Notes under the pieces: model-generated | Database searches by the model: none | Told to the model about the DNA's origin: nothing | The model's input: only the letters and a program-made list of their open reading frames with translations | Shown here: in pieces, positions 1 through 32,000 of the stretch | How the letters are laid out: each line of letters opens with the position of its first letter | Position numbering within the stretch: the stretch's first letter is position 1 | Assembly (NCBI GenBank): GCA_017459425.1 | Contig: JAFUCZ010000024.1 | Span: 9,672 to 41,671, forward strand | Reading direction: 5' to 3' | DNA: 32,000 nucleotides | Source: Bacilli bacterium | Lineage (GTDB): Bacteria > Bacillota_I > Bacilli_A > RF39 > UBA660 | Position numbers and translations under genes: made by a program

Positions 1-1281
1 CCTATTAGATAATGCTTCATCTGGTCCAAAAATTCTAAAGTTTCTTTTATCATTATTTAATTTAATAACATCTGATATATACTTACCTAATTCCATCATA
101 TCTTGTGCTTCTACACTACCTGGTTTTTTAACTTTTACACCATATTCTTTAAAATCTGGAAGTCTTAATTCTTCAAGTAACTCTCCACCATTTGCGTATT
201 TACTTGCACTCATTCTTTTTTCGCCTACTGGGCATAATTCTTTTAATTCAGGTATTAACTTACCATTATTATCAAATAGCTCTTCTGGTTTATAACTTTT
301 TAACCATGATTCTAGTAATTTTAAATTCTTTTTATTATCATTATTTACTGTTATTGGTACTTGATGAGATCTAAAACTACCTTCTACTACTTTTCCATCT
401 ATTTCTTTTGGACCAGTCCATCCCTTAGGTGATTTAAGTATAATCATAGGCCAAATTGGTCTTGCAGAATTAGTATTTTCACGAGCACTTTTCCATATTT
501 TTTTTATATCTTTAATAGCTCTATCAAGTGCTTGAGCCATTTTTTCGTGCATTATTTTAGGGTCGCTTCCAATTACATAATATGGATGGTATCCACATCC
601 TTTAAAATATGAATCTAATTCAGATTCAGAGATTCTAGCAAGCACTGTAGGGTTCGCAATTTTATATCCATTTAAATGTAATATTGGAAGTACTGCCCCA
701 TCAGTAATTGGATTGATAAACTTATTAGAATGCCAAGATGTAGCAAGTGGGCCAGTTTCAGCCTCACCATCTCCTACAACACATGCAGCAATTAAATTTG
801 GATTATCAAGTACAGCTCCATATGCATGAGATAAACTATACCCAAGTTCACCACCTTCATTAATAGAACCAGGTGTTTCGGGTGCGACATGACTAGATAT
901 CCCTCCTGGGAAACTAAACTGTTTGAAAAGTTTTTTTAGTCCATCTTCATCTTCGGTTACATTTGGATACACTTCACTATATGTTCCCTCTAAATATGCA
1001 TTAGATACAGCAGCTTGTCCACCATGACCTGGACCTGATACATAAATCATATCTAAATTATATTTTTTTATAACTCTATTTAAATGAACATAAATAAAAT
1101 TTTGTCCTGGAGTTGTACCCCAATGTCCTACAACATTACTCTTTACATCTGATAATTGTAAAGGACGCCTTAGCAAAGGATTATCAAGTAAATATAATTG
1201 TCCTACCGACAAATAGTTACATGCCCTAAAGTAAGCATCTATTTTATTTAGTTCATCTGCGTTCAGTATTTTAGCTGGCAT
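1..1281 (-). CDS. xfp: Phosphoketolase (xylulose-5-P/fructose-6-P phosphoketolase), N-terminal 427 codons; the 3' end runs off the window
   Basis: It is absent from the ORF track because it is open to the window edge. My translation from the ATG at 1281-1279 reads [41 protein letters not shown]...[41 protein letters not shown]... The GHWGTTPG and GPGHGG blocks are characteristic of the XFP phosphoketolase N-terminus. An AAGGAGG RBS sits 5 nt upstream of the ATG. Confidence 0.85.
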
Positions 1282-1401
1282 ATTACCCTCCTTATTCTTA
1301 TATTAATATTATATAACAGAGTTTTAAAAAGAACAAATATAATTTGAATAATTATTAATAAAGTGATTAAATTTTTTAAGAAGTGATTTTATATGAAAAA
1401 A

Positions 1402-1418
1402 AGATATAATTTATATCT
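1402..1418 (-). terminator. Rho-independent terminator candidate downstream of the 1427-1846 ORF
   Basis: Stem agatata/tatatct with a 3-nt loop. On the minus strand it is followed by a T-run (plus-strand a-run 1395-1401). Confidence 0.4.
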
Positions 1419-1426
1419 ATTTTAGT

Positions 1427-1846
1427 TTATAATATTTTAACTATAGAATCTACATTAATATTAATTTCTTCTATTTTTTCTTTAACTTCTAACTTAATAT
1501 TGAAATCACTTTTATTAATTCTTGTGATATTGCATTTATACTCACCTAAATTAAGTGAAATCCAGCCATTTTCATCTGCATATAGAATATCAGAAATATA
1601 CTCTGTTATATCAACATTCTCATTTGTTTTCATACTTTCTAAATTTTCTTTAGAATAAGTCATTTCTAGTCCAACAGCAATTAAATCAGATATACTAAAT
1701 GTTATAAAAGGCGCTAATCCTATTCTTTTTGCAACTGATTTACCATTATGTTTACTAACACTAAATTTATCTAAAGATACGTCAATTTTATAATTATCAT
1801 ATTTCTTTTTATTATTTTGTTGATCAATTACTATCATTTTTTTCAC
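1427..1846 (-). CDS. Hypothetical protein (139 aa)
   Basis: Long ORF in an AT-rich background, co-oriented with and overlapping the upstream ORF by 23 nt. I recognise no motif. Confidence 0.45.
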   Translation of the reverse strand: MKKMIVIDQQNNKKKYDNYKIDVSLDKFSVSKHNGKSVAKRIGLAPFITFSISDLIAVGLEMTYSKENLESMKTNENVDITEYISDILYADENGWISLNLGEYKCNITRINKSDFNIKLEVKEKIEEININVDSIVKIL

Positions 1847-2228
1847 CCATCAGTTCTTCAAATATTTCTTTAATTTTATCATTATCATTATTCATTTTAA
1901 AACTATCATTTAATTTATATTTAATAAAATATAGATCATTTATTTTATAATATCTTTTATAATTAAACTCTGAATCAAAATTATCACACGAAGAAATAAT
2001 TTCTTGTACTTCACAAGAAAATACAATATTATTAAACATTTTTATAGAGTCTTTGTTAGATATTACTTCACTTTTTATTTTTCCTTTATCATCATATTGT
2101 ACTATATAATATTCACTATATTTGCTACCATCATTTTTACTCATTAGGTATTTTTCATTAAATTCAAATTCACTTATTATTTTATAATCATATTCTTTCT
2201 CATAAATCATATTTTCACATTCTTTCAA
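1824..2228 (-). CDS. Hypothetical protein (134 aa)
   Basis: ORF co-oriented with its neighbours. No recognisable motif. Confidence 0.45.
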   Translation of the reverse strand: MKECENMIYEKEYDYKIISEFEFNEKYLMSKNDGSKYSEYYIVQYDDKGKIKSEVISNKDSIKMFNNIVFSCEVQEIISSCDNFDSEFNYKRYYKINDLYFIKYKLNDSFKMNNDNDKIKEIFEELMGEKNDSN

Positions 2229-2247
2229 CAGTAATTACAATTCTTTT

Positions 2248-3009
2248 TCACCCATTACACTTTTTTAAAAATTCTTGTTTATTATCATTTAGGTATTTTA
2301 ATCCTTTTTTAATAGAACTTTCAACATCATTATTATCAAATATTCTTTTTATAGCATCAACTATACATTCACCATTAATCTCTATATCATAAAAATTATC
2401 ATATGTTCTAAAATCATGTTTAAATAATTTTTGAAATTCATCTCTATTTAATATAGCATCAATAGATATTTCACTTAAATACCAAAGCATACTTGGATTA
2501 TTAAAATCTTCATTTTTTAAATTTTTAAATATCTTTTTACAAGTTTCAAAAAAGTAATAATGACAACATTCATGCATACATGTATCAATTAATCTTTCAT
2601 CATCTCGTAAATCTACTGAAAATGATAAATCATCAATATCTCTTGGACATACAGGAATTAAACCAATCGATGCATCAACATCTTTATTTAACTTCACATT
2701 AAAATAATTTGATAAAGTTTTAAAATAATCATCATTATATTTATACCATACATCTTGATAGTGTTCTTTAATTTTTTTATTATTAAATTCATTAATACAA
2801 TCATCATATTTTTCTTTAATTAATTTACTGATAATATCAATTCTTTTATTGTAATCTGCATCTTGCAAAATATTAATATTATCTTTTATCTCAGGATATA
2901 AATAAAATGTTCCTTCACTTAAAGGCAAAATACCATCTGTTTGAAAAGCTGACCATCCTAAAACAAATGAAACTTCATCTAATGTCATATATCTAAATTT
3001 TATGTTCAT
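2248..3009 (-). CDS. Hypothetical protein with an HExxH motif (possible zinc-dependent hydrolase)
   Basis: 253-aa ORF containing CMHECCHYYF, which is an H-E-x-x-H arrangement. There is no signal peptide. The function call rests on the motif alone. Confidence 0.5.
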   Translation of the reverse strand: MNIKFRYMTLDEVSFVLGWSAFQTDGILPLSEGTFYLYPEIKDNINILQDADYNKRIDIISKLIKEKYDDCINEFNNKKIKEHYQDVWYKYNDDYFKTLSNYFNVKLNKDVDASIGLIPVCPRDIDDLSFSVDLRDDERLIDTCMHECCHYYFFETCKKIFKNLKNEDFNNPSMLWYLSEISIDAILNRDEFQKLFKHDFRTYDNFYDIEINGECIVDAIKRIFDNNDVESSIKKGLKYLNDNKQEFLKKCNG

Positions 3010-3060
3010 TTATACACCTCACTTTATTAAATAAATTATAACATAAATTCTAAACATTTA

Positions 3061-3089
3061 TAAAAAAACAATTCTAACTTAGAATTGTT
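3061..3089 (-). terminator. Rho-independent terminator
   Basis: 9-bp stem aacaattct/agaattgtt with a 5-nt loop. On the minus strand it is followed by a T-run of at least 7. It lies immediately after the stop of the small ORF at 3091. Confidence 0.55.
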
Positions 3090-3090
3090 T

Positions 3091-3270
3091 TTAATTCTCA
3101 TTTGCGGTAATTTTTTTTACTATGAAATACGCAAACATATATATATATGTAAGAAGCATAAATCTATATTCATCTATTGAAACTGCAATTATTAAAAGTA
3201 TGAAAAATCCAAGTAATAATCCTTTAAAAATATCAACTAAGTTTATAATTTTTTCTTTTTCGTATTTCAT
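3091..3270 (-). CDS. Possible small membrane protein (59 aa)
   Basis: Below the ORF-track cut-off. My translation is MKYEKEKIINLVDIFKGLLLGFFILLIIAVSIDEYRFMLLTYIYMFAYFIVKKITANEN, with two hydrophobic segments. It sits 7 nt downstream of the 3280-4212 gene and is followed by a terminator. Confidence 0.3.
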   Translation of the reverse strand: MKYEKEKIINLVDIFKGLLLGFFILLIIAVSIDEYRFMLLTYIYMFAYFIVKKITANEN

Positions 3271-3279
3271 AGTTTACTC

Positions 3280-4212
3280 CTATCTATTTTGATATTCATT
3301 ATCTAATTTAATTAATTTTCTAATTAATTCTTTTCTCAAAATTATTTTATCTGTTTTATATATACCGTTTTGTACATTAAATTTAAAAAACTCATTTAAA
3401 AATTTTTCTGTATTTTTATCATTACATAATATTATATTATATCCATTTAATATATCTATGCAATTAATAAAAATAATATCTGTGTTATAATTGTTTTTAA
3501 CTTCATTTAATATTGAATCTATTTGTTTTGTTCTTGATTTAATAAATTCTTCAACATTAGCTATTTCTAAAACTCCTATATTAATATTTTTACCCAATAA
3601 ATTAATTGTATGTTCTATTTCCATAACTTTTCTTAAATTAGAATCTTCAATTTGCGATTTTTTTATAAATATTTCTTTTATTTTTGATTTTGTAATTTCA
3701 CTATATTTGCTTTCTAACCATTTGCATGCATTAATATCTCTAGTATCAGTTACACTAGATTTTAAATTAATGCTATTGGATATAATACCATAATATAACA
3801 AAATTGCGGCTTCTTTTGAAATGTCAATGTTTTCTTTTATAAATCTTTCTGTTACTATTGTTGCAGCTGCACCTATTATATCTATTTGAACTTTTATATG
3901 AGATGGAAAAGTAACTCCATTATATACTGTATGATGGTCTATTATTTCAACTATTTTATTAGTATCATGATTTTTAAAATTATTCAAATCATGGTTATCG
4001 ACTATTACAATTTCGTCTTCTTCATCTATAGTTTTTTTACTATTTAATTTTATATTAAAAATATCGCAAACTATGTTTACTTCTTCTTTAGCATTTCCTA
4101 TTATACAATAACTACTTTTAATTCCGGTTTTATTTAAAAATTCGCTATATGCGTACATGCATGCAATTCCATCTAAATCTGGATTAATATATGATGTAAC
4201 AACACGTGTCAT
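3280..4212 (-). CDS. DHH-family phosphoesterase, family II inorganic pyrophosphatase-like (DHH/DHHA2 size class)
   Basis: 310 aa. Motifs INPDLDGIACMYAY (DHH motif I/II region), VIVDNHD and IIDHH (the DHH signature). The length matches PpaC-type enzymes. Substrate is not determinable by eye. Confidence 0.6.
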   Translation of the reverse strand: MTRVVTSYINPDLDGIACMYAYSEFLNKTGIKSSYCIIGNAKEEVNIVCDIFNIKLNSKKTIDEEDEIVIVDNHDLNNFKNHDTNKIVEIIDHHTVYNGVTFPSHIKVQIDIIGAAATIVTERFIKENIDISKEAAILLYYGIISNSINLKSSVTDTRDINACKWLESKYSEITKSKIKEIFIKKSQIEDSNLRKVMEIEHTINLLGKNINIGVLEIANVEEFIKSRTKQIDSILNEVKNNYNTDIIFINCIDILNGYNIILCNDKNTEKFLNEFFKFNVQNGIYKTDKIILRKELIRKLIKLDNEYQNR

Positions 4213-4317
4213 ATTACACCTCCACTATTTTGATTATAACACATATAATGATGTTTTTGTCTTAAACTATTTAAAAAATAATATTTTTATGATAATATTT
4301 TAGTGGGAGAGATTGAT

Positions 4318-5028
4318 ATGAAAATAATTGAAAAGAAATGTCCAAATTGTGGAGCGGATTTGAAATTTGATATTAAAGATAAAGAAACAAAATGTAGATA
4401 TTGTAAATCTGAATTTATTATTGAAGATAATAATATAGATAAAAATAATATTAACTTAGATGATATTGTTTTAAATAAAAAAATAATAAAAGTTTTTAGT
4501 ATATTTCATTTTTTAATTGCATTTGTAATTTTTGCTATTACTATTGCAATGTTTATAGTCGGGTTTAATCATTTTAAAGATAGTGAAGGTGTAAGTAAGG
4601 AAAAAACTGTTAAAATTAACATCAATGAAATAGATGAAAAAATTGAAAATAAATTAGTTAAAGCATCTATTAATGAAATTAAAAAATGGAACATTATGCA
4701 TAATAATTATGAATTAGATGGCGAATATGAAGAAGCAGGACTTTATTATTTAAAAAATACTTTAAGTGTTAGAATCATTGTTGTTTTAAAATATACTTAT
4801 AAAAATGAATCCGATTCTAAAACTATATATTGTGGAATAAAATATATGGGAAATGATATTAATTCTTTAAATTACACTCCACATTTAAATACAAATCAGG
4901 TTGTATTAGGTGATTTTGACTATGCATATGGATATGAAAGCATAGAAGAATTATATGATGGATTTGTTAGATCAGATAAAAGTTTAGGTTATAAAATTGT
5001 AGCAAGTAAAGATTTATTTATTGATTAA
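4318..5028 (+). CDS. Zinc-ribbon membrane protein, function unknown
   Basis: N-terminal CPNCGADL...CRYCKS (CxxC-x15-CxxC zinc ribbon) followed by one TM helix (VFSIFHFLIAFVIFAITIAMFIV). I prefer the ATG at 4318 with the GGGAGAG RBS at 4305-4311 over the GTG at 4303 in the ORF track. Confidence 0.55.
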   Translation: MKIIEKKCPNCGADLKFDIKDKETKCRYCKSEFIIEDNNIDKNNINLDDIVLNKKIIKVFSIFHFLIAFVIFAITIAMFIVGFNHFKDSEGVSKEKTVKININEIDEKIENKLVKASINEIKKWNIMHNNYELDGEYEEAGLYYLKNTLSVRIIVVLKYTYKNESDSKTIYCGIKYMGNDINSLNYTPHLNTNQVVLGDFDYAYGYESIEELYDGFVRSDKSLGYKIVASKDLFID

Positions 5029-5105
5029 TTTTTACAATATTATAGTATTCAAAATTTAAATTATTATAACTGAAATTAATATTGAATTTATCGTTACTAA
5101 AAGCA

Positions 5106-5132
5106 AAAACTGGCTAATATATAGTCAGTTTT
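5106..5132. terminator. Bidirectional terminator hairpin between convergent genes
   Basis: aaaactggcta/tagtcagtttt stem with one G-T position. It has A/T runs on both sides and lies between the 5028 stop (+) and the 5148 stop (-). Confidence 0.45.
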
Positions 5133-5147
5133 ATATTGCAATAAAAT

Positions 5148-5762
5148 TTATTGATTTTTAGCTAATTCATCCATAGAATATGTGTTATATCCTTCATATT
5201 GATAGCTAACATCAATACCTTTCATATACACTTCTCTATCATTTACTTTATCGGTCAATGCATTTTCTAGAAGTATTTTTATTTCAGTATCTTTAATAGG
5301 ACTTCGTTCCATAGCTAATAGGTATTCTTCTTTATTCACTTTACTCCAATCAACAACTTTACCAATTTCATTTTTTAATATCATATCAAGCCAAATTCTT
5401 GTACTTCTACCATTACCTTCTCTAAATGGATGAGCAACATTCATTTCTACATATTTCTTGATAATGTTATCAATATTATCTTGTGGCATTTTATCAATTT
5501 TATTTAATACTTCTTCTAAATACATAACCGGTACAAATCTAAAATTACCTTTTGATATATTAGTATATCTCATCTTACCTGCAAATTCATAAATATCTGA
5601 AAATAAATATTTGTGAATGGATGCAAGTCCCTCGTATGTTCCAACTTCAAAATTTTTAATTTCATTAGTATCAAATAAATCTAATGCTTTTAATTTTGTA
5701 ATTCTTTCTTCCTCTTTGGCAAGCTCTACTTCATTAGTTATTCCAAGTTTATTTTTCAGCAT
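5148..5762 (-). CDS. fic: Fic/DOC family protein (probable adenylyltransferase/AMPylase)
   Basis: Canonical Fic active-site motif HPFREGNGRSTR, matching HxFx(D/E)GNGRxxR. The 204-aa size is typical of single-domain Fic proteins. Confidence 0.85.
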   Translation of the reverse strand: MLKNKLGITNEVELAKEEERITKLKALDLFDTNEIKNFEVGTYEGLASIHKYLFSDIYEFAGKMRYTNISKGNFRFVPVMYLEEVLNKIDKMPQDNIDNIIKKYVEMNVAHPFREGNGRSTRIWLDMILKNEIGKVVDWSKVNKEEYLLAMERSPIKDTEIKILLENALTDKVNDREVYMKGIDVSYQYEGYNTYSMDELAKNQ

Positions 5763-5868
5763 TTTATCACCTCTATAGTGTCAATATTATATCATATTAT
5801 AATTGTTTTTACCACAAATAAACGGTACATTTGTTTACTGTTTTTTAAAATTTAAAACATTGATTTAT

Positions 5869-5899
5869 AAAAAAGAAAAAATCGAACTAAAAAGTTCGA
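5869..5899 (-). terminator. Rho-independent terminator after tRNA-His
   Basis: The minus strand reads tcgaact-tttt-agttcga followed by ttttttctttttt. Confidence 0.6.
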
Positions 5900-5912
5900 C
5901 TGTCTTCTTAAA

Positions 5913-5989
5913 TGGGGCGCGATGTGGGGATCGAACCCACGCATAACGGAACCACAATCCGCCGTGTTAACCACTTCACCAATCACGCC
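5913..5989 (-). tRNA. tRNA-His (anticodon GTG) with genome-encoded G-1 and 3' CCA
   Basis: Hand-folded cloverleaf on the minus strand. The acceptor stem is GCGTGAT/ATCGCGC. The anticodon stem is GCGGA/TCCGT with loop TTGTGGT, giving anticodon GTG. The T arm is GTGGG-TTCGATC-CCCAC. An extra 5' G can pair with discriminator C73, which is the tRNA-His hallmark. CCA is encoded. Confidence 0.9.
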
Positions 5990-6005
5990 ATGTAATACAT
6001 GTATT

Positions 6006-6034
6006 ATTTTATCAAACATTATTTATAATTTCAA
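6006..6034 (-). promoter_or_regulatory. Sigma-A-type promoter for tRNA-His
   Basis: The minus strand reads TTGAAA, a 17-nt spacer, then TAAAAT, ending about 16 nt upstream of the tRNA 5' end. A perfect 14-bp palindrome taatacatgtatta (5993-6006) sits between the -10 and the tRNA. Confidence 0.5.
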
Positions 6035-6118
6035 GCATTTTAATTAATTTTATATTAAATGGGCTAATATCTATACATCTAAAATAGTTATTAATACTAT
6101 AAAGTGAGGGGGAAATTT

Positions 6119-6559
6119 ATGAATAATTACTATGATAGATCAAAATTGGATACTTATAATTATAATAACAATAATTATAATAAACCAATGTATTCTAAAG
6201 ATGAAAATCCTAATTCATTATATGATCCATATGAAGGATTTATAAGAGGAAATTTATTTAAAAACTTATATAATGGTTATAAGCTTAAAAATCCAATAGA
6301 TATTGAACCATTAAATGAACAAGCAGATTTACTTACTTATATAGATGCTTTTTCTTTTGCAGCACATGATATATCACTTTATTTAGATATTTATCCAAAG
6401 GATCCAGATATGATACAACTTTTTAATAAATATAAAAATGAAACAAATAGATTAGTTAAAGAATATGAAAACAAATTTGGACCATTATTTGCAAATAGTA
6501 ATGCAGATATGAGAGTTCCTTGGGCTTGGAGTAAAAGTCCATGGCCATGGGAAAAATAG
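6119..6559 (+). CDS. cotJB: Spore coat protein, apparent CotJA-CotJB fusion
   Basis: The C-terminal half (LLTYIDAFSFAAHDISLYLDIYPKDPDMIQLFNKYKNETNRLVKEYENKFGPL) matches the CotJB pattern. The N-terminal half (SLYDPYEGFIRGNLFKNLYNGYK) resembles CotJA. It lies directly upstream of cotJC. I prefer the ATG at 6119 with the GAGGGGG RBS over the GTG at 6104. Confidence 0.7.
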   Translation: MNNYYDRSKLDTYNYNNNNYNKPMYSKDENPNSLYDPYEGFIRGNLFKNLYNGYKLKNPIDIEPLNEQADLLTYIDAFSFAAHDISLYLDIYPKDPDMIQLFNKYKNETNRLVKEYENKFGPLFANSNADMRVPWAWSKSPWPWEK

Positions 6560-6570
6560 GGGGTTAGATT

Positions 6571-7128
6571 ATGTGGATTTATGAAAAAAAATTACAATAT
6601 CCAGTTAATATTAGAAAAAAAGATTTAAAAATGGCAAAATATTTATTATCTCAATATGGGGGACCAGATTCAGAGTTATCTGCTTCACTTAGATATTTAA
6701 ATCAAAGATATACAATGCCAGATGATAAGGGTAAAGCTCTTTTAACAGACATTGGGACTGAAGAATTAGCGCATTTAGAAATAATAGCTACTATGGCATA
6801 TCAACTAATGCAAGGCGCTACAATCGATGAAATTAAAAATGCTGGATTAGGTGGTATGTTTGCACAGCATGATAGTGGATTATTTCCAACTGATGCGATG
6901 GGTGTTCCATTTACAACAGCTTATATTGAAACATCAGGTGATCATATAGCTGATATTGAAAGTGATATGGCTGCAGAGCAAAGAGCTAGAGCTACTTATG
7001 AGCATTTAATGGATTTAACTAATGATCCTGATGTTTTAGCGCCGCTTTCATTTTTAAGACAAAGAGAAGTAGTTCATTATCAAAGATTTAAAGAACTTAG
7101 AAATTATTATTTGGATAATAAAATATAA
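6571..7128 (+). CDS. cotJC: Spore coat protein CotJC (manganese-catalase-like ferritin fold)
   Basis: MWIYEKKLQYPVNI...YGGPDSELSASLRYLNQRYTMP...GTEELAHLEIIATM...EQRARATYEHL are the conserved CotJC/Mn-catalase family blocks. Length is 185 aa. Confidence 0.9.
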   Translation: MWIYEKKLQYPVNIRKKDLKMAKYLLSQYGGPDSELSASLRYLNQRYTMPDDKGKALLTDIGTEELAHLEIIATMAYQLMQGATIDEIKNAGLGGMFAQHDSGLFPTDAMGVPFTTAYIETSGDHIADIESDMAAEQRARATYEHLMDLTNDPDVLAPLSFLRQREVVHYQRFKELRNYYLDNKI

Positions 7129-7147
7129 ATACTTGTTTTCAAGTATT
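7128..7147. terminator. Bidirectional terminator hairpin between cotJC and the XRE gene
   Basis: aatacttg-tttt-caagtatt, followed by a T-run on the plus strand. It overlaps the 3' end of the minus-strand gene. Confidence 0.45.
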
Positions 7148-7342
7148 TTTTTTATAAAATATATCATCTGGTTTCATATCAAAAATGTTTGATATTTTTA
7201 CTGCCATATCGTAAAAGAGTCTTCTTTTTTTGTTTTCTATTTGACTATAATATGCTGGAGTAATGTTTAAAATATGCGCTACTTGAGCGCTTGTTAAATT
7301 GTTTTGTATTCTTATTTTCTTTAAGTTTTCTGTGTTATACAT
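7139..7342 (-). CDS. XRE-family helix-turn-helix transcriptional regulator (67 aa)
   Basis: IRIQNNLTSAQVAHILNITPAYYSQIENKKR is the classic Cro/C1-type HTH pattern. Confidence 0.75.
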   Translation of the reverse strand: MYNTENLKKIRIQNNLTSAQVAHILNITPAYYSQIENKKRRLFYDMAVKISNIFDMKPDDIFYKKNT

Positions 7343-7372
7343 CTTTATTCACCTATAACAGTATATCATTAT

Positions 7373-7389
7373 ATGGACTATTAGTCCAT
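7373..7389. promoter_or_regulatory. Candidate operator: 17-bp palindrome between the divergent XRE genes
   Basis: atggacta-t-tagtccat has perfect 8-bp arms. It is centred in the 79-bp divergent intergenic region. Confidence 0.45.
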
Positions 7390-7421
7390 TTATATTTAGA
7401 TGTTATCTATGAGAAAATTAA

Positions 7422-7661
7422 ATGGGTGATACAATGGCTTATAGCAAACAAAATGATATTTATAATGTAATTGGTAAAAATATAAAAAAGTATAGAAAAC
7501 AAAAAGGAATATCACAAAAAGAACTTGCTGAAAAACTTTTATTATCTGATAATTTTATAGCTAAATTAGAATCTGTTACACGTCAAACGTTATCAATTGA
7601 TACTTTATATGAAATAAGTAAGGAATTAGATGTAGATATTTCAAAATTTTTTGATAAATAA
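7422..7661 (+). CDS. XRE-family helix-turn-helix transcriptional regulator (75-79 aa)
   Basis: IKKYRKQKGISQKELAEKLLLSDNFIAKLES is an HTH_3 pattern. The start is ambiguous between the ATG at 7422 and the ATG at 7434. Confidence 0.75.
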   Translation: MGDTMAYSKQNDIYNVIGKNIKKYRKQKGISQKELAEKLLLSDNFIAKLESVTRQTLSIDTLYEISKELDVDISKFFDK

Positions 7662-7712
7662 GTTTTACTTGTAAATTTTTTAATTTTTTTGTAGTATATT
7701 ATTGTGATATAT

Positions 7713-8480
7713 ATGAATGAGGAAAAATTAATTAATTATTATAATAAGTTTAATGAAGATAAACGTTTAAGTAGAAAACACGCTAAAGTTGAATTTTTAA
7801 CATCAATTCATTATTTGGAAAAATATTTATCCAAATTTGATAATCCTAAGGTTATTGATATAGGTGCTGGGACTGGTGCATATAGCCTTTATTTATATGA
7901 AAAAGGAATTGATGTTACTGCTTTAGAATTAGTTAAACATAATTTAAAAGTAATTGAAAAGAAAAATCCCAATATCAAAACAATTTTAGGTAATGCGGTT
8001 AATTTAAGTAAAATACGTGATAATTCTTTTGATATTGTTATTTTATTTGGACCAATGTATCACTTAATGACTCTTGATTTAAAGTTAAAAGCTTTGAGTG
8101 AAGCAAAACGTATTACAAAATCAGGCGGATATATTTTTATTAGTTACTGTATGAATGAATATGCTATTATAAAACATGGTTTTATAGATAAATATATTAC
8201 TAATTCCAAAGAGTTAATTAATGAAGATTTTAAAATTATTAAGGATGAATTATATTCTTATGTTAGAATTGAAGATATAAATTATTTAAAAGATAAGTTA
8301 AATTTAGAAAGAAGTATTATTTTATCTCAAGATGGACCTGCTGAATATTTAAAAAAAGAAATTAATAATATGACTGATGAAGAATTTGATTTGTTTTTAA
8401 AATATCATTTTAAAACATGTACTAGGCATGAATTGTTAGGTGCTGGGAGACATATTTTAGATATATTAAAAAAGGTATAA
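7713..8480 (+). CDS. Class I SAM-dependent methyltransferase
   Basis: VIDIGAGTGAYSLYL is SAM-binding motif I (GxGxG). It is followed by an acidic residue at the end of beta-2 (TALE) and by DIVILFGPMYHL (motif IV region). The ATG at 7713 is preferred over the GTG at 7704. Confidence 0.75.
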   Translation: MNEEKLINYYNKFNEDKRLSRKHAKVEFLTSIHYLEKYLSKFDNPKVIDIGAGTGAYSLYLYEKGIDVTALELVKHNLKVIEKKNPNIKTILGNAVNLSKIRDNSFDIVILFGPMYHLMTLDLKLKALSEAKRITKSGGYIFISYCMNEYAIIKHGFIDKYITNSKELINEDFKIIKDELYSYVRIEDINYLKDKLNLERSIILSQDGPAEYLKKEINNMTDEEFDLFLKYHFKTCTRHELLGAGRHILDILKKV

Positions 8481-8496
8481 TTTTTTATACCTTTTT
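8469..8496. terminator. Bidirectional terminator shared by the convergent methyltransferase and typA genes
   Basis: Perfect 12-bp palindromic stem aaaaaggtataa/ttataccttttt with a tttt loop. Both stop codons lie inside the stem arms. Confidence 0.55.
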
Positions 8497-10299
8497 ACTA
8501 TCTAGTTTTTTTCTTTCACTTGTATTTAATACTTTTTTTCTCATTCTGAAGCTAAGTGGTGTTACTTCAACTAATTCATCACTATTGATATAATCTAAAC
8601 ATACTTCAAGTGACATTTTTCTAGGACGTTTTAATACGACTGTATGATCTTTACCTGCACTTCTTGTGTTTGTTAAGTTTTTACCTTTAACAACGTTAAC
8701 TGCTAAATCATTATCGTGGTTATGTTCACCTACTATCATACCTTCATATACTTGATCTCCAGGTTCAATAAACATAACTCCTCTTTCTTCTAATTGTCCA
8801 AGTGAGTAAGCAGTTGCTTGTCCATTTTCCATAGAAACTAACACTCCAAGTTTTCTTTCACCTACTTGTGTACCCGCTAATTTTCTATATTCTTTATATG
8901 TATGGTTTAATATACCATAACCTTTAGTCATAGTCATAAATTCTGTCATAAATCCGATTAACCCGCGTGATGGCATTGTATAATATAGTCTAACTTGGTT
9001 TTCTTGTGTAACCATATTTTCCATGATTCCTTCTCTATTTCCAAGTGCTTCTATTACTGCACCAACATATTCTTCAGGGACATCTATTTGAACATCTTCA
9101 AATGGTTCACACATTACACCATCTATTTCTTTTTTTATTACTACTGGTTTTGATACTTGAAGTTCGAATCCTTCTCTTCGCATGTTTTCAATTAAAATTG
9201 ATAAATGTAATTCTCCACGACCTGATACTGTAAATGATTCATTGTCGTAGGGTTCTACTTTTAAAGATACGTCTTTTTCTGTTTCTTTATATAGTCTTTC
9301 TTCTATTTTTCTGGCTGTAACTATTTTACCTTCACGTCCAACAAATGGTGAAGTATTAACACCAAATGTCATTTGAAGTGTTGGCTCATCAATTCTAAGT
9401 ATTGGAAGTGCTTCTTCTTTTCCTATTGTACAAACAGTTTCTCCCACACTTATATCAGGTAATCCCGATATTGCTATTATATCCCCTGCATGTGCTTCTT
9501 TTACTTCAATTCTTTTAAGTCCAATAAACCCAAACATTTTTTGGATTCTAAATTGTTTAATTGATCCATCTAGTCTTACACATGATACCATTTCATTTGC
9601 TTTTACTGTTCCACGTTTTACTAATCCTATACCTATTCTACCAACGAAATCATTATAATCTAGAAGTGCTGGTTGGAATTGAAGTCCACCCTCTTCTTCT
9701 ACTTTTGGACATGGTATTGTATTAATAATTGTGTCAAATATAGGATCCATTGTTTCTTTTTGTGTGTTTATATCTGGATCTAAGCTACATGTTCCACTTA
9801 AAGCTGAAGCATATATTACTGGGAATTCTAGTTGATCTATGTCAGCACCTAATTCTATAAATAAATCAAGGACTTCATCTACTACTTCTTTAGGACGAGC
9901 TGATGGTTTATCAACTTTATTTACTACTACTATTGGGGTAACATGAGCTTCTAATGCTTTTTTTAGTACAAATCTTGTTTGTGGCATTGTTCCTTCATAG
10001 GCATCTACTATTAATAAAACTCCATCAACCATATTCATAATACGCTCTACTTCTCCACCAAAGTCAGCATGTCCTGGTGTATCTAGGATGTTTATTCTAT
10101 AACCGTTATAATCTATTGATGTAGTTTTAGCAAGTATTGTTATTCCTCTTTCTCTTTCGATATCATTTGAATCCATTACTCTATCATTTACTTCTTCGTT
10201 TTCTCTAAAAGTTCCTGACATTTTAAGTAATTTATCAACAAGTGTTGTTTTACCGTGGTCTACATGTGCGATGATTGCGATATTTCTAATATTTTTCAC
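8485..10299 (-). CDS. typA: Translational GTPase TypA/BipA
   Basis: [17 protein letters not shown] (G1), [14 protein letters not shown] (G3) and NKVDK (G4), with an EF-G-like domain organisation over 604 aa. GTG start. Confidence 0.95.
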
Positions 10300-10416
10300 T
10301 TATTTCACTTCCCTTTACGACTGCGATATTATATCACATTTTATTAGTTTATGTAAAGTTTTTTTATTTATCTTGAAACCATTAATTTTTTAATTTATAA
10401 TTAAATAGAGGTAATT

Positions 10417-11031
10417 ATGAAAAAAATAATATTAAGTTTAATTATATTTTTATTTGTGTTTAACGTGAGTGCAGAAGAAAAGGTAAGTGTTACTCTTAAA
10501 AGTTGTGTTGATGGAGATACAGCTAATTTTATTATGAAAAAGAAAGAGATAAAAGTGCGTTTTTTAGCAATTGATGCCCCGGAAATTAAACATGGTAGTA
10601 AAAAAGCTGATCCATATGGTGAAGAAGCAAAGTTTTATACTTGTTCTGAGCTTAAAAAAGCTGATAATATTTATCTTGAATTTGATGATAATAGTGATAA
10701 ATTAGATAGGTATGATAGATATTTAGCCTGGGTTTTTGTAGATGATGATTTGCTTCAATATAAAATTGTTAAAAAAGGGCTTGCTAAGGTGGCGTATTTA
10801 TATGATGATTATAAATATACGGATGTTTTAAAAAAAGCTGAAAATAAGGCTAAAATTAGCACTAAAGGTATATGGAGTAATAATAAATTAGAATTTGATT
10901 TCGATTTTATAAAAGAAAATTATATATATATAATTATTGTAGTATTATTTGTTTTATTAATATGTTTAATTAGTAAGAAAGCTAGAAAACTTATTAAGAA
11001 AAAAATTTATAAAAAAATTAAAAAGTACTAA
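10417..11031 (+). CDS. Thermonuclease (staphylococcal nuclease family), membrane-anchored/secreted
   Basis: N-terminal signal peptide. VDGDTANF...VRFLAIDAPE...YGEEA...DRYDRYLAWVF matches the SNase catalytic core. There is a C-terminal TM helix plus a basic tail. Confidence 0.8.
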   Translation: MKKIILSLIIFLFVFNVSAEEKVSVTLKSCVDGDTANFIMKKKEIKVRFLAIDAPEIKHGSKKADPYGEEAKFYTCSELKKADNIYLEFDDNSDKLDRYDRYLAWVFVDDDLLQYKIVKKGLAKVAYLYDDYKYTDVLKKAENKAKISTKGIWSNNKLEFDFDFIKENYIYIIIVVLFVLLICLISKKARKLIKKKIYKKIKKY

Positions 11032-11055
11032 TTTTGGTAATTAGTACTATTTTTT
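11024..11055 (+). terminator. Rho-independent terminator
   Basis: 10-bp stem agtactaatt/aattagtact with a 5-nt loop, followed by attttttat. The stop codon lies inside the stem. Confidence 0.55.
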
Positions 11056-11182
11056 ATACAATTTAATTAAATTTGTATATATAAAAATAGTAATCTGTTT
11101 TAATTTTTTTACAAATCGTTAAAATTAGTGTTTTGACATATTTTTTTTAATATATTAAATTCTTCTTGAAAGGAGATTTTGT

Positions 11183-12247
11183 ATGTTAAAGCTTAGAAAA
11201 AATTTAAATTTAAAAGAAGTTTATGACTATCCGCTTGATCCTACATATGTTAAGAAATTACTTAAAACATGTGAATTAACTGAAAATGACAAACTATCAA
11301 TATTAGGAGATTCTATGTTTAATACTATGTTTTTAAATAAACATGGATTAAAATACTCAGCTAAACTTTTTTCTTATTTCTTTAGAATTAGATATGAAGC
11401 ACTACTAAAAAAATTAAAATTTTTTAAAAATAATGTAGGTAAAATTAGAAATGGTTCTAGAAACTCTAGATGTGATTTGGTAGCCCAAATTGATGATTCT
11501 ATAATTAATTTAGAAGTAAATAACAACGATTCTGTTTATGTAATGCAAAGAAATATTGATTATGCATTTAGATTATATTCAGAAAGCTCTGTAAAAGTTA
11601 AAGCGGGATATGATTTTTCACAAATAATTCAAATTAATTTAAACAATTTTGCTTTTAAAGATACTAATGAAACTTATGAAATATATACTATCAATAATGG
11701 ATCTAAAATACTTACTTATAAGTTAATTATTATCAATATTTATGTTCCAAACATAATCAAAAAATGGTATAATGAGGGTGTAGAAGCTTTAAGTGAAATG
11801 GAAAGATACATCCTTGGACTTGTAGAAGAAGATACAACTAAAGCTAGTACTTTAGGAAAGGATATTGATATTATGGATGAATTTATTGGTGAAGCACTAT
11901 CGAAAAGTAGAAATGAAAGGCTAAGAAGATCATATGATAAAGAACTAGCCCTTTTAGATCAAGGTGATAGAAACGGATTTAAAAGGGGTATGATGAAAGG
12001 AATGGATAGAGGATTTCAAGAAGGAATTGAAAAGGGAATTGAAAAAGGATTTGAACAAGGTATTGAACAAGGTATTGAACAAGGTATTGAACAAGGTATT
12101 GAACAAGGAATCAAGCAAGGAATTAACCAAAGTAAATTTGAAATAGCACAAAAAATGATTGATAATAATGATAATATTGAATATATTTCATTTATTACTA
12201 ATTTATCAATCGATGATATTAAAAAAATAAAATCTAAAGTTAATTAA
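11183..12247 (+). CDS. Rpn-family / PD-(D/E)xK nuclease family transposase-like protein
   Basis: RCDLVAQIDDSIINLEVNNN fits a D...E-x-(N/K) PD-(D/E)xK core. The C-terminal GxEQG repeat block is followed by IAQKMI...ISFITNLSIDDIKKI, the arrangement typical of the Rpn/YhgA-like family. This is recalled family knowledge and was not searched. Confidence 0.6.
   Translation: MLKLRKNLNLKEVYDYPLDPTYVKKLLKTCELTENDKLSILGDSMFNTMFLNKHGLKYSAKLFSYFFRIRYEALLKKLKFFKNNVGKIRNGSRNSRCDLVAQIDDSIINLEVNNNDSVYVMQRNIDYAFRLYSESSVKVKAGYDFSQIIQINLNNFAFKDTNETYEIYTINNGSKILTYKLIIINIYVPNIIKKWYNEGVEALSEMERYILGLVEEDTTKASTLGKDIDIMDEFIGEALSKSRNERLRRSYDKELALLDQGDRNGFKRGMMKGMDRGFQEGIEKGIEKGFEQGIEQGIEQGIEQGIEQGIKQGINQSKFEIAQKMIDNNDNIEYISFITNLSIDDIKKIKSKVN
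12023..12130 (+). repeat. In-frame 12-nt tandem repeat (nine units, four perfect) encoding (G-I/F-E/K/N-Q/K)n
   Basis: Perfect ggtattgaacaa occurs four times at 12059-12106. It is flanked by degenerate units ggaattgaaaag, ggaattgaaaaa, ggatttgaacaa, ggaatcaagcaa and ggaattaaccaa. Confidence 0.9.
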
Positions 12248-12250
12248 AAT

Positions 12251-12287
12251 AATAACCCCTATTTCTAATTATGAAATAGGGGTTATT
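12251..12287. terminator. Bidirectional terminator between convergent genes
   Basis: 15-bp stem aataacccctatttc/gaaataggggttatt with A/T runs on both sides. Confidence 0.65.
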
Positions 12288-12288
12288 T

Positions 12289-13359
12289 TTAATCTTTATT
12301 TTTTTTAAATCTTTTTATAATTTCTTTTAATCCTTCATGTTCAAATACAACATTTGTTGTAGCAACAAATATTATTACTATAATTAAAAGTATTCCATAT
12401 ATTATATAACCTAACATATTATCCTTTATTACATATATAATAGAGGCAAAAGCAAATAGAGCATCAATTAAATATATAATTAAAACTGTTGTCCTATGTG
12501 ATAAATTTCTATTTAATAATTGGTGATGAATATGAAATTTATCTGCTTTAGTTGGACTTTCACCTTTTAAAGTTCTTCTAATAATAGCAAATAAAGTATC
12601 AAGAATTGGAATAGCAATTAATAAAAGCGGTATTATTAAAGAAGATAAAGTTACATTTTTAAATCCAAATAACGCTATTACAGCTATAGTAAATCCCATA
12701 AACATAGATCCACTATCACCAGCAAATATCTTAGCCGGATAAAAATTATGAACTAAAAATCCTAACGTAGAACCTAACATTACCATTGTAAGTACATAAT
12801 CAAGTCCAAATTTTTGTTGAATAAATGCTATTATACCAATCGTTAAATAATAAATACTACTTATACCACCTGATAATCCATCTAAACCATCTATTAAATT
12901 AATACAATTAATACATCCTAAAATAAATATAACAGTAATAGGATAAGATAATACTCCAAATTTAATATATATGCCAAATGCACTTAAATCTTGCATTATA
13001 ATATTACCATAAAATACAACTACGCATGCTGCTGCAAACTGACCAATAAACTTAGTTAACGGTTTTAATTCGCTAATATCATCAACAACACCAGTCAAAA
13101 TTATAAAAAAACTACCAATTAGTACAGCATTCATTTGACTACTATGTGTACCAAATATCATGTATCCCAGTAAAAAACCTAAAAATATAGCAACTCCACC
13201 TAATTTTGGCATAGGTACTTTATGTATATGACGAGCTCTAGGCTTATCAATCGCACCTATTTGAAAAGCAAGTTTTTTCATATAAGGTATAATACCTGCT
13301 ACAAATACAAATGGTACTACAATCATAAGTATAGTGTTTAATAACATATCTTCTCTCAT
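12289..13359 (-). CDS. tagO: Undecaprenyl-phosphate N-acetylglucosamine-1-phosphate transferase (MraY/WecA/TagO family, GT4)
   Basis: Polytopic membrane protein with DKPRARHIHKVPMPKLGGVAIF, INLIDGLDGL and FYPAKIFAGDSGSMFMGF. These are the conserved polyprenyl-phosphate N-acetylhexosamine-1-P transferase blocks. Confidence 0.85.
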   Translation of the reverse strand: MREDMLLNTILMIVVPFVFVAGIIPYMKKLAFQIGAIDKPRARHIHKVPMPKLGGVAIFLGFLLGYMIFGTHSSQMNAVLIGSFFIILTGVVDDISELKPLTKFIGQFAAACVVVFYGNIIMQDLSAFGIYIKFGVLSYPITVIFILGCINCINLIDGLDGLSGGISSIYYLTIGIIAFIQQKFGLDYVLTMVMLGSTLGFLVHNFYPAKIFAGDSGSMFMGFTIAVIALFGFKNVTLSSLIIPLLLIAIPILDTLFAIIRRTLKGESPTKADKFHIHHQLLNRNLSHRTTVLIIYLIDALFAFASIIYVIKDNMLGYIIYGILLIIVIIFVATTNVVFEHEGLKEIIKRFKKNKD

Positions 13360-13425
13360 ATTATCACTTCTCTTGTATTTAATTATAGCATATTTAAGTA
13401 ATTCTTTAAAGATTTTAGTAAAGTA

Positions 13426-13516
13426 TTTTATATTTTCATTTAGTTTTTTGATTATTTATTACTAATACCTTTTTTTATTTAATATAAAAATACCTCATTT
13501 AGAGGTACTATAACAT
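13426..13516 (-). pseudogene. Deletion relic of a second copy of the 14195-16870 helicase gene (its 3' end fused to its 5' end and leader)
   Basis: 13426-13455 matches 14202-14231 (the helicase 3' end) with 1 mismatch. 13451-13516 matches 16835-16900 (the first codons, start region and upstream hairpin) with about 6 differences. The two segments join at a shared attatt. The start codon is ATA in the relic. Confidence 0.6.
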
Positions 13517-13535
13517 GCTTTTTATTGTATAATCA

Positions 13536-13715
13536 TTAAAATAATTCCGGGTGACTACCAGTAGCAACAAGCACTAATATTAATTGATTATTTATATATT
13601 GATAAACTAATAGCCAATCTGGTTCTATATGACTTTCGAAACTTTTTTTATAATGCCTACTGTCAGTAAGTATATGATTTTTATATTTTTCACCTAATTC
13701 TACTCCATTTACTGA
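13536..13715 (-). pseudogene. N-terminally truncated YafQ/RelE-family toxin remnant
   Basis: My translation is SVNGVELGEKYKNHILTDSRHYKKSFESHIEPDWLLVYQYINNQLILVLVATGSHPELF*. It matches the C-terminal two-thirds of YafQ-type mRNA interferases (H.L.....H I.PDWLL.Y....L.L.RTGSH..LF). It has no start codon, and an in-frame TAG lies at 13716-13718. Confidence 0.65.
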
Positions 13716-13724
13716 CTAATAACT

Positions 13725-13955
13725 TTAAGCTTGTGAACATACTTGCCTTGCTTCTTCATCTTTTTTTAATTCTTTACTAGGTTTAGATTCTTCTATTTTA
13801 AATGGAATACTAGGTGTTTTAACACACTTAGTCAAGAACATATTAATTACTGTACTCATGTTTAAACCTAAATTTTTAAATAACATATGACTTTCTTGTT
13901 TAAGCGTTGCATCAACTCTGACATTTAAATTAGTAGTATTGTGAATACTTTCCAT
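13725..13955 (-). CDS. RelB/DinJ-family type II antitoxin
   Basis: LNVRVDATLKQESHMLFKNLGLNMSTVINMFLTKCVKTPSIPFKI fits the DinJ ribbon-helix-helix pattern (vR.D...K......lG...s.ai.mFl......iPF). It lies immediately upstream of the toxin remnant. Confidence 0.7.
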   Translation of the reverse strand: MESIHNTTNLNVRVDATLKQESHMLFKNLGLNMSTVINMFLTKCVKTPSIPFKIEESKPSKELKKDEEARQVCSQA

Positions 13956-14194
13956 ACTCTCCCTACTTGCGTATTATTATATACTGGGACTAATATTTGT
14001 TAACATATTTTCATTACATCGTCATTATTTTGTAAAGTATTTAGTAGAATTACTGATTACTACATATAATTAAAGAAGTTTTATTATATTTCCTTATCTA
14101 TTTTCGGTAATATATGCTATATTTATTTAAAACAAAAGAAATGATTTTCTTATGAAAACACACTTTTTTGTGCACTTACTTTTGATTCAACGTT

Positions 14195-16870
14195 TTATTT
14201 TTTTATAATTTCATTTAGTTTTTTGATTATTATTTCTTTTTCTCTTGAACCATTTGTTTTAAATCTAAGTAGTGGAATATCACACTTTTTTAAAATATTA
14301 TTTTTTATTTGGTCTCTTATTATTTGTTTCTTTTTATTATGAAAAAAATATCCATCTACTTCTATTGCAAGTACAGGCTTTTTATCAAATTTATTAAATA
14401 TTAGAAAATCTATATGTGAATTATGATTAATAAATTCAATTTCTCTTTCATTTAAAATAGTTTTATCTTTAACTATTTTTCTTAATGGATATACTTTATC
14501 TAAAACATCATATGTACTATATTCATCCATTTGTAGTATTTCTTTTATAGTATTATACATAATAGTTTCTGAATCAAATTTAGAAAAAATAGTATGTGCT
14601 TTTAAATATTGTTTTTTAGTATCTTCATTTACTTTGTATAGTAAATCAAATATTGAGTTTATTTTACTTTCTACTTCTTCAAATTTATTATATTTAATAT
14701 AACTTATTAAATTAGAAATATTAGAATTATTACTTGATTTATATTCATCTGGTGTAACTAAAAATAGTTTATTAATAGCTCTAGATACTGCTACATTAAT
14801 AGAATTAGGATTATCTAAAAATTTTGTTATATTGTTTGCTACTGTAGAAAAAATAATAGTATCTTTTTCTCTTCCTTGAAATCCATGAACTGTATCTATA
14901 GATACATTTGGGCAATTAATTTCACCTATTAGATAATTTTTTTGGGCTTTATATGGAGTTATAATTCCTACCCGATCTTTATTTATATCTATTTTTTCAT
15001 TTGGTATTAGTTCATCTATTATAATTTCTGCTTGTCTTAAATTATACCAACTATTATCTCTTTTTCTAGCGTGATTACCTTTTACTGATTTATATTGTTT
15101 AATTGGCTCATTATTATTACTTTCTGATAGTATTATTAATTCATTATTATAGAATTTTTTATTACAAAAATTTATTATTTTAGGATGACATCTATAATGT
15201 TCTCTTAAAATGACTATATTATTAACTGTTTTTTTAGTTAAATCAAGTAAACTATTTTTAGTGTAATTAAATTTTTCTTCTATATCATATTTATTAAATA
15301 TTTCATTAAAATCTATATTTTTATCAACTATGTTAGGTAGTTGCTTAGAATCTCCTACTATTATTACGTTTTTAGCCATGCTAAGTGCAGCAAATGAAGA
15401 TACTAGATCTGCTTGAGAAGATTCATCTATAATCATGTAATCAAACATAAAAGATTTATTAACACAATTTATTAATGAATATGTAGTACTAAGTATTACA
15501 GGGTAATCTTTTATTAATTCTTGTGTATTATAAATTGTTTTTTTATCATATATTTTTTTATTATTATAATTTTTATATACATAATCTTTAAATAATTTCA
15601 TAGAAATATCTGTATATGTTTTAAATAATTTTTCATAATTTAAATTCTTTATATAATCTTTTTTTTCTTGTACTTGTGTTTCTAATTCTTTTATTCTTTT
15701 TTCGTAATATGAATATTCTAAATAATTTAAAATATCTACTATTTTATTACTAGTATCAATTTTATATTTTATTTTTGATTTAATTTGTATTAATTTACTA
15801 AAATATTCTTTTTTGTTTTTTTGTTTATTTAAAAACATTAAAACTTCATGTAATTTTTTTGAATCATAATCAGGTAAATTAATTACTTTTATATTAGATA
15901 TATCAATACTTTTTTTAAAATAATTATATTCTGTTTTTAATTCATCTAATTCTTGATTTGCTGCAGCTATTTCATTTTTTATATTTAAATATGAATCTAT
16001 ATCACTATTCATTATATTTAAATTATTTTTTATTTTATTTATTTCTTCGTCATTTAATTTCCAATTATCAGGATATAATTCATTAGATTGATTATTAATA
16101 AAATCTTTAATATTACTAGATTTACCTAATTTCGCACATATAGAAGATAAAGATTGTTTTTTTAATTTTTCATATACGTTATCAGTGGCACTATTATTAT
16201 TAGATATAACAGCTACACTATAATTTGAAATAATACAATTAGATATTATATTTAAAATTGTTTGTGTTTTACCTGTACCAGGTTGTCCTTCTATTGCACT
16301 AACATAATTATTAAGTGCATTATTTAATGCTTTTTTTTGACTTAAATTAAAACTAAATGGAAATATATTAGTATCTATTTTAGTGCCTTTATCTTTAATA
16401 CCATTAACATAATACTTAATGACTGAATCTTCATTTATAAATTTTAATTTATCATATATCTTACTTAATACACTATTATCTTCATTATTTGATATATCTT
16501 TAATAGTTAAATAACTTGATATTTCATTTAAATAATTATAAACATTTCTTACATTTATATTAGATAGCAAATTACTTTTAATTGTAACTTCAGAATTATT
16601 ATATAATTTAGTAGTATTATTACTAAAAAATACTTTTATATAATTATCAAACTTTAATATTTTTTCTACATTAATTAAAGTATTATATGAAGTTGATATT
16701 ATAGAATCTTTTATGATTATAGGATATTCTTTTATTATTAAATTAGATTTATTATATGTATATATTTTATCACTATAATTAACACTTACTAAATTATCAT
16801 TAATATCAACTACATTTTTAGTTATATCTTTATCATTATTTATTACTAATATCTTTTCTTCATTTAACAT
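14195..16870 (-). CDS. Superfamily 1 (Upf1/DNA2-like, AAA_11/AAA_12-type) helicase with a C-terminal DUF2726-like PD-(D/E)xK nuclease-fold domain
   Basis: Walker A GQPGTGKTQT, motif II MIIDESSQ, then VGDSKQLPN, LREHYRCHPKIINF, TVHGFQGREKD and NVAVSRA (motif VI). The C-terminal HIDFLIFNKFDKKPVLAIEVDGYFFH...RDQIKNNILKKCDIPLLRF resembles the DUF2726/Vsr-like endonuclease fold. It is on the same strand as the DGR RT and 54 nt downstream of it. Confidence 0.85.
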   Translation of the reverse strand: MLNEEKILVINNDKDITKNVVDINDNLVSVNYSDKIYTYNKSNLIIKEYPIIIKDSIISTSYNTLINVEKILKFDNYIKVFFSNNTTKLYNNSEVTIKSNLLSNINVRNVYNYLNEISSYLTIKDISNNEDNSVLSKIYDKLKFINEDSVIKYYVNGIKDKGTKIDTNIFPFSFNLSQKKALNNALNNYVSAIEGQPGTGKTQTILNIISNCIISNYSVAVISNNNSATDNVYEKLKKQSLSSICAKLGKSSNIKDFINNQSNELYPDNWKLNDEEINKIKNNLNIMNSDIDSYLNIKNEIAAANQELDELKTEYNYFKKSIDISNIKVINLPDYDSKKLHEVLMFLNKQKNKKEYFSKLIQIKSKIKYKIDTSNKIVDILNYLEYSYYEKRIKELETQVQEKKDYIKNLNYEKLFKTYTDISMKLFKDYVYKNYNNKKIYDKKTIYNTQELIKDYPVILSTTYSLINCVNKSFMFDYMIIDESSQADLVSSFAALSMAKNVIIVGDSKQLPNIVDKNIDFNEIFNKYDIEEKFNYTKNSLLDLTKKTVNNIVILREHYRCHPKIINFCNKKFYNNELIILSESNNNEPIKQYKSVKGNHARKRDNSWYNLRQAEIIIDELIPNEKIDINKDRVGIITPYKAQKNYLIGEINCPNVSIDTVHGFQGREKDTIIFSTVANNITKFLDNPNSINVAVSRAINKLFLVTPDEYKSSNNSNISNLISYIKYNKFEEVESKINSIFDLLYKVNEDTKKQYLKAHTIFSKFDSETIMYNTIKEILQMDEYSTYDVLDKVYPLRKIVKDKTILNEREIEFINHNSHIDFLIFNKFDKKPVLAIEVDGYFFHNKKKQIIRDQIKNNILKKCDIPLLRFKTNGSREKEIIIKKLNEIIKK

Positions 16871-16874
16871 AAAA

Positions 16875-16893
16875 ATACCTCATTCAGAGGTAT
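16875..16893 (-). promoter_or_regulatory. Hairpin overlapping the helicase Shine-Dalgarno sequence (terminator-like or SD-sequestering)
   Basis: The minus strand reads ATACCTC-TGAAT-GAGGTAT followed by TTTTT and ATG. The GAGGT RBS is the 3' arm of the stem. The same hairpin is conserved in the relic at 13488-13507. Confidence 0.35.
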
Positions 16894-16924
16894 TATATCA
16901 TCATTTTTATTATATTTAAAGATA

Positions 16925-17992
16925 TTATAAATAACTATCTATAATTTTTTCTATTTTTTTCTTATTACATCTATATGAATAATAATAATTCATCATAGAT
17001 GAAAAATATGTTTCAAATTTTAATTTTTCATTTTTGTATAAATATATTTTCTTTTTTACATTTTTCTTCATATTCTTAACAGAACTTCTTTTAACAATCA
17101 TTATTGTTTTTTTATTTTGTATAAAAAATTTATAACCTAGAAATGTAAAACCATATTTAGAACTCGTAATAAATGTTTTATTTATACTTATATCCAATTT
17201 ATATTCATTATTTAGTTTATTAATTATTATTTCTTTGCATTTTTTTAAATATAATAAATCATCACTAAAAATTAAAAAATCATCCATATACCTTACATAG
17301 TGTTTTAATTTTAATGTATGAATTATATAGTGATCTAGTCTGGATAAATAATATATTGACAAGCATTGACTACTTAAATTACCAATTGGTAAGCCTTTGC
17401 CGTATTCATATAAAGGTACTTTTAAATTTTTATTATTTTTAAGGATTTTTTTTATATTTGAATTTATATAATCATAATTAGTACTATCAATTATTTTACA
17501 TACAAAATTATATTCACAATCACTTAAATCTGTTTTTAACATTGCCTTTAATATGTCATGATCTATCCTATAAAAATACTTACTTATATCTATTTTTAAA
17601 ACATAAAATATTTTATTTTTTCTTTTATAAAACTCTATATATTTTTTTACTAAATTTATGGCATAATCGGTACCTTTGCCTATACGTGTAGCAACATTTC
17701 TATCATCTAATTTTTTTTCTAATTTAGGTATTAGATAATTAGTAGTATAATAATGATTTATTATTTTGTCGTTAATACTTAATGACATAATAAGCCTAGG
17801 TTTTGGTTCATATATTAAAAAAATATTGTATTTATGAATAAGTGGCTCTATACCATTTAATACATCAACAATATATTTTAAATGCTCTGATTTATGCATT
17901 TCCAAATTAATTAATTTATTTTTATTTTTTACTGTCTTTTTTAATGTTTGTTCATAAAATTCAAGTACATCACGTATTGTTATTTTTTTCAT
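16925..17992 (-). CDS. Diversity-generating retroelement reverse transcriptase
   Basis: RT motifs are present: the motif 4 region LPIGNLSSQCLSIYYL (the (I/L)GxxxSQ signature that distinguishes DGR RTs), motif 5 YVRYMDDFLIFS (YxDD), and FTFLGYKF. The 355-aa size is typical of DGR RTs. It overlaps the avd-like gene by 23 nt, and the TR and VRs lie nearby. Confidence 0.9.
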   Translation of the reverse strand: MKKITIRDVLEFYEQTLKKTVKNKNKLINLEMHKSEHLKYIVDVLNGIEPLIHKYNIFLIYEPKPRLIMSLSINDKIINHYYTTNYLIPKLEKKLDDRNVATRIGKGTDYAINLVKKYIEFYKRKNKIFYVLKIDISKYFYRIDHDILKAMLKTDLSDCEYNFVCKIIDSTNYDYINSNIKKILKNNKNLKVPLYEYGKGLPIGNLSSQCLSIYYLSRLDHYIIHTLKLKHYVRYMDDFLIFSDDLLYLKKCKEIIINKLNNEYKLDISINKTFITSSKYGFTFLGYKFFIQNKKTIMIVKRSSVKNMKKNVKKKIYLYKNEKLKFETYFSSMMNYYYSYRCNKKKIEKIIDSYL

Positions 17993-18335
17993 ATACTATC
18001 CAACCCCTAACTTTTTTATTTAAATCTAATAAAAGTGCGGTTTTTTCATGAAAAATAGATTCAGTAATATATCCCTTTTTATATGATTCTTCAAGTAATA
18101 AATCAATCATACTAATTTTTGATAAAATTTTACTTTGATTTAAAATACGAATATCTTTAAATTTATTAAGTGGTATATAATTAGATTCATAAATAAGTTC
18201 TATTATCTCATAGGTTAATGTTTTTATTTTATCTTTAAGTATTATTTCCCTATTTGGAAATCTACATAAAATAGTATCTATTTCAAACAGGAATGTTTTA
18301 GCAATTACAATTATTTTAAACTTATTTTCTTTCAT
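17970..18335 (-). CDS. avd: Avd-like accessory variability determinant (four-helix-bundle protein)
   Basis: 121 aa and predicted all-helical. FPNREIILKDKIKTLTYEIIELIYESN and IDLLLEESYKKGYITESIFHEKTALLLDLNKKVRGWI fit the four-helix-bundle / 23S rRNA IVS protein family pattern. It is translationally coupled to the RT. Confidence 0.75.
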   Translation of the reverse strand: MKENKFKIIVIAKTFLFEIDTILCRFPNREIILKDKIKTLTYEIIELIYESNYIPLNKFKDIRILNQSKILSKISMIDLLLEESYKKGYITESIFHEKTALLLDLNKKVRGWIVYEKNNNT

Positions 18336-18672
18336 TTAAAAAATTATCTATTACATCAATTAAATCATTTAATTGATTAAAATTTGCTTTCATTATTTTT
18401 TCTTGTATTTGATTAATTTTTAAATCAAGAATTAATTTGTTTTTTGATTCTATTAAATAATTACTGTAATTATCGTCTTCAAAATGTTTTATTTCATCAT
18501 TTAATTTATAATCAATATGTAATTCGTCTAATTTTGATTTAACCTTGTCAATACTACTTAGTGGAAAACCAACTCTACTATCTTTTAGTTTATAATTAAA
18601 TAAATTATGTAATATTGTTGCGTCATCATCAAATACTGAATAAAAATTACCTGCTTTTCTAAAAACTATCAT
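18322..18672 (-). CDS. Small MutS domain-I-like DGR accessory protein (MSL-type)
   Basis: MIVFRKAGNFYSVFDDDATILHNLFNYKLKDSRVGFPLSSIDKVKSKLDELHIDYKL aligns by eye with the MutS mismatch-binding N-terminus (LLFYRMGDFYELFYDDA...L...LT.R...PMAGIP......YL.KL...G..V). It overlaps avd by 14 nt. Confidence 0.55.
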   Translation of the reverse strand: MIVFRKAGNFYSVFDDDATILHNLFNYKLKDSRVGFPLSSIDKVKSKLDELHIDYKLNDEIKHFEDDNYSNYLIESKNKLILDLKINQIQEKIMKANFNQLNDLIDVIDNFLNERK

Positions 18673-18896
18673 TAATAAACCTCACTTCATAAATATTAGT
18701 AAGGAGTAAATAACTCCTTACCATTACAACATACTACATTTTTACAAGATTATAGAATCGGTACGTATACCTATCGTCTTGTACTATCTTTAGGGTTACC
18801 CCTAGGACATGTGCTGTCTCCTACAATTATCATATTATTTGCGAGAAAATAATACCCGAATAAATATTTGACTACATTGTAAACTGAAATTGTAGC
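18673..18896 (-). ncRNA. Non-coding spacer 3' of the TR, probably part of the DGR RNA (Sp-like region)
   Basis: There is no ORF, and it is locally richer in G+C than its surroundings. Minus-strand hairpins are TAGGG-GTAA-CCCTA (18791-18804, GNRA-type loop), GGTA-TACG-TACC (18760-18771, UNCG-type loop) and gtaaggagt-tatt-tactccttac (18699-18721). Confidence 0.4.
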
Positions 18897-19010
18897 AGTC
18901 TACAGGGCGGACAGAACCGGCATTTAACGCATTGTTGTTATTGACGTTTCCTGTAGAGTTCACATTGAACACATTATTGGAATTTGAAGAATTCGCACGA
19001 GGCGAAAGGG
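18897..19010 (-). repeat. DGR template repeat (TR), 114 nt
   Basis: It is homologous to 19520-19633 and 21317-21430. All mismatches are at plus-strand T, which is A on the minus (coding/template) strand. In the target reading frame it is loaded with AAY Asn codons (...ANSSNSNNVFNVNSTGNVNNNNALNAGSVRPV). The 60-aa ORF at 18835-19017 in the track is this element, not a gene. Confidence 0.92.
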
Positions 19011-19040
19011 AAAACAAAAGCCAAAACTCAGAAAACTATC

Positions 19041-19355
19041 TTACCCTAACACACCTGCCCTAATTCTATCTAATATATCTATAACTATAAACTTATATAC
19101 GTACTCAGTATATCTATTTATATTGTTTTCATATGTTTTATCTATATTTAAATTATCTACTATAATATAATTAATACTTAATTTTTGAAATTTTTTTAAT
19201 ACTACAGTAATATCATCATTATATTTTTTAATATAATTTAAAATAATTTTATCTATACCAAAACATTTATACCCAAATTTATTTTTACTAGTTTTAAATA
19301 GCAATACATAATTAGGATATATTTTTTTTAAAAACCAATATCTATTATTGTACAT
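19041..19355 (-). CDS. Hypothetical small protein between the DGR targets and the TR, possibly a second MutS-domain-I-like accessory
   Basis: 104 aa. YWFLKKIYPNYVLLFKTSKNKFGYKCFGIDKIILNYI loosely parallels the MutS N-terminus (YL.LK...P..LLFYR.GDFYE.F..DA......L), and SINYIIVDNL parallels the VAI.EQ region. The similarity is weak and seen by eye only. Confidence 0.4.
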   Translation of the reverse strand: MYNNRYWFLKKIYPNYVLLFKTSKNKFGYKCFGIDKIILNYIKKYNDDITVVLKKFQKLSINYIIVDNLNIDKTYENNINRYTEYVYKFIVIDILDRIRAGVLG

Positions 19356-19386
19356 ATATAATTTATTAGTAGAATCCTTTTCTACC

Positions 19387-19414
19387 CGTCCAGTCTTGAA
19401 TACAAGACCGGACG
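19387..19414 (-). promoter_or_regulatory. 12-bp hairpin downstream of DGR target 2
   Basis: The minus strand reads cgtccggtcttg-tatt-caagactggacg. All 12 positions pair on the minus strand, one of them as G-U. The plus-strand version has an A-C mismatch, so the structure is strand-specific. A second 6-bp hairpin (gtagaa/ttctac) follows at 19369-19386. No T-run follows either hairpin. Confidence 0.4.
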
Positions 19415-19442
19415 ATTCCTTTCATTTTATCTTTTAATTCAA

Positions 19443-20840
19443 TTATTCTGTGTAATTTAGAACAAATGGTTTTGATTGTGTTCCATCACCAGAGGTGATT
19501 GTAACACCTGATTTTAAGTAGACTACAGGGCGGACAGAACCGGCATCCAACGCATGGTCGCCAGTGACGTAGCCTGTAGAGCGCACAATGAACACAATAT
19601 AGGAATAAGAAGAAGTCGCACGAGGCGAAAGGGTCCATGTCCACATACTTGTATTTAATAACCAATCATTATTCTTACAGTCTGTATATGTATTTTGCCA
19701 ATTTGGTATACTTGAATCTGATACGTATCCTACAGTATATGATAAACATGCATCTCTATCATGTGTACTTCCACCACTTGTCGCATATGCATAATCACTT
19801 GGATATATTAGTCCTACTTTACCTGTCCAACGCGTTGTTCTATTTACTGTATCACTACAATGTGTTGCATTTGAACATTGCTTACCTGTACTACTTGATC
19901 GCTCCCAACTATATAGTAGTGACGCTGTTATTCTTCCATCCCAGATATTTGCACTTGGTGTATCTAATGAGCCTAAGTACCATGTTGCATTATCTATCAT
20001 ATTTTTACTTGCTGTATCGCTCAATCCTGTATTTGTAAAATCACAGTTTGCTGTATTATAATTTCCATATGTATAACATTTGCCACTTTCTGCATTCCAA
20101 TACAAACTATTATTTACTTCGATTGTATCATAATTTGACGCGCTGTTATCTCCACAGTTAACTATTGAATTTGCTGAATCTAAAGTTGAACCTGCAATAC
20201 ATCTTAAATCTTCGTTCTCTTCATATCCTGGATTTAATAATTTCATTAAATCTGCTCCATCATAATCAGTTCCATCAGTTAGTGTTGATTCACCCCATTG
20301 GTTTACACCATATCCTCTATTAACATCTACCGCTGATGTATCAAATGAATAATTTCCAATTGGGCTTTGAACAAGTTTTAGTCTTCCATCAAATACTCCT
20401 ATTATTCTCCATACTTGATCATTAAATCTTACATAGTTATCTGGATTACTTCCTATAAACCTTAATTCATTTTCGTGATCTGTTGTTGATATTCCCTCAC
20501 CCTCTGTATTTAATGCTTTTATATATGATTCTGGTGTTTTCGGATTTGTACAACTATATTCACCATTTGTTCCATTAATTCTTACATATCCGCTAGGACA
20601 ACCTACATTAACTTCACAGAATGTTGCTTTTGTATATAATTCATCTAATGCAGTTTGTACATCTTCTACATCATTTCCACTCGAATCTTTAAAGCCGGAA
20701 GAGCTATTATCATATCCAACGTTATCACTTTGGTAAAGAATCGTAGCACCATAGACAGTTGTACTTGCTACAATTATTCCAATTATTATTCCATAAAATA
20801 ATTTTTTGTTATTATTAATATTATTTATTATTTTCTTCAT
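19443..20840 (-). CDS. DGR target protein 2: membrane-anchored/secreted protein with a C-terminal variable-region domain
   Basis: N-terminal hydrophobic anchor (LFYGIIIGIIVASTTVYG). VR1 encodes ...WTLSPRATSSYSYIVFIVRSTGYVTGDHALDAGSVRPVVYL about 25 residues from the C-terminus. The W.L(R)SP...G.VRP(A/V) module resembles C-type-lectin-fold/DUF6273-like ligand-binding domains used by DGR targets. An AGGAGGAAATAATT-ATG RBS follows 12 nt after the stop of target 1. Confidence 0.85.
   Translation of the reverse strand: MKKIINNINNNKKLFYGIIIGIIVASTTVYGATILYQSDNVGYDNSSSGFKDSSGNDVEDVQTALDELYTKATFCEVNVGCPSGYVRINGTNGEYSCTNPKTPESYIKALNTEGEGISTTDHENELRFIGSNPDNYVRFNDQVWRIIGVFDGRLKLVQSPIGNYSFDTSAVDVNRGYGVNQWGESTLTDGTDYDGADLMKLLNPGYEENEDLRCIAGSTLDSANSIVNCGDNSASNYDTIEVNNSLYWNAESGKCYTYGNYNTANCDFTNTGLSDTASKNMIDNATWYLGSLDTPSANIWDGRITASLLYSWERSSSTGKQCSNATHCSDTVNRTTRWTGKVGLIYPSDYAYATSGGSTHDRDACLSYTVGYVSDSSIPNWQNTYTDCKNNDWLLNTSMWTWTLSPRATSSYSYIVFIVRSTGYVTGDHALDAGSVRPVVYLKSGVTITSGDGTQSKPFVLNYTE
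19457..20534 (-). repeat. Copy A of the ~1.08-kb duplicated VR-bearing module
   Basis: Collinear with 21254-22334 at an offset of 1797-1800 nt, with one 3-nt indel. The encoded proteins are roughly 95 percent identical outside the VR by eye. Confidence 0.9.
19520..19633 (-). repeat. DGR variable repeat VR1
   Basis: I count 17 differences from the TR across 18901-19010, plus one at 18899. All are at TR adenines on the coding strand. The flanking invariant blocks are ccctttcgcctcgtgcg (5') and ccggttctgtccgccctgtag (3'). Confidence 0.92.
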
Positions 20841-20852
20841 AATTATTTCCTC

Positions 20853-23800
20853 CTAATTTAGCATCTCGTACAACTTGTCTATCATACATTGTACATTACT
20901 ACATCCAAGTGTACTATTAATATGTTCTATATTTTCTGCCATTACTCTTGTCCATTTAGCATATAATACTCCACTGTTATCTGTAAAAATAGTAGCAGAC
21001 ACTTGTGAAGACAATTTACCACTAGAATCAATTACTTTGGTTCCAGTTCCATTCTTGCCTGTATAATATCCACCAAATGCATATCCTTTTTTTGTTGGTA
21101 TTGTTATTCCATTACTACTTGTTGTAATTTGTGTAGTAGCTTCACTATTTAAATAATATCCTGTATTATATTTTTCATATATACTTGTTGTTCCTGTTGT
21201 AGTAGCATTTCTATTATCTAATTTTACTGAATATGTATCTGATGTTGGATCAGTTAAAACAAATGGTTTTGATTGTGTTCCATCACCAGAGGTGATTGTA
21301 ACACCTGATTTTAAGTAGACTACAGGGCGGACAGAACCGGCAAAGAACGCATCGGTGCTAATGACGTATCCTGTAGAGTGCACATAGAACACACTATTGG
21401 AATCTGAAGAAATCGCACGAGGCGAAAGGGTCCATGTCCACACGCCTGTATTTAATAACCAATCATTATTCTTACAGTCTGTATATGTATTTTGCCAATT
21501 TGGTATACTTGAATCTGATACATATCCTACAGTATATGATAAACATGCATCTCTATCATGTGTACTTCCTCCACTTGTTGCATATGCATAATCACTTGGA
21601 TATATTAGTCCTACTTTTCCTGTCCAACGCGTTGTTCTATTTACTGTATCACTACAATGTGCATTATTTTGTGTACATTGCTTACCTGTACTACTTGATC
21701 GCTCCCAACTATATAGTAGTGACGCTGTTACTCTTCCATCCCAGATATTTGCACTTGGTGTATCTAATGAGCCTAAGTACCATGTTGCATTATCTATCAT
21801 ATTTTTACTTGCTGTATCGCTCAATCCTGTATTTGTAAAATCACAGTTTGCTGTATTATAGTTTCCATATGTATAACATTTGCCACTTCCTGCATTCCAA
21901 TACAAACTATTATTTACTGAAACTGTATCATAATTTGACGCACTGTTATCTCCGCAGTTAACTATTGAATTTGTACTATCTAAAGTTGAACCTGCAATAC
22001 ATCTTAAATCTTGATTACTCTCATATCCTGGATTTAATAATTTCATTAAATCTGCTCCATCATAATCAGTTCCATCAGTTAGTGTTGATTCACCCCATTG
22101 GTTTACACCATACCCTTTATTTACATCTACCGCTGATGTATCAAATGAGTAACTACCTATTGGACTTTGAACAAGTTTTAATCTTCCATCAAATACTCCT
22201 ATTATTCTCCATATTTGATTATTAAATCTTACATAGTTATCTGGATTACTTCCTATAAATCTTAATTCATTTTCGTGATCTGTTGTTGATATTCCCTCAC
22301 CCTCTGTATTTAATATTTTAATTACAGATTCAGGATCGTTACCAACATATGTCCAATTTGCAGTATAACTTCTATTACCTGTTGAACCTGTAGGTATAGT
22401 TACATTTTTGCTTGGAGTATTTCCATTAGACCCAGTCCATCCATCAAATAAATAACCTGTTTTTTTTGGATTATTTAATGTGATTGCACTGCTTTCTTTT
22501 GTGTAACTTGTTGGATTTGTAGCACTTCCACCATTTAATGTGTATTCAATTGTATATGATATTGGTTCACATACTCCATATAACGCTACATCCGTTATTG
22601 GTGTTATTGTTTCGCCACTTGTATGTTGAATAGTTGTACCATTTTCATTTGCTGTCCATCCACAAGTATATCCTGTTTTTTCTATTGTTGGAAGTGTTAT
22701 ATTTCCACTACCACTAAATCTAGCAAATAAAGTAATATCTTCATCATGTATCCAATTTGATTCTTCATCTGTATATTCGTTTATACTTGGAGTTAATACT
22801 GGTTTATTTGTATTATCTAGCATTAGATCTCCACCATTTTGTAATGTATACCAACCATTAAATGAATATGAAGTAGTTAAGTTTTCATTACTACTTACTG
22901 TAGCGCCATTTGATTTTCTTGAATTTGATAATTCAAATCCACTTACTGTGTATTCTTTTTGTGGTACTACTATTTCTTCTGGATTAATATCTGCTGCATC
23001 GTATGTTACTTCAACACTAGCAGTTGGGTTATTTGTTGCTCCATTTTTATTTAAAGTAATAGTATAGGTATTTGCTATCCAATGTGCTGTTATAGTTTCT
23101 GATTTTTTAGCTAAAGTTTCAGGAGTAACCTTTACATCATTTGACGTATACCAGCCATCAAATGTGTATCCAGTTTTACTAACTGTAGGTAATTCACCAT
23201 AAGAAGTATTATATTCTATTCTTTTTGTAATTACTTCTTCTCCATTATTAGGATCAAATGTTATAGTGTAAATATCTGTTGTGTATATTGCATATAGTGT
23301 ATAAATTGGATATTCATTTAAATCTACTGTTAATTTATCTCCTTTACGATATTTAATTCTTGTACCATTTTGTTCATCTGTCCAACCACTAAATGTATAT
23401 CCTTCTTTTACTGGTTCTTCTAGTACGTTATTAACTAAGTTTAAAGTTAAATCTTCACCCTCATATTTTATTTGATCTGTTACACTGCTTCCGCCATTTT
23501 CTTGATAAGTAATATAGTATACTTTTCTAAAATCAAATACATTTGTTACATTTATTGTAGATGTACTTGGATTTGTTGTAGTATAAGTTACATATAAATC
23601 TAGTGTAGATTTTTTTTCAATTACATCTTTGAAATTAAATATAGTACCATTTGCATATTTTATAGTTGTAATTAATCCATTATCGTTTGAAGTTGTAGTC
23701 ATGTTATATATAGTTTGATCGAAATCACCATTGTTTGCAATAGTTACTTTATATGTTATAGATGAATTACTATTAGGTAAAACAAACCCACTAGTTATTT

Positions 23801-24005
23801 TATCAACATTATATTCGCTTTCATATTTTATTTCTGCACCATTTAATGTACTACCACTTAAAACTATTCCATCTACTCTAATATCAGATATAGGTCTGAT
23901 TTTTACTTCTGATGTGATAGACAAAGAAGTAGAAAGTGCTGAATATGCTACTGTTGTAAGCATTACAAAAATAACGCTTAAAAAAATCATAATTTTCTTC
24001 TGCAT
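20853..24005 (-). CDS. DGR target protein 1: large secreted surface protein with Listeria-Bacteroides (Flg_new-type) repeats and an internal variable-region domain
   Basis: Signal/anchor MQKKIMIFLSVIFVMLTTVAYSAL. There are at least six G(Y)xFxGW(Y/T)...G repeat units (GYTFSGWTDEQNGT, GYTFDGWYTSND, SFNGWYTLQNGG, GYTCGWTANENGT, GYLFDGWTGSNGN, GYAFGGYYTGKNGTG). The VR2-encoded segment is WTLSPRAISSDSNSVFYVHSTGYVISTDAFFAGSVRPVVYL. Confidence 0.85.
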   Translation of the reverse strand: MQKKIMIFLSVIFVMLTTVAYSALSTSLSITSEVKIRPISDIRVDGIVLSGSTLNGAEIKYESEYNVDKITSGFVLPNSNSSITYKVTIANNGDFDQTIYNMTTTSNDNGLITTIKYANGTIFNFKDVIEKKSTLDLYVTYTTTNPSTSTINVTNVFDFRKVYYITYQENGGSSVTDQIKYEGEDLTLNLVNNVLEEPVKEGYTFSGWTDEQNGTRIKYRKGDKLTVDLNEYPIYTLYAIYTTDIYTITFDPNNGEEVITKRIEYNTSYGELPTVSKTGYTFDGWYTSNDVKVTPETLAKKSETITAHWIANTYTITLNKNGATNNPTASVEVTYDAADINPEEIVVPQKEYTVSGFELSNSRKSNGATVSSNENLTTSYSFNGWYTLQNGGDLMLDNTNKPVLTPSINEYTDEESNWIHDEDITLFARFSGSGNITLPTIEKTGYTCGWTANENGTTIQHTSGETITPITDVALYGVCEPISYTIEYTLNGGSATNPTSYTKESSAITLNNPKKTGYLFDGWTGSNGNTPSKNVTIPTGSTGNRSYTANWTYVGNDPESVIKILNTEGEGISTTDHENELRFIGSNPDNYVRFNNQIWRIIGVFDGRLKLVQSPIGSYSFDTSAVDVNKGYGVNQWGESTLTDGTDYDGADLMKLLNPGYESNQDLRCIAGSTLDSTNSIVNCGDNSASNYDTVSVNNSLYWNAGSGKCYTYGNYNTANCDFTNTGLSDTASKNMIDNATWYLGSLDTPSANIWDGRVTASLLYSWERSSSTGKQCTQNNAHCSDTVNRTTRWTGKVGLIYPSDYAYATSGGSTHDRDACLSYTVGYVSDSSIPNWQNTYTDCKNNDWLLNTGVWTWTLSPRAISSDSNSVFYVHSTGYVISTDAFFAGSVRPVVYLKSGVTITSGDGTQSKPFVLTDPTSDTYSVKLDNRNATTTGTTSIYEKYNTGYYLNSEATTQITTSSNGITIPTKKGYAFGGYYTGKNGTGTKVIDSSGKLSSQVSATIFTDNSGVLYAKWTRVMAENIEHINSTLGCSNVQCMIDKLYEMLN
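21254..22334 (-). repeat. Copy B of the ~1.08-kb duplicated VR-bearing module
   Basis: See copy A. It includes VR2 and the identical downstream block ...ggtgattgtaacacctgattttaagtagac. Confidence 0.9.
21317..21430 (-). repeat. DGR variable repeat VR2 (internal to target 1)
   Basis: I count 13 differences from the TR across 18901-19010, plus one at 18899. All are at TR adenines. VR1 and VR2 differ from each other at many of the same positions. Confidence 0.92.
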
Positions 24006-24029
24006 ATTCTAACCTCCTATACTATTATC

Positions 24030-24058
24030 ACTATATCTAATTTTACTATATTTGTCGA
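24030..24058 (-). promoter_or_regulatory. Possible promoter of the DGR target operon
   Basis: The minus strand reads TCGACA, a 17-nt spacer, then TATAGT, about 25 nt upstream of the ATG at 24005. The AGGAGG RBS is at 24013-24018. Confidence 0.3.
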
Positions 24059-24167
24059 ATTTTATCAATAGATAAGACATATTTTCACCATATATTATTT
24101 ACTATTTTACACTTTGTATGTAATTTTTTGTAAATATAATTTTAAAACTGTTTTTTAAATAAAAAAA

Positions 24168-24186
24168 CTAACATTTAATATGTTAG
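24168..24186 (-). terminator. Rho-independent terminator after the 24230-25228 gene
   Basis: The minus strand reads ctaacat-attaa-atgttag followed by ttttttt. Confidence 0.5.
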
Positions 24187-24229
24187 AAATTTAAGATTAA
24201 AAAATATTTTTATAAAGCAAAAGAAATGA

Positions 24230-25228
24230 TTAATCCATTTCTTTTCTAGTTACTTTATATTCATAATTTTGAGTATCCATAATTACAAATTTAGATTCAT
24301 TTTCATTTACTTTTACATAAATTATAGGTTTTTCTAAATTATTTCTTACATCCAATAATTCTTTAAAACTATTAATAGATACAACAGGTGCATTACTATC
24401 AATAAATGAATTATTAGATTCTGTAATATATGAATCATTTTCTCTTAAAAGTTTTTTAATATATCTTTCATATTTACTTTCTTTACTAAGTCTACTTTTA
24501 ATTTTAAGTGCTAGTATTACTAGAGAAACAAAACCTAAAGCAGCAAGCATAATAGATATACCAAACATTACTTTATTAAGTGGTGATTCACTTGTTCTTA
24601 AAGAGTATGGTTCATTACTAGAAATATCAGAGCTTTTAGAAATATTAATCATTTGTCTAGAAAGAGGTATTTCTACAGTCATTTTCTTACTACCTACTAT
24701 ATCGTTTTCTTTACTCTCATACATTAAATCATAATCGATAACTAAATTACAATTAGCGCTTATTCCATAATCACTTTTAAATTTATTTGCTAAATTATTA
24801 TATTTAGTATAATCAATTTTTATTTGATCAGATACATCTATATTTTCACTAGTATTAGCATCTTGTTTTAATATATCATTTTCAGAATAAATTACTTTAT
24901 CGTTATTTTCTGTATCAACTATTTTTATATCAGCAACAATTTTTTTATTTATATCAAAAGTATCTTTAATGTCATAAGTTGCCTTATAATTGAAATTTAA
25001 ATCAATATAATCTACTATACTAGAAATATATTGCATTCCTTCATCTAAATAATCCCTATTGTAATAAGTTTTATCATTTAAATATACTTTGTATTTAACC
25101 CCACCATTTTCTTTAAAATCAACCACTGTTGATATTTGTTGCTTTGATTGCATAAAGAAATAAAAACTTAATATTCCTAATATTACTGTCAAAACAACCA
25201 TTGCCAACTCGCTTTTACTCTTTTCCAT
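24230..25228 (-). CDS. Bitopic membrane protein associated with the SipW-type peptidase (possibly DUF5305-like)
   Basis: 332 aa with an N-terminal TM helix (LAMVVLTVILGILSFYFFM), an extracytoplasmic segment of about 200 aa, a second TM helix (VMFGISIMLAALGFVSLVILAL) and a cytoplasmic tail. It lies 12 nt downstream of the signal peptidase gene. The family assignment is recollection only. Confidence 0.5.
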   Translation of the reverse strand: MEKSKSELAMVVLTVILGILSFYFFMQSKQQISTVVDFKENGGVKYKVYLNDKTYYNRDYLDEGMQYISSIVDYIDLNFNYKATYDIKDTFDINKKIVADIKIVDTENNDKVIYSENDILKQDANTSENIDVSDQIKIDYTKYNNLANKFKSDYGISANCNLVIDYDLMYESKENDIVGSKKMTVEIPLSRQMINISKSSDISSNEPYSLRTSESPLNKVMFGISIMLAALGFVSLVILALKIKSRLSKESKYERYIKKLLRENDSYITESNNSFIDSNAPVVSINSFKELLDVRNNLEKPIIYVKVNENESKFVIMDTQNYEYKVTRKEMD

Positions 25229-25240
25229 TTTTATCCTCCT

Positions 25241-26365
25241 TTAAAACATTTCATTTAACCAAATACTTGGCAAACCTACTTTATCAACGATAAATATTAC
25301 TTTTCCAAGAACATCATCGTCCCCAACAACACCAGCATCTACCTGGTCATTGTTATCACCTTTTGTAGAATAAAATCTATAATTTTGTCTTTCATACACT
25401 TTATAAATTCTATGTGATATCAATTTATTTTCATGTCTGAATACAATTATGTCGCCAACTTCTAATTTGGATTTTTCAGTATCACGTAGTTTTTTTAGAA
25501 TTACAACATCACCTTTTTCAAAAGTACCTAACATTGAATTAGATCCAATAACTAAAGATTGATATTTAAAAAAGCCTGAATTTAAACCCACTAAAGAAAG
25601 TAATACAACTAAACAAATACCAAAAACAATGTTATTTCTGTGTCTGTTTTTTGGTTTTTCAAGTTTTTTCATTCTATTATTAAGTAACATAAAAGAAATA
25701 AATGTTGGTAATACTATCATAAATACTGATGAAACATAAGTACCCATATTAGGTACAAATGGAACAATATAAATATACAATTCCATTATTAATCTATAAA
25801 TAATTCCATTATAAAAATCACTCTTCATTGCAAATATTGTCATCAGTACATTTCTACTAATTCCATCTATTACTACAATTGCTATAAATTTATATAATTG
25901 TTCTTTATCAGCTAAATTATAATTAGTGAATCCAATACTAATATCTAGCATTACAAACACTAAAAAACTCATAAAAATAACTAATTTATTGTTATCTGAT
26001 TTTTTGATAAATTGATATCTTAAAACTTCACTTGCGATTATAACTGTCGATACCGGAATAATGTTTTTAACAAAGTTTACTACCGACCAAGAATAAATTG
26101 TACGTGCGAATGAAATAAAAAGACCAAGTAAGTAAATAAATAAGAAATAAATAATTAAATAAATGAGTAAACTTTTTAAAATTTCTTTATGATTCGAAGG
26201 TTTTTTTATATCTATTCCTATAGCAAAATAAACTATAGCAAAAGATACACATAAAAAGATAAGATATTTATCATGAGTGAACAATGCAGGTTGCAAGAAG
26301 CTTATCAATATTACTACAAGCATTAATATTTCAATAATTAATAACTTTTTTACCCCACTTTTCAT
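25241..26365 (-). CDS. sipW: SipW-like (archaeal/ER-type) signal peptidase I fused to a large polytopic N-terminal membrane domain
   Basis: The C-terminal ~120 aa (GSNSMLGTFEKGDVVIL...VGDIIVF...ISHRIYKV...STKGDNNDQVD) parallel B. subtilis SipW blocks (SGSMEP.F.TGD / VGDVITF / THRI / TKGDNN...D). The first ~250 aa are multiple hydrophobic helices that ordinary SipW lacks. Confidence 0.75.
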   Translation of the reverse strand: MKSGVKKLLIIEILMLVVILISFLQPALFTHDKYLIFLCVSFAIVYFAIGIDIKKPSNHKEILKSLLIYLIIYFLFIYLLGLFISFARTIYSWSVVNFVKNIIPVSTVIIASEVLRYQFIKKSDNNKLVIFMSFLVFVMLDISIGFTNYNLADKEQLYKFIAIVVIDGISRNVLMTIFAMKSDFYNGIIYRLIMELYIYIVPFVPNMGTYVSSVFMIVLPTFISFMLLNNRMKKLEKPKNRHRNNIVFGICLVVLLSLVGLNSGFFKYQSLVIGSNSMLGTFEKGDVVILKKLRDTEKSKLEVGDIIVFRHENKLISHRIYKVYERQNYRFYSTKGDNNDQVDAGVVGDDDVLGKVIFIVDKVGLPSIWLNEMF

Positions 26366-26400
26366 AACTCACCTTCTCACTCTTATCTACTCTAAAAATA

Positions 26401-26429
26401 ATTATATTAAATTATTTTTATTTTGTCAA
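26401..26429 (-). promoter_or_regulatory. Consensus sigma-A promoter upstream of the signal peptidase gene
   Basis: The minus strand reads TTGACA, a 17-nt spacer, then TATAAT. Confidence 0.55.
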
Positions 26430-26452
26430 ATACAATAAATTGATTAAAAAAA

Positions 26453-26472
26453 ACATAAGTAAATACTTATGT
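26453..26472 (-). terminator. Rho-independent terminator after the 26472-27092 gene
   Basis: The minus strand reads acataagt-attt-acttatgt followed by tttttttt. Confidence 0.6.
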
Positions 26473-27092
26473 TAATTATTATAATCTTGTCCATATATTA
26501 GAACAGCTGTTATATTATTAAAATGCACACTATGACTTGGTAATACTTGCGGTTCATCTCTTCTTACATATTCAATAGTAACCATTAATTCACGTGTTCC
26601 ATTATTTTTTTCTAATTTATCGCCTATTTTTATATCTGTACCATCTGCATATGTGAATTTAATTTCAATGTCATTTATTAGATTTTTTCTTGAAATATCA
26701 TCTAATGTTTCAGCAGAATTCCAAATTATATTTCCTACTTTTATATCAGTTTTACCTGTTAATATAGCATTAATATCACCTTTATTTTTTACATTCCATT
26801 TATATATCACTTTATCGCCTGGTGCTTTTAGTAATGCGTGTGGCAATGTAATTATTGTTGAATTTGGATTGAATGTTAAATAATCTTGTTCAACACTTGC
26901 ATACTCTAATATTGTAATAGATGAACCACTATCTAATAGATTAAAACTGACATCCCAATTATTTGAATTATTTTCAGATAGCATATTATTACTAATAGCA
27001 GGTTTTCTAGTAAAGGTAGCAAAAATAATTGTTACTATTACTACACCAACTATAAGTATTGATAATAATGTATTTTTTTCTTTCTTCGACAT
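26472..27092 (-). CDS. Secreted beta-rich protein, paralog of 27178-27819 (putative minor fibre/matrix subunit, TasA/camelysin-like context)
   Basis: N-terminal anchor/signal (LLSILIVGVVIVTIIFATF). It is colinear with its neighbour: LPHALLKAPGDKVIYKWNVKNKGDINAILTGKTDIKVG...NDIEIKFTYADGT...LMVTIEY versus LPMVTLKAPGDKVEYVWAVENTGDINAVLTGKTDITLG...NDIDVKFTYADGT...LKVTVEY. Confidence 0.55.
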   Translation of the reverse strand: MSKKEKNTLLSILIVGVVIVTIIFATFTRKPAISNNMLSENNSNNWDVSFNLLDSGSSITILEYASVEQDYLTFNPNSTIITLPHALLKAPGDKVIYKWNVKNKGDINAILTGKTDIKVGNIIWNSAETLDDISRKNLINDIEIKFTYADGTDIKIGDKLEKNNGTRELMVTIEYVRRDEPQVLPSHSVHFNNITAVLIYGQDYNN

Positions 27093-27114
27093 AACACACC
27101 TCTATCATAAATTA

Positions 27115-27143
27115 ATGATATTAAATTATTTTAAATTTGTCAA
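27115..27143 (-). promoter_or_regulatory. Sigma-A-type promoter of the 26472-27092 gene
   Basis: The minus strand reads TTGACA, a 17-nt spacer, then TATCAT. Confidence 0.5.
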
Positions 27144-27154
27144 TAAAAAGAAAA

Positions 27155-27178
27155 AAACTTAAGTATAAACTTAAGTTT
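27155..27178 (-). terminator. Rho-independent terminator after the 27178-27819 gene
   Basis: 10-bp stem aaacttaagt/acttaagttt, followed by a T-run on the minus strand. Confidence 0.6.
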
Positions 27179-27819
27179 TATGCATTGTCTTGTCCGTAAG
27201 TTAATGCTGCTGTGATGTTACTAAATGTTACATCTTTACTTGGTAAAGTTTGAGTTTCACCAGTTTTCTTGTATTCAACTGTAACTTTTAAAAGTGCTTT
27301 ACCAGTTGTTTTAGCTAACTTATCAGTATTTGCTGTAATAGCAGTTCCATCAGCATAAGTGAATTTAACATCAATATCGTTAATTAATGCTGCTTTACCA
27401 TTAGCATCTAAAGTTTCATCATTTGCCCAAGTTGCAGCACCTAAAGTGATATCAGTTTTACCAGTTAAAACTGCATTAATATCACCAGTATTTTCAACAG
27501 CCCAAACATATTCAACTTTATCACCAGGTGCTTTTAAAGTAACCATTGGTAAAGTTACGATTGTTGAGTCAGAAGTAAATGATAATGCTGCATCTTGTGC
27601 CATAGTAGCATATCCAGTTGTAGTAATAGGTTGGTAAGTACTTCCATCTTTAGTAGTATCTAAAGCTCTAAAACGTACCTTCCAGCTTGATGCAATATTT
27701 TGCACTGTAGCACTACCATTAATATTTAATGTTTGAGTAAGTGCTGCATAAGCAACTGTCATTGAAACAAGTCCTACAACTAATACTCCTAGTAAAACAT
27801 TCTTTGTCTTTTCGTTCAC
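27178..27819 (-). CDS. Secreted beta-rich protein, putative major subunit of a SipW-dependent fibre/matrix (TasA/camelysin-like context)
   Basis: The signal-like N-terminus ...LLGVLVVGLVSMTVAYAALTQTLNINGSATV precedes an Ala/Thr-rich mature part. Its codon usage is visibly different (less AT-biased) from its neighbours. It has its own promoter and terminator. I place the start at the GTG at 27819 (MNEKTKN...) because AAAGGAG lies 8 nt upstream and inside the track's 27837 start. Confidence 0.55.
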   Translation of the reverse strand: MNEKTKNVLLGVLVVGLVSMTVAYAALTQTLNINGSATVQNIASSWKVRFRALDTTKDGSTYQPITTTGYATMAQDAALSFTSDSTIVTLPMVTLKAPGDKVEYVWAVENTGDINAVLTGKTDITLGAATWANDETLDANGKAALINDIDVKFTYADGTAITANTDKLAKTTGKALLKVTVEYKKTGETQTLPSKDVTFSNITAALTYGQDNA

Positions 27820-27850
27820 AATTATTACTCCTTTCATATTTTACAATTTA

Positions 27851-27879
27851 ATGATACTTTATTTATTTTTTTTTGTCAA
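27851..27879 (-). promoter_or_regulatory. Sigma-A-type promoter of the 27178-27819 gene
   Basis: The minus strand reads TTGACA, a 17-nt spacer, then TATCAT. These are the same hexamers as at 27115-27143. Confidence 0.5.
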
Positions 27880-27938
27880 TACGTTTTTTAAAATTTGACA
27901 TATTGTTATCTTTTTTTCACAAAAAAACACTTTTAAAT

Positions 27939-27964
27939 GAAGTGAACTATTTGGGGTTCACTTC
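27939..27964 (-). terminator. Terminator hairpin after mreB/mbl
   Basis: gaagtgaac/gttcacttc 9-bp stem. A T-rich tract lies further downstream on the minus strand. Confidence 0.45.
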
Positions 27965-27976
27965 AAAATAGTGTTT

Positions 27977-28966
27977 TTATTTATCAATTAAATTTATATT
28001 ATCAAGTAACACTCCAGTACCTTCAGCAACACATGTTAGAGGGCTTTCAGCTACAAATACAGGCACCTTTAATTCATGTGATAATAGTTTATCAAATCCA
28101 TCTATTAAGGCTCCTCCACCTGTTATAACTATACCTTTATCTATAATATCTGCTGATAATTCTGGTGGAGTTTGTTCTAATACATTTTTAGCAGTATTTA
28201 CTATTATGTATGCACTTTCTCTTAATGCTTCTTCTATTTCTTCAGAAGATAAAGTTATAGTGTGAGGAAGTCCTGTTACTAAATCTCTACCTCTTACTTC
28301 CATTTTTTCTTGTCTTGAATCAGGAAAAACTGTTCCAATTGTTACTTTGATTTCTTCTGCAGTACGATCACCTATTAAAAGTTTATATTTATCTTTGATA
28401 TATTTTATAATATCATTATCAAACACATTACCAGCTACTTTTATTGATGAACTAGTTACAATTCCACCAAGAGATAAAATTGCTATATCAGTTGTACCAC
28501 CACCAATATCTATTACCATATTACCACTTGGTTTTGATATATCCATACCTGCACCTATTGCAGCAACCTTTGGTTCTTCCTCTAAAAATACTTTTTTAGC
28601 GCCTGTTCTTTCAGCAGCTTCTCTTATAGCGTTTTTTTCAACTTGAGTTATATTTGATGGGCAACAAATTAAAATTCTTGGTCTAGATAAAAAGCTTTTC
28701 CCATTAATTTTTTTAATAAAATGGTTAAGCATTATTTCAGTTACTTCATAATCAGCTATTACTCCATCTTTCATAGGTCTAATTGCTTTTACCTGTCCTG
28801 GTGTTCTACCTAACATTTCACGAGCTTCGTGACCTACAGCTAGAGCTTTTTTAGTATCACAATCAATAGCTACTACGCTTGGTTCATTTAAAACAATTCC
28901 TTGTCCTTTTACATAAATTAATACATTAGCCGTCCCCAAATCTATTCCAATATCTTTTGCAAACAT
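27977..28966 (-). CDS. mbl: Rod-shape-determining actin homolog MreB/Mbl
   Basis: DIGIDLGTANVLIY, MVIDIGGGTTDIAILSLGGIV and IVITGGGALIDGFDKLL are the actin-fold phosphate/adenosine motifs of MreB. The position next to spoIIID is the Mbl-type context in Bacilli and Clostridia. Confidence 0.9.
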   Translation of the reverse strand: MFAKDIGIDLGTANVLIYVKGQGIVLNEPSVVAIDCDTKKALAVGHEAREMLGRTPGQVKAIRPMKDGVIADYEVTEIMLNHFIKKINGKSFLSRPRILICCPSNITQVEKNAIREAAERTGAKKVFLEEEPKVAAIGAGMDISKPSGNMVIDIGGGTTDIAILSLGGIVTSSSIKVAGNVFDNDIIKYIKDKYKLLIGDRTAEEIKVTIGTVFPDSRQEKMEVRGRDLVTGLPHTITLSSEEIEEALRESAYIIVNTAKNVLEQTPPELSADIIDKGIVITGGGALIDGFDKLLSHELKVPVFVAESPLTCVAEGTGVLLDNINLIDK

Positions 28967-29028
28967 AAATATCCCTCTTTTCTACATGCACTATTTTGAT
29001 TATACCATATCATCGTTATTTTTCCTAC

Positions 29029-29259
29029 TTAATTTGCTAATTTTAAATACTTTTTTTTAGTCGACTGGCCACCTCTAATATGTCTTACATCTGTATGATA
29101 TTTTAATATTTTATCAACTTCTTTAAATAATTTTTTATCTACATTTATAAGTCTATCATGCAAATCTTTATGTACCGTGCTTTTAGATACATTAAAAATA
29201 AGTGCTAATTCTCTTACTGTTTGTTTAGTTTCAATCATATATTTTGCTTCTTCTAGCAC
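29029..29259 (-). CDS. spoIIID: Sporulation transcriptional regulator SpoIIID
   Basis: YMIETKQTVRELALIFNVSKSTVHKDLHDRLINVDKKLFKEVDKILKYHTDVRHIRGGQSTKKKY closely parallels B. subtilis SpoIIID (YIVETKKTVRVIAKEFGVSKSTVHKDLTERL...HIRGGEATK.KY). The 5' end is uncertain. The frame stays open upstream (..GGGIINKISKR), and AGGTGGTGG precedes an ATT codon at about 29286. Confidence 0.85.
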   Translation of the reverse strand: MLEEAKYMIETKQTVRELALIFNVSKSTVHKDLHDRLINVDKKLFKEVDKILKYHTDVRHIRGGQSTKKKYLKLAN

Positions 29260-29346
29260 TCTTTTGCTTATTTTATTAATAATACCACCACCTAATTTAT
29301 TATATAAATTAGATGTCAGTTTATACCTAAAAAAGAGCCTAAGCTC

Positions 29347-29976
29347 TTATATTTCATTTAGTTTTTTATTGTAGTATTTTTCAGGATTTACGTTAACTCC
29401 ATTATGTATTAATTCAAAACTCAAATGATTATTAAGCTCAACCGATATATTAGAATTACCACTTTTACCTATTACTTGTCCTTGATTAATTGAATCACCT
29501 TTTTTTACATTTACTTCACCTAAGCTTTGATAAATACTTATCAAATTATTATCATGATTAATTCTTACAATATTACCAAGTAATTCATCTTCTTTTACTT
29601 CTTCAACAGTACCTGAAAGTATTGCCACTACATCAAAATTATCCTTACCACCATAACATACACCACTATTTTGCATGTATACATTGTCATGATATATAAT
29701 TGATTTTTCTTGATTACTTTCTTCACCTTCAAAATCATAATAATCTTTTACGATAGATATTTCACTATCAGTATAAGGTCTAATAATAGTTACATCGGTT
29801 GATACAACTGGAATATGCGTATCAAAAATAGTTTTACTTACATATCCATAAGTTTCATCTTTAAAATCACCTTTATTTAAAGTCACATCAAGTCCATACG
29901 CTATTCCTAAAACAGTAATAATACTAAGTCCATAAATACCAAACACTATACTTTTTTTTAGTTTTCTTTTCTTCAT
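29347..29976 (-). CDS. spoIIQ: Membrane-anchored LytM/M23-domain protein, SpoIIQ-like
   Basis: N-terminal TM helix (IVFGIYGLSIITVLGIAY) plus a C-terminal M23-type fold (GDSINQGQVIGKSGNSN...HLSFELIHNGVNVNP). The metal ligands look degenerate: HLSFE instead of HLHFE, and no HxxxD is visible. It sits between spoIID and spoIIID. Confidence 0.6.
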   Translation of the reverse strand: MKKRKLKKSIVFGIYGLSIITVLGIAYGLDVTLNKGDFKDETYGYVSKTIFDTHIPVVSTDVTIIRPYTDSEISIVKDYYDFEGEESNQEKSIIYHDNVYMQNSGVCYGGKDNFDVVAILSGTVEEVKEDELLGNIVRINHDNNLISIYQSLGEVNVKKGDSINQGQVIGKSGNSNISVELNNHLSFELIHNGVNVNPEKYYNKKLNEI

Positions 29977-30030
29977 TCTTTCACCTCTATTTAAAGTTTG
30001 AACAAAGAAAATAATTTTATACTTGTTTTT

Positions 30031-30954
30031 TTAAATTTTTTTAATTTCCGTTCCTTGATAATAATATTTTAATATTTCATCATATTTATATCCACGCTTT
30101 GCCATTGCTAGTGCACCATATTGACTCATTCCAACTCCATGTCCAAATCCTTTTGTATAAACATTAATTGTATTATTATTTTGTTCAATACTAAAAAAAG
30201 TAGATCTTAAATTTAATGCACTATAAACTTCACTACCGCTAAATTCACGTTCATTTATTTTTATTCTTTTTATTCTACCGGTACTTGTTGTTTCTAATAC
30301 CTTAGTTGTAACTTTATTATTATTTTTTAATCCAAGTATATTTAAAAATTCATTTAAAGAAAATGTGTATGAATCATTAAATACAGGCGATACTTCTTCA
30401 TCCCATTTAGAATCAACACTTACTAAATATGGAAGTGCTGTTGAAAAAATTTCTTCGCTATTCTCTGTTTTACCGGTACTTGTTGAAAAAAATAGTGTTT
30501 GAGCAATTTTATTATCATAACTTAAATATTGACCTCTTGTGGAATTAACAGCTTCTTTTAGTTTATTAATATTTTCTATATAATTATTACTAAATTTTTC
30601 TTTTAATTCGTTTTGATCTAAATAAACCTGATTTAATACAGTATCTACTACGTCATATTCTTTTTCTTGATTTGTTTCTATCTCTTTTAACACATAACTT
30701 CTTGCAGCTACAGCTTGCGATTTCAAAGCCTCAATATCAAATTCAATTGGCATTTCACCAGCTAATACACCCATTACATATTCTTCTAAAGGAACTTCTT
30801 CTATTTTATCTTTACTTACTCTTTTTACTCGAACCTTTAGGTTGTCCACATAATAAAATCTTAAATCAGCAATTTTTTCTTCAGTAGCTAAAGAAGATAC
30901 AACTAAATAAGGAATTACAATTATTGATAGTATTGCGATTAAAAGTTTTTTCAT
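30031..30954 (-). CDS. spoIID: Stage II sporulation protein D (SpoIID lytic transglycosylase)
   Basis: ALKSQAVAARSYVL, NQVY, the TLFFSTSTGKTENSEE region and GHGVGMSQYGALAMAKRGYKYDEILKYYYQG are the conserved SpoIID blocks. An N-terminal signal/anchor is present. Confidence 0.9.
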   Translation of the reverse strand: MKKLLIAILSIIVIPYLVVSSLATEEKIADLRFYYVDNLKVRVKRVSKDKIEEVPLEEYVMGVLAGEMPIEFDIEALKSQAVAARSYVLKEIETNQEKEYDVVDTVLNQVYLDQNELKEKFSNNYIENINKLKEAVNSTRGQYLSYDNKIAQTLFFSTSTGKTENSEEIFSTALPYLVSVDSKWDEEVSPVFNDSYTFSLNEFLNILGLKNNNKVTTKVLETTSTGRIKRIKINEREFSGSEVYSALNLRSTFFSIEQNNNTINVYTKGFGHGVGMSQYGALAMAKRGYKYDEILKYYYQGTEIKKI

Positions 30955-31093
30955 ATTTTCACTCTTTCCACTATATATTATTCACATTTTTTAATATTAT
31001 AAATAAAAAAATCATAAAAAAATGTCGTATTTTAAGTTTTTAAGCAGGTAAAAGTATCATCAAAATTTAATTATATAAATAGGAGATGATAAT

Positions 31094-32000
31094 ATGAATT
31101 TAATAAAACAAAAAATAACTAATAGTTATTTAGAAGAAATGCAAAAAAAACGTCCCATGGTTAAACTTACATTTGATGTTATGTTAAAATCATTCTTCGC
31201 TCGCAATGTTCTTGCCTATAAGCGTTTTTTAAATAGTGTTGCTCATCTAAATATCCAAATTGATGAAATGAATCTAACGAATAAAAATACTGAATTACCC
31301 CTATATAATTTTAGAGAATACAGTAAAAGAGTTGATTTTTATACTGATATTAATGGAAATATATTTATAAATTTAGAATTAAATAATGCATTATTTAAAA
31401 ATTTAAAATTTAGAAACCGAATATATCAAAGTAAAAAAATCAGTTTACTTTTAAAAAGAGGGGCAAAGAAAAAAGATATAGAAAAATTAGAAAAAATACA
31501 AAATATACAATTAAATTTAAATGTTAAAGATAAAAGTAGTAATTTAGGTGAAGATATTGTTGTTCCATACAGTATTGTTACTGACACAATTTATCTAAAC
31601 AACGAAAAAACATACATAAGATATCTTGATTATTATAGAAATTTATATTATAATGGTAACATAGAATTAACTGAAGCCGATTATTGGCTTGCACTGCTTA
31701 CATCTGAAAATTACATAGAATTAAATGAAATTCTAAGTAAATTCGTTGATGATGATTTTAGAGAAGAAATAGTTAGGGATGTGATTGCCTTGAGTAATGA
31801 TGAAAATATTTTTGACATTTATGATGGTATAGTTGGAGACATGCTTGTAGAAGCATCAATAGAACGAGATAGAGAAGAAGAAAAAAAACAATTTCAAAAA
31901 GAAGTAGATGAAGCATTAAAAGTGTTGAAAGAAAAAAACGATGAATTGAAAGAAAAAAGCGACGAATTGAAAGAAAAAAAAGATGAATTGAAAGAAAAAA
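31094..32000 (+). CDS. Rpn-family / PD-(D/E)xK nuclease-like protein, paralog class of 11183-12247; the 3' end lies beyond the window
   Basis: AGGAG RBS at 31081-31085. RVDFYTDINGNIFINLELNNA parallels RCDLVAQIDDSIINLEVNNN of the other copy. The C-terminal part enters a KEKxDEL heptad repeat. Confidence 0.5.
   Translation, partial: MNLIKQKITNSYLEEMQKKRPMVKLTFDVMLKSFFARNVLAYKRFLNSVAHLNIQIDEMNLTNKNTELPLYNFREYSKRVDFYTDINGNIFINLELNNALFKNLKFRNRIYQSKKISLLLKRGAKKKDIEKLEKIQNIQLNLNVKDKSSNLGEDIVVPYSIVTDTIYLNNEKTYIRYLDYYRNLYYNGNIELTEADYWLALLTSENYIELNEILSKFVDDDFREEIVRDVIALSNDENIFDIYDGIVGDMLVEASIERDREEEKKQFQKEVDEALKVLKEKNDELKEKSDELKEKKDELKEK
31925..32000 (+). repeat. In-frame 21-nt tandem repeat (at least 3.6 units, truncated by the window edge)
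   Basis: ttgaaagaaaaaaacgatgaa / ttgaaagaaaaaagcgacgaa / ttgaaagaaaaaaaagatgaa / ttgaaagaaaaaa..., encoding (LKEK-N/S/K-DE)n. Confidence 0.85.

Follow-up and report, generated by a model that had tools for sequence, protein, structure and literature searches.

The window analysed here is a 32,000-nucleotide stretch of DNA from a Bacilli bacterium (GCA_017459425.1 JAFUCZ010000024.1:9672-41671). Its minus strand carries a gene for an 891-aa helicase-nuclease, with a DGR and its reverse transcriptase (RT) directly upstream. The relic of a second helicase copy and the genes of a toxin-antitoxin pair lie on the downstream side. The features are as follows, with the basis of each call in brackets.

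13420 to 13530, minus strand: relic of a second helicase cassette, internally deleted (repeat families D4, D6, D8, D12 and D15)
13539 to 13715, minus strand: truncated RelE/StbE (YafQ-like) toxin remnant (TIGR02385, E=1.3e-9)
13725 to 13955, minus strand: intact RelB/DinJ antitoxin gene, a neighbour and not part of the helicase (Pfam RelB, E=3.8e-10)
14195 to 16870, minus strand: helicase-nuclease ORF, intact, 891 aa, ATG start (ORF list and translation)
14213 to 14572, minus strand: C-terminal DUF2726 (Vsr/DUF559-like PD-(D/E)xK) nuclease domain, aa 767-886 (Pfam)
14753 to 16351, minus strand: SF1B Upf1-like helicase core, aa 174-706, two RecA-like domains with motifs I-VI (Pfam, PDB profiles, Foldseek)
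15566 to 16051, minus strand: long, stalk-like helical insertion in RecA1, aa 274-435 (DSSP on the AlphaFold2 model)
16571 to 16870, minus strand: N-terminal domain of tandem small beta-barrels, about aa 1-100 (AlphaFold2 model)
16874 to 16894, minus strand: hairpin with a T-run, terminator-like for RT-derived transcripts (terminator scan and folding)
16892 to 16920, minus strand: promoter-like site of the helicase gene, TTTAAA, 17 nt, TGaTATAAT with an extended -10 (consensus scan, 10/12 plus TG)
16917 to 16925, no strand: junction of two independent homology blocks, the end of the DGR cassette and the start of the helicase cassette (locus comparisons)
16925 to 21430, minus strand: DGR, a separate module (repeats, adenine-specific mismatches, domain matches)
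16925 to 17992, minus strand: RT (RVT_1 match)
17970 to 18335, minus strand: Avd (Avd match)
18322 to 18672, minus strand: MSL (MutS_I match)
18894 to 19010, minus strand: TR (repeat)
19041 to 19355, minus strand: orf104 (DGR component)
19517 to 19633, minus strand: VR2 (repeat)
21314 to 21430, minus strand: VR1 (repeat)

The first-pass annotation of this DNA had described a complete Upf1/DNA2-like SF1 motif set followed by a C-terminal PD-(D/E)xK-like module. Both descriptions were borne out by the translation, which contains GQPGTGKTQ, IIDESSQ, VGDSKQLPN, REHYRCHPKI, HGFQGREKD and VAVSRA, as well as HIDFLIF...LAIEVDGYFFH...RDQ...DIPLLRF. A Pfam scan at curated gathering thresholds recovered the proposed fusion of an SF1 helicase and DUF2726, with AAA_11 at residues 174-515 (85.9 bits, cut-off 27), AAA_12 at residues 539-706 (101.3 bits, cut-off 27) and DUF2726 (PF10881) at residues 767-886 (57.4 bits, cut-off 24.7, E=1.6e-15); a weak additional match to MTES_1575 fell in the C-terminal domain. 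Helicase motifs I, II, III, IV, V and VI are intact. Their residues show no variation in 62 homologues, and neither do H819, D821, E837, D839, H844, Q849, R852 and K856 of the nuclease. Every family-invariant residue is found in the window protein. DUF2726 has been placed in the PD-(D/E)xK superfamily (PMC3424549). Sequence comparison of the C-terminal domain alone with the PDB gave only a marginal match to the Vsr-like homing endonuclease 3r3p (E=0.19), which we set aside as proof of the fold.

The AlphaFold2 model of the protein had a pLDDT of 88.9 and a pTM of 0.82. The helicase core matched IGHMBP2, Sen1, DNA2 and UPF1 in PDB profile searches (E 5e-33 to 1e-23), and SETX, IGHMBP2, UPF1 and DNA2 in Foldseek searches (E 1e-19 to 1e-22). 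The insertion in RecA1, which is found throughout the family, was modelled as helices at residues 274-321, 337-348, 359-369, 377-409 and 412-435. The N-terminal domain was modelled as 11 strands with pLDDT >90. A Foldseek search with this domain gave nothing significant, only SH3/Tudor/KOW-like matches at E >= 0.026, and this term is used here to describe the modelled fold, not to assign it. The domain is kept in Bacillota-type homologues and shortened in Bacteroidota ones, and possibly acts as a sensor or in nucleic-acid binding.

More than 1700 proteins belong to this family at E <= 1e-5. In this large, taxonomically scattered family of proteins of about 850-940 aa, the Upf1-like SF1B helicase carries a long helical insertion and is joined to a nuclease of the Vsr/DUF2726 type (PD-(D/E)xK) at the C-terminus; the tandem beta-barrels at the N-terminus are found in most members. 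Of 5426 complete E. coli genomes, 648 (12%) carry a homologue (WP_236479692-type), within IS-rich islands. When metagenome contigs were scanned with the window protein alone, just two loci came back; this contributed locus L085 but did not amount to a survey.

The DGR adjoining the helicase-nuclease gene is genuine. It possesses a TR, two VRs, MSL, Avd and RT, and all mismatches within the TR-VR repeat are at TR adenines. It thus already has Avd and MSL (architecture D). We could not establish orf104 as a second MutS-like protein: it showed no BLASTP similarity to MSL, and one homologue gave a single faint MutS_I match. Four assemblies of one strain have an identical helicase-DGR arrangement, and in two of them VR2 and its flank are identical to VR1. 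This could be due to gene conversion or to assembly collapse, and since both are possible the identity says little about ongoing diversification.

The first-pass annotation had favoured the idea that the helicase-nuclease is an accessory of this DGR, co-transcribed with the RT, which unwinds or nicks the VR target or aids cDNA integration. The position of the gene on the same strand just past the RT stop is consistent with such a role, as are the diversification of at least one VR and the constancy of the arrangement across the four assemblies. The route by which cDNA replaces the VR is also still unresolved (PMC12875486). Against the role, the four core BPP-1 components are enough for retrohoming in E. 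coli (PMC12875486). The criterion for a DGR accessory gene is conservation in the cassettes of phylogenetically related DGRs, and the recognised classes are Avd, HRDC, MSL and CH1 only (Wu et al. 2018, PMC5758913); a helicase-nuclease falls outside them. The window gene is like these accessories in lying on the same strand, inside a DGR cassette or at its edge. However, recognised accessories co-vary with RT phylogeny and are kept among related DGRs, whereas the window helicase is absent from the relatives readable past the RT.

This absence was seen in a comparison of six related DGR loci (L087-L092), with RTs 67-71% identical to that of the window, which share the order target, ORF of about 100 aa, TR, MSL, Avd, RT. 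Their DNA homology with the window runs from the target gene through the RT stop and no further, ending at 16925/16926. The contig of L088 stops about 580 nt beyond the RT, and hence five of the six loci are informative past this point. In these five the helicase is missing and unrelated genes are found, comprising a 153-aa ORF with an N6_N4 methyltransferase, a 225-aa ORF with an adenine glycosylase, and SpoVAC/SpoVAD. In this DGR lineage the RT stop codon can be taken as the edge of the cassette.

A second comparison was centred on the helicase, and covered 80 species-representative loci (32-60% identity), L085 (64%) and nine close contexts (56-64%). No DGR-type RT, Avd or MSL was found within up to 10 kb of about 88 helicase-homologue loci. 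The window RT, Avd, MSL and orf104 used as tblastn queries had no matches at these loci, and an RT profile HMM returned positive controls only, even at E <= 1. The helicase family is not associated with DGRs at the loci examined. At one locus, L003, the gene immediately upstream of a 60%-identical helicase, at a contig end, encodes a protein distantly homologous to the DGR target. This arrangement is a point against independence from the DGR; the target-like gene is just 32% identical to the window target, and the 11.7 kb of this locus contain no TR-like repeat and no RT. The co-occurrence that the first-pass annotation had suggested as a check was therefore 0/5 for related DGR loci with a helicase and 0/~88 for helicase loci with a DGR-type RT.

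The spacer between the two genes bears on the same question. The RT ORF (16925..17992) and the helicase ORF are separated by 54 nt (16871..16924) on the same strand, the distance given by the earlier annotation. That annotation had also described a hairpin whose 3' arm carries the helicase Shine-Dalgarno sequence as the sole element of the spacer. Sequence and folding confirmed the hairpin, but a promoter-like TTTAAA-17-TATAAT with an upstream TG is present there as well. The hairpin, AATACCTC-TGAAT-GAGGTATT (16894..16874), folds at -9.7 kcal/mol (z = -4.5), and 0 of 200 shuffles folded as well. Its 3' arm has GAGG, 7-8 nt ahead of the helicase ATG, and its 5' arm shares nucleotides with the -10 box of the promoter-like site. 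It was among the three sites found by the terminator scan (0.5 expected). It is duplicated in the relic copy at 13489-13509, and is absent upstream of the homologues in L001, L005 and L085.

Promoter and terminator calls in this genome of about 20% G+C are consensus matches, and promoter-like hexamers were no rarer than in shuffles (59 found, 70 expected). The argument that the helicase gene has its own promoter therefore rests on conservation and not on the scan. The helicase promoter is conserved upstream of close homologues: TGnTATAAT is kept about 25-30 nt upstream of the start codon in L001, L004, L005 and L085, where the genes further upstream are unrelated. The relic copy retains the -10 element as TGTTATAGT.

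Transcripts from this promoter should initiate within the hairpin loop, lacking the 5' arm and with the ribosome-binding site exposed, whereas RT read-through transcripts would carry the entire hairpin, terminator-like and with the GAGG ribosome-binding site buried. As predicted from the sequence, the hairpin probably insulates the helicase module from the RT module. Together, the gene's own extended -10 and the terminator-like hairpin suggest expression outside the DGR transcription unit. Some read-through from the RT is likely because the hairpin stem is short and A+U-rich, and the RT and helicase may be co-transcribed in this strain. A terminator hairpin that overlaps a promoter would be a small example of a cassette insulating itself from upstream transcription.

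Homology on the helicase side begins at 16917 in L001, 16900 in L005 and 16876 in L085, and runs to about 14200, while the internal duplicate of the helicase cassette begins at 16915. Since both the helicase-side homology and the second copy begin at about 16917, the module junction lies inside the 54-nt spacer; the DGR cassette ends and the helicase cassette starts there.

The second copy reported by the first-pass annotation was confirmed at 13420-13530 by repeats and sequence. It duplicates the sequence from 16915 downstream together with the final 40 nt of the helicase ORF, and consists of the leader, the hairpin and about the first 13 codons (with ATG changed to ATA) fused to the last 12-13 codons at an AATAAT microhomology. 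The helicase gene has thus been duplicated without the DGR. This duplication, the break in homology within the spacer, the conserved promoter with a hairpin masking the ribosome-binding site in read-through RNA, and the two comparisons of loci make the DGR accessory role very improbable, and we regard it as close to refuted already. Secondary co-option in this lineage alone, in which RT read-through would supply a 5'->3' motor and nickase to aid TR-RNA removal or cDNA entry at the VR, appears just as improbable, as every comparative test argues against it. If it were true, this strain would have a natural DGR with a dedicated helicase-nuclease. We consider it likely that the 891-aa protein forms a module of its own, autonomous and encoded by a single gene, which adjoins the DGR and does not belong to it. 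The alternative raised by the first-pass annotation, an unrelated defence-type gene that landed beside the DGR, with a mobile or rearranged history, is favoured by this evidence.

The decayed toxin-antitoxin module noted by the same annotation is also real. Its RelE/StbE toxin retains only the C-terminal 51 of 88 profile positions (38-88; TIGR02385), and its RelB/DinJ antitoxin is intact (TIGR02384, 62.9 bits, cut-off 45.65). The tandem of helicase, RelB, toxin relic and deleted helicase copy, with a spacing of 3384-3385 nt, raised the question of whether helicase and RelB/RelE are cargo or maintenance genes of a small mobile cassette, serving the replication, transfer or addiction of the element and not host defence. 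Recombinases or integrases do occur near several homologues, a few of which are on plasmids and one on a phage-like contig. However, the window contains no flanking recombinase, transposase or terminal repeats, RelB was not found beside other homologues, the conserved unit is promoter, leader and ORF only, and relatives were present on merely 18 of 72,556 plasmids and in 1 of 50,697 phage records. We hold the cargo explanation to be highly unlikely. The helicase-nuclease gene travels on its own, within about 2.7 kb (~14195-16917) that comprise the ORF with a short leader and the extended -10 promoter.

The neighbourhoods of the helicase-nuclease family are variable and often defence-rich. Around individual close homologues we found Abi_2, Fic, type I restriction-modification and a serine recombinase; Thoeris ThsA/ThsB, recombinases and a DncV-like gene; AbiEi-like, GmrSD-HNH and type I restriction-modification genes; Abi_2, type III restriction-modification and a giant NTPase; and UvrD with Fic. 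Restriction-modification, Abi, Thoeris or GmrSD genes were present in five of the nine close contexts (raw count). No conserved partner gene was detected, the largest cluster of neighbour proteins occurring in 6 of 86 loci. The 149 nearest neighbours matched 154 Pfam families, none of them in more than four. Ordinary housekeeping genes, such as those for GNAT acetyltransferases and ABC transporters, were also among these neighbours.

The window protein resembles Mokosh type II and Hhe in layout and is a member of neither. Mokosh type II (MkoC) is a single-gene anti-phage system with a C-terminal PLD-family nuclease (Millman et al. 2022, bioRxiv 10.1101/2022.05.11.491447). MkoC was the best PADLOC match (E=3.6e-52), aligning query residues 268-743 with model positions 425-981 of 1136. 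Both are single polypeptides in which a Upf1-like (COG1112) SF1 helicase precedes a C-terminal nuclease, and both are encoded by stand-alone genes in variable islands. However, the window nuclease is a DUF2726/Vsr-like PD-(D/E)xK and that of MkoC a PLD; the Pfam scan of the window protein gave no PLD match and placed DUF2726 at the C-terminus. In the MkoC model, 425 positions at the N-terminus and 155 at the C-terminus (982-1136) are unmatched, and the N-terminal tandem beta-barrel domain is specific to the window family.

Hhe is reportedly a DUF4011 helicase with a Vsr-type endonuclease (Gao et al. 2020). It shares with the window protein an SF1 Upf1-like helicase and a restriction-fold nuclease of the Vsr/DUF559 kind in a single-gene system, but the Pfam scan found no DUF4011 domain, the window protein is half the size (891 versus about 1800 aa), and the NCBIfam model NF042953 gave 75.2 bits against a cut-off of 2000, matching helicase motifs only (residues 474-643). 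No PADLOC model for Nhi (nuclease-helicase immunity) matched the window protein at E <= 0.01. The eukaryotic and archaeal Dna2 and Upf1/Sen1/IGHMBP2 proteins have the same SF1B core fold and motifs, and Dna2 likewise couples a PD-(D/E)xK nuclease to an SF1B motor. The Dna2 nuclease is N-terminal, of RecB type and has an Fe-S cluster, whereas the window nuclease is C-terminal and of Vsr/DUF2726 type, with a tandem beta-barrel at the N-terminus. Sequence identity of the window protein to this group is 14-19%, and it lacks the CH domain and other accessory domains of Upf1.

These similarities bear on whether the protein is a host housekeeping helicase-nuclease, Dna2-like or Upf1-like, acting in DNA repair, replication or RNA quality control with no role in conflict. 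Upf1, Sen1, IGHMBP2 and DNA2 are its top structural and profile matches, part of its neighbours are housekeeping genes, and UvrD-type helicases lie near the homologues in L093 and L095. A housekeeping role is nevertheless unlikely, given the patchy accessory distribution typified by the E. coli islands, the variable synteny and partners, the quite different loci occupied by close homologues in related Bacilli, the decayed second copy in the window, and a nuclease family typical of restriction-like and mobile contexts (PMC3424549, PMC3710099). Judged from architecture and context, the helicase-nuclease is most likely an enzyme of nucleic-acid surveillance or defence. Its motor would engage single-stranded DNA or RNA, or else an intermediate formed as an invading element replicates or recombines, and would translocate 5'->3' with ATP, bringing the fused nuclease to cut. 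Type II Mokosh, Hhe and Dna2 follow the same logic; the 5'->3' polarity we infer from family membership only.

The literature on DUF2726, Mokosh, Hhe and Nhi contained no experimental report on this family that we could find. The label of defence rests on architecture and context, and two observations speak against it: just about half of the close contexts (raw count) contain recognisable defence genes, and housekeeping genes are among the nearest neighbours. On balance, we think it slightly more probable than not that the family represents a single-gene defence system not described before.

Lying next to a DGR RT, even at 54 nt on the same strand, is not evidence for a role in mutagenic retrohoming, and a tempting false lead is thereby removed. 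What remains is a large, well-conserved family that joins a Upf1-like motor, a Vsr-type nuclease and a tandem beta-barrel domain. Screens for defence systems could reasonably include it, and the homologue in E. coli eases such work.

The helicase-nuclease is encoded by an uninterrupted ORF of 891 codons with an ATG start (14195..16870, minus strand). All of the motifs quoted in the first-pass annotation were found in its translation, and the SF1 helicase and DUF2726 domains proposed there gave Pfam matches well above curated cut-offs: AAA_11 at residues 174-515, AAA_12 at 539-706 and DUF2726 at 767-886. DUF2726 belongs to the PD-(D/E)xK superfamily, grouped with Vsr and DUF559 (PMC3424549), and has been described as a restriction-endonuclease-fold DNase of conflict systems (PMC3710099). 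The helicase motif residues and the nuclease residues H819, D821, E837, D839, H844, Q849, R852 and K856 show no variation among 62 homologues, and the window protein retains them all. An AlphaFold2 model from a 62-homologue input was confident (pLDDT 88.9, pTM 0.82) and resolved five regions:

Region 1, residues ~7-100: eleven beta-strands, pLDDT >90 when modelled alone
Region 2: helical linker after the N-terminal beta-strand domain
Region 3: RecA1, split by a long helical insertion (274-435)
Region 4: RecA2, after RecA1
Region 5, residues 787-890: alpha/beta domain

Foldseek matched the whole model to SETX/Sen1, IGHMBP2, UPF1 and DNA2 (E ~1e-19 to 1e-22), and a sequence profile search returned the identical set. 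Residues ~7-100 gave only non-significant SH3/Tudor/KOW-like Foldseek matches (E >= 0.026).

The top PADLOC match was to the helicase part of MkoC (E=3.6e-52), covering only model positions 425-981 of 1136. MkoC is the type II Mokosh protein; Millman et al. define that type by an Upf1-like helicase that carries a PLD nuclease at its C-terminus, and membership was rejected because the window protein has no PLD domain. The NCBIfam Hhe, ProA and PLuB models matched helicase motifs only, far below cut-offs; Hhe membership was also rejected, as the DUF4011 domain is absent, and Nhi gave no match. The protein appears similar in working logic to the motor-nuclease fusions Mokosh II, Hhe and Dna2, but is a member of none.

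The element beside the helicase in this very A+T-rich window (G+C 0.17-0.35) is a genuine DGR, with every TR/VR mismatch inside the repeat located at a TR adenine:

16925..17992, minus strand: RT, an RVT_1 match and the ORF preceding the helicase
18894-19010: TR, 117 nt, matching two VRs
19517-19633 and 21314-21430: VRs, one at the 3' end of each tandem target gene

Two small ORFs lie between TR and RT: MSL (116 aa, MutS-domain-I-like), which scored 20.3 bits, short of the 20.6-bit cut-off, with homologues at 21.0 and 22.6 bits, and an Avd-like ORF (121 aa) with a weak match to NCBIfam Avd. With its MSL, this DGR corresponds to 'architecture D' as defined by Wu et al. 2018 (PMC5758913), who recognise no DGR accessory classes other than Avd, HRDC, MSL and CH1.

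The first-pass annotation had put forward the helicase-nuclease as a candidate DGR accessory factor or, alternatively, an unrelated defence-type gene. The protein family is very large, with 1742 matches at E <= 1e-5 among the candidates scored. Listed full-length members are ~850-940 aa and ~40% identical, are named in databases only as 'AAA domain-containing' or 'DUF2726 domain-containing' protein, and come from Clostridia, Bacilli, Bacteroidota, Campylobacterota, Spirochaetota and Deltaproteobacteria. We examined 80 species-representative genome loci with flanks of up to 10 kb, the best metagenome relative (L085, 64% identity) and nine close contexts (56-64% identity). The window RT, Avd, MSL and orf104 (a small DGR ORF) had zero tblastn matches in any flank of these loci, and an RT profile HMM built from 120 RT homologues recovered only positive controls from six-frame translations of all loci (1.7 Mb), even at E <= 1. 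The co-occurrence with DGR RT, Avd or MSL expected of a DGR factor was thus not seen near helicase homologues. Neighbours of the close homologues included:

L001: Abi_2, Fic, type I restriction-modification, serine recombinase
L004: Thoeris ThsA/ThsB, recombinases, DncV-like nucleotidyltransferase
L085: AbiEi-like gene, GmrSD-HNH, type I restriction-modification
L093: Abi_2, type III restriction-modification, giant NTPase
L095: UvrD, Fic
L003 and L094: unremarkable genes

The gene is autonomous: no conserved partner was found, the largest neighbour-protein cluster occurring in 6 of 86 loci, and the 149 nearest neighbours were spread over 154 different Pfam families, each matched by at most four of them. 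In E. coli, a 34%-identical homologue ('AAA domain-containing protein'), present in 648 of 5426 complete genomes (12%), offers a convenient experimental handle. At L098 and L102 it adjoins a PAPS-reductase/ParB-N pair; the surrounding islands are rich in IS elements and pseudogenes, contain no RT and lie near hemolysin or two-partner-secretion genes.

At L003, a gene at 1-801 (plus strand), where the contig ends, encodes a product 32-38% identical to the window DGR target protein, VR-equivalent region included. It sits 108 nt upstream of a 60%-identical helicase homologue (910-3711), and neither a TR-like repeat nor an RT was found in the 11.7 kb examined. This adjacency may be coincidence or a remnant.

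Reciprocally, the nearest RT relatives with usable contigs (P0126, P0129, P0130 and P0134; 67-71% identity) provided six loci in at least three genomic settings. All six share a module of target (~455-505 aa), ~100-aa ORF, TR, MSL (113-118 aa), Avd (124 aa) and RT (354-358 aa). Five could be read further downstream, where they carry a 153-aa ORF plus an N6_N4 methyltransferase gene, a 225-aa ORF plus an adenine glycosylase gene, or SpoVAC/SpoVAD, all unrelated to the helicase; the contig of the sixth, L088, stops ~580 nt past RT. Neither gene content nor tblastn (zero matches) revealed the helicase in the six loci as far as they extend, and no helicase follows RT in the five readable past it, which argues against the DGR link from the RT side as well.

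The boundary between the two elements involves the following features:

16871..16924: spacer of 54 nt between the RT and helicase ORFs
16894..16874: hairpin AATACCTC-TGAAT-GAGGTATT in the spacer, -9.7 kcal/mol, z = -4.5 against shuffles
16920..16892: promoter-like site TTTAAA-17-TGATATAAT, from a consensus scan
13420-13530: relic of a second helicase cassette, comprising leader, hairpin, approximately the first 13 codons (ATG to ATA) and then the last 12-13 codons

The spacer and hairpin described in the first-pass annotation were both confirmed. Related DGR loci are homologous to the window at the DNA level from the target gene onwards, and this homology breaks off at the RT stop codon (16925/16926). 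Homology of helicase loci starts at 16917 (L001), 16900 (L005) and 16876 (L085) and ends at 14197-14204, and the relic starts at the position equivalent to 16915. Three independent lines of sequence comparison thus agree that the helicase cassette begins at ~16917, with the DGR ending at 16925.

In the cassette leader of the close homologues L001, L004, L005 and L085, where upstream genes are unrelated, TGnTATAAT lies ~25-30 nt before the start codon; it reads TGTTATAGT in the relic, and its window counterpart is the promoter-like site at 16920..16892. In the window, the -10 hexamer shares bases with the first three of the hairpin 5' arm, and therefore transcription initiating 6-8 nt further on would begin within the hairpin loop. 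A transcript from this promoter would lack the 5' arm and leave GAGG free; RNA arriving from RT would form the full hairpin followed by a T-run, resembling a terminator and burying the Shine-Dalgarno. A scan found 3 terminator-like sites in 6.2 kb versus 0.5 expected. We infer from the sequence that the hairpin separates the helicase from the DGR transcript, acting as an insulator and not as a coupling element; leakage is likely, as the stem is short and A+U-rich. The hairpin is present only in the window copy and the relic, and absent from L001, L005 and L085.

The second-copy relic and decayed toxin-antitoxin module reported earlier were both recovered. Their order is leader and helicase, 240 nt, RelB, truncated RelE/StbE toxin, leader and internally deleted helicase, and a glycosyltransferase-4 gene; the cassette-relic repeat spacing is 3384-3385 nt and the relic halves are fused at an AATAAT microhomology. 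This arrangement indicates that an earlier duplication or recombination left the toxin-antitoxin module flanked by two helicase copies, after which a microhomology-mediated deletion of ~2.6 kb occurred and the toxin decayed. Neither an integrase or transposase gene nor terminal repeats were found beside the cassette in the window, which is otherwise ordinary chromosome of a spore-forming Bacilli MAG (SpoIID, MreB, CotJB/CotJC, BipA). Several genes less than 10 kb from the helicase hint mildly that the window itself is a variable or conflict-related neighbourhood:

5148-5762, minus strand: Fic/DOC
7139-7342, minus strand, and 7422-7661, plus strand: divergent pair of small HTH_3 regulators
10417-11031, plus strand: secreted staphylococcal-type nuclease

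An Rpn-type PDDEXK_2 nuclease gene (11183-12247, plus strand) carries a C-terminal GIEQ/GIEK repeat tract (repeat ~12085-12108), 24 nt shorter in one other same-strain assembly (346 vs 354 aa). Rpn-like PDDEXK_2 genes also lie just 5' of DGR targets in L090-L092.

Several observations concern the DGR itself. Between target gene and TR, orf104 (19041-19355, minus strand) represents a 94-104-aa ORF that all six related loci retain at 55-61% identity (e.g. L087 5659-5949, L089 5680-5964, L090 5650-5964), a pattern as would be expected of a lineage-specific accessory gene. It had no Pfam family and no BLASTP similarity to MSL; one homologue showed a faint MutS_I match (E=0.13). A strong hairpin with an 11-bp stem (18697-18723, minus strand) between TR and the MSL start may be part of the DGR RNA, or an internal terminator or processing signal. 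The tandem target genes (19457-20171, 21254-21971) have common 300-nt blocks, 93-97% identical, suggesting recent duplication and continuing exchange. Four same-strain assemblies are near-identical over 14.7 kb, with zero differences in helicase, RT, Avd, MSL and TR; between-sample differences are also concentrated in the target genes (20061-20220 and 21522-21731). Within the window, 17 TR-adenine positions distinguish VR2 from VR1, and VR2 with its 5' flank (19517-19653) equals VR1 in two of the four assemblies (L099 and L101 compared), which could reflect paralogue gene conversion, assembly collapse or DGR activity. The region upstream of the targets (24230-27837, minus strand) encodes a DUF5305 protein, two unknown proteins of ~210 aa and a membrane protein that ends in an S26/S24 signal-peptidase domain. 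Related loci (L088 and L089, 1394-4168) likewise carry small unknown ORFs and an S26/S24 peptidase gene ahead of the Flg_new/target genes, a set that may provide dedicated secretion or processing for diversified surface proteins.

The original observation of a helicase-nuclease behind a DGR RT stands, but its attractive interpretation as a DGR factor does not: the protein is almost certainly not a DGR component. Most likely it would act as a stand-alone surveillance enzyme, and we lean slightly towards a defence or anti-mobile-element function. Recognition of a foreign nucleic-acid intermediate, or licensing of loading onto it, would fall to an accessory domain formed by the N-terminal beta-barrels, the helical stalk or both. 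Fuelled by ATP, the SF1B motor would translocate, presumably 5'->3', and cleavage would be the task of the Vsr-type nuclease. In sum, a widespread but uncharacterised helicase-nuclease, encoded by a single gene, adjoins the DGR by chance.

Follow-up and report, generated by a model that had tools for sequence, protein, structure and literature searches.

The question raised by this locus is whether the reverse transcriptase gene, the three homologous segments near it and the adjoining open reading frames together form a complete diversity-generating retroelement (DGR), which of the genes belong to it, and whether it diversifies proteins of the host or of a phage. The window, i.e. the whole stretch of 32,000 nucleotides that was analysed, has a GC content of 25.5%. 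Very probably the locus is a complete chromosomal DGR of the MSL+Avd type with one template repeat (TR) and two variable repeats (VR1 and VR2), corresponding to 'Architecture D', the designation under which Wu et al. 2018 (PMC5758913) place DGRs that contain an MSL (MutS-like) gene. Read on the minus strand, the order is target 1 (with VR2), target 2 (with VR1), MSL2 (orf104), TR, structured RNA, MSL1, Avd and RT. This order and the gene overlaps agree with an initial annotation of the same DNA, apart from the roles of a helicase gene and of orf104, which are corrected below. The repeats and their flanking elements are the following:

18897 to 19010, minus strand: TR, from alignment and mismatch statistics; the adenine-mutagenised block is 18900 to 19010
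19523 to 19633, minus strand: VR1, residues 403-440 of target 2 (465 amino acids); 17 of 17 mismatches on a template adenine
21320 to 21430, minus strand: VR2, residues 859-896 of target 1 (1050 amino acids); 13 of 13 mismatches on a template adenine
19478 to 19507, minus strand: imperfect hairpin 23 nt past the end of VR1, DNA fold -10.1 kcal/mol, z = -2.4, weak
21275 to 21304, minus strand: imperfect hairpin 23 nt past the end of VR2, DNA fold -10.4 kcal/mol, z = -2.5, weak

Ungapped alignment of a 111-nt block places TR 18900-19010 against VR1 (offset +623) with 17 mismatches and against VR2 (offset +2420) with 13. At each of the 30 mismatches the TR has a plus-strand T, i.e. an A on the minus (coding) strand, and never another base; the 17 and 13 adenine-templated substitutions counted in the initial annotation are thus reproduced by a computed alignment with per-base classification. 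Substitutions occur in at least one VR at 20 of the 30 adenine sites and in both VRs at 10. Compared with each other, the VRs differ at 17 positions, all of which are adenine sites; the 81 non-adenine sites show no difference between VR1 and VR2, and the flanking paralogous DNA is ca. 4-6% diverged. That the three segments are plain paralogous repeats, with an adenine pattern due to chance or composition, is virtually inconceivable. The two targets are indeed tandem paralogues, and nothing more was found in favour of this explanation. On the coding strand the block contains 30 A, 32 T, 29 C and 20 G, and although A makes up 27% of it, all mismatches are on A (hypergeometric P = 2.6e-12 for VR1 and 4.0e-9 for VR2). 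Moreover, the third copy, the TR, is intergenic, lies outside the targets at 905 nt from the RT start and adjoins an RT of the DGR type, and adenine-biased TR/VR pairs are present in 34 of 80 related loci (39 of 85 scanned when same-strain loci are included). An ordinary-repeat or compositional origin of the TR and VRs is ruled out by the computed alignment.

The homology between TR and VRs ends abruptly at 19010/19011, its 5′ boundary when read on the minus strand. On the 3′ side it stops after GTAG, where a 22-nt GC-rich stretch common to the TR and the VRs gives way to divergence (GTAG|TCTAC vs GTAG|ACTGC); at position 18899 the TR has an A where both VRs have a T, and position 18896 differs as well. 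This 22-nt 3′ anchor has three exact copies in the window and no further occurrence there with up to three mismatches allowed, and the shuffled sequences searched for it gave no match. Beyond the boundary pattern at the 3′ ends of VRs and TR no IMH element could be defined, and the TR flank has no counterpart of the hairpins that follow the VRs. In the reading frame of the VRs the TR translates as ...ANSSNSNNVFNVNSTGNVNNNNALNAGSVRPV. Twelve of its codons are AAY, codon positions 1 and 2 account for 25 of the 30 adenines, and none of its codons is able to mutate to a stop codon. Both the AAY-rich codon design and the reading of the TR given in the initial annotation are confirmed, and its count of about 31 TR adenines corresponds to the 30 in the block plus position 18899.

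The genes at the downstream end of the cassette, and the hairpin that closes it, are:

16925 to 17992, minus strand: DGR reverse transcriptase, 355 amino acids, with IGNLSSQ and YMDD motifs
17970 to 18335, minus strand: Avd, 121 amino acids, pI 9.2, overlapping MSL1 by 14 nt and the RT by 23 nt
16874 to 16894, minus strand: terminator-like hairpin after the RT stop codon, at the cassette end, from a consensus scan

The closest PDB match of the RT is the Bordetella bRT (8ub7, 1.4e-23), compared with 2.9e-6 for group II RTs, and the protein matches PHROG 1423 with 1.1e-64 and 220 bits. Matches to defence RT families (PADLOC RT models) are weak, at most 90 bits, and the residues of the IGNLSSQ and YMDD motifs are invariant across 22 RT homologues. 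By these sequence comparisons the RT appears to be of the DGR type, nearer to DGR RTs than to group II or defence RTs. For the overlapping Avd the matches of this particular sequence are weak: PHROG 3206 ('Avd protein of DGR') is found at 3e-5 and the NCBIfam Avd model at 0.0048 with 17 bits, below its cut-off of 80, and a search of PDB sequences gave no matches. The gene is syntenic in all 80 related loci, and its product is assigned as the Avd accessory protein. The PDB and PHROG matches uphold the DGR-type RT and the overlapping Avd-like gene that had been recognised in the initial annotation.

Next to the TR the transcript is predicted to be structured, with the following elements:

18741 to 18898, minus strand: structured non-coding RNA directly 3′ of the TR, counterpart of the Bordetella 'Sp' spacer RNA, from covariation
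18755 to 18775, minus strand: 9-bp stem with a UACG (UNCG-type) tetraloop, likely the Avd-binding stem-loop, from covariation
19049 to 19060, minus strand: upstream strand of the TR-bracketing long-range duplex, within the 3′-terminal part of orf104, from a duplex search
18804 to 18819, minus strand: downstream strand of the long-range duplex, including an invariant ACA at 18815-18817, from a duplex search
18697 to 18723, minus strand: putative terminator-like hairpin with an 11-bp stem between the structured RNA and MSL1, from a consensus scan

The RNAalifold consensus of the TR-adjacent RNA has 35 pairs, 33 of them with compensatory changes. Paired cells amount to 93.8%, against ca. 45% with the partner slid, a value that none of 500 shuffles reached. 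A covariance model scores 93 bits here, has its sole match in the window at this position and is found in nearly all related loci. In the window's own RNA 8 of the 35 consensus pairs are unformed as aligned, and helix 1 seems, from its sequence, to use a shifted 5′ partner. Helix 6, the UACG stem, shows compensatory changes at 9 of 9 pairs across the family, and 3 of the 9 are unformed as aligned in the window. The long-range duplex was searched against the conserved 16-nt strand, as an unrestricted search of the TR flanks returned noisy long-loop solutions; all 25 loci of 25 form it with 9-15 bp, their downstream strands are of 17 distinct sequences and the mean z is -3.0, while the window has 13 bp with z = -1.6 vs shuffles. 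An Avd-binding stem-loop and a 'cPRT Stop duplex' have been described for DGRs (bioRxiv 10.1101/2023.10.23.563531), and the stem-loop and TR-bracketing duplex of that RNA match the elements found here. By analogy, the UACG-capped stem-loop is likely the Avd-binding site. The tetraloop stem-loop and the TR-bracketing duplex thus appear to be present, with strong support in the family and weaker support in the window's own sequence. A promoter scan gave nothing above chance, and Rfam recognised tRNA-His alone in the window.

The two genes that carry the VRs are:

20853 to 24005, minus strand: target gene 1, 1050 amino acids, Pfam Flg_new (5.2e-35)
19443 to 20840, minus strand: target gene 2, 465 amino acids, from AlphaFold2 and Foldseek

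Target 1 consists of an N-terminal signal/anchor segment, Listeria-Bacteroides (Flg_new) repeats, a VR-bearing lectin-like module and ca. 155 residues with another repeat; its C-terminal module shares 94% DNA identity with target 2. The latter combines a hydrophobic segment at its N-terminus with a linker and an enlarged C-type-lectin-like module. Its AlphaFold2 model (pLDDT 84 overall, mostly 85-98 at residues 100-465) gave as best Foldseek match the IgA peptidase of Thomasclavelia ramosa (9qa6, 1.8e-7, 363 columns). After it come the Lcl C-terminal domain of Legionella, with 8q4e_A as the next entry, and C-type lectin domains (CTLDs); phage DUF6273 and DUF1566 proteins match as well. A search of the target protein against PDB sequences gave no matches. 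The N-terminal domain of the IgA peptidase is a C-type-lectin domain of twice the usual size that is related to Lcl (PMC12237041). Structurally, the VR-bearing module is matched best by this domain and the Lcl domain, at a sequence identity of 16%; with a TMq of 0.34 the match is partial. In contrast to the VR-bearing module, no diversification is known for the IgA peptidase domain. According to the model, then, the VRs are predicted to sit in an enlarged C-type-lectin fold of secreted or surface proteins. The SipW/DUF5305 genes upstream of target 1 were considered as parts of the system and rejected, as they are not conserved beside related DGRs.

Such a fold bears on the question of ownership, since it resembles phage DUF6273, DUF1566 and receptor-binding proteins. 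A DGR located on a prophage or another mobile element, diversifying a phage receptor-binding protein instead of host proteins, would also fit the PHROG matches of RT and Avd and the mobile or defence-type neighbours (a PD-(D/E)XK transposase-like gene, RelB, Fic and the helicase). Nevertheless it is very unlikely. No structural, packaging or integrase genes were found in the 32 kb, the flanks contain housekeeping genes (MreB, BipA/TypA, tRNA-His) and SpoIID, and the targets have signal/anchor segments and cell-surface repeats. A phage collection of 50,697 records and 72,556 plasmids gave no match, nor did IMG/VR for the VR pattern. The chromosomal setting without phage structural genes, as given in the initial annotation, is therefore retained, and its description of the host as spore-forming is plausible from the sporulation-type genes in the window (CotJB, a CotJC-type Mn catalase and SpoIID).

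The initial annotation had also included the SF1 helicase-DUF2726 gene (14195-16870) in the order of DGR genes, and it does directly follow the RT on the same strand. That it is a functional component of the retroelement is extremely unlikely, since it was found in none of the 80 related loci and the block 14032-16924 is missing in strains with a 98%-identical DGR region, where the RT is followed by RelB-YafQ. The insertion starts at the terminator-like hairpin 16874-16894, which separates helicase and RT, and the protein is similar to the defence helicases MkoA/MkoC of Mokosh. The gene is an insertion that varies between strains and does not belong to the chromosomal DGR.

Two small genes of the cassette encode MutS-like proteins:

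18322 to 18672, minus strand: MSL1, MutS-like accessory protein, 116 amino acids, pI 5.6, Pfam MutS_I
19041 to 19355, minus strand: orf104 = MSL2, second MutS-domain-I-like accessory protein, basic, pI 9.6, from hhalign, AlphaFold2 and Foldseek

MSL1 matches Pfam MutS_I at 6.6e-4 with 20.3 bits, 0.3 bit under the gathering score of 20.6; in its family 20 of 22 members match this domain (best 4.8e-6), and the gene is syntenic in 78 of 80 related loci. Named without a role in the gene order of the initial annotation, orf104 is no bystander but a conserved basic paralogue of MSL and an accessory gene of the DGR, with a homologue on the RT strand in 78 of the 80 related loci. Profile comparison with the MSL family by hhalign gave a probability of 95.7% (E = 8.4e-9, 63 columns), and HMMs of the MSL1 and MSL2 families match each other at 1e-4 to 1e-6. 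The AlphaFold2 model of orf104 (pLDDT 89.6) has MutSbeta and E. coli MutS as top Foldseek matches (TMq 0.50-0.57, E = 0.08-0.9). Direct matches of the orf104 family to Pfam MutS_I are weak (3 of 29 members, best E = 0.024), and PDB sequences gave chance-level matches only with MSL1 and the orf104 profile. Across the clade the MSL2 paralogues are 75-106 amino acids long and basic (pI 9.4 ± 0.4), and they are encoded either directly after the RT or between target and TR. No published description of a second MSL paralogue was found. MSL2 could be one of the 'PAG1-4' candidates of Wu et al. (PMC5758913). Identity of orf104 with CH1 of the same authors was rejected, since CH1 is there described as a protein of 160-169 amino acids that is acidic and never occurs together with avd or MSL (Wu et al. 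2018, PMC5758913).

The two MSL proteins differ in charge and at one position of the putative mismatch-binding site. Alignment places a conserved Phe of MSL1 at what we take to be the mismatch-stacking Phe36 of E. coli MutS; the MSL2 proteins are without this Phe and have Lys or Arg instead. As a tentative proposal, which we regard as possible rather than probable, the acidic-to-neutral MSL1 and the basic MSL2 would associate as an asymmetric pair, mimicking the mismatch-binding head of a MutS dimer, and would shield the densely mismatched cDNA:VR heteroduplex from host mismatch repair; the pair would therefore be a dedicated anti-repair module of the retroelement. Such a role is plausible, as host MutS reportedly lowers retrohoming 5- to 10-fold in Bacteroides.

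Whether the element still diversifies its targets was approached by comparing VR alleles between the window and three same-strain assemblies (L001-L003), which together represent at least three samples; in three further assemblies with 98% identity over the DGR region (L086-L088) the contigs end ca. 30 nt past VR1 and have no readable VR. VR2 is identical in all four assemblies and VR1 in two. In L001 and L002, the only ones where VR1 differs, it is an exact copy of VR2 accompanied by flank changes outside the TR homology, and all 33 between-assembly substitutions in the two targets are swaps to the base of the paralogue. New VR alleles were thus not found in the three other assemblies, and the VR/TR anchor pattern had no match in scans of JGI metagenomes or of IMG/VR. 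These observations would fit a DGR that is structurally intact yet silent or domesticated, with past diversification and no measurable homing in the present lineage, the sole VR1 change being a VR2 copy that extends into the non-TR flank. We consider this rather unlikely. No open reading frame is disrupted, the TR has the same sequence in the three same-strain assemblies and in the strains with the 98%-identical DGR region, and the RNA structure and all accessory genes are retained. In addition, the assemblies are near-clonal, with ca. 3 SNPs outside the targets in 21 kb, and the identical VRs reveal little because consensus contigs hide minority variants. Of the earlier statement that a chromosomal DGR is diversifying host surface proteins, the chromosomal DGR stands; current activity is not borne out by the independent assemblies, which hold no new VR variants.

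For an intact and competent element, the steps of diversification can be proposed. An RNA from ca. 19060 to ca. 18700 would be made; pairing between the strands on either side of the TR would enclose the TR in a loop, and the 9-bp UACG-capped stem-loop would dock Avd-RT. By analogy to the Bordetella system, cDNA synthesis would be self-primed from the RNA where the TR ends on its 3′ side, and the TR would then be copied with random base insertion opposite its 30 adenines. The cDNA would replace VR1 or VR2, probably guided, as in the homing steps of that system, by the shared GC-rich 3′ stretch and by 5′ homology, and would recode up to 17 codons (12 of them AAY) on the enlarged C-type-lectin fold of the two secreted or surface proteins. 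Per VR the potential would be up to 1e18 DNA variants and 1e15 peptide variants, with stop codons impossible. For the two small MutS-domain-I-like proteins, the mismatch-rich cDNA:VR heteroduplex is the probable site of action, a role that, like priming and homing, is modelled on Bordetella. The repeats with their adenine-only differences, the protein families, the covariation of the RNA and the predicted fold of the targets are what is observed at this locus.

The DGR of Bordetella phage BPP-1 likewise has adenine-only differences between TR and VR, an Avd partner, a target with a C-type-lectin fold, a structured RNA 3′ of the TR in which a stem ends in a tetraloop, and a duplex between the TR flanks. 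Its bRT is the closest solved relative of the RT described here, although identity is low and the match is confined to two stretches of 38 and 47 bits. Unlike the phage-borne BPP-1 element, with gene order avd, TR, Sp, brt, the present one is chromosomal, is arranged as TR, RNA, MSL1, avd, RT, and has two extra MutS-like proteins and two targets. The Architecture D DGRs, exemplified by those of Legionella pneumophila and of Bacteroides (Bfr, Bth and Bun; bioRxiv 10.1101/2024.11.15.621889), have in common with the present element a gene for a small MutS-domain-I-like protein of near-neutral pI next to those for Avd and RT; the pI of the MSL family is 7.6 ± 1.4 in this clade vs 7.2 ± 1.7 reported for MSL. 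What sets the clade apart from other Architecture D DGRs is the additional basic MSL paralogue of 75-106 amino acids. The element is an ordinary member of a well-known class, save for this second MutS-like helper gene of its clade.

As a DGR the locus is one further instance among tens of thousands. Its lineage is one of uncultured AT-rich gut Bacilli, with a clade of at least 80 species-level genomes that is unannotated as a whole. The lectin-like variable proteins form a family of more than 5,000 members without a Pfam domain, which are structural kin of the N-terminal domain of a gut IgA protease. The TR-adjacent RNA, with its strong covariation and no Rfam family, could be curated and used to find TRs, including those of multi-TR loci. 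The most worthwhile lead is the pair of MSL proteins: the near-universal second MSL, together with the suppression of retrohoming by MutS, opens a testable approach to the question of how mismatch repair is evaded by DGR cDNA.

Ungapped alignment showed that the template repeat (TR) and the two variable repeats (VR1 in target gene 2, VR2 in target gene 1) differ exclusively at template adenines. The three homologous segments, and the 17 and 13 substitutions attributed to VR1 and VR2 by the initial annotation, were recovered as such; the pairwise alignment with mismatch classification that it had proposed placed all 30 mismatches on adenine. The genes of the diversity-generating retroelement (DGR) are all encoded on the minus strand.

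Features of the DGR in the window
16925-17992, minus strand: reverse transcriptase (RT) with IGNLSSQ and YMDD motifs
overlapping the RT start, minus strand: Avd, basic, 121 amino acids, matching PHROG 3206 ('Avd protein of DGR', 3e-5)
18322-18672, minus strand: MutS-like protein MSL1, 116 amino acids, upstream of Avd, Pfam MutS_I
18900-19010, minus strand: TR, aligned without gaps to both VRs
19041-19355, minus strand: orf104, an open reading frame of 104 amino acids
19443-20840, minus strand: target 2
19523-19633, minus strand: VR1, aligned without gaps to the TR
20853-24005, minus strand: target 1
21320-21430, minus strand: VR2, aligned without gaps to the TR

Adenine makes up 30 of the 111 positions of the repeat block, and under random mismatch placement an adenine-only pattern would have a probability of 2.6e-12 for VR1 and 4.0e-9 for VR2. 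Twenty of the 30 adenines are altered in at least one VR. Between the two VRs there are 17 differences, none at any of the 81 non-adenine positions, while the surrounding paralogous DNA is ca. 4-6% diverged. Translated in the target reading frame (...ANSSNSNNVFNVNSTGNVNNNNALNAGSVRPV), the TR contains 12 AAY codons, and 25 of the 30 adenines fall on the first or second position of a codon; no TR codon can reach a stop codon by adenine change, and the computed capacity per VR is 1.2e18 DNA sequences or 1e15 peptides. Homology breaks off abruptly at 19010/19011 and, at the other end, directly past a GC-rich 22-mer ending in GTAG, of which the window has exactly three copies and which is followed by TCTAC in the VRs versus ACTGC in the TR. 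The GC content in this part of the window is strongly contrasted, with 18% in the RT gene (16925-17992), 44% in the TR and 53.5% in VR1 (regions 18897-19633), against 25.5% for the window.

Past activity of the DGR is evident from its intact genes, from a perfectly conserved TR and from two VRs that have diversified independently. Other assemblies of the same strain gave no sign of present activity. VR2 is identical in the four assemblies compared, among which no new VR alleles were found, and in two of them (L001 and L002) VR1 is an exact copy of VR2, with three additional flank changes outside the TR homology. The target genes differ from those of L001 and L002 by 28 + 5 substitutions and a 3-nt indel (19546-19649, 20061-20220, 21522-21674). 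Since all 33 substitutions are swaps to the base of the paralogue, the differences point to gene conversion within the tandem target pair or to mis-threading during assembly, and not to new homing.

The RT predicted by the initial annotation was supported by both motifs, whose residues are invariant across 22 homologues, and by a search among proteins of solved structure, in which the Bordetella phage enzyme bRT is the best match (8ub7, 1.4e-23, versus 2.9e-6 for the RT of a group II intron). The PHROG 1423 match of the RT is at 1.1e-64, its scores with models of defence RTs are weak, and its sequence is identical to a protein of the NCBI entry 'MAG: Bacilli bacterium'. The product of the overlapping Avd-like gene, apart from its PHROG match, scores under the NCBIfam cut-off. 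For MSL1 the Pfam MutS_I score is 20.3 bits at a gathering score of 20.6, and 20 of 22 family members match this domain. By the joint presence of MSL and Avd, the DGR is of 'Architecture D' as defined by Wu et al. 2018 (PMC5758913).

Other features of the window
5148-5762, minus strand: Fic-domain protein, candidate defence family PDC-S04 (1.3e-100)
6104-7128 (plus strand) and 29347-30954 (minus strand): CotJB, CotJC-type Mn catalase, SpoIID and M23 peptidase
14195-16870, minus strand: SF1 helicase (AAA_11/AAA_12) with C-terminal DUF2726
24230-25228, minus strand: DUF5305 gene, directly upstream of target 1
25241-26365, minus strand: SipW-like signal peptidase, directly upstream of target 1
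26472-27092 and 27178-27837, minus strand: two small secreted-looking open reading frames upstream of target 1

The window carries housekeeping genes (MreB, BipA, tRNA-His) and the sporulation-linked CotJB, CotJC-type Mn catalase and SpoIID; no phage genes were found in it, nor did it match phage and plasmid collections. The gene content therefore supports the chromosomal, non-phage setting that had been proposed, and a probable spore-former is a fair reading of the host. Nearly all relatives are gut MAGs under the names uncultured Bacilli, Tenericutes or Mycoplasma sp. CAG; sporulation-associated genes are thus seen here in a lineage whose relatives bear the latter two labels. The Fic-domain gene adjoins tRNA-His (5913-5988).

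The helicase, which the initial annotation had included in the gene order of the element, was rejected as a DGR component: an SF1 helicase-DUF2726 protein is present in 0 of 80 related loci, and strains whose DGR region has 98% identity to that of the window lack the block 14032-16924, the RT being followed by RelB-YafQ. The block looks like a strain-variable insertion and is possibly a defence gene; the helicase resembles the Mokosh helicases MkoA/MkoC (160-175 bits). On the other side of the element, the genes at 24230-27837 may form a SipW-dependent secretion or fibre operon in which target 1 is embedded; this gene set was not found beside related DGRs.

Both targets have hydrophobic N-terminal segments, and target 1 additionally carries Listeria-Bacteroides repeats. 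They share a module of ca. 360 amino acids which is matched by more than 5,000 database proteins and contains no Pfam domain. The AlphaFold2 model of target 2 (pLDDT 84 overall, mostly 85-98 for residues 100-465) is structurally closest to the IgA peptidase of Thomasclavelia ramosa (9qa6, E = 1.8e-7), followed by the C-terminal domain of Legionella Lcl and numerous C-type lectin domains. For the IgA peptidase, the N-terminal domain has been described as C-type-lectin-like, of double size and related to Lcl (PMC12237041). Viral models matching the module are DUF6273, DUF1566 and receptor-binding proteins. Because of these matches the fold that holds the VRs is predicted to be of the lectin type, which is also the case for most DGRs. 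It is the N-terminal domain of the T. ramosa protease that best matches the diversified module of target 2; this domain is dispensable for cleavage in vitro. Past the stop codon of target 2 and before orf104 lies a 12-bp hairpin, CGUCCGGUCUUG-UAUU-CAAGACUGGACG (19388-19415, minus strand), which is probably a transcript end or processing site; it includes one G-U pair that can form only in minus-strand RNA.

The position of orf104 in the gene order was correct, but the protein had been left unassigned; judged by homology, it is a second MSL, paired with MSL1. Profile searches found homologues in 78 of the 80 related loci, every time on the RT strand, usually with an overlap of a few bases at the RT stop codon and in a minority of loci, including the window, between target and TR. 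The orf104 and MSL families align with an hhalign probability of 95.7% (E = 8.4e-9, 63 columns), and the HMM of each matches open reading frames of the other. The top structural matches of the AlphaFold2 model of orf104 (pLDDT 89.6) are MutSbeta and E. coli MutS (TMq 0.50-0.57, with weak Foldseek E-values of 0.08-0.9). MSL1 has an invariant Phe in G-x-F-Y-x-x-F-D-D-D-A, which would correspond to Phe36, the mismatch-stacking residue in the E. coli MutS sequence GDFYELFYDDA; conservation does not extend to the position of Glu38. The orf104 family has Lys or Arg in place of this Phe and is basic (pI 9.4 +/- 0.4), whereas MSL1 is near-neutral (7.6 +/- 1.4). At 50% identity the orf104 family forms 284 clusters within a set of 1.84 billion representatives, and from lengths of 46-210 amino acids among the matches listed (150 of 284) its members appear to be small stand-alone proteins. 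No source gives a name or Pfam domain for the family, which could be one of the tentative PAG1-4 genes of Wu et al. 2018; the scaffolds of CAG:460, CAG:609, CAG:611 and CAG:605 had probably been released by the time of their survey. CH1 was ruled out, being acidic and 160-169 amino acids long and not co-occurring with avd or MSL in any case (PMC5758913).

A non-coding stretch of 150-350 nt separates TR and MSL1 in all related loci. Its first ca. 160 nt could be aligned for 25 loci in which the RT shares only about 50% identity with that of the window. RNAalifold predicted 35 pairs, 33 with compensatory changes; paired cells amount to 93.8%, versus 40-47% after the 3' partner has been shifted by 1-3 columns, and 0 of 500 shuffles reached the observed values. 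Helix 6 (18755-18775 in the window) has 9 bp and a UACG loop. A long-range duplex brackets the TR, joining an upstream strand (consensus AGGGUAAUCUUGU; 19049-19060 in the window) to an invariant-rich downstream strand, ACAAAGAUUAUCCU (18804-18819); it is present in 25 of 25 loci, with 17 distinct downstream strands and matching upstream changes. Helix 6 corresponds to the 'Avd-binding stem-loop' and the long-range duplex to the 'cPRT Stop duplex', both found in Bordetella DGR RNA by Handa and co-workers and predicted by them in 207 other DGRs; they give 9 bp as a common stem length, GNRA or UNCG as the tetraloops and ca. 13 bp for the duplexes (bioRxiv 10.1101/2023.10.23.563531). In the window itself 8 of the 35 consensus pairs are unformed as aligned, the long-range duplex has 13 bp with z = -1.6 only, and helix 1 appears to pair CUACAAUU, directly after the TR, with AAUUGUAG. 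A covariance model derived from the aligned loci has a single match in the window (18741-18898, 93 bits) and full-length matches in almost every related locus, many outside the training set; Rfam contains no family for this RNA. The model matches 2-4 times in the related loci L023 (11579-13167), L035 (654-1402), L028 (2331-4114), L078, L019, L058 and L082, a hint at DGRs in which one RT is accompanied by several TR-RNA units.

The element belongs to the known DGR class. The proposal of a complete chromosomal DGR is supported in its repeats, RT, Avd and MSL, with corrections concerning the helicase and orf104. The MSL pair and the RNA with its covariation support emerged as by-products at the level of the clade.

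Follow-up and report, generated by a model that had tools for sequence, protein, structure and literature searches.

MSL proteins have been listed as an accessory class of DGRs since 2018, when Wu et al. (Nucleic Acids Res 46:11; PMC5758913) reported them in 16 of 372 DGRs as 'Architecture D', with lengths of 112-283 aa and a pI of 7.2 ± 1.7, and no mechanism has been assigned to them. Msl also occurs in Bacteroides, in the elements Bfr, Bth and Bun (bioRxiv 10.1101/2024.11.15.621889). Meanwhile, host mismatch repair has been found to cut DGR retrohoming in Bacteroides, where knockout of host mutS raised it 5- to 10-fold in an all-or-nothing pattern (bioRxiv 10.1101/2024.11.15.621889). Mismatch repair was likewise blocked in DGR reconstitutions in E. 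coli, one of which had its suppression built in, while in a second reconstitution mutS was deleted in the substitution reporter with the expectation that DGR-introduced substitutions would be preserved.

Here we describe a DGR from a Bacilli bacterium in the window, by which we mean the whole 32,000-nt stretch of DNA that was analysed. A first-pass annotation had proposed that two small genes resembling MutS domain I flank the template repeat (TR) of this DGR and had noted that MSL genes are catalogued in a subset of DGRs without a known mechanism, a statement that the two reports cited above bear out.

Organization of the DGR cassette

All components of the cassette lie on the minus strand, in the order target2(VR2) - target1(VR1) - ORF104 - TR - spacer - ORF116 - avd - RT. 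Target gene 2 (20853..24005; 1050 aa) encodes Flg_new repeats and contains VR2 at 21314-21430, and target gene 1 (19443..20840; 465 aa) contains VR1 at 19517-19633; both VRs are repeat copies that align with the TR (18894..19010), a 117-nt member of a three-copy repeat family with 31 adenines. TR adenines accounted for 18 of the 19 differences between TR and VR1 and for 14 of the 15 between TR and VR2, and because the differences are adenine-specific they constitute a signature of DGR activity. The avd (accessory variability determinant) gene (17970..18335) encodes a 121-aa protein of pI 9.2 that matched PHROG 3206, 'Avd protein of DGR', at E = 3e-5, and its equivalents at related loci are annotated as PF22296 bAvd. 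The DGR reverse transcriptase (RT) gene (16925..17992; 355 aa; Pfam RVT_1, E = 3.8e-18) had orthologues in all related cassettes.

Both small ORFs, ORF116 (18322..18672; 116 aa) and ORF104 (19041..19355; 104 aa), are real, as their positions, minus-strand orientation and translations were confirmed. ORF116 overlaps avd by 14 nt, as had been noted at first pass, and avd in turn overlaps RT by 23 nt. The TR lies 222 nt 5' of the ORF116 start codon, and 30 nt separate it from the ORF104 stop codon on its 5' side; the two ORFs therefore bracket it.

The non-coding spacer 3' of the TR (18724..18893), identified by locus comparison and RNA folding (z = -2.9), was nearly invariant across the window and the related loci L001 and L004; its RNA matched no Rfam family, and it probably gives the DGR RNA a structured 3' portion. 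Two hairpins were also located. A terminator scan found the first, a terminator-like hairpin (18697..18723) with the spacer on one side and the ribosome-binding site of ORF116 on the other; the second is a GC-rich 12-bp hairpin (19387..19414; DNA fold z = -6.2) that separates the stop of target 1 from the start of ORF104. L001 and L004 retained a counterpart of each, at the same place in the case of the GC-rich hairpin, with a different sequence.

Pfam scans detected no HRDC domain in any cassette ORF scanned. An 891-aa SF1 helicase encoded 3' of RT was rejected as a cassette member since it is missing from related loci. Neither the phage GenBank collection (tblastn) nor IMG/VR viral contigs yielded relatives, and those in GTDB genome contigs were limited to one MAG already known from other searches. 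The neighbours in the window are housekeeping genes (MreB, BipA and SpoIID). On the basis of these neighbours and of the phage and viral searches, the element appears to be chromosomal rather than phage-borne, and its classification as an MSL-containing chromosomal DGR, the 'Architecture D' of Wu et al., is well supported.

Relationship of ORF116 to MutS domain I

ORF116 is very probably an MSL protein. The original proposal that it represents MutS domain I only, with no ATPase, was upheld by profile and structure comparisons, although by itself ORF116 fell just below the Pfam MutS_I threshold (E = 6.6e-4; 20.3 bits, 0.3 bits short of the gathering score of 20.6), with residues 1-32 aligned to positions 17-48 of the 113 in the profile. 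MutS_I was matched by 58 of 80 diverse ORF116 relatives at E ≤ 0.01 (best 2.1e-11), and many relatives carry a precomputed PF01624 annotation. The AF2 model of ORF116 had a mean pLDDT of 79, rising to about 90 over residues 1-60, and in a Foldseek search of the PDB its top 50 matches were MutS/MSH throughout (probability about 1.0; range 0.97-1.00), with superposition on the E. coli MutS and MSH6 matches at an rmsd of 1.0-1.5 Å over 55-67 residues. When PDB sequences were searched with a profile of long-form relatives, the 18 best matches were MSH6 and MutS (best E = 6.7e-4); searches of the same sequences with the close-family ORF116 profile and with the 80-member profile returned no MutS match. 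BLASTP of ORF116 against the full MutS encoded by the related host L012 aligned GNFYSVF with GDFYEMF.

In the predicted structure, residues 1-62 form the core of MutS domain I, including the G8-x-F10-Y11 hairpin and G35-F36-P37, and a helical hairpin spans residues 79-115. It stands in place of two missing parts of MutS domain I, the N-terminal helix and the C-terminal third, and ORF116 is a minimal form of a family in which many members keep the N-terminal helix. F10 aligns with MutS Phe36, and the position of Glu38 is occupied by Ser12. The mismatch-contacting Phe-x-Glu motif is accordingly retained in part, in the window and across the family: the wedge Phe was present in 79 of 80 relatives and the Glu in 10 of 80. 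No Pfam match to MutS_II, III, IV or V was found in ORF116 or ORF104, and at 116 aa ORF116 is too short to hold the ATPase or the other MutS domains.

The ORF116 family comprised 640 cluster representatives (E ≤ 1e-3), each about 110-150 aa long, and the lengths of relatives ranged over 106-169 aa. ORF116 itself is acidic (pI 5.6), and the family as a whole is near neutral (pI 7.8 ± 1.6). In 10 of 13 independent loci that were looked up, as well as in the window, the MSL gene lay directly 5' of avd-RT and overlapped it.

It is exceedingly improbable that ORF116 is a decaying mutS fragment, or that either ORF is a non-functional chance frame in AT-rich DNA. Such an origin would account for a protein that spans only part of domain I with a slightly sub-threshold Pfam score, and for the ORF104-like gene of L009, which is split across two frames. 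It does not account for hundreds of length-conserved relatives, for the fixed synteny and overlap into avd, for a reading frame that stays open in relatives down to about 30-40% identity, or for the GAGG ribosome-binding site 9-12 nt 5' of the ORF116 ATG. Moreover, both ORFs are under purifying selection in the range of avd (dN/dS 0.21-0.44 for ORF116 and 0.42-0.46 for ORF104; 0.2-0.46 overall). Pseudogene and chance-ORF origins were rejected on family size, synteny and dN/dS.

ORF104, the basic second protein

Judged from profile-profile alignment, ORF104 is probably a diverged MSL paralogue (putative 'MSL2'). Alignment of the ORF104 family with the MSL family by hhalign, using two different MSL alignments with 79-83 columns matched, gave probabilities of 95.6% (E = 1.2e-8), 95.7% and 96.7% (E = 4.7e-10), and an hmmsearch of about 1000 ORFs with the MSL profile recovered ORF104-like ORFs at E values from 5e-7 to 2e-3. 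The blocks that align coincide with landmark motifs shared by both families, namely the N-terminal helix, Y-x-x-F/Y, D-x-x-I, the INY strand and N-x-Y, and ORF104 keeps the equivalent of the MutS N-terminal helix (RYWFLKKIYPNY). ORF104 had been described at first pass as carrying a weaker version of the ORF116 pattern. The shared pattern was supported by these alignments, but ORF104 differs from a merely weaker copy in two respects: ORF104-like proteins invariably have Lys at the position of the MSL wedge Phe, and deletion of the GFP strand leaves a gap that corresponds to a 15-20 residue segment conserved in MSL. The protein is strongly basic (pI 9.6; family 9.6 ± 0.2) and has nine homologues at 58-99% identity, establishing its conservation in related genomes, on which the first-pass annotation had made its reading depend.

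An alternative is that ORF104 is a small basic nucleic-acid-binding accessory protein unrelated to MutS/MSL, its similarity being a false positive that arises from an AT-rich, K/N/I/Y-rich composition. Several results fit such a protein. Pfam gave no match for ORF104 or for the four ORF104-like proteins scanned, PHROGs matched neither ORF104 nor ORF116, and a PDB sequence search with the ORF104 profile found nothing. The AF2 model, an alpha/beta fold, was of low confidence (pLDDT 68), and its best Foldseek match, MutSbeta (probability 0.93; E = 0.28), stood atop an otherwise noisy list. The absence of the MSL-conserved GFP-strand segment points the same way. Direct evidence for a link between ORF104 and MutS is thus weak, and only the MSL family connects the two. 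Against a compositional artefact, the real hhalign score of 48.6 far exceeded the scores of column-shuffled controls (11.9 ± 2.0; maximum 18.7; z about 18) and of a reversed control (9.2); composition therefore does not explain the match, and on these controls a composition-driven similarity was rejected. The agreement of hhalign across two MSL alignments, the hmmsearch recoveries, the coincidence of the matched blocks with landmark motifs and the fact that the top Foldseek match is a MutS homologue also argue against an unrelated protein, which we regard as quite unlikely.

Recurrence of the gene pair in related cassettes

Each of the 10 independent loci at which an ORF104-like ORF occurs has a DGR RT gene next to it, and nine of them have MSL and avd as well; the sequence of the remaining one, L017, ends inside RT. 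ORF104-like genes were found in cassettes L001, L004, L007/8, L009, L010, L012, L013, L017 and L018, and an avd gene separate from the ORF104-like gene was present in every cassette. The survey of co-occurrence suggested by the first-pass annotation placed an ORF104-like gene in 9 of 10 independent MSL-bearing cassettes; the MSL-type DGR L011 has none, so the pairing is not obligatory. The gene had no fixed position and occurred on either side of the TR or 3' of RT. Bracketing of the TR by the two genes, given prominence at first pass, is therefore true of the window and not a conserved arrangement; it is the joint occurrence of the two genes in a cassette that is conserved. The ORF104-like gene is a second, recurrent accessory gene of the DGR lineage to which the window belongs, in which MSL is usually accompanied by this basic, Phe-less putative paralogue. 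A paired, diverged paralogue appears to be unreported, although the unnamed 'PAG1-4' candidates of Wu et al. (PMC5758913) may include it.

Possible shielding from mismatch repair

Taken as a whole, with the identities of both proteins and a proposed mechanism included, the MSL/ORF104 reading is one that we favor with modest confidence. Its mechanistic part, shielding of mutagenised cDNA:VR DNA from host mismatch repair, takes up a first-pass suggestion that the A-mismatched heteroduplex might be recognised or protected; it is the mechanism that we prefer, though it is tentative and on balance unlikely. Under such a mechanism, MSL would be made together with Avd and RT through the overlapping stop/start codons and, alone or with its basic paralogue, would bind the densely mismatched heteroduplex formed by adenine-mutagenised cDNA and the VR. 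Having no ATPase or MutL-licensing domains, MSL could not start repair; by occluding host MutS it might instead prevent all-or-nothing reversion of the heteroduplex and thereby raise the yield of retrohoming. The pair would parallel the asymmetric MutS dimer or MSH6/MSH2, in which a single subunit inserts the Phe. A more specific version, argued by analogy and in our view improbable, is an ATPase-less heterodimer that copies the asymmetric MutS or MSH6-MSH2 clamp, pairing a Phe-wedge subunit with a basic backbone-binding subunit and masking cDNA:VR from MutS.

The Bacteroides knockout and the E. coli reconstitutions described above count in favor of this proposal, and a pathway to evade does exist in the host group, since the related host L012 encodes a canonical mutS. 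Three points weigh against shielding. According to Wu et al. [quoted passage not shown] Moreover, full MutS clamps DNA through domains I and IV of its dimer, whereas MSL would have to bind mismatches with an isolated domain I core.

Another explanation, which we consider unlikely, is that MSL, perhaps together with ORF104, belongs to the RT-Avd-RNA particle as a structural subunit and acts during cDNA synthesis rather than after it, for example by holding the primer terminus or a mispaired RNA:cDNA duplex so that RT extends past A:N mismatches, or by handing the cDNA over to the target. The conservation of the MSL-avd-RT stop/start overlaps in every cassette suggests coupled translation and a fixed stoichiometry, as would suit a particle, and in most cases the ORF104-like gene lies directly next to the TR or RT. 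Retention of the wedge Phe while the discrimination/licensing Glu varies freely is also in keeping with such a role, as is the adjacency in the window of the acidic MSL to the basic Avd and ORF104; however, the near-neutral pI of the MSL family indicates that charge pairing is not general. In addition, most DGRs, among them that of the Bordetella phage and most of the 372 surveyed, mutagenise adenines with RT and Avd alone (PMC5758913), which makes MSL dispensable for the core chemistry.

The locus sharpens the question of mechanism on three counts: the MSL family is large and uniform in length, with the DNA-wedging Phe retained and the repair-licensing Glu not; the MSL gene typically lies directly 5' of avd-RT and overlaps it; and in the lineage of the window a basic, Phe-less putative paralogue usually accompanies it. 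If the pair is indeed a masking device, the DGR would encode a dedicated module for evading mismatch repair, and such a natural module could be built into engineered systems for DGR mutagenesis. If instead the putative paralogue is unrelated, or the proteins are mere particle subunits, the result extends the DGR parts list only modestly. The locus yields testable predictions, namely heterodimer formation, binding to mismatches or heteroduplex, and epistasis with mutS.

Comparison with known systems

MSH6/MSH2 and the MutS homodimer are asymmetric sensors in which only one subunit inserts Phe-x-Glu. The pair described here resembles that asymmetry, by analogy only, in that ORF116 has the wedge Phe and the ORF104-like proteins have the invariant Lys in its place; unlike MutS and MSH6-MSH2, the pair is missing the MutS dimerisation domains. 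Individually, ORF116 shares with domain I of MutS/MSH (PF01624; E. coli MutS 1e3m, human MSH6 2o8b) the fold of residues 1-62, the G-x-F-Y hairpin that bears the wedge Phe, and two further motifs, D-D-A and G-F/I-P. It differs from MutS/MSH in that the connector, core, clamp and ABC ATPase domains are all absent, Ser12 replaces Glu38, the N-terminal helix and C-terminal strands of domain I are gone, and a helical hairpin has been added. Because of this architecture, ORF116 is predicted to be unable to license MutL or to act as a sliding clamp.

The ORF104-like proteins are like Avd (PF22296) in being small, strongly basic (about 9.6) and restricted to DGR cassettes, but ORF104 has no similarity to it in sequence or predicted fold, which is alpha/beta, in contrast to the four-helix bundle pentamer formed by Avd.

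The closest correspondence is with the published MSL class (PMC5758913), to which ORF116 was assigned by shared features, the 16 published proteins having been compared by description. Like them, ORF116 is MutS-related through the mismatch-recognition domain only, and at 116 aa it lies within their size range; its cassette has avd and no HRDC gene, and the pI of its family is near the value reported for the class. To the MSL cassettes as described, that of the window adds a second protein, the probable diverged paralogue. ORF116 is hence a member of a class already described, and the paired, probable paralogue appears to be the new part.

The DGR cassette and its two small genes

The minus strand of the window carries a compact diversity-generating retroelement (DGR) that comprises, in gene order, target 2 (20853-24005; 1050 aa with Flg_new repeats, containing the variable repeat VR2 at 21314-21430), target 1 (19443-20840; 465 aa, containing VR1 at 19517-19633), ORF104 (19041-19355), the template repeat (TR; 18894-19010), a 222-nt non-coding stretch, ORF116 (18322-18672), avd (17970-18335; PHROG 'Avd protein of DGR', E = 3e-5) and the reverse transcriptase (RT) gene (16925-17992; Pfam RVT_1, E = 3.8e-18). 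ORF116 overlaps avd, as the first-pass annotation had stated; the overlap is 14 nt, and that between avd and the RT gene is 23 nt. In 117-nt alignments, 18 of 19 differences between TR and VR1 and 14 of 15 between TR and VR2 fall at TR adenines, the hallmark of a DGR. The first-pass annotation had placed two MutS-like mini-proteins around the TR; this observation was confirmed, with the ORF104 stop codon 30 nt before the TR and ORF116 222 nt beyond it, and the peptides quoted for both ORFs were correct.

Target 1 duplicates the C-terminal part of target 2 at 93-97% identity (19457-20171 against 21254-21971), so that a single TR supplies two VR-bearing genes of recent duplication; target 2 continues for ~150 codons beyond its VR. 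Upstream of the Flg_new-repeat targets lie a signal peptidase S26/S24-like gene and DUF5305 (24230-26365, minus strand), and a peptidase gene of this kind is likewise upstream of such targets in a related locus (L001, 2456-2890), which suggests that the diversified proteins are secreted or surface-exposed and that a dedicated peptidase processes them. The gene immediately past the RT terminator (14195-16870, minus strand) encodes an 891-aa SF1 helicase (AAA_11/AAA_12) whose C-terminal domain is nuclease-like (DUF2726); it is probably not a cassette member, being absent from related DGR loci. Genes for PDDEXK_2 (Rpn/transposase-like nuclease) proteins occur a few kb from the DGR in three independent loci (window 11183-12247, plus strand; L007 7198-8193; L011 948-1829).

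ORF116 is a MutS domain I mini-protein

ORF116 is a MutS domain I mini-protein and an ordinary further member of the known MSL ('MutS-like') class of DGR accessory proteins. The match to MutS domain I that had been read by eye held up in profile and structure comparisons: residues 1-32 align to positions 17-48 of the Pfam MutS_I profile (E = 6.6e-4; 20.3 bits, short of the gathering score by 0.3 bits), and MutS_I was matched individually by 58 of 80 diverse MSL members at E <= 0.01 (best 2.1e-11), with no other Pfam family recurring among the 80. Eleven close homologues share 64-100% identity with ORF116, and an exhaustive profile search placed 640 cluster representatives in the family at E <= 1e-3; among the matches listed (150 of the 640), essentially all were ~110-150 aa and mostly matched over their whole length. 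When a profile of 20 long-form members was compared with PDB sequences, the best 18 hits were human MSH6 (E = 6.7e-4) and bacterial MutS. The AlphaFold model of ORF116 (mean pLDDT 79, about 90 over residues 1-60) gave 50 best PDB fold matches that were all MutS/MSH at a probability of about 1.0 (0.97-1.00), and it superposed on E. coli MutS and MSH6 with an rmsd of 1.0-1.5 A over 55-67 residues at 21-25% identity. Beyond residue 62 the remainder of domain I is replaced in the model by an ill-defined linker and a helical hairpin (79-115), and the helix equivalent to the MutS N-terminal 'QQYLxxK' helix, kept by many relatives, is missing from ORF116.

The mismatch-contacting Phe-x-Glu motif is half retained. 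In MutS, Phe36 stacks on the mismatched base, and Glu38 contributes to mismatch discrimination and repair authorisation. BLASTP of ORF116 against the genuine MutS of a related locus (L012) paired GNFYSVF with GDFYEMF; 79 of the 80 MSL members have the wedge Phe (F10 in ORF116, corresponding to E. coli F36) and 78 the GFP motif, while the Glu38 position is Ser in ORF116 and Glu in just 10 of 80.

ORF104 is a probable diverged MSL paralogue

Sequence profiles indicate that ORF104 is probably a diverged MSL paralogue, and it is a recurrent component of the cassette. The first-pass reading of ORF104 as a weaker version of the MutS pattern was borne out in part. No match to Pfam, MutS_I included, or to PHROG was found for ORF104, but in profile-profile comparisons its close family matched the close MSL family at 67% probability (E = 5e-5, 64 columns), the 80 diverse MSL members at 95.6% (E = 1.2e-8, 81 columns) and the long-form MSL set at 95.7% (E = 1e-8, 79 columns), and an extended ORF104 alignment matched the long-form set at 96.7% (E = 4.7e-10, 83 columns). 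Shared AT-rich composition is not responsible for this similarity, since in a control rerun the real alignment scored 48.6, whereas 100 column-shuffled alignments gave 11.9 ± 2.0 (at most 18.7) and reversing the alignment gave 9.2. In the profile alignment, the ORF104 N-terminus (RYWFLKKIYPNY) falls on the N-terminal helix of long-form MSL and MutS, the wedge-Phe position is an invariant Lys throughout the ORF104 family, and 15-20 residues including the GFP strand are deleted, after which the INY strand and N-x-Y motif of MSL are matched. Predicted structure gave weak direct support: the ORF104 model (pLDDT 68) had MutSbeta as its top Foldseek match, with a probability of 0.93 but an E value of 0.28, in an otherwise noisy list. 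ORF104-like proteins are uniformly basic (pI 9.6 ± 0.2, versus 7.8 ± 1.6 for MSL). ORF104 is conserved, with nine homologues at 58-99% identity, and dN/dS among the window, L001 and L004 was 0.2-0.46 for ORF116, ORF104 and avd.

Gene order in related loci

The survey covered the genomic surroundings of MSL relatives down to about 25-40% identity and loci from a metagenome scan for the ORF104 motif; these were searched with HMMs for MSL, ORF104-like, RT and avd genes, TR and VR being located by repeat search. In every DGR-type locus surveyed, the MSL gene lies directly 5' of avd and overlaps it. Of 10 independent MSL-type cassettes, 9 include an ORF104-like gene, and no surveyed locus had such a gene outside a DGR. 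Its position varies. The order target, ORF104-like, TR, MSL, avd, RT is found in the window, L001, L004 and L018 (40% identity; TR not mapped); L007 and L008 ('Mycoplasma sp. CAG:611' type) have target, TR, MSL, avd, RT, ORF104-like; L009 and L010 have target, MSL, avd, RT, TR, ORF104-like; L012 and L013 (TR not mapped) have MSL, avd, RT, ORF104-like; L017, whose contig begins within the RT gene, has RT, ORF104-like; and L011 has target, MSL, avd, TR, RT and lacks the ORF104-like gene. Thus, bracketing of the TR by both genes characterises the clade of the window plus L018 and not the whole system. In L009 the ORF104-like gene is split across two overlapping frames (6958-7282), a break that may stem from a sequencing error, a frameshift or decay of the gene.

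More distant MutS_I mini-proteins of 106-169 aa are encoded beside a Lon protease (L014, 5001-5321), a NUDIX hydrolase (L015, 5001-5510) and an AIPR abortive-infection protein (L016, 5001-5498); none of the three has an RT nearby, so DGRs are not the only setting of stand-alone MutS domain I proteins. In L001 (28-933) and L004 (500-1585), a tyrosine integrase is encoded 3-5 kb upstream of the DGR targets; none was seen in the window. In some genomes the cassette may reside on an integrative element.

Non-coding elements and likely transcription units

The window, L001 and L004 hardly differ in the ~170 nt following the TR (18724-18893, minus strand), while identity between their flanking proteins is only 52-68%. 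The ~170 nt have a more stable predicted fold than shuffled sequences (RNA z = -2.9), matched no Rfam family, and are probably a structured spacer of the DGR RNA. The spacer is followed by an 11-bp terminator-like hairpin (18697-18723, minus strand), a GAGG ribosome-binding site and the ORF116 start; the hairpin is kept in L001 and L004 through compensatory changes, with a T run after it in L004, and its role may be to terminate the TR RNA or to attenuate expression of MSL-avd-RT. A second terminator-like site follows the RT gene (16874-16894); the likely transcription units are therefore ORF104-TR-spacer and MSL-avd-RT. A 12-bp GC-rich hairpin (19387-19414, minus strand; DNA fold z = -6.2) separates the stop codon of target 1 from the start of ORF104. 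L001 and L004 carry a hairpin of different sequence at this position, followed by a conserved AAAGGATTCTAC box, and the element could be a DGR target-recognition hairpin or a T-less terminator.

Proposed function and relation to known MSL genes

Any function proposed for MSL is constrained by a mismatch-binding domain core with a conserved wedge Phe, the loss of the Glu and of all repair-signalling domains, expression coupled with Avd and RT, and the frequent presence of a basic partner without the Phe. In Bacteroides, host mismatch repair lowers DGR retrohoming 5-10 fold in an all-or-nothing manner (bioRxiv 10.1101/2024.11.15.621889). One E. coli DGR reconstitution includes mismatch repair suppression, and in a second mutS was deleted in a substitution reporter, which was expected to preserve DGR-introduced substitutions. 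Hosts of such cassettes have mismatch repair, as seen in L012, where a full-length canonical mutS (2432-4981, minus strand; Pfam domains I, III, IV and V) is convergent to the DGR and lies 54 nt beyond the ORF104-like gene, an adjacency that is possibly coincidence. The reading we favor, tentatively, is that the ATPase-less MSL module would bind the cDNA:VR heteroduplex and keep host MutS away from it, perhaps paired asymmetrically with the ORF104-like partner in the manner of MSH6/MSH2. The overlaps of the MSL, avd and RT genes and the acidic pI of ORF116 favor the main rival, in which MSL would act during cDNA synthesis as part of the RT-Avd particle; we consider it only slightly less probable. 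Apart from its proposed mechanism, the first-pass interpretation was largely supported, and nothing established is overturned; what is gained is a two-component handle on an accessory function unexplained since 2018.

No description of a second, ORF104-like gene was found in the searchable DGR literature, although the unnamed 'PAG1-4' candidates of Wu et al. may include it. This recurrent, diverged second gene, a probable MSL paralogue, would be an unreported variation on the known MSL theme. MSL genes, which the first-pass annotation had correctly described as catalogued in a subset of DGRs without a known mechanism, were defined by Wu et al. (PMC5758913) in 16 of 372 DGRs as encoding proteins of 112-283 aa (pI 7.2 ± 1.7), always with avd and never with HRDC ('Architecture D'), with no function assigned; they are also listed in a review (PMC8632793), and Msl is present in three Bacteroides DGRs (bioRxiv 10.1101/2024.11.15.621889). 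Compared with this class through its published description, ORF116 shows every class feature examined.

Follow-up and report, generated by a model that had tools for sequence, protein, structure and literature searches.

How does a diversity-generating retroelement (DGR), a hypermutation system, acquire a second target, and can a variable repeat (VR) that lies in the interior of a gene serve as one? The question is raised by two adjacent genes of an uncultured rumen/gut Bacilli bacterium that share a VR-bearing module, located at the C-terminal end of one protein and in the interior of the other. The window, by which we mean the whole 32,000-nt stretch of DNA that was analyzed, has a GC content of 25.5%, and all features described here lie on its minus strand, in the order stalk target, anchored target, 104-aa ORF, template repeat (TR), MSL-like ORF, Avd-like ORF, and reverse transcriptase (RT). 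The system is chromosomal and flanked by sporulation and cell-wall genes; gene annotation and a Pfam search found no phage genes at the locus. Judged by its sequence features, the locus is a DGR in which a single TR faces two targets, each bearing a VR within its own copy of a duplicated module.

The RT (355 aa, 16925–17992) matches RVT_1 at 4e-18 and PHROG 1423 at 1e-64, and its IGNLSSQ motif fits the pattern (I/V/L)GxxxSQ by which DGR-type RTs are defined (PMC3521204). Next to it lie an Avd-like accessory ORF (121 aa, 17970–18335), which matches PHROG 3206 ("Avd protein of DGR") at 3e-5 and NF033474 weakly, at 17 bits against a curated cutoff of 80, and a MutS_I-like (MSL-type) accessory ORF (116 aa, 18322–18672), which scores 20.3 bits against Pfam MutS_I, below the cutoff of 20.6. 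The 104-aa ORF between target and TR (19041–19355) has no family match and is a candidate accessory gene: it is conserved, with ORFs of 94–105 aa at the equivalent position in three related loci (L005, L017, and L021) and a 148-aa homologue recognizable by sequence in L019. The idea that it represents a second MSL was rejected when BLASTP against the 116-aa ORF gave no similarity. The TR (114 nt, 18897–19010) holds 31 A and 12 in-frame AAY codons, and its IMH* ends GTAGACTGC. VR1, in the short gene (19520–19633), and VR2, internal to the long gene (21317–21430), differ from it by 18 and 14 A-to-N changes, respectively, and by no non-A mismatch, with 83/83 non-A positions identical to the TR in each. 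At the 11 sites mutated in both VRs, the same base is found 4 times, which is about chance; at least one full rewrite thus separates VR1 from VR2.

The two module copies occupy 19457–20534 in the short gene (aa 103–461) and 21254–22334 in the long gene (aa 558–917), the latter in a linker between Flg_new repeats. Local nucleotide alignment pairs 22322–21254 with 20522–19457 at ~94% DNA identity, with one 3-nt indel, visible in the proteins as QCTQNNAHCSD versus QCS-NATHCSD, and one compensated 1-nt shift; protein alignment widens the match to 359 codons. Identity at the protein level amounts to 329/359 aa (91.6%); for the VR itself it is 27/39, for the remainder of the module 302/320, and each copy contains 8 Cys. 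The longest identical run is 129 nt, and the 85 nt downstream of the VR, beyond the reach of TR overwriting, are also identical between the copies. Synonymous and nonsynonymous divergence outside the VR (dS 0.13, dN 0.037, omega 0.27) indicates that both copies are under purifying selection, and inside the VR omega rises to about 3. An earlier reading of the letters and open reading frames (hereafter the sequence-only reading) had described a ~1.08-kb near-identical, collinear module shared by two adjacent targets, with the single 3-nt indel and with divergence strongest inside the VRs, and had called for the synonymous/nonsynonymous comparison. These claims hold, the protein alignment returning exactly the module bounds it had drawn and the nucleotide alignment adding the compensated shift.

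The short target gene (465 aa, 19443–20840) encodes an N-terminal membrane-anchor helix, a juxtamembrane DVQTALDELY motif common to 22 homologues, a Cys-rich linker, and the VR module, with 24 codons between the end of VR1 and the stop codon. Its AF2 model has a mean pLDDT of 91 and a helix at residues 12–37, and pLDDT exceeds 90 across the module within the long-gene context as well. Searches of Pfam, NCBIfam, and PDB sequences with the module returned no match, and its placement comes from structure comparison. Foldseek matched the model to the structure of the T. ramosa IgA peptidase (3e-7), a protein with an N-terminal domain annotated as DUF6273 (PMC12402451), to phage DUF6273 proteins (4e-7), and, weakly (E 0.2 and above), to C-type lectins and the C-terminal domain of Lcl. 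PF19789 (DUF6273) matches the family member P0064 at 1e-7 and none of the window proteins up to E 10, so the module is called a distant relative of DUF6273 rather than a member. The models suggest a C-type-lectin-like, distantly DUF6273-like, Cys-rich fold, and both proteins probably present the VR face at the cell surface.

The long target gene (1050 aa, 20853–24005; Pfam Flg_new at 5e-35, Flg_new_2) encodes a signal peptide, Flg_new/InlB-B-type repeats, the module, one further Flg_new-type repeat, and a conserved tail. VR2 is followed by 153 codons in a single open frame, among them the Flg_new-type repeat GYAFGGYYTGKNG. The post-module extension (20853–21253) consists of a linker, this repeat, and a tail running from RVMAENIEH to NVQCMIDKLYEMLN and the stop, which in the AF2 model ends in two helices at a pLDDT of about 70. 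Since seven relatives keep the tail, it is genuine coding sequence. The layout proposed earlier, with the VR of the short gene near its stop and VR2 succeeded by some 150 residues that include an additional repeat and a distinct tail, is borne out by these data; the in-frame stop or frameshift named as its possible downfall is absent, and the downstream part is translated. VR2 is, however, internal at the gene level only; relative to the lectin-like domain that contains it, its position is still C-terminal.

Which gene donated the module can be read from related loci. In L005 and L006, a stalk gene (633 or 754 aa), a short target, small ORFs, and an RT follow each other in the same order as in the window, and the single VR lies in the short gene; the stalk proteins align to residues 1–554 and 972–1049 of the long protein and lack the module. 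The stalk genes of L007, L017, L018, and L019 end in the same tail as the long protein. In L005, L006, L017, L018, and L019, a short-type target with the module adjoins a same-tailed stalk gene without it, and in L007 a module-less stalk adjoins short-type genes. As the stalk proteins of relatives lack the module, the short gene was its source and the stalk gene its recipient: by comparison with these loci, the direction of copying is short to long. The sequence-only reading had suggested duplication in either direction; the duplication stands, and the direction it left open is now assigned. The comparison of copy number that it recommended gave two copies in six further contigs and, in L005 and L006, a single VR, in the short gene. 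That the module was instead excised and duplicated from the long gene, giving rise to the short one, is very unlikely. The window alone gives no direction, as had been noted, but the nearest related loci carry module-less stalks, and the short-type architecture is widespread, with many homologues at 54–78% identity, against a stalk-plus-module-plus-tail architecture that homologue and representative searches found only in the long protein's own 90% cluster. A query with the C-terminal 205 aa of this protein retrieved 7 module fragments only and missed that cluster, which makes this particular search uninformative on the absence of the architecture. The representative search, dominated by giant Flg_new proteins, placed the module in many architectures, including two modules in one protein (P0146), an N-terminal module (P0234), and giant proteins with the module at the C-terminus (P0169 and P0185).

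Whether an internal copy can remain a target depends on the cis signals that it carries. Both VRs end in an IMH consisting of GCCGGTTCTGTCCGCCC and then GTAGTCTAC, where the TR has GTAGACTGC instead; the IMH begins GC-rich, and the VR 3′ end thereby differs from the IMH* of the TR. Its codons are rare for the genome (ATC 5%, ACC 2.7%, and GTC 2% of their codon families in the window). Located 17 nt downstream of the IMH and inside the ORF is an imperfect 12-bp hairpin, GTGTTACAATCACC-TCT-GGTGATGGAACAC, found after VR2 (21275–21304) and in identical form after VR1 (19478–19507). The inverted repeat, its fold, and its covariation identify it. Across seven relatives whose VR ends are of the DGR type, five of them followed by an RT and two (L018 and L019) with none within the contig, 97.6% of cells are paired, and one pair appears as AT, TA, CG, GC, and GU through third-codon-position changes. 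The covariation score was reached by only 2 of 500 shuffles, for a set of only seven sequences. DNA-fold z-scores range from −2.4 to −3.2, versus −0.75 in a paralogue without a nearby RT, and three paralogues without a nearby RT have no inverted repeat, encoding the same residues with AT-rich codons. A GC-rich inverted repeat downstream of the IMH has been reported for about 34% of DGRs, and the published target hairpin has a 7–10 bp GC-rich stem and a GRNA loop (PMC3240598). By analogy, the embedded hairpin probably acts like the BPP-1 target hairpin. The copied module includes both IMH and hairpin, which would explain how the internal VR can stay a valid target. Another hairpin, GC-rich and of 12 bp, lies after the short gene (19387–19414), outside the duplicated segment and with no T-tract; L005, L006, and L021 have a hairpin of different sequence at the equivalent position, and none is found after VR2. 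It was considered as a DGR target hairpin missing from VR2, and dropped on two grounds: its distance from the VR exceeds 100 nt, compared with a published 4–34 bp, and the covarying hairpin inside the module is better placed.

These observations are best accounted for by in-frame insertion of the module into the stalk gene, which would have created a second target with an internal VR; we assign this reading a probability of roughly 0.75. The ancestral unit, kept in relatives, would have been a surface-protein pair: a secreted Flg_new-repeat stalk with a conserved, Cys-containing tail, and a membrane-bound anchored protein whose C-terminal 360-aa module held the sole VR. In this lineage, a copy of the module, starting at its first residue and ending four codons short of the short-gene stop, was then inserted in frame into the linker between two Flg_new repeats of the stalk. 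With IMH and hairpin both within coding sequence, such a copy would have brought along all that retrohoming is known to need, and the stalk protein could have become a second target of the same TR and RT acting in trans.

The sequence-only reading had one TR serving two displays, a short anchored form and a long repeat-rich stalk form. VR2 has every sequence feature that this would take, and it is probably still diversified today. It is possible, though clearly less probable, that VR2 is a frozen relic that was copied with the module, never took or no longer takes TR cDNA, and leaves VR1 as the only VR being rewritten. VR2 is indeed identical in all seven contigs that contain it, the window, L001, L002, L013, L014, and L015 among them; the distal GC hairpin conserved after short genes is missing behind it; and C-terminal placement has been reasoned to free cis elements from coding constraint (PMC8144416). 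The compared strains are nearly clonal, however (about 19 kb of flanking sequence shows 0 differences), so that an unchanged VR2 across them says little, and against a relic stand the match of VR2 to the TR at all of its non-A positions while the rest of the module has diverged by about 5%, as well as an intact rare-codon IMH and covarying hairpin. The lack of non-A mismatches in VR2 could, on the other hand, reflect constraint on the scaffold or a young local tract instead of repeated homing, given that the identity between copies extends into the 85 nt that TR overwriting does not reach. Two scans of JGI metagenomes, which used a degenerate pattern for the VR and the exact IMH sequence, respectively, gave 0 matches. 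That the second copy is itself an assembly artefact, the other outcome that the sequence-only reading had named as fatal to its claim, is highly improbable. Metagenome assemblies do mishandle the module repeat, and contigs of relatives in reference MAGs break 1.2–1.8 kb upstream of the RT; an RT-based search of reference genomes gave four relatives whose contigs end at this distance, which leaves their targets out of view. Six further contigs, taken from other ENA assemblies, nevertheless show the same two-copy layout, and each of them carries 16 copy-specific differences within nt 1–210 of the module. Unique junctions and these fixed differences are seen in at least 5 samples under two naming schemes; the samples behind L001, L002, and L013–L016 include SAMN15829972, SAMN15829962, and SAMN15829977. 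The 3′ flanks of the two copies (19443–19456 and 21240–21253) differ as well. Both copies have kept their reading frame, and purifying selection acts on each. L001 and L002, whose k141_ contig names (a MEGAHIT-style prefix) suggest k=141, match the window nearly exactly and keep the copies distinct; with the longest identical run shorter than this k and the layout itself in two copies, an assembly duplicate is contradicted.

The same contigs bear on gene conversion, which had been proposed to keep the modules homogeneous. Cross-assembly mosaics were at first read as conversion, that is, as real recombinant alleles of modules being homogenized and shuffled today. In L013–L016, the two copies show no difference between module nt ~303 and 1062; a block that is S-type in one assembly can be L-type in another, there being 67 S/L positions; and L013 differs from the window at 47 positions, all of them within the modules, with about 19 kb outside unchanged. 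All switch points, however, fall in five identical runs of at least 56 nt (129, 92, 85, 75, and 56), none in runs of 54 nt or less, and the switched blocks all stay below about 210 nt. A de Bruijn assembler that removes bulges at k=55 and later walks the repeat twice is expected to leave such a footprint, and the conversion reading was downgraded on account of this fit to a k=55 threshold. The contigs with k141_ names, moreover, hold the two copies distinct. In the window pair, dS is 0.13, and the 22 difference events, counted after merging adjacent changes, are spaced as if at random (P about 0.6, not significant), contrary to the homogenization proposed earlier. Identical copies in the other assemblies are better explained by assembler collapse, and ongoing conversion is unlikely. 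As to the provenance of these records, those named "scaffold" were assigned to SPIRE by naming alone, which is an assumption, and the SPIRE paper gives MEGAHIT as the assembler; MEGAHIT unitigs could not contain two identical 855-nt copies, which makes this origin of the "scaffold" records doubtful and is a caveat to the collapse account. A broader version, in which the module is a portable, self-contained DGR-ready cassette that, with IMH and hairpin in its coding sequence, makes any surface protein hypervariable in trans by in-frame insertion and the mosaics are real products of frequent conversion between cassettes, is likewise doubtful. If true, conversion, possibly stimulated by homing intermediates, would shuffle the modules in addition to the variation that adenine mutagenesis brings.

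Under the preferred reading of in-frame insertion from the short gene, the locus offers a dated natural example of a DGR acquiring a further target through insertion of a domain instead of duplication of an entire gene. It has been argued that VRs are C-terminal because the cis signals of retrohoming need intergenic placement (PMC8144416). In this clade, IMH and covarying hairpin lie inside the ORF by means of rare codons, so the cis constraint can be met in coding sequence, which would make the cassette portable. This should be of use for engineering DGR targets at internal protein positions and for target-finding software that expects C-terminal VRs. A warning also follows for short-read metagenome assemblies, which can silently swap one VR for its paralogue.

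Internal VRs, multi-target DGRs, and DUF6273-type lectin targets away from the C-terminus have all been published, and the locus is a clean example of known DGR variations; what is new is the direction of copying and the coding-embedded cis signals carried along with the module. As in described multi-target DGRs that formed by duplication of a target gene (Schillinger et al. 2012, PMC3521204; Wu et al. 2018, PMC5758913), one RT and TR accompany two adjacent paralogous targets whose VRs differ from the TR at A only, and from each other. The difference is that the domain alone was duplicated here, into a nonparalogous neighbor, rather than a whole gene, and that the paralogues share 94% DNA identity, compared with 41–72% protein identity in the published multi-target survey. 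Internal VRs were reported by Wu et al. 2018 (PMC5758913) for 9/34 Ig1, 9/10 Ig2, and one CLec2 target, along with one CLec1 gene containing three VRs. In those targets, as in the 153 in-frame codons after VR2 that are homologous to conserved stalk tails, coding sequence continues past the VR, and the IMH must therefore overlap coding sequence. Most of them are of the Ig type, whereas the present target belongs to the lectin type; relatives allow its origin to be dated, and its covarying coding-embedded hairpin is documented. The tentaclins, phage DGRs with two targets, provide a further parallel (PMC10743442): in one target, the VR lies in a DUF6273 lectin-like domain at the N-terminus, with Ig-like domains after it, so that two targets of different topology share one TR and a DUF6273-like domain off the C-terminus precedes beta-rich repeat domains. 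Tentaclins, though, are phage tail proteins with Fn3/Ig domains and distantly related targets, while the modules described here are near-identical, chromosomal, and, in the long protein, central between Flg_new repeats. The accessory genes resemble the MSL-plus-Avd architecture D of Wu et al. 2018 (PMC5758913), with MutS_I-like and Avd-like ORFs between TR and RT (the Legionella DGR also has an MSL), except that a conserved 104-aa ORF is added between target and TR and that neither the Avd nor the MSL assignment reaches its curated cutoff. With BPP-1 (Guo et al. 2011, PMC3240598), the locus shares a GC-rich IMH at the VR 3′ end and an inverted repeat, conserved in structure and variable in sequence, a few to tens of nt downstream; in comparison, the stem here is shorter, imperfect, and less GC-rich, the loop has 3–6 nt and no GRNA consensus, and the putative target hairpin lies wholly within the ORF.

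All relevant genes lie on the minus strand, where the short, anchored target (19443-20840; 465 aa) and the long stalk target (20853-24005; 1050 aa) share a Cys-rich module. Direct-repeat detection and local alignment paired 22322-21254 with 20522-19457 at ~94% identity, with the one 3-nt indel already claimed in the sequence-only reading. Protein-level alignment, which matched residues 558-917 of the long protein to residues 103-461 of the short one, reproduced that reading's module coordinates exactly (21254-22334 and 19457-20534). The two copies, each with 8 cysteines, are identical at 329 of 359 residues, and divergence is strongest inside the variable repeats (VRs), as had been proposed: 27/39 residues are identical there versus 302/320 elsewhere in the module. 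VR1 was likewise placed correctly near the short-gene stop, 24 codons away, while the ~150 residues claimed after VR2 correspond to 153 codons with the frame open throughout. The suggested comparison of synonymous and nonsynonymous change gave an omega of 0.27 outside the VR, indicating purifying selection on both copies, and of ~3 inside it. The feature is real, and its earlier interpretation was right for the greater part.

The diversity-generating retroelement (DGR) reverse transcriptase (RT; 16925-17992, 355 aa) matches RVT_1 (4e-18) and PHROG 1423 (1e-64) and carries the DGR motif IGNLSSQ. Upstream of it lie four parts, also on the minus strand: an ORF resembling Avd (3e-5 to the PHROG "Avd protein of DGR"; weak NF033474 match), a MutS_I-like (MSL-like) ORF that scores 20.3 bits where the cutoff is 20.6, the template repeat (TR), and a 104-aa ORF. 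The 114-nt TR (19010-18897) contains 31 adenines and 12 in-frame AAY codons. VR1 (19633-19520) and VR2 (21430-21317) differ from it at 18 and 14 positions, respectively, exclusively at TR adenines, with 83/83 non-A positions identical in each. Eleven sites are altered in both VRs and carry the same base at 4, about the chance expectation, so at least one complete rewrite separates VR1 from VR2. Both VRs close with GTAGTCTAC, for which the TR counterpart is GTAGACTGC, the usual IMH/IMH* distinction. A terminator-like hairpin (18697-18723, minus strand; 11 pairs and then a T-rich tail) lies in the interval separating the TR from the MSL-like ORF, which is where DGR RNAs have their spacer structure. 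The window (25.5% GC) matches a MAG annotated "Bacilli bacterium," and this match, together with neighboring sporulation and cell-wall genes, indicates that the element is chromosomal. A 24-nt indel at 12085-12108 is the sole difference from contig L001 over 21.4 kb.

The sequence-only reading proposed a duplication, which stands, and left its direction open; comparison with related DGR loci settles it as short gene to stalk gene. In related contigs L005 and L006, the gene order is stalk, short target, small ORFs, and RT, with one VR each, located in the short gene. The stalk proteins there (633 and 754 aa) carry no module and match residues 1-554 and 972-1049 of the long protein. A tail, W-x-RVMAENIEH...C.D.QC.IDELYYMLY, closes the stalk gene in six relatives (L005, L006, L007, L017, L018, and L019), with a short-type target directly downstream in each. 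The ancestral unit was thus a module-less stalk plus an anchored target. In the window lineage, the short-gene module was then inserted between two Flg_new repeats of the stalk gene. The junctions read ...YTANWTYVGND / PES...PFVL / TDPTSDTYSVKLD..., and the copied segment ends four codons ahead of the short-gene stop. Other family members carry the module as tandem pairs, N-terminally, as the last part of giant repeat proteins, or before sortase-like anchors, so shuffling of the domain is common; for at least one such paralogue (P0046), no RT lies within 10 kb. Two tandem short-type paralogues in L007 (8587-11350; 459 and 449 aa) were used as unlinked controls: their VR-equivalent region is written in AT-rich codons, a canonical terminator is present, and the 3 kb up to the contig end show no RT. 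The stalk tail (...C.D.QC.IDELYYMLY, 20856-20945) resembles a short-target segment, ...DV.DVQTALDELYTKA (20610-20740, residues 35-75), that sits just outside the membrane anchor. Comparison of the two by hhalign covered 14 columns (P 4.7e-4, probability 33%), a faint hint that they may be a shared oligomerization or docking motif joining the two proteins.

Gene conversion homogenizing the modules, as proposed earlier, is unlikely. Four further assemblies of the locus (L013-L016), reached via protein clusters, have two identical copies across module nt ~303-1062, including a VR equal to VR2. Their middle block is of the short-copy (S-type) allele in both copies for two assemblies and of the long-copy (L-type) allele in both for the other two. 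Rapid conversion could account for the distribution of differences between L013 and the window, with 47 confined to the modules and 0 in ~19 kb outside. However, all switch points fall within five identical runs of ≥56 nt and none in runs of ≤54 nt, and the switched blocks are each shorter than ~210 nt. An assembler that removes bulges at k=55 and then traverses the repeat would leave such a pattern. Moreover, contigs with k141_ names hold the copies distinct, all identical runs are shorter than 141 nt, and the 22 difference events in the window are spaced as expected at random. The "scaffold" records of L013-L016 were taken from their names to be SPIRE assemblies, for which the SPIRE paper names MEGAHIT as the assembler. 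MEGAHIT unitigs could not hold two identical 855-nt copies, so this origin is doubtful. Overall, the switch points fit collapse at k=55 better than conversion. The VR2 sequence sits in the short gene in L013 (11685-14546), L014 (5429-8290), L015 (8520-11387), and L016 (357-1425), and the allele-block swaps imply chimeric versions of both targets in protein databases (P0129-P0133). Four related reference MAGs (L008-L011) suggest that assemblies commonly break at such DGR targets: their contigs stop 1.2-1.8 kb upstream of the RT, roughly where the TR and target would lie.

The copied segment includes the 60 nt downstream of the VR, which hold, inside the ORF, an imperfect hairpin, GTGTTACAATCACC-TCT-GGTGATGGAACAC (19478-19507 and 21275-21304, minus strand). 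Seven relatives have DGR-type VR ends, five of them followed by an RT, while the contigs of L018 and L019 show none. Across these seven, standard pairs make up 97.6% of pair cells. One pair takes AT, TA, CG, GC, and GU via third-position changes in Thr and Asp/Glu codons, and a second changes from CG to TA. The observed covariation score was reached by 2/500 column shuffles, and slid registers pair at 33-53%. Three paralogues without an RT nearby lack the inverted repeat; their I-T-x-G-D and G-S-V-R-P-V-V-Y residues are the same but are specified by genome-typical AT-rich codons, whereas DGR-linked genes use ATC, ACC, and GTC (5%, 2.7%, and 2% of their codon families in the window). By these nucleotide comparisons, the hairpin region is apparently under nucleotide-level selection within the ORF. 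In this genome of 25% GC, a distal GC-rich hairpin (19387-19414, minus strand; 12 bp, 4-nt loop, no T-tract) lies >100 nt from the VR, outside the copied segment, and is closely followed by the ribosome-binding site of the 104-aa ORF. Structural equivalents of other sequence follow the short gene in L005, L006, and L021 (two in the last). Possible roles are those of a processing site, an attenuator, or a DGR RNA boundary.

VR2 is probably a competent target in current use (probability roughly 0.6-0.7). Zero mismatches at its 83 non-A positions versus ~5% divergence in the rest of the module, the intact IMH and hairpin, and the contrast in omega with both copies under purifying selection all count in favor. 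Two observations count against it or are neutral. The copies also agree fully over the 85 nt past the VR, a stretch beyond the reach of TR overwriting, so the clean VR2 match could stem from local constraint or from a young tract. The same VR2 sequence recurs in every assembly, although the strains are near-clonal.

Sequence searches of Pfam, NCBIfam, and the PDB returned no match for the module. An AlphaFold2 model of the short protein (100 homologues) has a mean pLDDT of 91, exceeding 95 across the module; within the long gene the module again exceeds 90, with poorly modeled flanking repeats and a tail of two helices. Foldseek ranked the Thomasclavelia ramosa IgA peptidase first among PDB structures (E 3e-7); the N-terminal domain of this enzyme is annotated as DUF6273 (EMBO J; PMC12402451). 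Among viral proteins, DUF6273 proteins of phages matched best (4e-7). Matches to many C-type lectins and to the Legionella Lcl C-terminal domain are weaker. The structure prediction suggested earlier gave confident models of both copies and a weak C-type lectin resemblance. The DUF6273 Pfam model matches family member P0064 (1e-7) and neither window protein; the module is accordingly called a putative distant, unannotated relative of this lectin-like class, already known as a DGR target scaffold (PMC10743442).

The genes immediately upstream of the long target (24230-27837, minus strand) encode two paralogous secreted proteins (206 and 219 aa), a DUF5305 protein, and, joined to a polytopic N-terminal region, a signal peptidase I of the SipW/archaeal type (TIGR02228, 7e-21). 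A SipW-like peptidase or DUF5305 plus small secreted proteins also adjoin the stalk/target pair in relatives (L007 5641-8520, L017 4245-6988, and L021 166-2545), which suggests a TasA/SipW-style secretion or fiber operon coupled to DGR targets. The 104-aa ORF (19041-19355), between target and TR, is a candidate for an undescribed DGR accessory gene: ORFs of 94-105 aa occupy its position in L005, L017, and L021, and L019 has a 148-aa sequence-level homologue. Searches of Pfam, NCBIfam, and PHROGs placed it in no family, and BLASTP detected no similarity between it and the MSL-like ORF. Immediately after the RT and in the same orientation, an 891-aa protein (14195-16870, minus strand) combines an SF1 helicase (AAA_11/AAA_12), DUF2726, and a REase-like domain. 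It is missing at this position in L005, L006, and L021 and is therefore probably unrelated to the DGR; the fusion is perhaps a defense gene.

Several features of the locus are each known separately. Multitarget DGRs formed by duplication make up ~13-15% of surveyed elements (PMC3521204, PMC5758913), and catalogued internal VRs are mostly of Ig type, with one CLec2 and one CLec1 gene with three VRs (PMC5758913). Phage "tentaclins" pair a DUF6273 lectin domain bearing an N-terminal VR with a second target (PMC10743442), and MSL-plus-Avd cassettes are a named DGR architecture (PMC5758913). In BPP-1, the target hairpin lies 4-34 bp after the VR (PMC3240598), a position that the window hairpins also occupy, although their stem is weaker and their loop is not the same. 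What is new here is a polarized evolutionary snapshot, a domain insertion into the adjoining gene, together with evidence for target-side signals embedded in coding sequence. This evidence qualifies the argument that C-terminal VR placement is needed so that such signals can stay intergenic (PMC8144416).

Follow-up and report, generated by a model that had tools for sequence, protein, structure and literature searches.

A diversity-generating retroelement beside an AbpX-type fibre locus, and a variable adhesin probably displayed on its fibre

Introduction

AbpX loci occur in Thermoproteota, Bacillota, and Chloroflexota. Their signal peptidase I (SPase I) has 10 transmembrane (TM) segments and is annotated as TIGR02228; alongside it they encode a DUF5305 accessory protein, minor subunits, and proteins predicted to form tips or anchors, linked by donor strands (Sleutel et al., bioRxiv 10.64898/2026.01.04.697558). 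In the tafi system of Haloarcula, the peptidase TafD is required for processing of the subunit TafA (PMC11821415).

The window—the whole stretch of 32,000 nucleotides of Bacilli DNA analysed here—carries four genes whose products, A to D, resemble these systems, next to a diversity-generating retroelement (DGR) with two target genes, T1 and T2. The interpretation of A to D as an AbpX-type (TasA-superfamily) surface-fibre locus that has its own ER-type signal peptidase is largely supported by sequence comparison. As T1 combines a subunit-like cleavage-site and docking-strand signature with DGR hypermutation, this gut-type, low-GC bacterium probably displays an ever-changing, DGR-varied adhesin on the fibre. 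An initial annotation of the same DNA had proposed that the diversified proteins are processed by the dedicated peptidase and may be displayed on a TasA-like scaffold, and as a whole this reading is partly supported. It knew of no description of such an arrangement; the literature searched likewise contains no paper linking DGRs with TasA, SipW, or camelysin, or with a TasA-type fibre generally.

The fibre locus

All four genes that the initial annotation had placed upstream of the targets are found as open reading frames at the same coordinates, on the minus strand. Subunit A (27178–27819, minus strand), AbpX-like (TasA superfamily) and putatively the major subunit of the fibre, has 213 residues from a GTG start and 116 homologous clusters. 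Its reading frame is open up to an ATG at 27837; the homologues, however, begin MNEKTKN or MTEKTKN, in keeping with the start first annotated, at 27819. The paralogy of A with B (26472–27092, minus strand) is confirmed at 50% identity (E 3e-60). B is a putative minor subunit whose N-terminal strand is degenerate (…IIFATFTRKPAISNN), proline occupying strand position +7; leucine stands there in 98% of the family, and the 2% with proline are B and two B-type relatives, P0012 and P0013.

Profile comparison identifies these putative subunits as homologues of archaeal AbpX, within the TasA superfamily. The A-family profile aligns with the AbpX precursor over 141 columns (hhalign 94%, E 1.4e-7), and the subunit-family HMM scores 29.5 bits against the precursor, 18.3 against the mature protein, and 14.7 against the mature protein without its strand; the maximum in 2000 shuffles is 9.4 bits. 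When the PDB is searched with the subunits, AbpX is the best match (E 0.02), and AbpX or TasA accounts for four of the six matches. In a Pfam scan, neither A nor B passes PF12389 (camelysin/TasA); the homologue P0022 does, and matches below threshold are obtained for 19 of 61 members. The AF2 model of A (pLDDT 89) consists of a TM helix (residues 3–27), a disordered segment (29–38), and a beta-sandwich (48–210). The fold comparison with TasA and camelysin that had been suggested at the outset is not positive: Foldseek searches of the PDB with the models of A and of the T1 N-terminal module return no TasA or AbpX among the 50 matches listed for each, and those listed are generic beta-sandwiches only, at E of at least 6e-3.

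Peptidase C (25241–26365, minus strand) had been described as a SipW-like, ER-type enzyme. The ER-type assignment holds, residues 247–360 passing the NCBIfam model TIGR02228 (archaeal/ER-type signal peptidase I) with 74.8 bits (cut-off 51.85). This C-terminal S26 catalytic domain is, however, confined to the final third of the protein, preceded by a polytopic N-terminal domain (residues 1–262) with nine hydrophobic segments (~9 TM), and C falls short of the SipW equivalog model (62.3 bits versus 190). The predicted catalytic residues—Ser277 in GSNSM, His318 in SHRI, and Asp337 in KGDNN—are invariant across four orthologues of 40%–41% identity. The neighbouring gene (24230–25228, minus strand) encodes D, a DUF5305 protein (PF17231, 54.5 bits, cut-off 29) and putative signal-peptidase accessory subunit. 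D is not bitopic, as was first thought, since two TM segments are predicted (8–26 and 223–241), in the predicted order TM, extracellular domain, TM, cytoplasmic tail.

The likeness to the tapA-sipW-tasA operon on which the initial annotation drew stands insofar as a putative fibre locus of the TasA superfamily is here combined with an ER-type peptidase of its own; the closer model, however, is the AbpX/Tafi type, with its polytopic SPase I and DUF5305 protein. As a model, tapA-sipW-tasA was rejected on account of the failed SipW equivalog and the absence of any TapA-family match from the family-model scans of the locus proteins.

The retroelement and its targets

The DGR machinery (16925–18672, minus strand) comprises an Msl-like open reading frame (18322–18672), Avd (17970–18335), and a reverse transcriptase (16925–17992), which score 66.4 bits for RVT_1, 20.3 bits for MutS_I (gathering score 20.6), and E 0.0048 for the Avd model. 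The template repeat (TR; 18894–19010, minus strand) contains 31 adenines. Its counterparts are the VR of T1 (21314–21430, minus strand; residues 859–898) and the VR of T2 (19517–19633, minus strand; residues 403–442). That both proteins are DGR targets, as originally claimed, is borne out by TR–VR mismatches falling at TR adenines in 14 of 15 cases for T1 and 18 of 19 for T2; the odd mismatch is located within the repeat's 3′ end, and the differences between the two VRs lie at TR-adenine positions throughout (17/17).

T1 (20853–24005, minus strand; 1050 residues) is composed, in order, of the signal/strand signature, an N-terminal beta-sandwich module, Flg_new repeats (119.8 bits), the VR-bearing domain, a further repeat-like region, and a conserved C-terminal tail. 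Motif and Pfam scans of T1 reveal no LPXTG motif and no other recognisable wall anchor or wall-binding domain, and hence some other means of retention is needed. T2 (19443–20840, minus strand; 465 residues) consists of a signal with TTVYG↓AT, which resembles a cleavage site, a short module, and a VR-bearing domain that is 91% identical to that of T1 (BLASTP, T2 103–461 against T1 558–917).

The N-terminal signature

The motif initially noticed in A and T1, TVAY[AS]AL[TS]..L.I, occurs at exactly two sites in the six-frame translation of the window (chance expectation 5e-8 in its strict form and 2e-4 in its loose form). In A (27721–27759, minus strand) it reads TVAYA↓ALTQTLNI, in which a putative donor strand comes after a predicted signal-peptidase site (AYA↓A); in T1 (23916–23954, minus strand) it reads TVAYS↓ALSTSLSI, with the conserved positions in the register of the subunit family. 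Its first residue is number 21 of A and number 18 of T1, a like distance from the N terminus, as had been noted. The register common to the two families is T−3, [VI]−2, [AG]−1, Y0, [AS]+1, [AGS]+2, L+3, L+7, I+9, and [AV]+13. Within the A family (117 members), positions −3 to +15 are conserved at 85%–99%; the proposed cleavage site has small residues at −3 and −1 in more than 90% of both families; and the strand region, disordered or of low confidence in the AF2 monomer models, is the best-conserved part of both. The signature is also in register with the predicted cleavage site of AbpX, …GLTYA↓QWSETLSLSATI, itself a PrediSi prediction, and with the donor strand W2–I12 of the AbpX cryoEM structure. 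T1 thus has the N-terminal signature of the subunits, and this signature is the hallmark of both the subunit and T1 families.

A hydrophobic N terminus of this kind might instead remain uncleaved, serving the T1 family as a type II membrane anchor with the beta-sandwich as its membrane-proximal base; adjacency to the fibre genes would then reflect co-regulation of surface structures. In the AF2 model of T1, the motif region continues the TM helix, residues 2–31 forming a single helix, and an uncleaved signal anchor would look alike; the motif falls within a hydrophobic stretch of ~20 residues, and no other anchor is found in T1. Such an anchor seems unlikely, however, as it leaves the small −3/−1 residues and the invariant tyrosine in more than 250 sequences of two families without obvious reason. 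Moreover, the segment homologous to it in AbpX acts as a signal peptide, directly after which begins the mature protein that forms the fibril, and a dedicated peptidase is encoded two genes upstream in nine loci.

The N-terminal module and the second target

The first ~165 residues of T1 define a putative, hitherto unannotated N-terminal module (N-module), the beta-sandwich of which (23523–23882, minus strand; residues 42–161) is modelled by AF2 with eight strands at a pLDDT of 90.5. T1 matches the N-module HMM at E 6e-62. The family includes 1202 representative clusters at E ≤ 1e-3; its carriers are proteins of 86 to 6,456 residues, and among the matches listed the module is always N-terminal, spanning residues 1 to ~185. 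The resemblance of the T1 N terminus to the subunits, which the initial annotation had noted in their style, persists when the signal is included (hhalign 97.9% between N-module and subunit family) but falls to 49% without signal and strand, the globular domains then having only a 30-column motif in common.

T2 lacks the N-module in the HMM search, and its looser motif, TTVYGATILY, is not significant by itself. The sole relative of T2 retrieved, the 111-residue fragment P0282 (54% identity in the N-terminal region), has SATAYA↓ATILFQ at its N terminus and reads SATAYAATILFQ, which is the cleavage-site half of the motif. It is this half that can be upheld for T2; the strand half, like the N-module, is absent.

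The weak globular likeness would suit an arrangement in which the secretion signal alone is common. T1, and perhaps T2, would then be substrates of the same peptidase, with the residues after the cut as a recognition determinant, and T1 would be released or adhere to the wall by itself, off the fibre. The T1 N-module profile does not match AbpX (1 bit); T2-like proteins possess the cleavage-site half of the motif only; and some N-module proteins are encoded well away from peptidase loci, as in a MAG that has six of them and no peptidase gene within 10 kb, so that the module is not confined to the locus. As a rule, signal peptidase I enzymes read no further than about +1. Conservation here extends beyond this range, to 15 residues past the cut, and alternates (L+7, I+9, A+13, V/F+15) in a register matching that of the subunits and the AbpX donor strand; furthermore, T1 has no wall-binding domain, and AF3 models in a preprint attach tip/anchor proteins to AbpX via strand complementation (bioRxiv 10.64898/2026.01.04.697558). 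Sharing of the signal alone is thus a minor, albeit credible, possibility beside tethering of T1 to the fibre through its strand.

Conservation of the locus

A DUF5305 gene follows the peptidase gene in 10/10 further full-length peptidase loci, and likewise in L001–L005. Nine loci have enough sequence downstream of the DUF5305 gene, and in eight of them (the window, L001, L005, L002/L018, L019, L020, L021, and L022) the next gene encodes an N-module protein; in the ninth it has the motif only. The linkage is thus conserved among loci whose peptidases are only 30%–44% identical to C.

No reverse transcriptase is present in the other loci examined, the DGR accompanying the locus only in the lineage of the window. 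This restriction would suit a chance neighbourhood, a DGR cassette and its target having landed by an unrelated fibre locus and the motif being an ordinary likeness of signal peptides. That account, already disfavoured, is very improbable in view of the strict chance expectation of the motif (5e-8) and of the N-module gene keeping its place regardless of the DGR. In addition, P0157, from another sample, joins an N-module to a domain of the variable type that shares 58% identity with that of T1, and T2-like genes adjoin another S26 peptidase locus in L014.

A model of assembly and display

We lean, with a little more confidence than doubt, towards A to D being an AbpX-type donor-strand fibre system and T1 its peptidase-processed, fibre-tethered, DGR-varied accessory subunit. 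Subunit A would be exported via Sec and cut at AYA↓AL by C, with D, the DUF5305 protein, as its helper; the N-terminal strand so released (ALTQTLNINGSATV) would then enter the beta-sandwich of the next subunit, building the fibre. B, its strand broken by proline and lacking a good cleavage site, would be a minor subunit, probably terminal or anchoring. T1, the cognate large accessory subunit of the locus, would share its type of signal, cleavage site, and strand (AYS↓ALSTSLSITSEVKI) with A and continue into a small beta-sandwich. C would process T1 as well, and strand complementation would hold it non-covalently on the fibre, either at the fibre end (as tip or nucleator) or along the fibre. 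Its stalk of Flg_new repeats would bear a ligand-binding domain, the last ~40 residues of which the adjacent DGR would rewrite. T2 may be a stalk-less copy of the variable domain with a compatible cleavage site and no docking strand, either released or secondarily docked, perhaps on the tail of T1.

Comparison with known systems

With AbpX loci, the locus shares a homologous subunit, the same cleavage-site/donor-strand register, a polytopic TIGR02228 SPase I, a DUF5305 gene, a minor subunit, and a large strand-bearing neighbour protein. Kinship to P. abyssi AbpX is only distant (E 0.02 in the PDB search), and the family in the window has Leu/Phe for Trp at mature position 2 and Gln/Thr for the acidic residue at position 4; calcium-mediated complementation may therefore not apply. 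It differs from AbpX loci further in that no LPXTG/SLH anchor, sortase, or c-di-GMP genes are seen among the genes examined, and in the DGR-diversified domain of its accessory protein, a feature without mention in the AbpX paper.

In B. subtilis, tapA-sipW-tasA likewise unites a dedicated ER-type signal peptidase with a secreted beta-sandwich subunit polymerising through an N-terminal donor strand; TapA is an accessory protein that gives a strand and is sited at one end. C, however, has ~9 TM segments versus 1–2, a DUF5305 protein is present here, A and B fail PF12389, and the locus has no TapA-family match. Haloarchaeal Tat-fimbriae (tafA-G) similarly encode a signal peptidase (TafD) and a DUF5305 protein (TafG) at the locus, with several subunits in a proposed tip/adaptor/shaft/anchor order assembled by strand exchange; unlike here, the subunits are exported by Tat, and TafD has 4 TM segments and an N-terminal catalytic domain (PMC11821415).

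In function, the putative display system comes closest to the Type V pilus tips of Bacteroides, which a DGR diversifies (Macadangdang et al., bioRxiv 10.1101/2024.11.15.621889). The fibres themselves are unrelated: Type V pilins are lipoproteins of a diderm, cleaved at arginine, whereas the window, from a low-GC Bacilli-type organism, encodes a putative TasA/AbpX-type fibre cut by signal peptidase I, and the T1 signal has no lipobox cysteine. In Bacteroides too, however, the gene for the variable protein ends an operon of fibre subunits, the pili assemble by strand insertion after proteolytic processing, and the DGR includes Avd along with a MutS-like accessory gene. The tip adhesin is a hybrid, as T1 appears to be, in which a linker connects a pilin-like N-terminal domain to a DGR-variable head, and a second class of small variable proteins without the pilin-like domain recalls T2 (bioRxiv 10.1101/2024.11.15.621889).

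Gene content and locus type

The window is chromosomal DNA (G+C 17%–35%) with Bacilli-type housekeeping neighbours, namely MreB, SpoIID, an M23 peptidase, BipA, and an MraY-like transferase. Four genes adjoin the DGR targets T1 (1050 aa) and T2 (465 aa), and all lie on the minus strand, as the initial annotation had described: the putative fibre subunits A (27178–27819) and B (26472–27092), the signal peptidase C (25241–26365), and the DUF5305 protein D (24230–25228). The claim that A and B are paralogues was also borne out, with 50% identity between them (E = 3e-60). Of the sigma-70-like matches in the region, the best three, on the minus strand at 27851–27879, 27115–27143, and 26401–26429 (11/12, 11/12, and 12/12), occupy the gaps that immediately precede A, B, and C; T1 is preceded by a 10/12 pair (24030–24068, minus strand). 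The overall count of such matches is not above that in shuffled sequences; the genes of the locus may have separate promoters.

C is a polytopic signal peptidase I in which nine hydrophobic segments precede the catalytic domain, and residues 247–360 match the archaeal/ER-type model TIGR02228 (74.8 bits; cut-off 51.85). Its earlier description as a SipW-like, ER-type peptidase thus holds for the type but not for SipW itself, as the SipW equivalog NF046067 was failed (62.3 versus 190 bits). The polytopic domain (approximately 260 residues, 25580–26365) matches no Pfam family, and N101, P104, E113, R116, N172, Y190, R191, and E195 within it are invariant in orthologues of around 40% identity; this domain may have a role beyond anchoring. 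A CPBP or exosortase-like identity was considered for it and dropped, there being no invariant His or Cys. D, previously taken as bitopic, is instead predicted to have two TM segments; it matches PF17231 (DUF5305; 54.5 bits, cut-off 29), and wherever a related locus reaches far enough, a homologue of D adjoins the peptidase. In NCBIfam, the proteins of the locus other than A and B match only repeat or peptidase models.

AbpX loci of archaea and Bacillota encode a signal peptidase I (TIGR02228) that is structurally distinct and has ten TM segments, and a DUF5305 accessory protein in which two TM helices accompany an extracellular sandwich and a cytoplasmic domain (Sleutel et al., bioRxiv 10.64898/2026.01.04.697558). 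In the haloarchaeal Tat-fimbriae (tafi), the peptidase TafD is experimentally required for subunit processing, and the cluster also contains a DUF5305 protein, TafG (PMC11821415). All papers mentioning DUF5305 that were found by full-text search concern archaeal fibres. The window corresponds gene for gene to this AbpX-type kit, whereas it corresponds only in principle to tapA-sipW-tasA, the operon to which it had been likened: a TasA-superfamily locus with an ER-type peptidase is present, but it has no SipW orthologue, Pfam and NCBIfam scans of A–D gave no TapA-family match, and A and B fall under the threshold of the camelysin/TasA model PF12389 (Pfam scan). Judged by sequence, the locus is of the AbpX/Tafi type inside the TasA superfamily, and not a tapA-sipW-tasA orthologue.

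Subunits A and B

Searches with A retrieved 116 clusters of homologues, and no curated name is attached to any of them. Identity within the family falls to around 35%, and the N terminus (KNVLLxVLIVGLVSMTVAYAAL(S/T)xTLxIxxSAKV) is still 85%–99% conserved per position. The AF2 model of A (pLDDT 89) consists of a TM helix (residues 3–27), a disordered stretch (29–38), and a confident beta-sandwich (48–210).

A subunit family profile compared with the PDB placed AbpX (9sj2) at the top (E = 0.02) of six hits, which include a second AbpX entry and TasA (5of1 and 8aur). Against the AbpX precursor, as printed in the supplement of the AbpX preprint, hhalign gave 94% (E = 1.4e-7, 141 columns), and against mature AbpX only, 82% (E = 1e-5). 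The family HMM scored the precursor at 29.5 bits, and at 14.7 bits without signal and strand, the best of 2000 shuffles being 9.4. One homologue (P0022) passes PF12389 (26.3 versus 22.5) and 19 of 61 members match it below threshold. A and B have no NCBIfam family at all, and plain phmmer of A against PDB sequences returned nothing; on the profile evidence, A and B are homologous in sequence to AbpX and TasA.

The comparison of folds proposed in the initial annotation did not bear out a TasA-like structure. Among the matches listed by Foldseek against the PDB, the models of A and of the N-terminal module of T1 each found only generic sandwiches (adaptin ear, CBMs, cupins); for A, the 50 matches listed contain no TasA or AbpX chain, and the best (E = 6e-3) is an unrelated sandwich. 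Such matches neither support nor exclude a TasA fold.

A shared putative cut site and donor strand

The signature TVAY[AS]AL[TS]..L.I, previously noted as common to the putative major subunit and T1, occurs at exactly two sites in a six-frame translation of the window, one in A and one in T1, against a chance expectation of 5e-8. In AbpX, the predicted signal peptide ends in …LTAIGLTYA, the mature protein starts with QWSETLSLSATISTG, and the donor strand seen by cryoEM spans W2–I12 (bioRxiv 10.64898/2026.01.04.697558). Both HMMER and hhalign align MTVAYA↓ALTQTLNINGSATV of A on AIGLTYA↓QWSETLSLSATIS of AbpX in the same register (arrows mark the cut), the AbpX cleavage site being itself a prediction. 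The signature is therefore read as the c-region and cut site of a signal peptide followed by a donor strand, ALTQTLNINGSATV in A and ALSTSLSITSEVKI in T1; by homology, it would be the cut site of a specialised signal peptide joined to its donor strand. Residues −3 and −1 are A/G and A/S in more than 90% of sequences, and the strand of A is disordered in the monomer AF2 model.

The A family thus has a predicted donor strand at the sequence level, and A may polymerise into filaments by donor-strand complementation. B departs from this pattern: position +7 of its strand is a proline, against leucine in 98% of the family (the other 2% being B and two B-type relatives), and it is without the AYA↓A (AXA) site. 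B may be unable to donate its strand, and on that account could be a cap or a base anchored in the membrane.

The N-terminal module of T1

A word-indexed search with residues 1–200 of T1 (20853–24005) found only five relatives; it was a full HMMER search that revealed the family. With the first approximately 165 residues (the N-module), this search reached 1,202 representative clusters at E ≤ 1e-3, of which 500 pass E ≤ 1e-10. In all 150 hits listed, the match starts within the first 25 residues or so and ends by around residue 210, in proteins of 86 to 6,456 aa. No Pfam or NCBIfam model covers the region, and the module found nothing in IMG/VR. Members begin with an h-region followed by [ST][IV][AG]YS[AG]L-x3-L-x-I-[ST]-x-[ED]-A-x-x-R-x3-DIR[VI]T, and the conserved positions are in the same register as those of the subunit family.

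Profile–profile comparison of the two families gave 97.9% (E = 3.6e-13, 106 columns), mostly from the signal peptide and strand; BLASTP of A against residues 1–200 of T1 aligned the signal and motif only. Without signal and strand, hhalign fell to 49% over a 30-column motif (LPxxSSITYxVxIxNxGxxD versus KAPGDxVxYxFxVxNxGxIxA), so homology of the globular domains is not claimed. The T1 module profile did not detect AbpX. The resemblance once proposed between the first 150 or so residues of T1 and the subunits is consequently solid, as far as sequence goes, for the signal and strand, and for the globular parts is confined to that short motif.

The AF2 model of the T1 module (pLDDT 90.5) shows a helix at residues 2–31, a lower-confidence linker, and an eight-strand sandwich at 42–161. 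This long helix would suit a T1 N terminus that acts as an uncleaved signal anchor, a reading that sits poorly with the conservation of small residues at −3 and −1 and with the homology to AbpX, and which we regard as quite improbable. A regex search found no LPXTG sorting signal in A, B, T1, or T2.

The C-terminal tail of T1 (aa 1011–1050, window 20856–20975, …RVMAENIEHINSTLGCSNVQCMIDKLYEMLN) resembles the segment right after the signal of T2 (aa 37–72, window 20625–20732, …NVGYDNSSSGF…VEDVQTALDELYTKA). Tails of this type end 7 of 104 long N-module proteins, and the pair may represent a docking pair or a shuffled module.

Recurrence of the locus

Related loci were scanned with subunit and T1-module HMMs, and with phmmer queries for the peptidase, DUF5305 protein, reverse transcriptase, Avd, and variable domain of the window; a genome scan with alignment A4 gave seven loci from two MAGs. 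In L001, L005 (from an uncultured Bacillales MAG), L002–4/L018 (human gut), L019, L020, L021, and L022, the genes are again arranged as subunit(s)–polytopic peptidase–DUF5305–(subunit)–N-module protein. Peptidases of related loci resemble C at 40%–41% identity in L001, L002, and L005, and at 27%–44% over the best-matching segment in L015–L024. An N-module protein follows DUF5305 in eight of the nine loci with enough downstream sequence, the other contigs ending too early; in L024, this position holds only a motif-bearing protein of 281 aa. Linkage of the T1 N-module to this type of locus is thus conserved among the loci scanned, and T1, which carries the signature, is at the sequence level a candidate accessory protein with a compatible donor strand. 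That the neighbourhood is coincidental is highly improbable given this synteny and the motif statistics.

The linkage is not exclusive. The uncultured Bacilli MAG CALVSY01 (L006–L011) has at least six paralogous N-module proteins of 650–860 aa with no peptidase within 10 kb, which counts against exclusivity, and four of these six loci lie within around 250 bp of a contig end. This genome suggests a multigene family of strand-tagged surface proteins.

Taken together, the sequence evidence leads us to lean, with some reserve, towards an AbpX-type fibre whose subunit would be processed by C and D. T1 would be an accessory subunit tethered to this fibre by its donor strand, displaying a DGR-variable binding domain on an Flg_new stalk, and B, with its proline in the strand and no AXA site, would be the terminal or anchoring subunit. 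We infer the mechanistic core of this account. That T1 shares the peptidase and stays outside the fibre is an unlikely alternative, if a less remote one than an uncleaved anchor.

The DGR and its variable repeats

The DGR is genuine: a reverse transcriptase (RVT_1, 66.4 bits) accompanies a template repeat (TR, 18894–19010) and variable repeats (VRs) in T1 (21314–21430) and T2 (19517–19633), all on the minus strand. Both proteins had been named as DGR targets, and this is confirmed by mismatches with the TR that fall at its adenines in 14 of 15 cases for T1 and 18 of 19 for T2; all 17 differences between the two VRs are at TR-adenine positions. The Avd model match is weak (E = 0.0048). Two small open reading frames, at 18322–18672 and 19041–19355, flank the TR; the former falls just short of the gathering score for MutS domain I (20.3 versus 20.6 bits) and in this recalls the Msl accessory genes of Bacteroides DGRs, and the latter matches no family and is unrelated to the former. 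Directly downstream of the reverse transcriptase (14195–16870) is an 891-aa SF1 helicase (AAA_11/AAA_12) fused to a DUF2726/REase-like domain, a position kept in a second sample of the same species (L013).

An identical small inverted repeat (AGGTG-ATTGTAA-CACCT) follows each VR closely on its downstream side, at 19493–19509 and 21290–21306. Its position presumably fits the target-side hairpin of other DGRs; as the repeat is inside the duplicated region, its conservation is not independent evidence.

The second sample is 99.57% identical to the window over 11.3 kb (window 16500–27750). Of its 49 differences, 47 are in T1 or T2 (16 of them in the T2 VR), and both of its VRs are identical to the T1 VR of the window. 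These differences reflect either DGR or gene-conversion activity, or assembly collapse of paralogues. None of the other loci carrying the gene order has a reverse transcriptase; hence, the DGR is taken as an addition specific to the lineage of the window.

T2 and related variable-domain proteins

T2 (19443–20840) consists of a signal peptide, a segment of around 70 residues, and a variable-domain copy 91% identical to that of T1; it had no Pfam hit and no PDB sequence hit by phmmer. A looser motif had been ascribed to T2, and a cut-site-like TTVYG↓ATILY is indeed present, followed by no N-module. Weak evidence alone, it has a counterpart (SATAYA↓ATILFQ) in the sole retrievable relative of this N terminus, the 111-aa fragment P0282. 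T2 is plausibly processed by the peptidase proposed for T1 and A, but would be without a docking strand.

The variable domain found nothing in JGI metagenomes or IMG/VR. P0157, a protein of 3,538 aa, carries the N-module and, at its C terminus, a domain that shares 58% identity with the variable domain of T1. Another contig, L014, has a different type of locus (1642–5971), in which small secreted proteins with …TYA↓IYR-type N termini and a 139-aa S26 peptidase (46.7 bits) precede two T2-like variable-domain genes; no reverse transcriptase is visible on its 6.3 kb. A 160-aa Flg_new protein with a T1-type tail (4067–4531) stands directly before these two genes. The small secreted proteins look TasA-like by eye and pass no Pfam model, and L014 is therefore taken only as T2-like genes adjoining an S26 peptidase.

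More speculatively, the N-module could be a general, sortase-independent display system in low-GC Bacilli, an idea that we hold as possible though doubtful. The module would pair an AbpX-type cleavage site and a donor strand with a small sandwich; the polytopic peptidase and DUF5305 protein would cut giant adhesins that then plug by their strands into a TasA/AbpX-like scaffold fibre. The DGR would have been recruited in the lineage of the window to hypermutate the displayed tip, and T2, as a second, free variable putative lectin, may dock on the T1 tail via the shared …VQxx[LI]DxLY module. Retention of giant surface proteins that lack LPXTG may be accounted for by this N-terminal module, a very large and unannotated one.

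Comparison with Bacteroides Type V pili

Full-text searches found no paper combining a DGR with TasA, SipW, camelysin, or AbpX. If true, the arrangement would be the first link of DGR hypermutation to donor-strand fibres of the TasA superfamily, and would provide the recently described AbpX-type loci of Bacillota with a concrete candidate tip protein. It would also be the second, independently evolved DGR-variable head on a strand-assembled fibre, after Bacteroides Type V pili, and two independent cases would suggest that adaptive adhesion in gut bacteria follows a general design rule.

In Bacteroides, the DGR targets encoded at the ends of Type V pilus operons have been described as hybrid pilins of the tip, each with a stalk-pilin-like N-terminal domain and a variable head; Avd and Msl accessory genes accompany these DGRs, and there is a second class of variable proteins, small and lacking the pilin-like domain (bioRxiv 10.1101/2024.11.15.621889). 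T1, T2, the Avd gene, and the weak Msl-like open reading frame of the window mirror this arrangement, whereas the fibre systems are unrelated: the T1 signal region has no cysteine, and Pfam and NCBIfam scans gave no pilin family. By analogy, T1 would work like a Type V tip adhesin, yet stands outside that family, and the Bacteroides Type V pilus tips would be its nearest functional precedent.
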